Of a DNA stretch of 41,151 bases, positions 1 to 41,151 are shown one piece after another. Under the pieces are notes generated by a model. It searched no databases, was not told the origin of the DNA, and saw only the letters and a program-made list of their open reading frames with translations. Position numbers and translations under genes: made by a program. The DNA is from Jimgerdemannia flammicorona. Taxonomy: Eukaryota. The stretch covers positions 1 through 41,151 of the forward strand of contig RBNJ01000113.1 in NCBI GenBank assembly GCA_003990765.1, read 5' to 3'. Positions within the stretch are counted from its first letter, which is position 1, and every line of letters starts with the position of its first letter.

Positions 1-43
1 TTTTTTTTATTTTTTTTTTTTTATTATATATATATATTTTTTT

Positions 44-749
44 TATTATAAAACGAGTAGATAATAGAGAAATAGTTTAGAGCGAGATGTGATACTGTTA
101 TAGCAGATATGAAAGTCGGCGGTAAGAGGTCAAAACAGAAGAAGCAGTAATCTTATGTGAATTTTCATGATGGAACAAAAGCAAGCAGAATAAAGTATTT
201 TCTAAAGTAAGGTGCAATAGATCTGCAACCCGCCCTCAGTACTACAATACGTAGTGGTCTTTATTCATTATGAGAAACAAAGTTTGGGTAAATAAAGACA
301 CAGATCTAACCCCAGAATTCCGGAATCGGATAGGTGCATAAGTACCCAGACCTTGCCCCGATCCAAACAAAGGTCTGAATCGGGCTTCATCGATCTACAC
401 ATGTGATAGGCCATTAAAAATCTGATATAGTAATAATCGGAAAAAAGGTTCCGGTCATGTGATCTAATGTTACACATACAGGAAACAATGCTAAAAACGG
501 AACTAGACCAATGACACATCACATGTCGTCACGTGATTATCACTTATAGGTTTAAAAACCTAAAAATCATCAGCACCCAAAGACATAGGCATCAGGCCTA
601 GAGCCTTATGACTGGAGCAGAGTAGAGCCTCGGCATCAGAGCGAGCAAAGCAAGCAGAGGTAGACAGGTGTCATGGAGCATAGGTATGCAGGTGTCAGGC
701 CTAGAGCCTTGCGCCAGAGGTTGTCTGGTGATTTTTCATGTTTTTAAAC
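44..749 (-). repeat. PLE terminal repeat (pseudo-LTR), 3' end of left copy
   Basis: Aligns directly to 8924-9634 and as reverse complement to 13328-14034. Contains an internal inverted repeat at 550-569/729-749. Confidence 0.92.
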
Positions 750-779
750 ATTGCACGGCATGTACAAGCAGTGCAGCCT

Positions 780-2789
780 TCAAGGAGGACTTAGAGTGAA
801 GCTGGTATTTGAGACGGTGTTAAGAATGGTAAAACCATTCTTCTGGGCAATGATAGGTCGCTGGGCAGTTGCAGGGAAACCAAAATGAAGCAAAGCAGTA
901 TGTAGAGTCTTGTCAGGCTGTTGATGTAGCCATCGGGCCATATCATATTGGATGACAAGTAATGGGGGAGGAAAAGCGGAGTGGGGAATAGGGGGGTGGG
1001 AAATAAGGGGAGGGGTGAGAAGTAAAGTTTGGACCTCAAGCCAATCAACTAAACTCAACTAAGTGGTTACAACATCAACAGAGTATCCTTTCCTATGAAC
1101 CAGGAACTCGGCTAAGAGCCGACACTCATCAAGCCAATCACGGCGATACAAGCAGAGTAGCGATAGATAGCGGGTCTCATTTATAATGTATAGACGGAGC
1201 ATCTTCCTAGGATGATTACTCAACCAGTTGACAAACTGTGTACTATGCGGGAACTTAGCAAAGTGGCCTGTGCGGAATGGTGCGACCCAGATTTCCAGGT
1301 CCAGATAATGGCATGGTCTGGTGGACAAGAATTCCTATTCAATATGATGATATGGGGGATATACAGCACCAAAGATTGTGGCCAAGTCCATAATCGCAAG
1401 CATAAAGACAATAAGATCATCAATATATCAGCGGAACTTTAGCCCGGCTTCGATAGCTCAGCTTAGCAGATGGTCAGGCACTTGCAAGGCATGCAACTCA
1501 TGAGCGAAACCAACAAGGTTGGCGAGATCCAGGGCACAATTTGTCCCTATAGCAATACCAGACACAGAGCAGAAGGAACTGATGGCGGATGTGAACGTCA
1601 TATGGGTCATGACAATGCGGACAAGGCCAAGAATGACTTCAAGTGGCAAAGAGCCAGGGGGGAAGGCCACCATCGATAAGAAGGTAAGGCAGTCAATACA
1701 CTCATCTAATGTAATCCTAGTGTAAAAGGCAGCAAAATCCCCAGTAGCAACGTAGTTGCAATCTGACATGTCTAGATAATCTGATCGAACTAGCTGTAGC
1801 AGTTCAAGTGTATCATATAGAGGTGAATAATGCGAATAACCCAAATTATGGTACAGATGGGCTGACCACAGGCAGAGAAAGTGAGATAGAAAATGCGAAA
1901 TCTCAGTCATGGGAGAGTTAAAAGCACCAATGATAGGACGCCATGCCATGCAAGCCCCTTTGTATACCTTGGGCAAAGCATGAAACATAGGCATCTTACA
2001 ATTGCTAGGCTCTATGAGGTGTTCCCAAATTGGCATACAATTTCTGTTGCTGATACAGAACTCGAGTAGACCCAACAGGTCTAATCTCACTGATTCCTTA
2101 ACATCATCAATTGTAGAGGGATCATTCACATACACAGGATTGTGAAGGAGAGACCGAAGACCATCGAGATAAAGAGTATGCAGAATTATAGTGAACCTCA
2201 GATTTTTGTTGGTAAGACAGACTGTAAAGTCATCATGAGTACGGACACCTTTAAGAAGGTATTGGAACTTCTTCGGTATAAGCATGCCAGACACATTTGT
2301 TATGGGTCGGATAGCTTGATTCAAAGTGGTACTCATATAGAGCATAATTTACATATTTTCCATACAGTGTGGTGGTCGCTATTTAGATGGTACCCAGGTG
2401 GAGATCTCCGGGATATCATCAGGATTACCCATGGAGGTCCAGAAGGTAGTAAGGTCAAGATGCTATTGGAACAACAACAACGAAATCGGGTTGATGGTGC
2501 TGTTCATCAATGCTGACCCAGGGAGAACAAACTTAGGACCAAAATTCAGCATATACATGAGCTCAGGGGTAAGCCAAGGCAGAGGTATATCTGTAACAAA
2601 GCTCTCCTCAGTAAACATCTGAAACCGAGGGATGAAAAACTGACTTAAGTGAGAACCAGAAAGAGAAGACATGAAGGCAAAATCCTCAATTGGTGTCGAG
2701 GCCACTACCCCATATGGAATGGGGACATCGGGGCCAAACCACACTGCCAGGAAGTCATATAAGATATCTGGGCTAGGGACCTCTAGTTT
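780..2789 (-). pseudogene. PLE reverse transcriptase ORF2 (left copy), point stops only
   Basis: Track ORFs 2463-2744, 1458-2345, 1059-1328 and 780-1058 share one frame. Motifs: LNFGPKF, LPKVYK..WRPII, GDFAAFYTRI, GIAIGTNCALDLANL, YIDD, YLDLEI and the thumb motif SNHP. No GIY-YIG domain before the stop. Confidence 0.88.
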
Positions 2790-3800
2790 TTTGAAGCTAG
2801 AGGGCAGACATCGCCAGCATTATGCCAGATAACATGATATTTGGCAGCAGTACACTTGTTGCACTATGGCACAAATGCCCTGGTGGCGCTCTTAGATGAG
2901 TGGCTCGAAGTCAATGAGCGGCTGGTCCTGGTAGAAGTGGAAGAAATGGATGGGGAAGGTGAAGCCTTATGCACTCACTTGACCCCTTTTACAGAACCCA
3001 CTGTCATGGCAGGGGCTAGGGGGCAAGGACCCCGGTGGGCCTTTATAGATACACCAAGGTGTCCAGAACAGCTATAGCAGTTCAGCACAGCAGAGGCCGA
3101 AGTCACATCCACCACCTTGGCCTTTCCCGCAGCCTCTGCAGGTGCAGCGGTAGAGGGTGGGGGGGTGGGGACACTCTTTTTCGGCTGGGCGGAACTGGCG
3201 GCAGTAGAAGCAAATGTGCATTTGGTACCCAGAGTAATGATCTCAGAGCACTTTCCAAGCTCCTCAATTATGGTCTTATGGGCAGCAGTAGAAATCCCAT
3301 CTTGCAGAGAAGAGGACACAGGGACAGTCGGGTGGACTGCAGTGGTGGCAGCTTTGGCAGCAGTGGCAGTGGCAAGATGGCAAGATTGACGCATGACAAC
3401 ATTAAAACCACGAAGCAGAAACAAGTTTGTCTTGGCCCTGTCGGCAGCAGTGAGGGAGGCAATATTCTTGCCAACCCCTTGAGTGATACATATCAACAGA
3501 TATCCCAAAGAAGTTATGGGCATCGGAAGACTCACCCATGGCCTTGTCGATTTTAGCATGCTGGTCCTTAGCGTGCTGGGTGGTGGCATCTTGATCGGAG
3601 ATAGCAGCCTCGATCATGGCAGTGGTACAGCACTTAGCTTCTGCCGAAGTAGTAGAAAGGGCAGCGTTATACTATTTCTCTAAGAGGAGGGCAATCGCAG
3701 CAGTGACCTTCTTGGAAGGAGTAAACTTCCAATCGACAACTTGAGCTCTCAAAAAAGTAGCCCAGCACTCACGCACAATGGTAACCTCGAGAGTATGAAG
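2783..3800 (-). pseudogene. PLE ORF1 (left copy), C-terminal part
   Basis: Homologous to the region of the right copy from about 10278 to 11295. Has a 4-nt frameshifting insertion at 3487-3492 and is split by the copia insertion. Confidence 0.8.
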
Positions 3801-3924
3801 TATTGGGATGGTAACTCAATATATCAGCACGTGGTTGATGATTTCATCAGTCTGACATCATCAATCTATAATGCATAAAATATGCATCCTATGCAAGTTC
3901 AATAAAACACCCTCTTTCCTAACA
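3801..3924 (+). repeat. copia 5' LTR
   Basis: TA(=TG)TTGGG...CCTAACA. Differs from the 3' LTR at 18 positions by manual alignment. Contains AATAAA. Confidence 0.95.
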
Positions 3925-3926
3925 AA

Positions 3927-3941
3927 GGTTATGAGCCCCGC
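3927..3941 (+). other. Primer-binding site complementary to the anticodon arm of initiator tRNA-Met (half-tRNA priming)
   Basis: GGTTATGAGCCCCGC lies 2 nt after the LTR. It is the same type as the Drosophila copia and yeast Ty5 PBS. Confidence 0.8.
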
Positions 3942-3994
3942 TAGTGTTAAGCGGCTATAGAATATATATCTCATAAATATATGCTACACTATAT

Positions 3995-6900
3995 ATGCTA
4001 GAAATGTCAGAAGAACAACCTAGCAATGCAAGCAATAGTGGTAATATGCCAATCACCAACATTCTGGTGATGGGAGCAGTCCCTGTCATAAGCGTAAATA
4101 CAGCCAAAAGGTCCATCCCAATCTTCAATGGGAAAGACTATGCCATCTGGGTGTTCCATATGACAAATCTCCTTGACGAATGTGGCTTGGCGGAGTATAT
4201 GAAGCCACAAGCGCAGATTCAAGACTACGACCCCGCAAATGATCACCAAGCATTATGCAAAATCGCATTCATGTTATCGAACTCGCAAACGAAGCTCGTA
4301 ATGCATGCCAATACAGCCAATAAAGCATGGGAAACCCTATGCAATCATCATGTGCAAGCATTCATATCGAATCGATTCTACCTGAAATCTCAACTATTCA
4401 ATCTCTGAATGAAGCCCAAGAAAAGTATCTGAGAATATGCCAATCATGTCGACGACCTGGTGAATCAAGTGAATTCCCTCAGCGTGTCTGCGGATTGCAT
4501 TGGCAATGAAGAGAAGGTCATAGCACTCACAAAAGGACTCCCGGATACATATAATGTTGTCGTCACAGCCATGCATGAGAGTGGCACTCTCATGGACTAT
4601 GCCCACATAATAACAAGCCTTACGAACGAGGAAATGTGCCAAGGAAACAGTGCCAATGACAATGATGAAAGGGCATTCTATGGGTTCCGCAGACATGGCA
4701 ATGCCAAATGTGGTCAACAAGATTGACGAACCCAGACCTAAGCTCAACAATGCGATAATAGTCAGTCCAACCAATCAACCAAGTATGATGGTTACTGTGA
4801 ATATTGCAGCAAGTATAGACATAGGAAACACCAGTGCTATTACTGGGAAAATGAAAATAAGCGTGGAAGCCAGCATGGAAGTCAGCATTGGCAACATGGG
4901 AGCAATGGCAGATATCGAGGGAAGCGTGGAAATGCAAATACTGCCGAAACTGATGAAAGGAGCAACCTATTCTTTGCGCAAGCTACCAACTCCAATTCCA
5001 GTAATTATACCGCCAAATCCACCAACTCGTCGTCTATGGACCCTGGTCAGCAAAACACTTTTGAGCGGACAAAAAGTGGCAATGACATCAGCAATGAATC
5101 TGCCAATGCAGCTGACGACAATGATATCTGGCTGATGGATTCTGGAGCCACGCAACACATGATGCCACACAGGGAATGGTTCTCTATGTATGAGCCTTTC
5201 GAGCACCCTGTACCTATCAAGTTAGGAGACAACAATGTCATCTACACTCAAGGAAAGAGAAATATCAACATGTGTCTCCACGGCAATATCGTAGAACCTG
5301 CTGGTATCTTTGCAGACGTACTATATGCCTCAGACATAGGAAAGAACCTCTTTTCGATGGGAAAGATGATGTCTCACGACAACAAAGAAATACATATATA
5401 TCCAAAGAGTACAATAGTATACAATCTGCATAGCAATGAACTGATGACAGCCTTGAAACAAGGCAATCTCTATATGATTAACGGCACACCGAATGGCGCG
5501 AAAGCCTCTGCGTACGCGATAACAATAACTAAGTTCGATACCTGTAACATGTGGCATCAATGCTTAGGACATATCAGCAAAACCAGCCTTGAAAGGATGA
5601 TCCGAAACAGCTCCGTGAGTGGATTGCCAACAAATATATACCCCCAAACTGACAGTTTTTGTGAGGATTGCATGGCAAACAAAGCCTCCCAGCTACCATT
5701 CAAAGAATGACTAAGGCACGTATCCAGGATCCTCGACCTCATGCATACAGATATATGCGGCCCAATGCATATGCCATTGCACTCCAGCAAGAGGTATTTT
5801 CTCACATTTATCAATGATTATATGCGTAAAGCATACGTATATCTCCTATCGGCGAAGAGCGAAGCCTTGGATAAATTCAAGGAATTCAAAGCGAGCACCA
5901 AGAACGAGACTGGACATAGAATACGCACTATATAATCAGATAACAGATGCAAATATGTCAACAATGCATTCAGGCAATTCTTGACGAAACATAGCATCAC
6001 CCATCAAATGACGGCTCCATATATACCTCAGCAGAATGGTGTGGCTAAGCAATTTAACCATACAGCCATAGAAATGGTGCATATGATGATCAATGCTGCC
6101 AGACTATCGTATTCCTATTGGGCTGAAGCCATAAACACCATGGTGTATATATGCAATTGGTGCATATCTCAATCGCTAAGCAAAGAAGCCAGCAACAATA
6201 AGTATTCCAGGGATGATAATCTTACCTCTGAAGAGTTATGGAGCAGATCCAAACCCAATATATCCCATCTATGTATATTTGGATCTGAGGCATATGTCCT
6301 CGACAAAAGCAATGCTGTCTGGAATAAGTTTGAACCCAAGACGAGGAAGCATATATTTCTTGGGTATTTCGGCAAAGTGTATAGACTATGGGATCCAAGC
6401 AAGCAGCATATAGTCATCTTGCGTGACATATAGTTCAAAGAAAAAGAGTTGGAGATCCGCATAGAAGTACTGGTCAAAACCTCTACATCAACCTCTGCAT
6501 CCCAGCTAGCACAAATGCAGCAACCATCATCCACCTCTCCAGCAGTCAATCAAAATTATTTTCAACTGCTATACATACCTGAGCCTGAGCCAAGAGTAAT
6601 GGAGATCAAAGACGAAGATGACGGCGAATCCTCCAATGACGAGGGATCCTTTTCGAAGGGTAAAAAGTACTCTAACGTTTGGCGTGAAACCCACTCAGAA
6701 TTAGAGAGTTATTGGGATATGCTAGCAAGCTGGAGATAACATAAGGACCATGTGAGCTATGCAGAAGCATACGAATATGCGTATATCGCAACATCTTCTG
6801 GCGAGCCAAACACATATGATGAGGCTGTACAATGCACTAATAATAAGCAATGGAAACAAGCTATGGAGGAGGAATACAATTCACTCATCCAGAACGAAAC

Positions 6901-8393
6901 ATGGGATCTAGTATCTCTTCTGCCAAACCATCAAGCAATCGGATCAAGATGGGTGTATAAGCTAAAGCATAATGCCAAAGGAAACGTAGAGTGGTATAAA
7001 GCTTGCTTTATCACTAAGGGTTATTCGCAGGACTATGGCATAGACTATGATGAAACCTTTTTATCTGTATTCAAGCTTACTTCGCTTAGAATACTCCTTG
7101 TAATCGGCATGCTATACGACCTAGAAATCCACCAAATGGATGTTAAGACAGCCTTCCTGAACAGTAATGTGGACACTGAAATATGTTTGCCAACCATAAG
7201 GATACGAACTATACGACAACCAGAATGGCAAGCTCGTATGCCGATTACATAAAGGATTATATGGCATTAAACAAGCGGTGTGTCTATGGAATAAAAGGAT
7301 TGATAAACATCTTCTTGACAATGGATTCAAGCATTGCGAGGCAGACAATTGCATATATGTCCAATACTATGACGACGGCATAGTGTTTATTGGCATATGG
7401 GTTGATGATATCATCATCGTAACCAGCAAGAATAGGCTTAATGGAGTAAAAGAAACTCTATGCCGCGAATTCAAGATAACCAACATGGGCGACACATCCT
7501 TTCTTTTGGAAATATCCATCATGTGTGACAGGAACGCATGTGCCATATACCTCTCGCAAGCAACATATGCTCAAACTGTCCTCAAACGCTTCAATATGAA
7601 TAAATGTAAGCCTGTCGGCACTCCTATAGAGACTTCCGTAAAATTAAGGAAGCCCGACGACAACACTACACCTGCTGACAACATCCCCTATCGATAAGCG
7701 GTCGGTTCTCTTATGTACCTCATGCTTGGAATGAGACCCAACATATCCTATGCCATCAATAAGGTGGCATAGTACTCATCCTGCTATGATAACTCGCATT
7801 GGAGCGCCGTTAAGAGAATTTTCAGATATCTTAAGAGTACGGCACACTATACGCTCACCCTCGGCAGCGGATTAAGCAGGAGCAATGGTAAGAGCAATAA
7901 CATCCAGCTATCTGGTGCATGTGACACCAATTGGGCAGATGATTTAGATGACCGCTGATCTATGGCTGGATATCTCTTTCACATCGATGGCAAAGGATCC
8001 GTCATTTCATGGCAAACATGCAAGCAGAGTTCCATGGCAACATCGTCAACACAGGTGGAGTACCAGGTACTGTCATTGGCAACAAAGGAAGCTATTTGGC
8101 TCCACGAGCTTTTAAAGGAACTCAGATTCCCTCAGAAATGCACTACACTATGTCAGGACAACCAGTCTATGATTGTACTCGCTAAGAACCCAATACACCA
8201 CAACAGAATGAAACATATCGATATACAGTACTATTTCATTCGCGAATGCATAGACAACAGCGCTATACACCTGGAATACATTCCCACGGAGTATATGATT
8301 GCAGACTCATTGACCAAAGCCCTTCCAAGGCCGAAGTTCAAGCTATGTACTAAAGGAATGGATCTTATGAGTCTTACGCTAATATCTGGTTGA
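3995..8393 (+). pseudogene. copia gag-pol polyprotein
   Basis: IPIFNGKDYAIW (gag), CEYC-x4-H-x4-C knuckle (~4797-4838), WLMDSGATQHM (protease), WHQCLGH/CEDC/HTDICGP (integrase), QMDVKTAFL and WVDDI (RT), KHIDIQYYFIRE (RNase H). Many stops and some frameshifts. Confidence 0.93.
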
Positions 8394-8641
8394 TCACAGG
8401 ACACTTTTCAGACTGTTAAAAGCCTCACACCACATTCTACATCTATATATGTTTGTTACATCCCTCATCTGCGAGTAGATAATATTACTTGCATTTCTGC
8501 AAATATTTCGGGTATTTCGAAGTACTCTTCAACCCACGAAAATTCAGTATTTTGGGTTACATGCAGTTCTTTTTTTTGGGAACATTCTGTATCCCCTTTT
8601 TTTTTCTCTCTTACATATATGCATATCTCGTTGAGCGGGAG

Positions 8642-8765
8642 TGTTGGGATGGCAACTCGATATATCAGCATGTGGTTGATGATTTCATCAGTCTGATATC
8701 ATCAATCTGTAACATGTGAAATACGCGACCTACACAAGTTCAATAAAATGCCCTCTTTCCTAACA
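8642..8765 (+). repeat. copia 3' LTR
   Basis: TGTTGGG...CCTAACA, preceded by the purine-rich GAGCGGGAG (PPT). Confidence 0.95.
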
Positions 8766-8770
8766 TGAAG

Positions 8771-8917
8771 CACTCCAATGCAAGCAGTATGGAAGCTAGC
8801 AGGGACCTCGGCAAGTGAAGCAGTCAAGAAGATGGCCAGGTCATTGAAGTTCGCCAAATCGGCGAAAGAAGCTTTGGGGATGGCAGCATTGCCATCTACA
8901 TTCATGTTATCTGTCAT
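8771..8917 (-). pseudogene. PLE ORF1 (left copy), N-terminal part
   Basis: MTDNMNVDGNAAIPKASF matches the start of the right-copy ORF1 at 10135. Confidence 0.82.
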
Positions 8918-8923
8918 GTTGTG

Positions 8924-9634
8924 TATTATAAAATAAGTAGATACATAATAGAGAAATAGTTTAGAGCAAGATGTAATACTGTTATAGTGGATATGAAAGT
9001 TGGTGGTAAGAGATCAAAACAGAGGAAGCAGTAATCTTATGTGAATTTTCATGATGGAACAAAAGCAAGCAGAATAAAGTATTTTCCGAAGTAAGGTGCA
9101 ATAGATCTGCAACCCACCCTTGGCACCACAATACATGGTGGTCTTTATTTATTATGAGAAACAAAGTTCGGGTAAATAAAGACACGGATCTAACCCCAGA
9201 ATTCCGGAATCGGATAGGTACATAAGTATCTGGACCTTGTCCCGATCCAAACAAAGGTCTGAATCGGGCTTCATCGATCTACACACATGATGGGTCATTA
9301 AAAAACCCGATATAGTAACAATCAGAAAAAAGGTTCTGGTCATGTGATCTAATGTTACACATATAGGAAACAATGCTAAAAATGGAACTAGACCAATGAC
9401 ACATCACATGTTGTCACATGATTGTCACTTATAGGTTTAAAAACCTAAAAATCATTAGCACCCAAAGGCGCAGACATCAGGCCTAGAGCCTCATGACTGG
9501 AGCGGAGTAGAGCCTTGGCACTGGAGCGAGCAAAGCGAGCAGAGATAGACAGGCGTCATGGAGCATAGGTACATAGGCGTCAGGCCTAGAGCCTTGTGCC
9601 AGAGGTTGTCTGGTGATTTTTTGTGTTTTTAAAC
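8924..9634 (-). repeat. PLE terminal repeat, 5' end of left copy (contains the palindrome centre)
   Basis: Direct repeat of 44-749, lying immediately upstream of the ORF1 ATG at 8917 (-). Confidence 0.92.
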
Positions 9635-10128
9635 CTATAAGTGACAATTACATGACGACACGTGATGTGTCATTGGTCTAGTTCCATTTTTAGCATTGTT
9701 TCCTATATATGTAACATTAGATCACGTGACTGGAACCTTACTATATCGGGTTTTTTAATGGCCCGTCACATGTATAGATCGATGAAGCCCGATTCAGACC
9801 TTTGTTTAGATCGGAGCAAGGTCTAGGTACTTATGCACCTATCTGATTCCAGAATTCTGGGGTTAGATCCATGTCTTTGTTTATCCAAACTTTGTTTCTC
9901 ATAATAAATAAAGACCACCGCATATTGCAGTGCTGAGGGCAGGTTGTAGATCTATTGCACCTTGCTTCAGAAAACACTTTATTCCACTTGCTTTTGTTCC
10001 ATTGTGAAAATTCACATAAGATTACTGCTTCCTCTGTTTTGACCTCTTACCACCGACTTTCATATCCACCATAACAGTATCACATCTTGCTCTAAACTAT
10101 TCCTCTATTATCTACTCATTTTATAATA
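9614..10128 (+). repeat. PLE terminal repeat, truncated 5' copy of right element
   Basis: Matches 13508-14034 and is the reverse complement of 8924-9454. Confidence 0.9.
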
Positions 10129-10134
10129 TACAAT

Positions 10135-11295
10135 ATGACAGATAACATGAATGTAGATGGCGATGCTGCCATCCCCAAAGCTTCTTTCACTAATTTGGTG
10201 AACTTCAATGACCTGGCCATCTTCTTGACTGCTTTGCTTGCCGAGGTCCCTACTAGCTTCCATGCTGCTTGCACCAGAGTACTTCGTACTCTCGAGGTTG
10301 CTGCTGCGCATGAGCATCGGGCTACTTTTTTGAGAGCTCAAGTTGCCAATTGGAAGTTTACTCCTTCTAAGAAGGTCGCTGCTGTAATCACCCTCCTCCT
10401 AGAGGAACAGTGTGATGCCACCCTTTCTACTACTTCGGCAGAAGCTAAGCACCATGCCACTGCCATGATTGAGGCTGCTATCTCTGATCAAGATACCACC
10501 ATCCAGTATACTAAGGACCAGCATGCTAAAATTGACAAGGCCATGGGTGGGTCTTCTGATGCCCATAACTTCTTTGGGATATCTATTGATATCACTCAAG
10601 GGGTTGGCAAGAATATTGCCTCCCTCACTGCTGCCAACAGGGCTAAGACAAACTTGTTTCTGCTCCGTGGTTTTGACATTATCGTGTGTCAATCTCACTG
10701 TCTTGCCACCACTGCCACTGCCAAAGCCACCACCGCCACAGTCCACCCAACTGTCCCTGTATTCTCTTTCCTGTAAGATGGGATTTCTGCTGCCACCCAC
10801 AAGGCCATAGTTGAGGAGCTTAAAAAGCACCCCGAGATCATTACTCTGGGTGCCAAATGCACATTTTCTTCTGCTGCTGCCGGTTCTGCCCAGCCGAAAA
10901 AGAGTGTCCCCACTCCCCCACCCTCTACTGCCACACCTGCGGGGGCCATGGGAAAGGCCAAGGTAGTGGATGTGACTTCGGTCTCTGCTATGCCAAACTG
11001 CCGTAGCTGTTCTGAATACCTTAGTGTGCCTATGAAGGCCCACTGGAGTCCTTGCCCCCTAGCCCCTGCCATGGCAGTGGGTTCTGTAAAAGGGGTCAAG
11101 CGAGCGTGTAAGGCTTTGCCTTCCCTGTCCATTTCTTCTGCTTCTACCAGGACCAGCCGCTTGTCGACTTTGAGCTGCTTATCTAAGAGTGCCACCAGGG
11201 CATTTGTGCCACAGTGCAACAAGTGTACTGCTGCCAAACGTCATGTTGTCTGGCATAATACTGGCGACGTCTGCCCTCTAGCTTCAAAAAACTAG
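10135..11295 (+). pseudogene. PLE ORF1, ~386 aa, gag-like nucleic-acid-binding protein with two CCHC-type motifs
   Basis: One frame with one internal TAA at 10774, which is CAA in the left copy. C-terminal motifs CRSC-x10-H-x3-C and CNKC-x9-H-x5-C. Confidence 0.78.
11286..11292 (+). promoter_or_regulatory. Candidate -1 ribosomal frameshift heptamer A_AAA_AAC
   Basis: X_XXY_YYZ in the ORF1 frame directly before the ORF1 TAG. ORF2 is in the -1 frame. Conserved in the left copy (GTTTTTT at 2786-2792). Confidence 0.7.
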
Positions 11296-13298
11296 AGGTC
11301 CCCAGCCCAGATGTCTTATATGACTTCCCGGCAGCGTGGTTTGGCCCTGATGTCCCCATTCCATATAGAGTAGCAGCCTCAACACCAATTGAGGATTTTG
11401 CCTTCATGTCTTCTCTTCCCAGTTCTCACTTAAGTCAATTTTTTGTCCCTTGATTTCAGATGTTTACTGAGGAGGGCTTTGTTACAGATATATCTCTACC
11501 TTGGCTTACCCCCGAGCTCACGTATATACTGAATTTTGGCCCTAAGTTTGTTCTCCCCAGGTCAGCATTGATGAACAGCACCATCGACCCAATTTCGTTG
11601 TTGTCGTTCCAATGGTATCTTGACCTTGCCACCTTCTGGACCTCTATGGATAATTCTGACGATGTCCTGGAGATCTCCACCTAGGTGCCATCTAAATGGC
11701 AACTGCCACACTATATGAAAAATATGCAAATTATGCTCCATATGAGTACTGCTTTAAATCAAGCTGTCTGACCCATGACAAATGTGTCCAGTGCACTTGT
11801 ACTGAAGAAGTTCCGATGCCTTCTTAAAGGTATCCATACTCATGATGACTTTACAGTCTGTCTTACTGACAAAAATCTGGGGTTCACTGTAATTCTGCGC
11901 GCTCTTTATCTCGATGGTCTTTGGTCTCTCCTTCATGATCCTGTGTATGTGAATGATCCCTCTATGATTGATGACATTAAGAAATCAGTGAGATTAGACC
12001 TATTGGGTCTACTCGAGTTCTGCATCAGTGATAGAAATTGTATGCCAATTTGGGAACACCTCATAGAGCCTAGCGATTGTAAGATGCCCATGTTTCATAC
12101 TTTGCCCAAGGTACACAAAGGGGCTCATGTGGTATAGCATCCTATCATTGGTACTTTTAACTCTTCCATGACTGAGATTTCATATTTCCTATCTTGCTTT
12201 CTCTACCTGTGGTCGGCCCATCTGCGTCATAATGTGGGTTATTCACATTATTCACCTCTACGTAATATGCTTGAACTGTTACAGCTAGTTCGATTGGATT
12301 ACCTAGACATGTCAGATTGCAACTATGTCGCTACTGGAGATTTCACTACCTTCTACATCAGGATTACATTAGATGAGTGCATTGACTGCCTTACCTTCTT
12401 ATCGACAGTGGCCTTCCCCTCTGGCTCTTTGCCACTTGAAGCCATTCTTGGCCTTGTCCACATTGTCATGACCCATATGACGTTCACATCTGCCATCGAT
12501 TCCTTCCACTCTGTGTCTAGTGTTGCTATAGGGACAAATTGTGCCCCGGATCTTGCCAACCTCATTGGTTTTGCTCATAAGTTGCATGCCTTACAAGTGC
12601 CTGACCATCTGCTAAGCCGAGCCATCGAAGCCGGGCTAAAGTTCTGCTGGTATATTGATGATCTTATTGTCTTTACACTTATGATTATGGACTTGGCCAC
12701 AATCTTTGGTGCCATATATCCTCCACATCATCATATTGAATGGGAAGTCTTGTCCACTGGACCGTGCCATTATCTGGACCTGGAAATCTGAGTTGCACTG
12801 TTCTGCACAGGCCGCTTTGCTAAGTTCCCACATAGTACACAGTTTGTTGACTAGTTGAGTAATCATCCTAGGAAGATACTCTATCTATACATTGTGAATG
12901 AGGCCTGCTGCCTATCACTGCTCTGCTTGTCTTACTGTGATTGGCTTGATGAGTGTTGGCTCTTAGCTGAGTTCCTGGTTCACAAGAAAGGATACCCTGT
13001 TAATGTTGTAACTGCTCAGTTGAGTTTGATTGATTGGCTTGAGGTCCGAACTTCACTTCTCACCCCTCTCCTTATTTCCCACCCCCCCATTCCCCACTTC
13101 GCTTTTCCTCCCCCATTACTTGTTGTCCAATATGACATAGCCCGATGGCTACATCAACAGCCTAACAAGACTCTATGTATCACTTTGCTTCATTTTGGTT
13201 TCCCTGCAACTGCCCAGTAACCTATCATTGCCCAGAAGAATGGTTTTATCATTCTTAATGCCGTCTCAAATACCAGCTTCGCTCTAAGTCCTTCTTGA
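11289..13298 (+). pseudogene. PLE reverse transcriptase ORF2 (right copy), 670 codons, -1 frame relative to ORF1
   Basis: Track ORFs at 11460, 11775, 12168 and 12855 are all in the same frame. Motifs: LPKVHK, GDFTTFY, GTNCAPDLANL, WYIDD, YLDLEI, SNHP. Confidence 0.88.
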
Positions 13299-13327
13299 AG
13301 GCCACACTGCTTGTACATGCCGGCGAT

Positions 13328-14034
13328 GTTTAAAAATGTGAAAAATCACCGAACAACCTCCGGTGCAAGGCTCTAGGCCTGATGCCTGCATACCTATACT
13401 CTATGATACCTGTCTACCTCTGCTCACTTCGCTCACTTCGGTGCCGAGGCTCTATTCCACGCTGGTCACGAGGCTCTAGGCCTGACACCTGCGCCTTTGG
13501 GTGCTGATGATTTTTAGGTTTTTAAACCTATAAGTGACAATCACATGACAATACGTGATGTGTCATTGGTCTAGTTCCGTTTTTAGCATTGTTTCCTATA
13601 TGTGTAACATTAGATCACATAACTGGAATATTTTTCCCAATTGTTACTATATCAGGTTTTTTAATGGCCCATCATGTGTGTAGATCGATGAAGCCCGATT
13701 CAGACCTTTGTTTGGATCGGAGCAAGGTCTGGGTACTTATGTACCTATCTGATTCTGGAATTCTGGGGTTAGATCCATGTCTTTGTTTATCTGAACTTTG
13801 TTTCTCATAATGAATAAAGACCACTGCGTATTGCAGTGCTGAGGGCGGGTTGCAGATCTATTGCACCTTGCTTCGGAAAACACTTTATTCTGCTTGCTTT
13901 TGTTCCATCGTGAAAATTTACATAAGATTACTGCTTCCTCTGTTTTGACCTCTTACTGCCAACTTTCATATTAGCCATAATAGTATCACATCTCGCTCTA
14001 AACTATTCCTCTATTATCTATTCATTTTATAATA
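13328..14034 (+). repeat. PLE terminal repeat, 3' end of right copy
   Basis: Reverse complement of 44-749, with internal inverted repeat 13328-13348/13508-13527. Followed by poly(A). Confidence 0.92.
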
Positions 14035-14501
14035 AAAAAAAAAGATGTAATATAACTCTTAATATTAGATATTATTTTAGACTTGAGCAATATACTAGTA
14101 TATCTTATCAAATCTAATATATCTAGCTATAGATATATCATATAGTTCTTACAGAATTTATAAGTAAATAGAGATATTAGAGACCCAAATTCTTATATTG
14201 TTAAGATATATATATTTATTTTAAATAGATTATATAATAGTTCTAGTTTCTTTAAGAGGGAGCAGCTAGGTTCTGATAATTCTAGTAAGTCTAAAGTAGC
14301 TCTAAACTTTATTTAAGTAGAGAACAAAAATAATTATATAAAATTGAAAGAAAGATCTGAAAGAATCTTGGAAAAGAAGAGAAAGGCTAAGAAATAGGTT
14401 CTTAACAAAGATGATTAATAGAATTCTACAATATTTCAAAAGGTTATATAACTAGCTAAGATAAGATACTTAGTACTGAAAAAAGATAAGAATATTCTAG
14501 T

Positions 14502-15138
14502 TAGTACTCTAAATAAATCAATTTAATCTAGATTGGATTCAGATTGGATTCAGATTGGATTCAGATTGAATCCCATCTAGATCAACTCAGATAGAAAATG
14601 AGCTGATCTGGATTAATTCAAATCAACTATTGTTTTGATTTCCAAATTAGACAATTAAATATTTACATCAATAACTTAATAAATAATTATTCAATTTTAA
14701 TAATCTTAGTGTTATTTGAAAGCTCTTAATAAGGCCTTTCTAATGATATCAAGAATATTAAAATCAGATTACACATTGCTGAGCTATTAAGGAAAATATT
14801 TTTTTGAAAAAAAAAAAATCCAAAATTGGCAAGTTGAATAATTTCCAAAATTGACAAGTCAGATATTTTTCTTGATAACTCAGTAATATATAATTCAATT
14901 GCAATGTTCTTGATATCATTAGAAAGGCCTTATTAAGGGCTTTCAAATAATATCAAAATCATCAAGATTATCAAAATTAAATAATTATTCATCAAGTTAT
15001 TGATGTAAATATTTAATTGTCTAATTTAGAAATAAAAACAATAGTTGATTCAAATCAATCCAGATCAGCTTGTTTTCCTATCTAAGTTGATTCAGATGGG
15101 ATTTGAATCTGATCTAGATTAACTTGTTCAGAGCACTA
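14502..15138. mobile_element. Non-autonomous hAT-family foldback element (MITE)
   Basis: Termini TAGTACTCTAAA/TTCAGAGCACTA match the large hAT TIR. Inverted arms are roughly 280-300 bp. The 8-bp TSD ATTCTAGT/GTTCCAGT differs by two transitions. Confidence 0.85.
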
Positions 15139-15769
15139 GTTCCAGTGATATCTTAGTACTAAGAGGAGATTTCTAGATATTCAGAAGATACTGAAATATA
15201 GTAGAATATTCAGAAAAAGATAAGAAAAGACTAGTAAAAAGATGTAAAAAAGTACTAAGACTAAGATATAATTGTAAAATTATTATATTCCTCTCTTTTT
15301 AAGAAATAATGTCCTTATTGAGTTCTTAGATAACATAAGACTAAATATACTTAACCAAAATTTCTCAAACTTATATTAATGAATTGGTGAGAACTAATCA
15401 TCCTTATATAGAATAGAGGACCTATTGTCAGACTAATCAACTAAAAGAGATTTAAACTTAGCTAGTAGCTCATTTTGATAGACTTTTTATTTATTAGATA
15501 TTCTGCTAATTCTAGAGTCTCAAAGTAAACTTTCAACATATAAGATACTAGTTATTACCATAGATTGTTGACAATCTAAGAAAGTTACTACAGAGATTGA
15601 ACAATATGTTTTGCCTTAAAGTCTTGAACTAGGTCTTAAGAGTTCTTTAGATTGATCAGTGATTTTCAGTAGTACTCCAAATGAGTCAATTTGAATCAAA
15701 TCTGGATTTGATTCATCACATGATAGTTTGATCCAAATCTCAAATCTGAAGTCATCTGAATTAACTCAA

Positions 15770-16032
15770 ATTAATCTGAATCATCCCATCTGAATCACCC
15801 CATCCAAATCATCCATCTAAATCACCCCATCTGAACTACTTAATCCAAATTACTCAATCCAAATCACTCAATCTAAATCACTCAATCTGAATCACTCAAT
15901 CTAAATTACTCAATCTGAATTACTTAATCTAAATCCTCCAATTCAAATCCTCCAATTCAAATCCTCTAATTCAAATCTTTTAATCTGAATCCTCATCCAA
16001 ATCCTTCAATCAAATCCTTTAATCCAAATCCT
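15770..16032 (+). repeat. hAT subterminal ~14-bp tandem repeats (copy 1)
   Basis: ATC(C/T)(G/A)AATCACTCA-like units; a CpG-depleted version of 40250-40625. Confidence 0.85.
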
Positions 16033-16305
16033 CCACATGACTTATATACTAGATGCATCTATATATACAATATACATATATGCAAACATATGCATATATG
16101 CAAATATACACATATACATAAAAATATACAAATACACATCATTTTCCTGGATACCTTTCTCCTATACAATTCACATTACACCAACTTTAAGCAATGATTT
16201 TTGATATAACTCAGAGAAAAGATACTATAAAAATATCATCAAGCAAGAGTTCCAACAGGTATACTGAGTCAGATAGATCTAGTGCATTTGGCTGGCAGTA
16301 TGTAG

Positions 16306-18250
16306 GGAGAGATTATGGACTAGAGATGGGGAATTTTGGAGAATTGAAGGGTGGAGAAGGCTCTGGAGGAGGTTCAGTATCCAGTGGAACTGGGGGAAGG
16401 CCTAGACCCTCTAGCTTTATAGACAAGGTAAAGGTGAGTGGATGGCCAGCTGGAACTAGAGCTGGTACTGCTGAGGGAAAGGACAAGGCTAGTATTGAGA
16501 GAGGGAGCAGTACTCTAGTAAGAGATGTGAGTATAGGGGCTAGAGGTGCTGTGGCTGGGGGTTGGACTGCTGATGGGAGTATGACAGAAAATTAGAAAAA
16601 AAAAAGAGATATGATGGCTGATGGTAAGGTAGGGTAGAGGTTCCCAATGTGGAAAGAGGACCTAGCAGATGGTGTGATGGGGCTGGCAGTGGCACTATTA
16701 CTCAAGAAGTTGATTTTAGAGTTTATGGCTACCTTATACTTCCAGGGCTTGGCAGTGATAGTGAGGATGGTCCTGGGGATTATCTTGAAGCAGGTGGCTG
16801 GAGCCACCTCAGTGAAGTTTCTGAAGAAGCTAGAGGGGGTTGAGGTGGGCTTTGAGAAGGTAGGCACACTAAATGAGGCTCTGAAGACTAGAGTAGTAGT
16901 TGGGGAAGTGGTGGTCCCTATGGTATATTGCCTAAGGTGGGACCTCAGGGTGGTTCAGTTGCTAGTGAAGGGGGTGCCTACAGTGATGGTGGTTAGGATG
17001 AGGAGGAGGGTTGAGGAGATGATGGCAAAGTATAGTGATATAGTTGATATTGGTTTTCAGATATGGGAGGGGACCACTATTAGGACTAGAAATGTTAATA
17101 TCAGGATTTGCCTAGTAGGAAAGGAGGTCACTGGGAAGATGAGTGACTGGCCAACAGTAATGCTTTGGGGGGCTTACAGCTGTCAGATGTTGAGGGTAAA
17201 AGGGAGTGAGGAGGAGGAGGAGGAGAATCTGTTGGAGGCTCTAGAGGAGATGAGTGGAGCTGTCAAGTGGTGGACAAAGATATGAAAGTTGTATGAGGAG
17301 TCAATACATCTGGTGATTGTCAATGGAAAATATATTTGTACTGACAAGAGGTAGTGAGAGAGGGCTCAAGGGTATAGGAGACAGAGAGAGCTGCTGGTGA
17401 GAATGGAAGGAGAGGTGAAGTTGAAGGCTGGGGGTACTGAGAAGTCTGCAGAGGTGGAGGTGAGTATCTGGGCTAGTAAGAGTGGAGGAGATGTGGAGGA
17501 GGGCCTGAGGGAAAGGAGAAGACACTATACAAGGACTCATTTGCAAATAGTACATTTGAAGTCTGGGAACAGGTCATGGATAACACTCCCTCTCTAGTCT
17601 GGCAGAGTCCAGCTACAAGGGGTCAGACAGCAGAGGATGAGCAGATGAGAGGTACTCAGTGGGTACACTTTAGAGTTCCTGACATGACAAAAGGTAGACA
17701 GATGGTGGCTGTTAGTAAGGATGAGCTGGTGGATGTCCCAGAGGAGGGGTGGTATGAGACAGCTAGTGTAGGAGCAGATAGATGCAGAAAGACCAGGGAT
17801 ACTGGGAGAGAAGAAGATAGAGAACCTGCTGTGGATGAGCAAGATAATGGATAACTTTGCAGCTGAGAAGTTGGGGAAAGTGAACTTGTATGTGATACCT
17901 GAGGAGTATTGGGCACAGATTCTGCATAGAGATGGGGTAGTGGGGATACTGAAGGCAGAGATACTTGCAATTCTCCTAGAGGAGGAGGGATATGAGGTTG
18001 ATAAGGAGAGGGAGACTGAACTGGCAGTCATTACTGGTGAGCATGCAGCCTACTGTTGGACAGAGCATTATGATTTGTAACTCTGACAGTAGACATATCT
18101 GGAGTATCATAAGGACTTTGAGGAAAAAGAGAATAGGGCAATGGCTGAACTTCTGATTGAGTTGGAGATACAGGTGGCAGAAGAGAAGGAACTGGCTGCA
18201 GAACATAACTTGGATTTGGCACAGGAGGAGTTGAATGCAGATTTGTAGAG
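16306..18250 (+). pseudogene. LINE ORF1 (RRM-like region), boundaries approximate
   Basis: VQLLVKGVP...EEMMAKYSDIVDI...GTTIRTRNVNIRI resembles the Tx1/L1 ORF1 RRM pattern, and it lies upstream of ORF2. Heavily disrupted. Confidence 0.5.
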
Positions 18251-18251
18251 A

Positions 18252-19254
18252 ATGAGATTGATAATCAATATTATTTCTTATGAATAGTACAACTAATATT
18301 TTCTCTCTAAATGTGAATAGGTTAAGGGGTTCTGGATATAAGAATATTTTTACTTGGCTTAAGGGATTGGAGGCTGATCTCTTTTTACTACAAGATGTAT
18401 AGTGTGAGGATGAGGAATATCAGATGGAGTAGACTAGAGAATGGGGAGAAGTTACTGCTTGGATTAACAAAGTAGTGATTCTGGTGAGGAAGGGTAGAGG
18501 TGATTTGGGCAGAATCAAGAGCTGGGATGACTGTTTGGTCTGAGAGAATGGCATCAACCTGGGTGGAAATCAGTGAGGGTTGGCTCCTGCTACTGCCCTG
18601 CAGTTAGGGGTGAGCAGATTGAGTAGATTAGGGATCTATTAGAGGAGGATATTCTCTTGAAGAAAGGTATTGATGTTCTGGAAGGTGACTTTAATATGGT
18701 GCAAAATTCACAGATGAATAGAACTGATGGAGGGAGGAGTACAGGTGGGAGGAGTAGTGGTCTGGATAAGTGGGAGGAGGTAGAGAACCTTAGCTTCTTA
18801 GGGGATATGGGTAGAATGTAGTGGGGTGATAGGAGGGTCTATACACACTGGGTGAATAGACTGGATACGAGAATTGACTAGATTCTGATGGCCAAATATT
18901 GGAGTGCTGATGTTTGGAGGACTCTGGAGGTAGTATGGTGCCCATGGTCTGATCACTGGGGGCTATTGGATCAGGGGCAGTTTGGGGGGAGTGGAGATAG
19001 ATCCAGACATTGGTGCCTTAACTTCTCTCTGCTGGCTGAGAAGGGGTTGTGGGACCCATGGGTGGAGGACATCCAAGTGAAGATCACTAACTGGATATGT
19101 GAGAGTTCATCTGTAGGTATCTATTGGATGAGGTTGAAGGAGACTGTGAGGGTTTATTGAGAAGGAGCTAGTAGAGAGACTAGGAGGCAGAGAAGAAGCA
19201 AGTAAGGTATACTTCTAATAGGCTGATTAGATTGTAGATAGAATGGGCTGATTT
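18252..19254 (+). pseudogene. LINE ORF2, AP-endonuclease part
   Basis: GDFN (~18684), RID.IL (~18868), SDH (~18948) and WCLNFSLL motifs. Confidence 0.8.
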
Positions 19255-19541
19255 TGTAAGTGCACAACCTCTAAGCCACTGAATTACATGTCACCCTCTG
19301 AATAAGCCACTGAAATCACACGTGATCTCTGAACAAATCTGGAAATAACTTGCTTGATCATGAAGCTGAGTCAAACTGAAGTCACAGTGCACAAAGCTGA
19401 GTTAAACTGAAGTCATAGAACACAAGATTTATACAAGCGGAATCTTACCAATCAGGATCAAATGCATATATACCAAGCACTGAGATGTGTCAAAACAGAG
19501 AACCAAAACAAACAATAACTATAACTGCCAAACACACAAAC

Positions 19542-20598
19542 ATGACCACCAAGATCTATACCTGTATCCATGCTGACATTTGGAATGCCATTGTCAATGG
19601 AGCCACACCCCCTCTTCCCCTCATGAATATCCATAGCCTAGCACCCCTCTACTTTGTGGAAGTCTGATGGAATGCTCTGAACATGCTTAGCGAGGCCCAC
19701 CAAATCGGACAAATCTCAAGCTACTACCAGATTGGCCACCTCCTGGAAGATATAGTTGAATACCACCATGATACAGACATTACCCAGATGTCCCAACACC
19801 AGAAGCTCATTGCCCGCAAATATCAAGAACTCTTCTACAAGTACAGTACTATTATTTCCTACCTCCAAGTTACCACTAGCGAAATGGTCGCTACTCTGTC
19901 CTATGGCCAAATCGATGACATGATACAAGAACTCAACCACAAGTACCTCAAGTACATTGAAACTACAGACAGAATCTTCCCACACCCCAATGATCACATC
20001 CTGCAAATGCCCCAAGTTGGATACACCATGAAGGACATCTATGATATAATTCACTTTGATGAAGATGAAGCAGAAGACAATGATCCCTCTGATGCTGACA
20101 TGACCTCTAGCCAAGGATCTCTGCCAAACCTGATCACACCACCGACCTTGCCAATGAACTTATAACAATTCATAACAGCCTACAAGACTTATTGAGACAA
20201 TGACCACTGGCATAAATACCAACCTGCATTCACCCCCGATTACTTCAACTACAATGAAGAGACCGGAGAACATAACCTGTACCTTCAGACAACCCTTGAG
20301 ATTGAACCAACCACTCCACTACCTGAGTATGAGTAATATGAACCACAGCCACCAGCCTACTACAACCCCATGACTCATAGTACTATAACCTATAGAAGGT
20401 ATGCAGATAGTGAAACCAATGAAAGCAAAGATGATGCACCCCTCCTTCACCCACCAACATGGAGACGAAGTTCCAATGTATTATTACCTCAGTGAACAAG
20501 GAGAAGTAATCCACAAACTACTTTTCCTAGACAACTACTTTATCAGAGATGATGCAATTGATAGTGATGTCATTGAGGACTACCCAGACAGTGCCTAA
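19542..20598 (+). pseudogene. LTR-embedded ORF, unknown protein (5' LTR copy)
   Basis: Track ORFs at 19485 and 19683 share a frame that continues through point stops. A ~40-bp deletion at ~20460 shifts the tail (ORF 20401-20598). Confidence 0.7.
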
Positions 20599-20786
20599 AC
20601 CATAAATAGCCTAGCAGTCATAGTATAGTTAGAGTAGCCTTATATGATGTGACTGTGAACTGACTCAGCAGTCAGACGATCTCTTGACCTATCAGATTAC
20701 ACTTGTACTACATGACTGTATTCCGACTCAGCAAAGCACTTAGTGCTATATCTATATTCAGCATAGTCCAGATAGCTCCTCACTAG

Positions 20787-20792
20787 TATAAA
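20787..20792 (+). promoter_or_regulatory. Candidate LTR TATA box
   Basis: TATAAA, conserved at 29168-29173 in the 3' LTR, downstream of the LTR ORF. Confidence 0.6.
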
Positions 20793-21257
20793 TACTCCCT
20801 CCCCCAGACCTCAGAATCTGAGACTCGAATATACAAGAACATTTCTGAATACTTCCCCACAATATTCCTTCACACAACTACTCCTAGTATAGAAATATCA
20901 TGAATAGCGAATAAAATTACTCAAATAACCCACAAATCACTCTTAAGTAAATCCACTCTCCATTAGGTCCCACTCCTAACCCTGTCATAAAATTTTCTAA
21001 TTGGGTATTGTCTGCAGCGATATGCCAATTCAACTAAGCTGGTCTTAGTTTCTTGAACTTCCTGAAATATGGAAAATCCAAACATCCAGAACTAGTCTGA
21101 AAAAGGGACTTTGGTTGAGATGTTAACCCAAACTTGAAATCAATGAGCATAGAGGATGTACTCTATATGAAATTGATCTTGACCATAAGAAAACAGTCTT
21201 CCAGAATATCCAGAACTTCCAGAAAACCCTTCCAGAACTATGTAACAGTTACCCTAA

Positions 21258-23300
21258 AAAGCAACCCTCTTACAACTTGGTAACAGTGATTTACAATCCA
21301 ATTCCACTTCAAGACACTTCCTCACCCTGCTACAAACCCTTCTGAGAATTCCTACAAGTTGGTATAAAGCCCAACCTCTGAACTGGAATTTATCCAAACC
21401 ATCTGACAATCTGGAGAGAATTGAACCTGATATACAAGGACAAATTGACCTCCACACCTGCAACAAGTGGGATAAACTTCATTCAAAGAAAGAAGTACTC
21501 CGGTTAAACCAGCAAATAGGCAAAACCCTATTCACCGAACTCCTTGCACTACACCCAGCAAGTCAAGACAAAGAAGGTCTTATTGAAGCCTTCTTTACTC
21601 TTCTCAACAAGAGTTTTGTCAGCTCCACAAATCCGAGCGACCTAGGACAACTAGCAGCAGTCTTTCTAGCCTTAGTTCCTCATGAAGCCCAAGCCTCTGT
21701 AGCCAAGTGACTCAACTTTACTGACTTTCACCATACTAGGACCAAAACTGCATTATACTATCGATTCCAGAATAGCAAGGCCCACCATATTCTTAAAGAA
21801 GAAGCAAGAGAAACCCTTCATCAACTACCTGACCCCAAACCTAAAGCAGGCCCTGCTACAGCCCTACCTGAATCTGAAACCAATACCGAACCTGAACTTG
21901 ACTTTGAATTAAGTCCATCTGAAATCAGATATATAACTGATTCTGTCTACTTTAATGCTGAGCAAACCCAATTACATGGGGACCAAACCAAGGAGGAGGA
22001 GGAGTATCTCACTGAATTCGATCCCAGATACACCACCGAAGGAGACACACTCCCATCAGGACAGAATACACCTACACAACAACAAACAGCTATCTATCAA
22101 GCCCTTACTCCAGATCTACAACTACTACTCCAGCAACTTATACAGACCTGAAGAACCCCATCACACTCTGCACCAGTACCTCAAGTAGTACCAGTAACAC
22201 CACTACCAGCAGTCCAACTGCCTCCAGCAAACAACATGGCACACCAACAGATTCTTGATCTCACAGCCCAAGTAGCTATAATGGCAGCAACCATTACTAC
22301 CTTAGCTGAACAGACCCAACCTACTAAAAATCTGAGCCTACCTACCTTCAATGGTACTGCACAAGAAGTCCAAAGCTTTATTAGTATAGTTGACACCAAC
22401 TTCGAAGCCAATCAATGGACCAATGAGTGAGTTGCTGACCACATTCTGACAAACAATCAAGATCACACCCTGGAACAACTCTTTGCTACTACTACAGCCT
22501 ATGTCCACCGAGTTGTTACATTCTTCTGAGGACCTGCTGAAGAATGGTGGTGAACCCTTTCTGAAAAACCCCTTACATGAGATACCTGACCTGCAGTAGT
22601 TGCTCAGAATGCAGCAAACAATGCCCCAGGATATAGAGCCCATCCTGCAGCCCCTAGACTCAAACAACTCATGATTGCTCAATACTGCAGTGAAATCATG
22701 ATTGCCGAATCTCGAGTAAAACTCCGCAACCTCAAATTTGATATACATGATAAAGAAGAATTTGAAACCTTCTGTATAAAACTTGAGTCACTCCTGAACA
22801 CTGTTGGCCTAGGATATATCGCCAATGATGAAGCATGAAATGGTACAAGAGCAGACCATTTATTCAATGCCCTGTCTGAATAGCTTACTAGAAAAATCCG
22901 AGAACAAGGCCGCCTAGTTGGTTGTGACCACCAACAATGGTGCCTGGCAAGAATCAAGACTATGGTCAAGCGAATCCTAACAGCTGGACCAATTCTGCCC
23001 CAAAGACAATTCAACAACAAGGAAAAGACTTGGACCAAGAAAGAAGAACCCAAGCATGAAGCATCCTGAGCTCCCTCCACATCTACCTCTTGGACACCTA
23101 GAAATCACAAACCCACCCAGCCAAGTACCTTCAATAAACTTACTGAGGGTGAAAGAAATGAACTTCGAAGAAGCGGAGCATACTTCTATTGCCGAAAGAC
23201 AGGACACATGGCCAGTGCCTGCCCTAACCAAAAACCCCAAACAGTAACAAGAGCAACTGTTATCACTCTGCACCACCTCAACAACCTGACCACCAGAACA
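21258..23300 (+). pseudogene. gypsy gag with long in-frame N-terminal extension
   Basis: The frame runs from the LTR edge to ATG 22236 with only two TGA stops. LPTFNGTAQEVQSFI follows, and the knuckle (C>Y)FYCRKTGHMASAC is at 23181. Confidence 0.78.
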
Positions 23301-23710
23301 CTGGACTTTGTCAAGTTAAGACAAACTACTAAGGCCCCAACCAAAGGAAGTCAGAAAGCAGCTGGATATGACCTATATGCAGCCAAAGAAGCTACAGTTT
23401 CTAACTGAGAAGTCAAACAAGTCTACACAGGAATCAGCATCCAAATCCCTGAAGGATATGTTGGAAGAATATGCTGTCGCAGCAGCCTAGCATTAAAAGG
23501 ACTCTCAGTAGAAGGAGGAGTCACTGATGAGGATTATACAGGTGAAATTATTGTTCTCATCTGAAACTACAGTTGGACACCCTTCAAGATCCCTATTGGT
23601 TTTGGCATTGCCCAGATCCTATTCGAAAAAATCGAGTCAACCCTGACAGTCAAGGAAGTCCCTGAACTACTGCCCACCCTCCAAGGATCCAAAGGATTTG
23701 GCTCATCAAA
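23301..23710 (+). pseudogene. dUTPase domain, in frame with gag
   Basis: All five trimeric dUTPase motifs are recognisable: AGYDL, RSSLA, GVTDEDYTGEI, IAQIL, (R>Q)GSKGFGSS. Confidence 0.92.
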
Positions 23711-23929
23711 CAAGGCCCCAGCCCAACCTACCATGAGCAAAGAAGAACAATTCTACAAGAATATTGAAGATGGATATGTACCAAGTGGCCAATGCTCTCA
23801 TGGTATTGGAATGTACTCTTCCCAAATGATTAATGATTGCTTCTCTTATGTCAATGAACTGGCACAAGAAGAGCTAATAGAAGAAAAGCTCCTACAACTG
23901 AAATCACCACTATTGGATCAGACAAACTG

Positions 23930-26900
23930 CTCACACTTAAGGCTTTTGTTAACTGAGCACCTGTCAAGATTATGATAGACAGTAGTACCTCAGGCAACTT
24001 CATCAATGAAGAAACAGCCAACAGACTTAAGATCTTCACCTCTCCGGTACAACAAACTCAAGCAGTTGCTACAGCTGATGGAACCTCACATGTTATTAGC
24101 AAAGAAGTCTGCAATCTACCCTTCCAAATTGGTGACTACCAAGTACATGTTACCCTCCAAATCATACCACTTCCTGACAATGAAATCATCCTTGGGACTC
24201 TATGGTTAAAACAAGAGAACCTTATGATCGATTGGGTAAACTATTCTCTGACCATCAAGAAAGGATGCCACAACTTCAAACTGTAAGGCGAAAAGGACCC
24301 ACTTAATTCTGGTGACCCTGGACCAAAGATCACCCACATCAATAAGCTACAACTTAAGAAATTGGCCAAGAAATGCCCTCTCTTCGCCATCTCCATCTGC
24401 CCATCCAAAGGAGAACCTGAGAACTCTGAAGATGATTTTTCCAAAGTTGACAGCCATGTCAGACCACTACTCCAGAAATTTCAAGACATATTCCCAAAGA
24501 AACTTCCAAAAGGCCTATCTCCTAAACGAGCAGTAGACCATGCCATTAAGACTATCCCAGATGCCAAACCAGCCTTCAAGTCAATCTACCACATATCTCC
24601 AAGAGAAATCGATGTTCTCAAGAAAGAAATTGATGAACTCCTAGAACAAGGGTTCATCAGACCCAGTGTATCACTCTATAGTGCACCAGTCCTCTTTATT
24701 GTCAAAAAAGGAGGAGACCTGCGAATGTGCATTGACTACTGCGATCTCAATGAACAGACCATCAAGAACTGTTGCCCACTACCAAGGATTGATGAAATAT
24801 TCGATAGGCTCACCAACCTGCAATTCATGAGCTCCTTTGATCTGCAAAATAGTTACTGGCAAATTGCCATGAAAGAAGAAGATATCTACAAGACAGCCTT
24901 CTGAACTTGCTATGGATACTTTGAGTTCCTGGTTATGCCCTTTAGCTTAACTAATGCTCCAGCAACCTTCCAGACACTGATGAATACCATTCTGCATCCA
25001 TACCTGGACAAATTCGTTGTTGTCTACATTGACGACATCCTAGTCTTCAGCAAAACCCTGGAAGAACATCTTGAACACCTTGAACTAGTACTACTGAAAC
25101 TCTGAGAAAACTGACTCTTTGCAAAACTCAGCAAATTTCTCCTGAAAGAAATCCAATTCCTTAGACACATTGTCATGCCAAATAGAATTAAGGTGGACCC
25201 CAGCAAAATCTCCGCAATCAAGGATTGGCCCAGACCCAAGAAGCTGAAAGACCTCCAGTCATTCCTGAGATTAGCAAACTATTACAGGCAATTTGTTGCC
25301 AACTTTGCTAAAATCACTACCACCCTCACCCAAATGACCAAGCATAACAAGAAACAAGAACAACCCTGGACCATAAAATAAGAGAAAGACTTCAACAATC
25401 TTGTAACTTGGAGACCTGAGCAAGATACCACCTTTCAAGCACTAAAGGATGCCCTGATAACCACTCCAGTACTTCAAGCAGCAAACTCTGCACTACTATA
25501 CGAAGTTACCACTGATGCCTCTGACCTAGCCCTTGAAGCAGTACTCATGCAAGAAGGACACCTTGTGGCCTATCACTCCCACAAGTTCAATGATGCCAAA
25601 ATCAACTACACAACTCACGAGAAGGAAATGCTAGCCATCATAGACACTCTGATCAAATGGTGACTATATCTAGAAGAAGCACACTTCACCATATTGACTG
25701 ACCACAAATCATTAGTCAATATCAAGACACAGGCTACCCTTTCTCGAAAGCAAGCCAGATGGATGAAAGTCCTCACCAACTTTGACTATGAAATCCAGTA
25801 CCACTCTGGTAAGGAAAATATTGTTGCCAATGCAATCTCCAGACTACTAATCGAAGAGGTTATCCAAACTCTCACCTTGATTACAAACTCCATCATAGAA
25901 TAAATTATCACAGCATGTGCTGATGATAAGAAAGCTCAAGCACTGCAAGAAATCCTGAATAGTGATGATGCCAACAAGCATACACAGTATCATCAATACC
26001 AACTGAAGGACAATGCTATCTACTATAAAGACAGACTATATGTCCCAAACAACTGAGACCTCCAAAGGACTATCCTATTCAAATGTCATGATGCCCCTAC
26101 AGCTGGACATTTAGGATTTGATAAATGTTATGAAGTTATCTCCCGAAACTTCTATTGGCCCCACATGGCAGATCAGCTCAAAACCTATATTACTTCCTGT
26201 GATGCCTGCCAATGAAATAAGTCCTCAACACTAGCAAAACCCAGCTTACTTCACCCTATCCCAGTACCATCTGCTAATTGGGAACAAATCTCTATGGACT
26301 TCATTGTACAACTACCCCGAACCAAGAATGGGAAAGATGCAATTATTGTCTTTGTGGACTATCTCAGCAAACAAGCCTACTTTGTGCCTACTACCACTAC
26401 TGCAACAGCACCAGACATAGCCACACTCTTGTTTGACAATATCTTCCACTATTATGGTCTTCCTAAGATCATTGTTAGTGACCGAGACCCGAAATTTACC
26501 AGCCATTTTTGGAAAGCCCTCCATGCACACCTTGGAACAAAACTTGTACTATTCACAGCCTTTCACCCAGAAACTGATAGCCAAACTGAAAGAATGAACC
26601 GAACTCTGGAACAAATGCTAAGGAACTATGTTTCCTACAGACAAGATAACTGGCATGAACACCTTACTGCAGTCGAGTTTGCTTATAACAACAGCAAGCA
26701 AGCCTCTCTTAGAATAACTCCATTCTTTGCTAATACTGGACAAAACCCAAACACCCCTTTAACACTTATCCGAACAACTAAAGAACCCTCTACAGTTGAA
26801 GCTGTTGAAGAATTCTTACTTCAAATGTGCAACCTAAGCCAGATTGCCATCAAGAATTTATCACGAGCTCAAGAACAACAGTTACAGTATGTTAACCAAC

Positions 26901-27361
26901 ACCACTGAGAAGAAACCTTTGATATTGGAGAAAAAGTTCTACTGGACATCAGAGGATACCGAGTTGACAACCTCAAGCACAGACCATTTACAAAGCTGAA
27001 CAGCAAGTTTATTAGACCATTTGAAGTCATTGCACAAGTCTCTCCAACCTCCTACAAATTGGTGCTACCAGACAACATTAAGATTCACCCAGTCTTTAAT
27101 ATTCAACATCTCAAGCGATACAATGAGAATGATGATGAGCTATTTCCAAACCAGACTACCAAACCACCTGCACCTGTCATCATTAATGATCAAGAAGAGT
27201 ATGAAGTTGAACAAATCCTCAATAAATATGGCAACAAGAGCCACCCTGAGTACCTTGTCAAATGGAAAGGTTACCCGATCCATGATACAACCTGGAAACC
27301 CAAGACCAATCTTCAGAATACTACTGACCTAATTCAGGAATATGATTCCTTGAACAACTAG
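23930..27361 (+). pseudogene. gypsy pol: protease, RT, RNase H, integrase, chromodomain
   Basis: MIDSSTSGNFI, LRMCIDY, YIDD (~25025), TDAS, TDHKSL, HDAPTAGH/CDAC, MDFIVQLP, IVSDRD, HPETDSQTER, and chromodomain EYEVEQIL...YLVKWKGY...TWKP. Confidence 0.95.
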
Positions 27362-27563
27362 AACCAAATACTCTGCATCTATCCATACATACTATATATT
27401 ATCCTCTCAAACATTATAATTATTGCAAACCAAACCAAGAACTCAGCAAAAATACTGACCCTCTGGAAAAATGGCAGAACTGAAGGCAAGCCTATTCTCC
27501 CTGTATCACTGAATAAAATTAGAAGGCTCTGACAAGGACATTGAAAGCTAAGAAGGGGAGAGT

Positions 27564-29627
27564 TGTAAGCGCACAACCTCCAAGCCACCAAATTACATGT
27601 CACCCTCTGAACAAGCCACTGAAATCACATATGATCTCTGAACAAATCTGGAAATCACCTGCTTGATCATGAAGCTGAGTCAAACCGAAGTCACAGTGTA
27701 TAAAGCTGAGTCAAACTGAAGTCACAGTGTATAAAGCTGAGTCAAACCGAAGTCACAGAACACAAGATTTACACAAGTGGAATCTTACCAATCAGAATCA
27801 AATGCATATATACTGAGCACTGAGATGCATTGAAACAGAGAACCAAAACAAACAACAACTACAACTGCCAAACACACAAATATGACTACCGAGATCTATA
27901 CTCATATCCATGCTGACATTTGGAATGCCATTGTCAATGAAGCCACACCCCCTCTTCCCCTCATGAATATCTATAGCCTAGCACCCCTCTACTTTGTGGA
28001 AGCCTGATGGAATGCTCTGAACATGCATAGCGAGACCCACCGAATCAGACAAATCTCAAGCTACTACCAGATCAGCCACCTCCTGGAAGATATGGTTGAA
28101 TACCACTATGATACAGACATTACCCAGATGTCCCAACACCAGAAGCTCATTGCCTACAAACATTGAGAACTCTTCTATGAGTATAGTACCATTATTCTCC
28201 ACCTCCAAGTTACCACCAGCGAAATGGTCACTATCCTGTCCTATAGCCAAATCGATGACATGATACAAGAACTCAACCACAAGTACCTCGAGTATATTGA
28301 AACCACAGACAGAACCTTCCCACACCCCAATGATTATATCCTGCAAATGCCCCAAGTTGGATATGCCATAAAGGACATCTACGATATAATCCACTTTGAT
28401 GAAGATGAAGCAGAAGACAATGATCCCTCTGATGCCAACATGACCTCTAGCCAAGGATCTCTGCCAAACCTGATCACACTACCGACCTTGCCAATGAACT
28501 TACAACAATTCATAACAGTCTACAAGACTTATTAGGACAATGACCACTGGTACAAATACCAACCTGCATTCACCCCCAATTACTTCAACTACAATGAAGA
28601 GACTGGAGAACACAACCTGTACCTCCAGACAACCCTTGAGATTGAACCAACCACTCTACCACCTGAGTATGAGTGACATGAACCACAGCCACCAGCCTAC
28701 TACAACCCTGCAACTTATAGTGCTATAACCTATAGAAGGTATGTAGATAGTGAAACCAATGAAAGCGAAGACAATGCACCCCTCCTTTGCCCACCAACAC
28801 CTTATCCAGCATATGAGACAGACGATGTCATCTTGTGGGACAGAGACGAAGTTCCAATGTATTATTACCTCAGTGAACAAGGAGAAGTAATCTGCAAATT
28901 ACTTTTCCTAGACAACTACTTTATTAGAGATAATGCAATCAATGGTGATGTCATTGAGGACTACCTAGACAGTGCCTAAACCATAAATAGCCTAGCAGTC
29001 ATAGTATAGTTAGAGTAGCCTTGTACGATGTGACTGTAAACTAACTCAGCAGTCAGATGATCTCTTGACCTGTCACATCACACTTGTACTATATGACTGC
29101 ATTCTGACTCAGCAAAGCACCTAGTGCTACATCCATATTCAGCATAGTCCAGATAGCCCCTCACTAGTATAAATACTCCCTCCCCCAGACCTCAGAATCT
29201 GAGACTCGAACACACAAGAACATTCCTGAATACTTTCCCACAATATTCCTTCACACAACTACTCCTAGTATAGAAATATCATGAATAGTGAATAAACTAC
29301 TCAAATAACTCACAAATCACTCTTAAGTAAATCCACTCCTTGTTAGGTCCCACTCCTAACCCTGTTACGAAATTTCCTAATTGGGTATTATCTGCAGTGA
29401 TACATATGCCAATTCAACTAAGCTGGTCTTAGTTTCTTGAACTTCCTAAAATATGGAAAATCCGAACATCCAGAACTAGTCCGAAAAAGGGACTTTGGTT
29501 GAGACATCAACTCGAACTTGAAATCAATAAGCATAGAGAATGTACTCTATATGAAATTGATCTTGACCATAAGAAAATGGTCTTCCAGAACTATATAACG
29601 GTTACCCTAAAAAGCAACTCTCTTACA
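27564..29627 (+). repeat. gypsy 3' LTR (2064 bp)
   Basis: TGTAAGCGCAC...CTCTTACA; aligns to 19255-21274. Confidence 0.95.
27882..28979 (+). pseudogene. LTR-embedded ORF, ~365 aa unknown protein (3' LTR copy)
   Basis: ATG 27882 to TAA 28979 is 366 codons in one frame. The internal stops are TGA/TAG that are explicable as C>T or G>A changes. Confidence 0.75.
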
Positions 29628-29632
29628 GATTT

Positions 29633-32270
29633 GCTTTCTTCTGATGAGGTGGAGGATTGGAGGTTAGAGTGGGTGAAATTGGAGATGGTGAAGCTACAAC
29701 AGGTATTGAGAGAGGAGAAGAAGATTTGTATGAAAGGAATGGCTACCAGACTATGGTAGCAGGGGCTTGAGGAGGGAGAGCAGCCTACTAGGTACTTGTC
29801 TAGGCTCCTCTGAGCTAGGAGGGTGTGGCATTGATGAGATGGGGTCTTTAATACCAAAGGGAATATAGTGTATAGCATACAACAGATCTTGGAGGTACTG
29901 AAGGAGAGATGGTGGGGTCTGTGGAGTGAGGAGAAAGGGGGTACAGATGAAGAGGCAATTGGAGACATACTGGAGGAGTGGGAACCACTGTAAGTAGAGA
30001 GACTTAGTGACTTGATCATACCAGTCCAAGAGGAGGAGATCCAGAGAGTTCTTATAGCAACTAAGCTTAGGACAGTGCCAGGAGAGGATGGGTTATCTTG
30101 AGACTTCTGGAAGAAGATGGCAAGGGTCTCTGGAGTGTTAGGAGAGATGGCTGCCCTCTGTGACTATGTTCTTCTAAATGGCAAGTGGGTTGAAGAGTAG
30201 GACTTGGGGCTGGTAGCCTTATTGTATAAAGACAAGGGGAGGCAGGAGGACTGGAAGAACTGGAGGCTGATTATGCTTCTGGATATAGACAGGAAGATAG
30301 TGACTAAGGTGATTGTTGTGAGACTTTAGAAGGTTGCCCAACAGGTGCTAGGTGAGGAGCAGTGGGGCTTTATAGGAGGCAGACTTATCAGAGATGGGAC
30401 TGCCTGGGTGTATGACATTATTGAAGGGGTCCAGGCTTATAGACTAGATGGTAGACTGGTCTTTTTGAACTAAGAAAAGGCCTATGACCATATTCAGTAG
30501 GTATGGCTGAGTAAGGTGCTGGATATAATTGGTGTTCCCCTATGTTTTTGGGCTTCTATATTGAATCTGTTAGAGGGCAGTAGAGCAGTGCTGATATGTA
30601 ATAGTCACTGGGGGTTAGTATTTCCCTTGGGAAGAGGAGTTCCTCAGAGAGACCTGCTGTCTTCTATCTTTTATGCTCTTTCATTAAAACCTTTAATGAA
30701 TAGGATATGATAGAAGATGGCAGGGCTCTCTATATATGGTGTGATGTGGAAGATGGGGACCTTTGTGGATGATATAGTAGTTGGACTTAGATCAGTGGCA
30801 GATATTGAGGCACTTAAGGAGACAGTGGAATAGTATGAGGCATACTCTAGAGTGAAACTCAACTGACATAAGTGTGAGACAATGGTGTTAGGGAATGGGC
30901 TAGTAGGAGGGAATGTCATTGGAACAATTGTTCCTACAAGAGAGATAGTATGGTATCTAAGTATTTTCCTTTCTATATAGATCTGTCTTGCCATGGGTGT
31001 GGTGGGAGAGGAGGGTGGCCATTTGGGGGGAGGCTCTTAGAGATTGGGGGGGTCACCACATCTCTCTAGTAGAGTGGGTGTCAATTCTGAATATCTACTA
31101 GTTCCCCAAGCTATAGTATGTGGCCTATCACTTAGACTTCTCAGCTTGGGTGGTAAAGAGGCTGACAAAACTGGCTAGAGATTGGATTTGGGCAGAGAGG
31201 AGGTCCTAGATCAGTTGGGATACTCTGGCATTACTGATAGTTAGGGGAGAACTAGGCCTTGTGGATTTCCCTAAGCAACTACATTGCCTGCAAGCTTGGT
31301 AATTGAAAAGGGCTGTTGAACTACAGGGAGGAGATTGAGTACTGCTGATGCAGAAGGTGTGGAAGATGAGATTCTCTCCTCGAGGGTCTTTAGGATATTT
31401 GCTCTCTCTAGTAGATCTGAATGAAAGCCAATGGCTATAGTATAAGGGCTTCTGGTGGGGGGTGGTGGATAGAGCACACTGGATAGGCCTGCACTGGTGA
31501 GGCAATGAGGGAGAGGTGCTGTGGGGTCCAGCTATGTGGTGATGGGACAGACTGCTTCTGGGGAGTGTTCTATTTACTGAGTTTGATATTGGTGAGGGTG
31601 TGGAGTATCAGTAGAGACTTGGCCAGAATCTTTGGCCAAGTAGTTAGCAGACAGTAAGGATTAGCAAGAAGTGGGACTGAGTAGGAGTCTGGTTATGGAG
31701 TGCTGAAGTGCAGAAATGGCTTTCTCCCAAGTTCTGGGTAGTATGGTAGTAGATGCTATGGAGGAATATTATGTTGAATTTCCATGCTAGATATCTGGTA
31801 AATGGTGGCCAATTAGATTGTGAGGAGTGTTATAATATAGAGCAGGTTGGGGGATTTGTGCAAATGCCAGAACATTGGCTAGGAGAGTATAAGGTTCTGG
31901 GGGACTTTTGGGTAGTGGTAGGGACCTAGCTGGATGTAGCAAGGAGGCTGAATAGAGAGAGAGGTCACTGGGAGAATTTGAAATCTTGACTAGTGGGAGG
32001 TATTGGCAATGATTGGCTCACTGTAAGGTGGGTTTTAATAGTATGGGTAGGATTGGCTGGACATTAGCTCTTTGTTTTTGAGGAAGGGTGATAGATGAGT
32101 ATATAGGAGAAGTTATTAAGGTGGGAGGAGTTGTTGGGGGATCTGCTAACTGAGTGGTGGGTTGGTTGGGGTCCCCAGAGTGGGCAACATCACCATCTAG
32201 TGGAAGAGATCTATAAATAGAGTGGTGGGTGGGTGGAGATGGTGTTTGACAAAGTGGTCTTTCATTGAGA
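29633..32270 (+). pseudogene. LINE ORF2, RT and C-terminal part
   Basis: PGEDG (30078), LYKDKG..EDWKNWRLIMLLDIDRKI, QWGF, EKAYD, GVPQRDLLS, FVDD (~30762) and C-terminal CEEC (~31818). Confidence 0.85.
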
Positions 32271-32396
32271 GGAGTTGGGGGGGGAGAGCCCCCTAGGGAG
32301 ATTGGATAGGGGTGGGTACTATGTGTTATATAGAGGATAGACAGATGTATTAATAAAGAAAGGAGTCTGAGTGACTATAAAAAAAAAAAAAAAAAA

Positions 32397-34965
32397 ATAC
32401 AAACATATATATTGACAGATCAGTCTTCAACAGTTCACAGTACTGATGATGTTTCAAGTCAAACATCTCTGATAGTTCCACATCTTCTATGTAATCCTCA
32501 CTCTGAAATCTGGCAATATTGTACTAAGATAGGAGATAGTATTTATAACTATTGTAGGTAAAAAATTAAGATGTACCTATTAATATAACTGATACTTTTA
32601 TTTGATACATATATACATAATACTGTTTTATCCACCTCCATAAACTGCACTAGCTAGAAGTTCAAAATGCTTAGTAGTATAACTTTGAACATGTATTGAT
32701 ACATAAAAGCCAAGCACTTTGACAAAATCAAAAAGAACACAGAGACAAATAAAATCAACATCCAACTATAGTGAGTATGTTTATCTGAATTGCCTAACTA
32801 TTTCTATATCAACAACCACATTTAATCAAAAATATTTAGCCATACTCTTCAGCAGAATTTCGAAATCAGCTCATTTACTGGATTGTATGTACAGACCAGC
32901 CATTCACAACCATTAAGAGTGATCAATTACATAGTATCTTTGATCTCCTCAAGTATGATTTATATTTGCCAAGTACCAATACTATTTGCAAAGATGTCCT
33001 GAAGGTCTATAGAAAGGAGTATAATAATCTCTACCAGATACTTTAGGTAAAATAAGAGTAGTACCATGATCTTTGCAAGCTGAATTATATATATTTTTTT
33101 TTATAAAGAGCTCACCAATTTAACCACATATTCAATAAGCAGAATTCAGTAGGCAAAATTTTATTTATGATCAACACATGGACATTCTCCAATGTAATTT
33201 CATTTCTGAGCATTACCGGTTATTGAATTGATCTCAATTAACAGCTTAAATCTCTCACCCTTGACTTCATCAAACTTGCTGGCCCTTATTCTAGAGACAA
33301 CATTGCAGATACTTTTATTAGTTACATATATTTGGAAGCTTAGGATCACAACCAAGGTAAAAAAGGGGGGCTTGCTATCAGGTTGATATTTTGAGAGAAG
33401 TCTTAAAATAAAACAGATTTTATTAGTTATTTATTTTTGCATAAATTTGCTGACTGAATATTTTAAGTACAGATTTTGGCCATTATGATAGATAATGCTA
33501 CAAACAACTCAACATTTTTCTAAGTTTTAGCAGCCAGCCTCAAATAGGAAAATATGGCCTTCGGTACAGAAAGCTATCATATGTGATACCAGGCCCACAT
33601 ACTGAACCTCACTGTTTAGGACTATCTTATGTATATAGACAAAACATCCAAGAGAGGAGGGGCCCTGAGTATAATTTCCAAGCTGTACAAACTAGTTGTA
33701 TCAGTCTGATCATCTCCACAATAATAAGATAAATTCACTATATAGTATAGGGTAATCAGTTTAGCTCCGAAAGAGCTTATATTGAATGTCTATATATGTA
33801 TATTGGAACTCAACATTTGCAATGATCCAGCATGTGCTGGAGTTTGCTGTAATATGTATTCTTTTTTTCTTCAGTCAGTTGAAGTAACTTGTTTCAGATG
33901 ATTGAAGATTTTATTTTTTAAAAAAAAAAAAAACAAAAAAAGCCAATAGATTTAATAGTGTCTGCTGATAAGAAAATACAGAGTGAGGCTCTAGATGAAA
34001 GTAAGTGGGACATACTTAGGAATATTGTCAGAGTTTTGGAAGTAAGTAGTGATTGCTCTGGCTCTACACTCATTTTGTCTGCCTCTGTATAATGTAACAC
34101 CTTACTATATATAACTGCCAGTGTTTTGACAATTGTATGAAGGATATAGTCAAAAAAATAACTCTGACAATAAGCTCTACAATACCAGTATACAACCTTC
34201 TGATTAACTGGCTAGAGGATAAGCTTGAGGATAGACTGAAGAGTTGTGGTAATTTACAGTTAAGCCTGGATCAGAGAGATACTATGGAGGTTACTCTATG
34301 CAAGCTCAGAAAATACTACTCCAAAACAGATATTACTGTATACTCAATCAGTATAGATATGTTAGTGTGTGGTTATTGCCCCTTCCAAAATAGAGAAACT
34401 TCTGCAAAAACTCACTCTCTTTTCTCCAAACAGTGCTGGACCCATGCTTAAAGCTACAATACCATAAAGATTAGGGCTGGGAGCAGTACTTCATTGAGAG
34501 AACCAAGAAGGCTATAATCGAAGTATATCAAAAAAACTACATGCCACTGCAAGATTCTGGCTGAAGTCTGGATGAATATGCTGAGAGATTCCTTCTGTCT
34601 CACATTTACTTCAGCAGAAAGAGGAAGAGAGAGCCATCAGTGAAAGAGCTACTATCAATAGATGAACTTACCATTTACCTCACCAGTAACCACATAATTC
34701 TGTTAAAGGGTGCAGAGGTGCTCAACTAGTGGAAGGTGGGTTGTCAGGTGGGTATTGGATCAATTTAACCCACCAATCTAACCACCACTCTTATCTACCA
34801 GAGTATGCAGCTGTGTCAAACAGACTTCCCCAGTCTATATGGTATAGCTCAGAACTACCTGGTAATTCCTGCCTCCAGCACTCCCATTGAGAAGGTGTTC
34901 TCAGGTAGAGTGGACCTTATTGCCCCAAGGAGGTGTGCACTGAATGCTGAGACAATCTAGGTCTA
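32397..34965 (+). pseudogene. hAT transposase with introns (copy 1)
   Basis: BED finger remnant (SEIWQY...NYC, intron, ...HIKAKH), TWT at ~33176, DNATNN at 33491, AHILNL at ~33593, WNST at ~33804, and the dimerisation motif IPASSTPIEKVFS at ~34865. Exon boundaries are only partly resolved. Confidence 0.85.
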
Positions 34966-35144
34966 AAGTCTTGATGGAGCTTAGGCTGCTAAAATTTGGT
35001 GGGTCCTGGGAATTTATGGATAAGTTGGTTAGTCTTGTGGAATATTTAATATCTTTCAAAAATAAAAAGGAAAAAAAACCTGAGGACTTGGCCCAGAGTT
35101 TGCAGCTCAAGTAGAGCAGTAGTTAATGGGGTTGGTAGTAGTGG

Positions 35145-35850
35145 CAGAGGGAGCATGCAAAATTTGTGGTCCTCCACTGGTAGCAAGGAGTAGCCCCAAG
35201 CCACAAGTATCTAGGATGGGGTATTGGCAGAGAGGAGTAGGTGGAGAGAGCATGCAAAATTTGCAGCCCTCTGCTAGCAGCAAGGGGCAGCCCCAAGCTA
35301 TTAGTGCCCAGATCAGTGGGCAGGGTCAGTTGGCAGGGTCAGTTGGCAGAATTAGTTAGTGGGGTCAGTTGGTAGGATTGGTGGGCATGGGGTCAGTGGA
35401 GGGAGCATACAAAATTTGCAGCCCTTTACTGATAGCAAGGGGCAGCCTCAAGCCATAAGTGTCTGAGATGGGTAGGGCAGGTGGAGGGAGCATGCATAAT
35501 TTACAGCCCTCTACCAGCAGCATAGGGACAGTCCCAAGTCACTAAGGAGTCGGAGTCTAGATCAGAGAGTACTTCTGGTGGTTGAAGAGTGCTTCTGGCA
35601 GTCAGAGGGCATTTCTGGCAGTCAGAGGGTACTTCTGGCAGTCAGAGTCCACCACAGATTTGGGTCCCATGGGCCAAGAGGCTGGTAGGGCCCAGCATAA
35701 TAACTAAACTAGTGCTACAGAAGAGGCACTCAGCTGCTAGCTCAACCTGTACAAAATGACTGCTGAACTCTTACAAAAGACTGCCTAACCCTTACAAAAG
35801 ATTGCCTAACCCTTATGATAGATTGTCTAACCCTTATAAAAACTGCTCCA
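35145..35850 (+). repeat. Cluster of minisatellites inside the hAT
   Basis: Four ~55-bp modules GGAGGGAGCATGCAAAATTTGCAGCCC... (~35146, 35243, 35398, 35482), 20-bp CAGAGGGTACTTCTGGCAGT units (~35563-35648) and 21-22-bp CCTTACAAAAGACTGCCTAAC units (~35750-35850). Confidence 0.85.
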
Positions 35851-35859
35851 CCTGCTGGT

Positions 35860-37988
35860 CTCAGATCTTGATGAGCCTGTCATCTATTGTGAGTATGATG
35901 ACTATTGTGTCCAAGCTCTCCTTGAAGGTGATGATGTCATAGTGGTCATGTGGTTGGAATAGGACAGCTGTGTTGACCACAAACAGAACCTCAAAACTAT
36001 AGGTGAGGTCATACCAGACTCTACCACTATTCTTTCAGATTGGGCCCTTCCTTTCTGGGATATAGAACATTACTGGGGTGATATTGTTATCTATATATAT
36101 GGATAGAGAAACATTATATCTGATATATCCTGATGTGATACAAGTGTACAGTTGGGTGAACCCTTGGCCCAGGACCTCATACTGCTAGGCTGTACTAGTA
36201 GATGCCTACTCTTGGTCTAGCCCCAGGAGCCCCAGCTTAGAAACCTGTCAAAACAGATGGTAACCAGTTAGTTCTTTTTGTGTGTGGGGGGGTAGAAATC
36301 CCTCAGGCCACAGAAACCCCCCAGGCTACAGTATCCAAAAAAAGCAGAGTTCCTCACCTCATACAGTATGCTAAATTGTACCAAGAATGTACATATAGCT
36401 GTACTGAGATCACTATCAAGCTAGTCTGTTGTATACTCTACCAATCTGCTCAAAGAACCCCAGATCATAGCCACTATCACTACACAGATCATGTCATACT
36501 TGTATATAGTTTGCTCTTCAATAGTACTTCTAAAGTTCTGGTAGAGATACAGAATCTTATATATCTCTGGAATTGTATCAAAAAGAGTATGTCAGCAAAG
36601 AGTGTGATTTATCTGAAGAGGAGTAAAAAAAAGAGAGATGAGTGCAGGGAATTTTGAAACTCTGGAATCCACCCTTTACTAGTGTTGTAGTATACTCAAT
36701 TCTTATCCAAACCCCCCCCTTGCTTTTTTCACCCCCCCTTTTCTGCCACCCAGTATTTGATACAATTCTTGCAAATCTCATTAATATGGTAGTGAAGCTC
36801 ATTACTGTAGAGATTCCTTACCACCATCACAACTATCTCTCTGCATTCATTAATAATGATATGGTTCTCTTCATTGTTGGTTACTCCTGCTGGCCAATAG
36901 ACCCCTTGGTTGAGAATGATTGGCTCTGATTTGAATGTAGACCCCCAAGCCTTGGTAATGATACTGATACTACTTATGCTGAACATCTTGCCCTCAAATT
37001 TCTCTATTTGATCAGACATCAGATATGGTTGAACTTGAATAACTTTGAACTCTCCTTTCCAATAGAACTGAGCCCTGATATGAGGGACCAAGATAAGTAT
37101 GCAGATGGATTGCATGCAGATGGGTTATGTGTGGATGAGTTGTGTGCAAATGAGTTATATGCAAATGGGCTACATGTAGACAGATTGCATGTGAGCAGGT
37201 TGGTTGCATGCAGATGGGTTGTATGTAGGTGTAGATATTTTTTAAGGAGAGACTATGTAAAAAATGAAGTTAAATAAAACATAGAGATGAATATTTCAGA
37301 AAAAGAGTATGAGTGAGTAAGTGAGTGAGTTGCATGCTGACAAGTTACATACCAATGAGTTGCATGAGTTGTATAAGTTATATAAGATTGCTTATGAAGA
37401 CTTGCTTCTGTTCCTTTTGAGACCTCCACTATATAATGTATTGACTCAACAGCTCAGTCATCAAAGGCATACCTGCAACATCTGTCAGCCTTTCTTCATC
37501 TTGACCAAATGTTGTAAATAAAGTCAGCAGATCTCACTATAGAGCTGTGGACTCTAAAAAAAGCACAAGGTGAATTAGGTTATACTGAGGAAATTTAAAT
37601 AAATATAAGTAAACAAGTAGCAGCTGAGTGAGCAATCTACATCTACTATCAACTGCTCCAAAAAGGCTGCCATATACATAGCTATGAGGTCTGTAAATTC
37701 TGAGGTCCAATGGGCTACTGTAAGTTGTTACCAGAATTCTCTCTCATCTCTGCCATTGCTACTGCCATTACCACTGCTATTGCCATTGTCACTACCATCA
37801 CCACCACTATTGCTCCTTTGGCTCTTAATGAGCAGCTTGTATGCTGTCCATATGAGAAAGAATCTAACATTGTCAGCAGAGAGTGTATTTCCACCTTGAA
37901 TACTCTCTCTTTTGATGATTATTGCAGGGTAAAAAATGAGTAGACTGGACCAACATATAAATTAAGAGCTGCTGTTTTGTTTGCTCAT
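35860..37988 (-). pseudogene. Putative second (cargo) multi-exon gene of the hAT element
   Basis: ATG at 37988 (-) opens a frame of more than 120 codons with only two TAA stops. Further protein-like segments lie at 36729-37090 and 35861-36091. Exon structure is not resolved. Confidence 0.42.
37098..37232 (+). repeat. 15-bp tandem repeat, ~9 degenerate units
   Basis: ATGCAGATGG(A/G)TTG(C/T)-like units. Confidence 0.85.
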
Positions 37989-38279
37989 GATGTGGCAGAA
38001 AAGAACAAAGAAAAAAAAAACAAAGAAAAGAACAAAAGAAGGAGAGGGAACAAAAGGAAAGAGTGATGTTACCAAAGTGTGACAGGAAAAAAAAACAAGA
38101 GCAAAATAAACAAAAGAAAGGGTGATGTCACCAAAGATTTCAATCCAGATGGATTAATCCAGATCAATCCAGATCAATCCAGATCAGATCATGAGACCAA
38201 TCTGAGTTGATTCAAATCTATTACATGATGAATCTGAATCGAATCTCATCTGGATCAACTCTATCCATTCAGAGTACTA

Positions 38280-40150
38280 GTTTCCAAGTAGTATTATATT
38301 CAGGATAGTACATCTACTTAACTAGATATTTAGAACAATAATAGCAGATTCATTTGTTGAGGATTTTCTCAACTTCATACTTAATATGATCTTTAATAAT
38401 CATAGAGGTAGATAGCTTAGAAATTTAACCAGAGTAAAGCAGTGACTGGTTCTAGATCTTGAGGTGTGACATATGAAAGACTAGATATACTTTCATGATT
38501 TCAGATAGCTTGAGACAGTAGGAGGATATAGAGACTTGTTCAGTAATCTCAAAGAGTTCAATATACTTGAGTTGGAACTTATTCAATAAGTGGTTGACTT
38601 GAGATTATATCTTAAGGTTCTTAGTAGATAGTAGGACTTGATCATTAATAGTATAGGTAACATCTAACATTTCTTATCAGCATACTTGGCTTGATACTAT
38701 TGGGCCTTCTGGAGATTTACAGTAGTAATCTTAAGTAGCTCATCTATTTTATCTATAAAGTTCTTAATAGTAGAAACTTATATTTGACTGTTTTTCTTAA
38801 AAGGAACTAGACTTACATATAGAGGTCTCAGAATTTTGACCATAGAGTAGTTAAAAAGGAGAAAGACTGGTAGATAATTAGATAATATTATTATATATAA
38901 ATTCTACATAAGTTAAGTAGTGATCTCAATTATCTTACTTATAAGAAATATAATTCCTGAGTATTTGTTTTAAAGTTCTGTTTATATGCTCAGTTTGTCT
39001 ATCAGTTTGTAGTTAAAAGGTAGTAGATATAGTCAATTGGATTTCCAAAGTCTTGAAAAGAGTTTGTGAGAAGTAACTAATGAACTTAGAGTTATAGTTA
39101 CTAATAATTACTCATAGTAGACCATAGTAATATAAGATAGACTTGAAGATTCTTATAATCTCAGATGCAGTAACTTTAATAGTAATTGGTTTAGCAACTA
39201 TAGTTTTGGTCAGGTGGTCAATAAATATGATAATAGTATCAGTACTAGATTGAGTTTATAGTAGCTAAGTTATAAAGTCTATTATAACTTATTTGAATTT
39301 CTTGATTAGAATTGATAGTAGTTGTAGCAAACTAGCTAGTGCTTAGTTGGTAAACTTATTGCACTAATAAAGATTATAGCTAGCAATATAGTTCTTAATT
39401 TCCTTAACTATATTTAACTAATAGTAGTGATACTGAATATTCTTGATAGTTTTCTCAATTCTAAGGTAATCAGTAAGAGGGAAGTTATAGTGTTCTTATA
39501 GTATTATATAATATAGATTCATATTATCAAGTAGATAGACTTTGTCTTGATGATAAATCAGATTATCCTCAATAGTATATATATCCATGAGCTCATTTGA
39601 GAAAACTCTAATGACAACAATATCTTATTTATAAACTTGTCTGATTTAGTCTAGAAATTCAGATGCCAAAATAACTTATATAATTTAATGAGGTCTGGAC
39701 ATCTGAATAAAGTATCTGGTACTATAAGTATCTTGCCAGACTTGTAAATAATCATCAGATTAAAGGTTTGAAGCTTGAGGCTCTACTTAACTTATAGACA
39801 TAACAGAGTAGATTAGATATTGATATACTTAAGAGATTGATAATCAGTAATGATATCAAACTCAATATCTTCTAGATAATATCACTAGTGATCTAGTGCA
39901 TATATTATTATCAGTAGCTCCTTCTTATAGGTGGCTAGCTTTTGTTCAGCTAGGACTAACTTGTGGAACTCAAAGGCAATAGAGTGATACTCTTTACTAT
40001 CATCTTATAATAGGACTGCTCTAATGGTAAAATTTGATACATTAGTAGTAATGGTGAATTTCAGACTTAGATCTGTATTATGTAGGACTGGAGTATGGGT
40101 CAGATAGTTCTTAAGTTCTTGAAAGGCTTATTGATAGAAGAGGTCTCAGG
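38280..40150. other. Very AT/TpA-rich relic sequence, contiguous with 14044-14501 and 15139-15669 before the hAT insertions
   Basis: No ORFs of 60 aa or more, virtually no CpG and dense TAG/CTA. The TSDs show these three blocks were once adjacent. Its original identity is not recognisable. Confidence 0.55.
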
Positions 40151-40249
40151 TAGTGCTCCGAATGAGTCAATTTGAATCAAATCCGGATTCGATTCGTCAC
40201 ATGATGGTTTGATTCGAATCTCAAATCCAAAGCCATCCAGATCAACTCG

Positions 40250-40625
40250 GATTTAATCTGAATCGCCCCATCTGAATTGCCCCATCCAAATCACCCATCT
40301 GAATCACCCCATCCAAATCACCCATCCGAACCACCCCAATCCGAATCACTCAATCCAAATCACTCAATCCAAATTGCCCCATCCAAATTGCCCCATCCAA
40401 ATCACCCATCCGAATTACCCATCTGAACCACTCCAATCTGAACCACTCAATCTGAATCACTCAATCCGAATCACTCAATCCGAATCACTCAATCTGAATC
40501 ACTCAATCCGAATCACTCAATTCGAATCCTCCAATTTGAATCCTCCAATTCGAATCCTCCAATTCGAATCCTTCAATCCAAATCCTCATCTGAATCCTTC
40601 AACTGAATCCTCCAATCCAAATTCT
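40250..40625 (+). repeat. hAT subterminal ~14-bp tandem repeats (copy 2)
   Basis: ATCCGAATCACTCA / ATCCGAATCACCCC / ATTCGAATCCTCCA units. Confidence 0.9.
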
Positions 40626-40709
40626 CCACATGACTCATATGCTGGACATGTCCACAACACAATACACACACACGCATACACACACACACATACACATGTA
40701 CACGCAAAC

Positions 40710-41125
40710 ATGCAAACACACATATCGACAGATCAGTCTTCAACAGTTCACAGTACCGATGATGCTTCAAGTCAAACATCCCTGATAGTTCCACACCTTC
40801 CACGCAATCCTCGCTCCGAAATCTGGCAACATTGTACTAAGATAGGAGATGATGTTGTTTGTAATTATTGCAGGTAAAAAATTAAGACGCACCTATTGAC
40901 ACTTTGTTTTGACACACACATGATATTGTTTCATCCACCCCCATGAACTGCACCAGCCAGAAGTTCAAAATGCTTGGGGGTACGACTTCGAACATGAATC
41001 GACACATAAAAGACAAGCACTCTGACAAAATCAAAAAGAACACAGAGACAAATAAAATCGATATCCAAGCTGTGGTGGGTACGTTTATCCGATTGCCTGA
41101 CCATTTCTGTACCAACAACGCCATT
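40710..41125 (+). CDS. hAT transposase N-terminus with BED zinc finger split by an intron at 40874-40956 (partial)
   Basis: Removing GT...AG at 40874-40956 joins RSEIWQHCTKIGDDVVCNYC-S-QKFKMLGGTTSNMNRHIKDKH in frame. The start at ATG 40710 is inferred and the downstream frame is uncertain. Confidence 0.75.
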
Positions 41126-41151
41126 TAATCAAAAATTTTAGCCATACTCTT

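Follow-up and report, generated by a model that had tools for sequence, protein, structure and literature searches.

Head-to-head copies of an endonuclease-less Penelope-like element meet exactly at a built-in inverted repeat

Introduction

How can two copies of a Penelope-like element (PLE) come to lie head to head, with no DNA between them? This question is raised by a locus in Jimgerdemannia flammicorona. The window analysed here is the whole stretch of 41,151 nt of contig RBNJ01000113.1 (assembly GCA_003990765.1). Where PLEs are joined in inverted orientation, palindromes at the junction have been taken as a sign of self-priming (Arkhipova et al. 2013, PMC3846280), the origin of tandem and inverted PLE structures is still called undefined in PMC8557442, and fungal and protist PLEs without an endonuclease are said in PMC3846280 not to share the inverted organisation. 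An earlier note, made from the letters of this DNA, had read the locus as a dimer of such an element, joined by a precise fold-back of its cDNA.

Results

The earlier note had described a ~9-kb palindrome with ~4.4-kb arms, once a copia element is removed, and had suggested a self dot-plot as a check. Run as a self-comparison, this check revealed two inverted match blocks, 24-3802 against 10280-14055 and 8767-9454 against 9614-10285, both at 88%. With the copia-type element at 3801-8765 taken out, 37-14043 is a palindrome of 9.0 kb (9037 bp by arithmetic), and the arm pairing covers 9635-14043 (~4.4 kb), in agreement with that description. Each arm is laid out as a 706-nt pseudo-LTR, two overlapping ORFs, a second pseudo-LTR and an outward poly(A) tail (Table 1). 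The dimer consists of two decayed PLE copies in head-to-head orientation, both without an endonuclease, which meet exactly at a short built-in inverted repeat.

Table 1. Coordinates of the features of the dimer and of the copia-type insertion
Feature	Position	Strand	Evidence
Poly(A) tail, left copy (T8 on + strand)	37..44	-	direct reading; end of arm alignment
3' pseudo-LTR, left copy, 705 nt	45..749	-	direct repeat with 8926-9634; four-way alignment
Inner-motif complement, left 3' pseudo-LTR	550..569		
159-nt loop, left 3' pseudo-LTR	570..728		
Outer (first) motif complement, left 3' pseudo-LTR	729..749		
RT ORF and most of ORF1, left copy	750..3800	-	tblastn; stop table; ORF list
Copia-type LTR retrotransposon, within left arm	3801..8765	+	Pfam; ends read
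ORF1 start (ATG 8917-8915) and 7-nt leader, left copy	8771..8925	-	aligned to right-arm 10128-10285
Complete 5' pseudo-LTR, left copy	8926..9634	-	self-comparison; four-way alignment
Inner-motif complement, left 5' pseudo-LTR	9435..9454		
Single central loop, left 5' pseudo-LTR	9455..9613		
Outer-motif complement, left 5' pseudo-LTR	9614..9634		
5' pseudo-LTR, right copy, minus first 180 nt (outer motif and loop)	9635..10127	+	direct repeat 9610-10128 vs 13504-14034; alignment
ORF1, right copy, 386 codons	10135..11295	+	ORF and stop tables
RT ORF, right copy, -1 frame	11259..13298	+	phmmer; alignment; tblastn; Pfam; stop table
3' pseudo-LTR, right copy, 706 nt	13328..14033	+	self-comparison; four-way alignment
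Outer motif, right 3' pseudo-LTR	13328..13348		
Loop, right 3' pseudo-LTR	13349..13507		
Inner motif, right 3' pseudo-LTR	13508..13527		
Poly(A) tail, right copy (A10), then unrelated AT-rich flank	14034..14043	+	direct reading; arm alignment

At its outer ends the palindrome carries T8 on the left, where the arm alignment stops (37-44), and A10 on the right (14034-14043). The poly(A) ends face outward, as had been claimed, and the dimer is bounded by the element. The flanks beyond these two runs are unrelated to each other: the left one reads oligo(T)/(TA)n on its + strand, and the right one is AT-rich and unlike oligo(T)/(TA)n. The left flank inside the window measures only 36 nt, which is too short for judging a target-site duplication (TSD) or a priming site. 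The statement that each arm is complete holds for the left copy, which has both pseudo-LTRs; in the right copy the 5' pseudo-LTR lacks its first 180 nt. The central loop lies in left-copy orientation (8906-9634 is inverted relative to 13328-14056).

A 21/20-nt inverted repeat with a 159-nt loop opens all three complete pseudo-LTRs, close to the 20-21-bp repeat and ~160-bp loop given earlier for each full terminal repeat. Among 500 dinucleotide shuffles of each of the three pseudo-LTRs, a comparable two-block inverted repeat was found in only 1, 0 and 2, respectively, indicating that the split inverted repeat is not a chance feature. At the palindrome centre, the two copies have one junction motif in common, 9614-9634, whose middle 4 nt are those typical of the outer motif. 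This junction motif is directly followed by CTATAAGTGAC at 9635-9645, the sequence that normally lies 3' of the inner motif and that here adjoins the outer motif of the left copy. The junction holds no filler, as the description of a precise fold-back had stated, and the centre contains a single loop.

We predicted the DNA fold of the cDNA-sense strand. In the predicted structures of all three complete pseudo-LTRs, the 3'-terminal TTTTTAAAC pairs with the internal GTTTAAAAA, the terminal 9+8 nt and the inner motif being paired in MFE and centroid structures alike, and CACTTATAG is left free as template. The predicted stem, around the 159-nt loop, is short and AT-rich. The fold z-scores of the three pseudo-LTRs were -3.7, -1.6 and -2.8, the fold with z -1.6 being no better than shuffles (11 of 200 shuffles fold equally well or better).

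The reverse transcriptase (RT) is of the PLE type. A phmmer search against 1.84e9 representatives gave 302 matches at E<=1e-3 (best 1.4e-23), and the RT alignment contains DKNLG, LPK[VI]HK..RPI, D..S.YT, GIAMGT, RYIDD, FLD and S.HP..RGYP, with YIDD and the later motifs coming from right-arm fragments. The designation "DKN motif" follows PMC13159263. The left arm gave a single-frame tblastn match to the protein P0001 over 1976-789 (E 7e-75), and the right arm matched P0001 at E 1e-67, its RT ORF carrying DKNLG, LPKVHK..RPII, GIAxGT and YIDD plus a thumb region. Word-indexed protein searches with the 296-aa RT ORF returned no match, and a profile search of PDB sequences returned weak generic RT matches only (best E 0.002), which are uninformative on the clade.

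The GIY-YIG domain was absent from 15 of 15 sense-strand ORF fragments of both arms (Pfam, E<=10). The C-terminus of the RT ORF aligns with the end of P0001, and the nearest relatives with complete C-termini are likewise without GIY-YIG. When RT relatives were scanned with Pfam (40 matches), 27 had RVT_1 and 3 had RVT_1 together with GIY-YIG; a custom endonuclease profile matched 24 of 150 RT relatives. In a FastTree phylogeny that held no named Athena or Coprina references, the RT of the window fell into a four-row clade with P0002-P0004 (SH-like support 96) on a long branch (1.64), and no member of this clade was endonuclease-positive. The PLE-type RT and the lack of GIY-YIG in every fragment agree with the endonuclease-less PLE named by the earlier note.

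Rfam searches detected no hammerhead at the gathering score in the whole window and none at E<=5 in 8800-14100, where hypermutated copies could hide a decayed motif; no other family matched in either search. Hammerheads in the pseudo-LTR are reported in PMC8557442 for all PLEs except Naiads and most Chlamys. The telomeric search was confined to the TTAGGG type of repeat, and TTAGGGTTAGGG with at most one mismatch had no match in the window.

ORF1 of the right copy matched no Pfam family. An in-phase A_AAA_AAC heptamer lies at 11286-11292, immediately 5' of the stop at 11293 that is common to both arms, and a stimulatory RNA structure 3' of this slippery heptamer was unsupported (z -0.19 and 0.13). 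The RT ORF of the right copy terminates 29 nt 5' of the 3' pseudo-LTR, and that of the left copy has its terminal stop at 782-780.

Alignment of the two arms showed differences at 514 of 4431 sites, of which 504 were transitions. Small indels were few, and included a 4-nt insertion private to the left copy near 3492 and a 13-nt deletion private to the right 5' pseudo-LTR near 9737. Both copies are dead: 18 premature stops were counted, 10 in the left copy (7 in the RT frame, 3 in the ORF1 frame) and 8 in the right (1 in ORF1, at 10774, and 7 in the RT ORF), and none is common to both arms, which have only the ORF1 stop and the terminal stop in common. Because no premature stop is common to the arms and small indels are few, the arms separated while their progenitor was still intact. 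Of 502 changes polarised as C>T/G>A, the left arm carries 244 and the right arm 258. The private stops and the equal loads indicate that an intact element gave rise to the dimer at or near insertion, through a single event or two events close in time.

The four pseudo-LTRs showed 89-92% pairwise identity (90% for 45-749 against 8926-9634, and 90% for 9635-10127 against 13508-14033). They form a star, the three possible groupings being backed by 15, 12 and 7 informative sites, which makes their phylogenetic grouping uninformative. RIP-like clustering of the transitions in strand tracts was also considered and was rejected, as runs were more numerous than in shuffles, not fewer.

The copia-type element within the left arm is 4965 bp long and matches Pol_BBD, gag_pre-integrs, rve, SH3_retrovirus and RVT_2 in Pfam. 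Its LTRs (3801-3925 and 8641-8765) are 125 nt long with TG..CA ends and are 86% identical, differing by 17 transitions and 1 transversion, and it is flanked by the 5-bp TSD TGAAG (3796-3800 and 8766-8770).

Discussion

For this single locus, we put at about even odds (roughly 0.5) that the dimer was made by self-priming fold-back of first-strand cDNA during retrotransposition of an endonuclease-lacking PLE. The RNA of an active element of this kind would have been reverse-transcribed starting at its poly(A) tail, probably primed by the 3' end of a DNA break in the left flank, which is oligo(T)/TA-rich. With the opening 21 nt of the 5' pseudo-LTR copied into cDNA, the 3' end of this cDNA (TGATTTTT....TTTTTAAAC) would have folded onto the cDNA's own inner motif, 159 nt upstream, and a polymerase would have extended the folded end along the cDNA, from CTATAAGTGAC... 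to the poly(A). Joining of the hairpin strand to the other DNA end, followed by copying, would yield a linear palindrome made of an antisense copy, the 159-nt loop and a sense copy. The copia element would have entered the left arm afterwards, and C-to-T hypermutation would have decayed both arms.

The snap-back of cDNA fits the exact geometry of the junction, and the predicted folds are supportive. Other observations count for it: the inverted repeat is not a chance feature, the palindrome ends at poly(A) on both sides between unrelated flanks, the progenitor was intact and the arms are equal in age, a poly(A) tail could anneal well to the oligo(T)/(TA)n of the left-flank + strand, and reading such palindromes as self-priming has a published precedent. 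Against it count the short, AT-rich stem with its 159-nt loop, the one fold of three that does no better than shuffles, and the lack of head-to-head pairs among 15 distant metagenomic loci with more than one RT region, although these are short-read contigs, which break at inverted repeats. We infer that the fold-back was intramolecular, that it took place during retrotransposition and that the left flank was where priming began. The earlier proposal of a snap-back over the entire element keeps its exact junction and its pairing, predicted in all three complete pseudo-LTRs, but two separate cDNAs or copies, or a fresh cDNA with a resident copy, annealing at this 9-21-nt repeat would leave the same junction. 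Its words 'programmed' and 'replication intermediate' ask more than a single locus can give.

Priming on both sides is one way to obtain two annealing cDNAs. Both break ends, or nicked strands, would prime on two RNAs, and the converging cDNAs would anneal, the 3' end of one to the inner motif of the other, before trimming, fill-in and ligation. This route predicts the same junction, outward poly(A) tails, equal arm age and an intact progenitor, and purified PLE protein is reported to cleave and extend both target strands in vitro (PMC11167929). However, the PLE described here is without an endonuclease to create two primers, the priming strand of the right flank would end ..TACATC, with no T-run for the poly(A), and one more event is needed than for intramolecular pairing. 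The unequal tail lengths (8 versus 10) would suit two primings but are easily explained by slippage. We regard double priming as unlikely.

A second copy could instead have been reverse-transcribed beside a resident one, its cDNA end being captured by microhomology at the resident terminal motif. PMC3846280 describes 5' junctions of PLEs and LINEs that are mediated by microhomology, and the 21-nt repeat is the longest homology on offer. Against this, the equal polarised loads and the star formed by the pseudo-LTRs mean that any lag was small, the exact end of the resident copy would need to be its first base, next to a usable DNA end, and zero DNA lies between the copies. Two successive insertions are a distinctly unlikely source of the dimer.

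Fold-back of host DNA is very unlikely. Here one inserted copy would suffer a break or fork stall at its 5' end, letting the chromosomal 3' strand anneal at the inverted repeat and be extended. The outcome would be the same junction and single loop, and the paired end is open to extension by any polymerase. Such palindromes continue into flanking DNA, however, and the symmetry seen here ends at both poly(A) runs; with all 18 premature stops private, the event would also have to predate all decay. Tandem and inverted PLE structures do trouble assemblies (PMC8557442), but the chance that the locus is an artefact of assembly or sequencing, for instance a chimeric fold-back read, is negligible, as such an artefact should give near-identical arms, and these arms differ almost wholly by transitions with almost no indels, have different stops and, as the earlier note had argued from the substitutions and the one-arm copia, carry an insertion with its own TSD on one side only. 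The dimer is neither an assembly artefact nor a late duplication.

Self-priming by the cDNA, our preferred reading, can be set beside other inverted structures. LINE-1 twin priming and hairpin-primed second-strand cDNA produce these from a second priming via microhomology or from a self-complementary cDNA 3' end. Twin priming leaves one copy with a part of it inverted and yields no pair of full copies, and hairpin priming in its classical form is a side reaction in vitro without a defined repeat, whereas here a conserved 21-nt repeat would set the fold-back point.

The closest likeness is to the endonuclease-containing Penelope elements Pen2a_Av and Pen3a of Adineta vaga, as described in PMC3846280 and in the scheme of Craig et al. 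2021 (PMC8557442). There, as here, the ORF lies between direct pseudo-LTRs, an inverted copy meets the 5' end head to head, and a palindrome is found at the pseudo-LTR 5' end and at the inverted junction. In those elements, however, the inverted part is usually just a pseudo-LTR or a truncated copy, while the second arm here is full length, and their palindrome is contiguous (18-38 bp), while this repeat is split by a 159-nt loop kept at the centre. They also have GIY-YIG, often TSDs, a 30-40-bp tail and hammerheads, in contrast to the missing endonuclease, the absence of any detected hammerhead and the short poly(A) at each end of this dimer. The endonuclease-less PLEs Coprina and Athena (Gladyshev and Arkhipova 2007, cited in PMC8557442) resemble the present element in their RT with DKN motif and thumb but no GIY-YIG, and Coprina-1_Alen (PMC13159263) likewise has two ORFs and flanking direct repeats. 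Unlike it, Coprina and Athena are described at chromosome ends between telomeric repeats, with reverse-complement telomeric stretches and hammerheads; the dimer described here ends in poly(A) and has other retrotransposons next to it.

The idea of self-priming was already published in 2013 for endonuclease-containing PLEs. What is new is that the element has no endonuclease, that the second arm is full length and that the two halves of the repeat are spaced apart. The inverted organisation, thought typical of endonuclease-containing PLEs, can also occur in a PLE without this enzyme. The locus is an unusually clean example, with the fold-back point, the loop and both arms preserved, a progenitor that was intact and a junction that is exact to the base. 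One decayed locus proves no mechanism, and it is useful as a good example and as a lead: the 21-nt repeat offers a specific target for mutation in a biochemical or genomic test of self-priming.

A wider reading, which we rate as quite unlikely, would make the split repeat a functional cis-element by which the cDNA primes its own second strand, and hairpin DNA a regular intermediate of this endonuclease-less family, one of which would have been fixed whole at a DNA break at this locus; the RT would perhaps be the first in PLEs to be expressed by -1 ribosomal frameshifting, at A_AAA_AAC. If this were true, PLE self-priming, proposed in 2013 and never demonstrated, would gain a defined sequence for mutation and test.

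Related loci were also sought in metagenome and viral contigs. An alignment of close relatives found nothing in metagenome contigs, a second alignment found nothing in viral contigs, and this second alignment recovered 74 loci from metagenome contigs, all distant PLEs at 22-31% identity. The metagenomic comparison is low-powered, as just 11 of the 74 loci are longer than 7 kb and contigs from short reads break at inverted repeats; within it, 15 loci had more than one RT region (14 tandem, 1 tail-to-tail and 0 head-to-head), and inverted repeats of at least 100 nt were present in 3 of the 74.

Structure of the head-to-head element

The large palindrome claimed in the earlier note was borne out by self-comparison of the window, in which 24-3802 matches 10280-14055 and 8767-9454 matches 9614-10285 in inverted orientation, both at 88% identity. 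Without the inserted copia element, the computed palindrome is 9037 bp long and spans 37-14043. The same ...TTTTATAAT precedes the T8 and A10 tails at the two outer ends, and the flanks past them are unrelated to each other (the left flank in the window is 36 nt).

One unit consists of a 706-nt pseudo-LTR, a 7-nt leader, ORF1, an overlapping RT ORF, a 29-nt spacer, a second pseudo-LTR and poly(A). All three complete pseudo-LTRs open with a 21-nt outer motif, GTTTAAAAA-4 nt-AAAAATCA, followed by a 159-nt loop and a 20-nt inverted partner, the inner motif TGATTTTT-AGG-TTTTTAAAC. Such a two-block inverted repeat is rare by chance, arising in 1, 0 and 2 of 500 dinucleotide shuffles for the three pseudo-LTRs. 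The centre of the palindrome holds a single loop, oriented as in the left copy. The central motif bears the outer-type 4-nt middle and is directly adjoined by CTATAAGTGAC, which elsewhere always comes after the inner motif. The left copy thus extends to its very first base, and 180 nt are missing from the start of the right copy. The description of both arms as complete therefore holds for the left arm but not for the right; the other junction details were correct.

The left arm is interrupted by a copia-type element with Pfam domains Pol_BBD, gag_pre-integrs, rve, SH3_retrovirus and RVT_2. It is flanked by a 5-bp target duplication, and the uninterrupted target site is seen in the right arm. 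This site reads CGAAG, as against TGAAG in both duplication copies, reflecting either a C>T change at CpG in the left arm before the insertion or parallel mutation of both copies.

Features of the contig
Feature	Position	Strand	Remark
Left arm	37-9634	minus	
Outer end, left	37-44		T8
Longest RT fragment	1458-2348	minus	296 aa
Slippery heptamer, left arm	2792-2786	minus	A_AAA_AAC
Copia target duplication	3796-3800, 8766-8770		TGAAG
Copia-type LTR retrotransposon	3801-8765		
Copia LTRs	3801-3925, 8641-8765		125 nt, TG..CA
Central loop	9455-9613		
Central motif	9614-9634		
Right arm	9635-14043	plus	
ORF1, right arm	10135-11295	plus	no Pfam family
Uninterrupted copia target site	10276-10280		CGAAG
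RT ORF, right arm	11259-13298	plus	-1 frame, overlaps ORF1
Slippery heptamer, right arm	11286-11292	plus	A_AAA_AAC
Outer end, right	14034-14043		A10
AT-rich self-complementary segment	14561-15112		arms 14594-14716, 14955-15077
14-nt satellite arrays	15774-16035, 40256-40626		consensus near ATCYRAATCACYCM
Ty3/gypsy chromovirus-type element	19254-29590		
Gypsy LTRs	19254-21206, 27563-29590		~2 kb, 92% identical
Repeat pair	32393-32849, 40706-41151		83-87%

Identity of the element

The longest RT fragment had no match in Pfam, and when 1.84 billion representatives were searched exhaustively with phmmer, 302 relatives were returned at E<=1e-3 (best 1.4e-23). Of 40 Pfam-scanned relatives, RVT_1 was present in 27, and RVT_1 plus GIY-YIG, the hallmark of Penelope-like elements (PLEs), in three. 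A home-made endonuclease profile found the endonuclease in 24 of 150 relatives. The RT alignment contains DKNLG, LPK[VI]HK..RPI, GIAMGT, RYIDD and thumb motifs. In tblastn, the relative P0001 matched each arm in one frame throughout (E 7e-75 and 1e-67), and its end coincides with that of the RT ORF. The window's RT, on a long branch, grouped with relatives P0002-P0004 (FastTree, 144 rows, SH-like support 96), all of them without the endonuclease. GIY-YIG was absent from all 15 sense-strand fragments at E<=10, and neither a hammerhead motif nor a TTAGGG-type repeat was found in the window. The element is thus a PLE that lacks the endonuclease and ends in poly(A), lying amid other retrotransposons.

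A canonical -1 slippery heptamer, identical in both arms, lies in phase with ORF1 directly before its stop, inside the 37 nt shared by ORF1 and the RT frame. A -1 slip there is predicted to give ..KKLEVPSPD.., the reading of the RT-frame ORF; RNA structure downstream was not significant (z -0.19 and 0.13). Expression of a PLE RT by frameshift would, if true, be unusual.

Divergence of the two arms

The arms differ at 514 of 4431 aligned positions, with transitions and transversions at 504:10, compared with 151:3 for the gypsy LTRs and 17:1 for the copia LTRs. The share of differing sites depends on context, at 62% for CpG, 21% for CpA, 13% for CpC and 2% for CpT. The transition excess and context bias indicate hypermutation of the cytosine-deamination type, not a neutral clock. 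Changes between repeat pairs were strand-symmetric and evenly spread; classical RIP tracts were rejected, as strand-tract clustering was absent, and the pattern resembles methyl-cytosine deamination acting on repeats. The arms are separated by few indels (13, 4, 4, 1 and 1 nt), with an extra 6-nt gap column that corresponds to the copia duplication.

The RT frame carries seven premature stops per arm, and the ORF1 frame one in the right arm and three in the left, each being 1-2 transitions away from CAA, CAG, CGA, CGG or TGG. None of these 18 is common to both arms, which share only the ORF1 stop and the terminal stop, indicating that their common ancestor was intact. Among 502 differences polarised as C>T or G>A, 244 fall in the left arm and 258 in the right, a ratio near 1:1 (z about 0.6). 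The relationship among the four pseudo-LTRs is a star: the three possible groupings have 15, 12 and 7 informative sites, and pairwise identity is 89-92%. Private stops, equal loads and the star suggest that neither duplication of an already decayed copy nor two insertions far apart in time produced the dimer. Taken together with the arm divergence, they exclude an assembly artefact.

Origin of the junction

For three copies, we folded as DNA the part of the cDNA-sense strand that runs from the inner motif up to the first base of the element. In all three, both the MFE and the centroid predicted that the 3'-terminal TTTTTAAAC and TGATTTTT blocks pair with the inner motif (z -3.7, -1.6 and -2.8), leaving CACTTATAG as template. 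In the proposed snap-back, the 3' end of the first-strand cDNA would fold back onto its own inner motif, and extension over CACTTATAG would give exactly the observed junction. This would account for the single loop and its orientation and for the outer-type middle of the central motif (kept from the primer). It would also explain why the second arm is full length, why both poly(A) tails point outward and why the symmetry ends at the tails. In our estimate, snap-back within one cDNA molecule during retrotransposition has a probability of about 0.5. On the plus strand the left flank, but not the right, is made up of oligo(T)/(TA)n, which could plausibly serve as primer at a break for an element without an endonuclease.

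Two separately primed cDNAs annealing at the same repeat would yield the same product, and part of PMC11167929 describes a PLE protein extending both target strands in vitro; we hold this route to be possible but rather unlikely. The earlier note's observation is confirmed and its snap-back interpretation partly supported, by the exact junction and the predicted folds. Less likely than either is a near-simultaneous second insertion captured by microhomology, which we doubt because the arm loads are equal and the copies abut exactly. Fold-back of host DNA is less probable still, the palindrome being bounded by the element.

The fold-back idea is, in general form, already in print. Passages in Craig et al. 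(2021, PMC8557442) describe PLEs as commonly having an inverted 5'-truncated copy beside the upstream pseudo-LTR and term the origin of inverted structures undefined, and passages in Arkhipova et al. (2013, PMC3846280) report palindromes of 18-38 bp at pseudo-LTR 5' ends and inverted junctions and infer self-priming from them, this organisation being said not to be shared by fungal and protist endonuclease-deficient PLEs. Full-text searches for PLE self-priming and head-to-head PLEs gave no further relevant paper. Unlike the PLEs in those passages of Arkhipova et al., the present one is endonuclease-less with a repeat split by a loop, and unlike the truncated copies noted by Craig et al., its second arm is complete; these traits, together with the loop kept at the centre, are what the locus adds.

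Metagenomic relatives and neighbouring repeats

No close relatives were found in the metagenome and viral contigs searched. Among 74 distant metagenomic PLE loci, 15 have more than one RT region, 14 of them in tandem and none head-to-head, a weak comparison given the short contigs. One locus (L012) comprises four tandem units of 3196 nt. The terminal 123 or 127 nt are the same at both ends in 11 of the 74 contigs (L003, L007, L014, L016, L019, L021, L022, L033, L051, L052 and L067), as expected if arrays of tandem 3.3-6.8-kb PLE units collapsed into 'circular' assemblies.

The gypsy element has broken ORFs with an RVT_1 fragment, rve, SH3_Tf2-1 and a chromodomain, and its LTR differences are unequal (C/T 99, A/G 52). 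Strong GC-skew blocks (+0.33 to +0.52 in 16000-19000, -0.09 to -0.28 in 19000-29000, about +0.4 in 30000-32000) change sign near its boundaries. CpG observed/expected is 0.40-0.66 in the PLE arms and copia, 0.12 in 16000-32000 and 0.025 in 33000-40000; the two depleted regions may be older, fully deaminated repeats. The AT-rich segment close to the right end of the dimer is 79% palindromic over about 550 bp, lies in DNA of 23% GC and could be a foldback or MITE-like element. The two satellite arrays are about 75-78% similar to each other.

Follow-up and report, generated by a model that had tools for sequence, protein, structure and literature searches.

Both long terminal repeats (LTRs) of a chromovirus from the fungus Jimgerdemannia flammicorona contain a copy of a 366-codon frame, and this frame is very likely a real protein-coding gene borne by the LTR. 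The observations taken together are probably explained by a genuine accessory gene of the retrotransposon that lies wholly inside the LTR and that decayed here after integration. The window analyzed is a stretch of 41,151 nucleotides (GenBank assembly GCA_003990765.1, contig RBNJ01000113.1, positions 1 to 41,151 of the forward strand). The whole element in this window is dead, and both of its copies of the LTR gene are pseudogenes. Comparison with related protein sequences supports the view that the gene was intact in the active lineage, while the two copies in the window have decayed.

The element and the frame in its LTRs

The chromovirus occupies positions 19255-29627 of the window (10.4 kb), and its organization is gag-dUTPase-PR-RT-RNaseH-INT-chromodomain, as revealed by Pfam with stops read as X. 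It is flanked by identical 5-nt target-site duplications, GATTT, at 19250-19254 and 29628-29632. All features of the element described below are on the forward strand. The 5' LTR (19255-21274, 2020 bp) and the 3' LTR (27564-29627, 2064 bp) are direct repeats of each other with 92% identity, and both have the termini TGTAAG...CTTACA. A candidate primer-binding site of the kind expected in Ty3/gypsy elements, TGGTAACAGTGATT, is located at 21278-21291, 3 nt past the end of the 5' LTR, where the sequence reads TGGTAACAGTG.... Scanning of the whole window for tRNAs and against Rfam gave no match. A polypurine tract, AAGAAGGGGAGAG, is found at 27550-27562, 1 base ahead of the 3' LTR. The termini, the GATTT on both sides, the TGG... 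directly 3' of the 5' LTR, and the purine tract confirm that the repeats are true LTRs, as an earlier note on this DNA had proposed. Contigs that contain the flanking repeat but not the element stop exactly at 29626 in runs of two studies, and this supports the right border of the element.

The internal region between the LTRs is 6.3 kb long. The gag zinc knuckle (23181-23222), in which the first Cys position reads Tyr in the translation, and the dUTPase domain (23331-23708; PF00692, e-value 1.5e-30) are encoded in the gag frame, which precedes the pol frame. The pol gene (23918-27346) has 12 internal stops and encodes protease, RT, RNase H, integrase (H2C2, core, and SH3), and a C-terminal chromodomain, and all Pfam domains from the protease to the chromodomain share one frame. 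The chromodomain (PF00385, e-value 1.9e-13, 27200-27346) is C-terminal to the SH3_Tf2-1 domain. TG...CA LTRs with a target-site duplication, the order PR-RT-RNase H-INT, the chromodomain, the primer-binding site, and the polypurine tract place the element among the Ty3/gypsy chromoviruses. The domain set, including the C-terminal chromodomain, thus bears out the classification given in the earlier note.

The frame is of full length in the 3' LTR, where it comprises 366 codons at 27882-28979 with in-frame stops at codons 42, 95, 218, and 265. Its counterpart in the 5' LTR is at 19542-20598, with stops at codons 42, 208, 218, and 265. These are the positions where the frame and its mirrored copy had been reported, and the start and the end of the mirrored copy were both reproduced. 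The description of that copy was incomplete in one respect, since it did not include a 41-nt deletion after position 20459, which throws the last ~45 codons out of frame. At codon 42, TGA is common to the 5' copy (19665) and the 3' copy (28005), in agreement with the earlier reading. The remaining stops differ between the copies. Codon 95 is CAA in the 5' copy (19824) and TGA in the 3' copy (28164), codon 208 is TAA (20163) and CAA (28503), and codon 218 is TGA (20193) and TAG (28533), respectively. These pairs are as described previously, and a fifth pair can be added at codon 265, with TAA (20334) in the 5' copy and TGA (28674) in the 3' copy. A tblastn search of three proteins against the window revealed no paralogue beyond the two LTRs.

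The family is abundant. In four runs from two studies, the stretch of the gene is covered about as deeply as the internal region, and contigs pass from the flanking LTR into the gene on both sides. Family contigs thus cover the gene and its junctions with the LTR, so the gene segment is not private to the copy in the window. In three of the four runs, most contigs have CAA at the position of the TAA of codon 208 in the 5' copy (20163).

Coding capacity, decay, and relatives

The frame is depleted in stops. The 3' copy contains five stops including the terminator, while 2000 composition-preserving shuffles of the stretch 27882-28979 contained 18.6 +/- 4.1 stops, with a minimum of 7. The other five frames of the 3' stretch contain 8 to 36 stops. 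Codon usage was scored as a log-likelihood against the gag-pol genes of the same element. The LTR frame scores +0.25 per codon, and pol in its own frame scores 0.247; all five other frames have negative scores, and the parts of the LTR beside the gene score around 0.

The density of stops in the LTR gene (4 per 365 codons) equals that in gag-pol, where 12 stops per 830 codons are found in gag-dUTPase and 12 per ~1170 codons in pol. Equal densities are expected if the LTR gene, gag, and pol were all open at integration and then decayed together. Every stop of the LTR gene is a product of transition, being TGA, TAG, or TAA where the relatives read Arg, Trp, or Gln. Between the two LTRs, 155 of the 160 substitutions are transitions. 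Their contexts are CpA (99), CpG (27), CpC (19), and CpT (10), and only 76 CpG are left. C-to-T decay biased toward CpA is a known signature of repeat-induced point mutation (RIP) in fungi. The decay of the LTRs looks like RIP, with C>T/G>A changes acquired after integration, because CpA strongly outnumbers CpT; symmetric CHG methylation does not fit this pattern.

The comparison between the two LTR copies gave a pN/pS of 0.53. Synonymous changes have a share of 0.32, where context-weighted transitions without constraint would give 0.35-0.39. A dN/dS of about 1 had been proposed earlier as evidence against a gene. The pattern between the LTRs is indeed neutral, as expected, but this measure is inapplicable to the two LTRs of one insertion. 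They were identical at integration and record post-insertion decay only, and therefore their dN/dS is mute on selection in the active lineage.

Protein searches comprised an exhaustive HMMER search over 1.84 billion representative sequences and word-indexed searches over 5.8 billion proteins. Two proteins alone, designated P0002 and P0003, were recognized as true relatives in these sets. Both are fragments from contigs of ~1 kb, and since protein databases list open frames only, it is partly expected that the relatives found are open. Two other candidates, P0004 and P0005, were dropped; they are repetitive bacterial-type proteins, and their local matches are weak. DNA loci of the relatives were found neither in metagenome contigs (with alignment A1 and with the N-terminal alignment A2) nor in viral contigs or prokaryote genome contigs.

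P0003 is 128 aa in length and 81% identical to the window protein, with the same start Met and an intact frame throughout residues 1-128. It reads Arg at codon 42, where both copies in the window have TGA, and also at codon 95, the CAA/TGA pair. Against the two window copies, 18 of 24 and 16 of 22 differences, respectively, can be explained if the window sequence decayed by C>T/G>A changes. P0003 therefore approximates an undecayed representative of this family.

P0002 is more distant (247 aa, 60% identity, e-value 1e-100) and is intact over residues 115-364. The only gaps in its alignment are two in-frame gaps of 2 residues each, and its end is one residue from the stop of the window frame. 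Its residues at codons 218 and 265 are Trp and Gln, respectively. The ancestral CGA and TGG that had been deduced from the stop pairs are thus corroborated by intact relatives, which read Arg at codons 42 and 95 and Trp at codon 218. P0002 begins at residue 115, and an intact N-terminal part is seen in the close relative P0003 only.

The distance to P0002 was evaluated through neutral simulation. Divergence to 60% identity is expected to create 3.9-5.3 new stops, and the probability of creating none is 0.5-1.4%. In the comparison of P0002 with the window, which was done at the protein level, 47 of the 95 replacements are positive in BLOSUM62 (0.49). The simulated share is 0.29-0.32 (sd 0.045, maximum 0.46; three sets of 1000 runs). 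None of the 3000 neutral simulations produced replacements as conservative as those relative to P0002.

Layout of the LTR and alternative explanations

Several candidate control elements are located around the gene. On its 5' side, Tandem Repeats Finder detected a 31-nt tandem repeat carrying TGAGTCA, which is present in 2.0 copies in the 5' LTR (19363-19425) and in 2.8 copies in the 3' LTR (27672-27758), with TGAGTCA in each unit. The 3' LTR includes four TGA[CG]TCA sites, three of which are one repeated unit, while 0.25 are found in shuffles. A motif scan located a candidate TATATA 75 nt 5' of the ATG in both the 5' LTR (19467-19472) and the 3' copy (27807-27812). The leader between TATATA and ATG is rich in A and C (35 A and 17 C in 68 nt). 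On the 3' side of the gene, the sole TATAAA of the 5' LTR (20787-20792), a candidate promoter for the genomic RNA, lies in a block identical between the LTRs. It corresponds in the LTR alignment to a TATAAA of the 3' LTR found by the motif scan (29168-29173), and this shared site is within the best-preserved block of the LTR. The 3' LTR contains further TATAAA at 27699 and 27730, inside the tandem repeat. The sole AATAAA of the 5' LTR (20910-20915), 123 nt after the TATAAA, is a candidate poly(A) signal at the R/U5 border, and the motif scan found its counterpart in the 3' LTR at 29291-29296. Both are downstream of the gene, TATAAA at 190 nt and AATAAA at 310 nt from its stop codon.

TATAAA, AATAAA, and TATATA are none of them commoner than in shuffles. 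The TATA-like element around 19467 and the downstream LTR TATA, both mentioned in the earlier note, are present, at a frequency no higher than in shuffles. The placement of the gene in U3, upstream of the LTR TATA, is inferred from TATAAA and AATAAA, both of which are downstream of the stop codon, but the hexamers occur at chance level. The U3/R/U5 borders are accordingly only weakly indicated by these hexamers. Under the usual LTR layout, U3 would extend from 19255 to ~20820 and include the gene; the R that follows would be short, and U5 would measure ~340 nt.

If the gene is real, it is reasonably likely, as far as the arrangement of motifs can tell, that it lies in U3 with its own promoter and is expressed from an mRNA of ~1.4 kb contained in the LTR. 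The promoter would consist of the 31-nt TGAGTCA repeats, the TATATA, and the A/C-rich leader, and the mRNA would start and end inside one LTR. Either LTR would be able to express the gene, and so, in principle, would a solo LTR. Because the gene is located in the LTR, it would be doubled at each insertion, with reverse transcription writing it twice per new insertion.

Three other explanations were considered. It is very improbable that the frame is open by chance in non-coding LTR DNA. The antisense frame, with 8 stops, is rather open as well, the searches for a family or a fold gave no match, and no RNA run was found to contain the stretch; but no shuffle was as stop-poor as the observed frame, the codon usage is specific to one frame, and there are two intact relatives, with conservative replacement. 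It is improbable, to a lesser degree, that the frame is a passenger, captured into U3 from a host gene or from a gene of a different mobile element, which is copied with the LTR, is of no use to the chromovirus, and looks coding owing to its recent capture. Insertions into U3 are tolerated, none of the known retroelement domains is present in the protein, and only a very narrow family is represented in the databases. Contig pieces differ from the window by 7-17% over the gene and mostly by 5-9% (up to ~19%) over gag-pol in a small sample among the matches listed, which is in line with a passenger. However, the exhaustive protein searches gave no host-gene relative, and the codon usage equals that of gag-pol. 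The start codon is retained in the 81% relative, and in the 60% relative the frame and the position of the stop are preserved and the replacements are conservative, which requires long-term selection.

The third explanation concerns the transcript, and it is similarly improbable. The TATATA and the TGAGTCA repeats could be the promoter of the genomic RNA, in which case the frame would be located in a very long R (or U5) as the first cistron before gag. The module of repeats and TATATA with its A/C-rich leader is directly 5' of the ATG, and the downstream TATAAA is statistically indistinct from chance, both of which suit this arrangement. An R of ~1.4 kb would be unusual from what is generally known of LTRs, however, and an upstream cistron of 366 codons would hinder the translation of gag. 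TATAAA followed by AATAAA 123 nt on, in the best-preserved block, fits the usual U3/R/U5 organization. The leader-cistron layout is thus less likely than the U3 layout, and an accessory gene in U3 remains the preferred reading.

The protein product and comparison with known systems

The protein can be divided into two parts by composition. The N-terminal ~150 residues are near-neutral (pI 6.28 in P0003) and may be helical, a prediction of low confidence. The C-terminal part is strongly acidic, with many Tyr and Pro residues; the 247 residues of P0002, whose pI is 4.05, include 46 D+E, 10 K+R, 23 Y, and 24 P. Several blocks are strongly conserved between the window protein and P0002 despite only 60% identity. 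Cys is absent from both P0002 and P0003, and thus there is no zinc knuckle. Inspection by eye revealed no signal peptide or hydrophobic leader. Pfam assigned no family to the window copies (e-value <= 0.01) or to P0002 and P0003 (e-value <= 10). In a sequence profile search of the PDB, no chain scored better than an e-value of 0.24, and the best one was rejected. AlphaFold2 gave no confident fold, with a mean pLDDT of 31.2 for a 4-row alignment and 46.5 for a 3-row alignment. In the ESM Atlas, no usable match was obtained for P0002, whose stored model is poor, and P0003 was below the recognition bar.

Acidic, aromatic-rich tails are of the kind seen in activation domains. By this resemblance and by analogy with retroviral genes borne in U3, it may be speculated that the product is a trans-acting helper of the element, either an activator-like factor or one that counters silencing or defence, although this is a tentative guess. 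Equally tentative is the wider picture in which the LTR is a self-contained cassette of enhancer repeats, TATA, gene, and poly(A) signal, and in which both LTRs as well as solo LTRs would make a trans-acting helper of the family. Such a helper could, for example, boost LTR transcription or blunt the genome defence.

The sag gene of mouse mammary tumour virus (MMTV) encodes a superantigen and is located in U3 of the LTR. In human and simian immunodeficiency viruses (HIV/SIV), nef overlaps U3 of the 3' LTR, as do bel/bet in foamy viruses, and the products of these genes act on the host and not in the particle. In foamy viruses, an additional promoter located internally is used as well. Judged by analogy, the nearest counterparts of the LTR gene would be these retroviral genes, above all MMTV sag, with nef and bel/bet as partial counterparts. 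Like sag, it is a frame of several hundred codons in an unusually long LTR, probably upstream of the LTR promoter, and it is present twice per provirus as an accessory gene that is unneeded for the core replication enzymes. Unlike sag, which belongs to a vertebrate retrovirus, it is carried by a Ty3/gypsy retrotransposon; and whereas Sag is a membrane glycoprotein, the product here is acidic with no hydrophobic segment recognizable by eye. With nef and bel/bet, it shares the use of U3 sequence by an accessory frame, but those genes start internally and overlap U3 only partially, while here the whole gene and its candidate promoter are inside the LTR. The product belongs by sequence to none of the known families of retroviral accessory proteins in Pfam and the PDB. 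The term 'LTR-encoded' occurs in a paper on MMTV (PMC12548423).

Among LTR retrotransposons, passages of two papers on the plant Ty3/gypsy lineages (Ogre, Retand, Tat, and Athila) describe extra ORFs that are internal, being before gag, after pol, or antisense (PMC7264820, PMC6431247). The LTR gene resembles these as an extra gene without assigned function kept by an LTR retrotransposon lineage, and differs from them in its location in the LTR instead of the internal region. The mini-review PMC7264820 places no extra ORF in an LTR, and the wordings 'in the LTR', 'within the LTR', and 'inside the LTR' are absent from it; PMC6431247 lists gene capture only downstream of pol. In fungi, chromoviruses bearing a dUTPase are described in parts of PMC2864245: PosPlaTy3 of Postia, elements of Phanerochaete, and Tmt1 of Tuber. 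Going by these descriptions, they share with the present element a chromodomain Ty3/gypsy backbone with an acquired dUTPase, but no LTR-borne gene is described for them in those parts of PMC2864245. For the Podospora element crapaud, part of PMC10787394 reports a variable U3 of <200 bp, which is non-coding. Full-text searches in the main text of freely accessible papers turned up no protein gene housed in a Ty3/gypsy or copia LTR.

In the double-copy retroviral vectors, a transcription unit was engineered into the 3' U3. The arrangement proposed here is similar, as a cassette of promoter and gene, probably in U3, would be duplicated by reverse transcription; unlike those engineered vectors, the LTR gene would be a natural counterpart.

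Ty3/gypsy LTRs normally hold control sequences only. LTRs are treated as regulatory and are masked before gene finding, and any genes lying in them would thus be missed systematically. If a selected LTR gene is true, the strategy of placing an accessory gene in U3 arose also in Ty3/gypsy elements outside animals. Each insertion would then have two copies of the gene, and solo LTRs, which are usually inert scars, would become possible expression units. If the cassette reading is true as well, this would be a 'double-copy' design that arose naturally, and the retrotransposon equivalent of the accessory genes in the U3 of retroviruses. Because the protein belongs to no known family, the product of the LTR gene is a new candidate factor in the conflict between transposons and the defence of fungal genomes.

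Repeats around the chromovirus insertion

At the left of the window, an LTR-bounded element of about 4.4 kb is present twice in head-to-head orientation (44-9634 and 9610-14055), with LTRs of about 0.5-0.7 kb that are 88-90% alike. The first copy is split by a Ty1/copia gag-pol (Pfam matches at 3977-7694), which is bordered on both sides by a 126-nt direct repeat (3799-3924 and 8640-8765). The 3-kb interior of the element includes ORFs of up to 296 codons, and no Pfam family was found for them.

Two AT-rich blocks (14001-16047 and 38001-40640) have a GC content of 23-31%, and the CpG value is 0.0 in the block at 14001-16047. Mutually related short tandem or satellite-like repeats are located within these blocks, at 15666-16047 and 40146-40640.

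The chromovirus, a Ty3/gypsy element, was inserted into another repeat, which occupies 16001-19249 and 29633-32000. This target repeat shows strong strand asymmetry, with a GC skew of +0.3 to +0.5, and CpG is nearly absent from it (observed/expected 0.01). The Pfam search of the repeat matched no family. Contigs from two studies include the target repeat without the chromovirus.

An ORF antisense to the LTR gene

A 132-codon ORF is present on the minus strand in both LTRs (19716-20114 in the 5' LTR and 28056-28454 in the 3' LTR), antisense to the gene encoded by the LTRs. Its codon score, the per-codon log-likelihood against the codon usage of the chromovirus gag-pol, is negative (-0.28 to -0.30); the ORF is therefore regarded as a mere shadow cast by the sense frame.

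Internal region of the chromovirus

Translation of the gag CCHC zinc knuckle (23181-23222) revealed the pattern Y-x2-C-x4-H-x4-C, in which Tyr occupies the position of the first Cys. A G>A substitution in a TGY codon would produce this Tyr.

In sequencing run X3, a single contig (depth 3.5) passes directly from the 5' LTR end (21274) into the RNase H region (25666), with 4391 nt missing between them. This joint may represent a deletion derivative of the chromovirus family lacking gag to RT.

The gag frame also encodes a dUTPase domain (23331-23708; Pfam, E-value 1.5e-30), which follows the zinc knuckle and precedes the protease. A few fungal chromoviruses with a dUTPase are already known (PMC2864245). 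The dUTPase is thus a second acquired gene within the chromovirus that carries the LTR gene.
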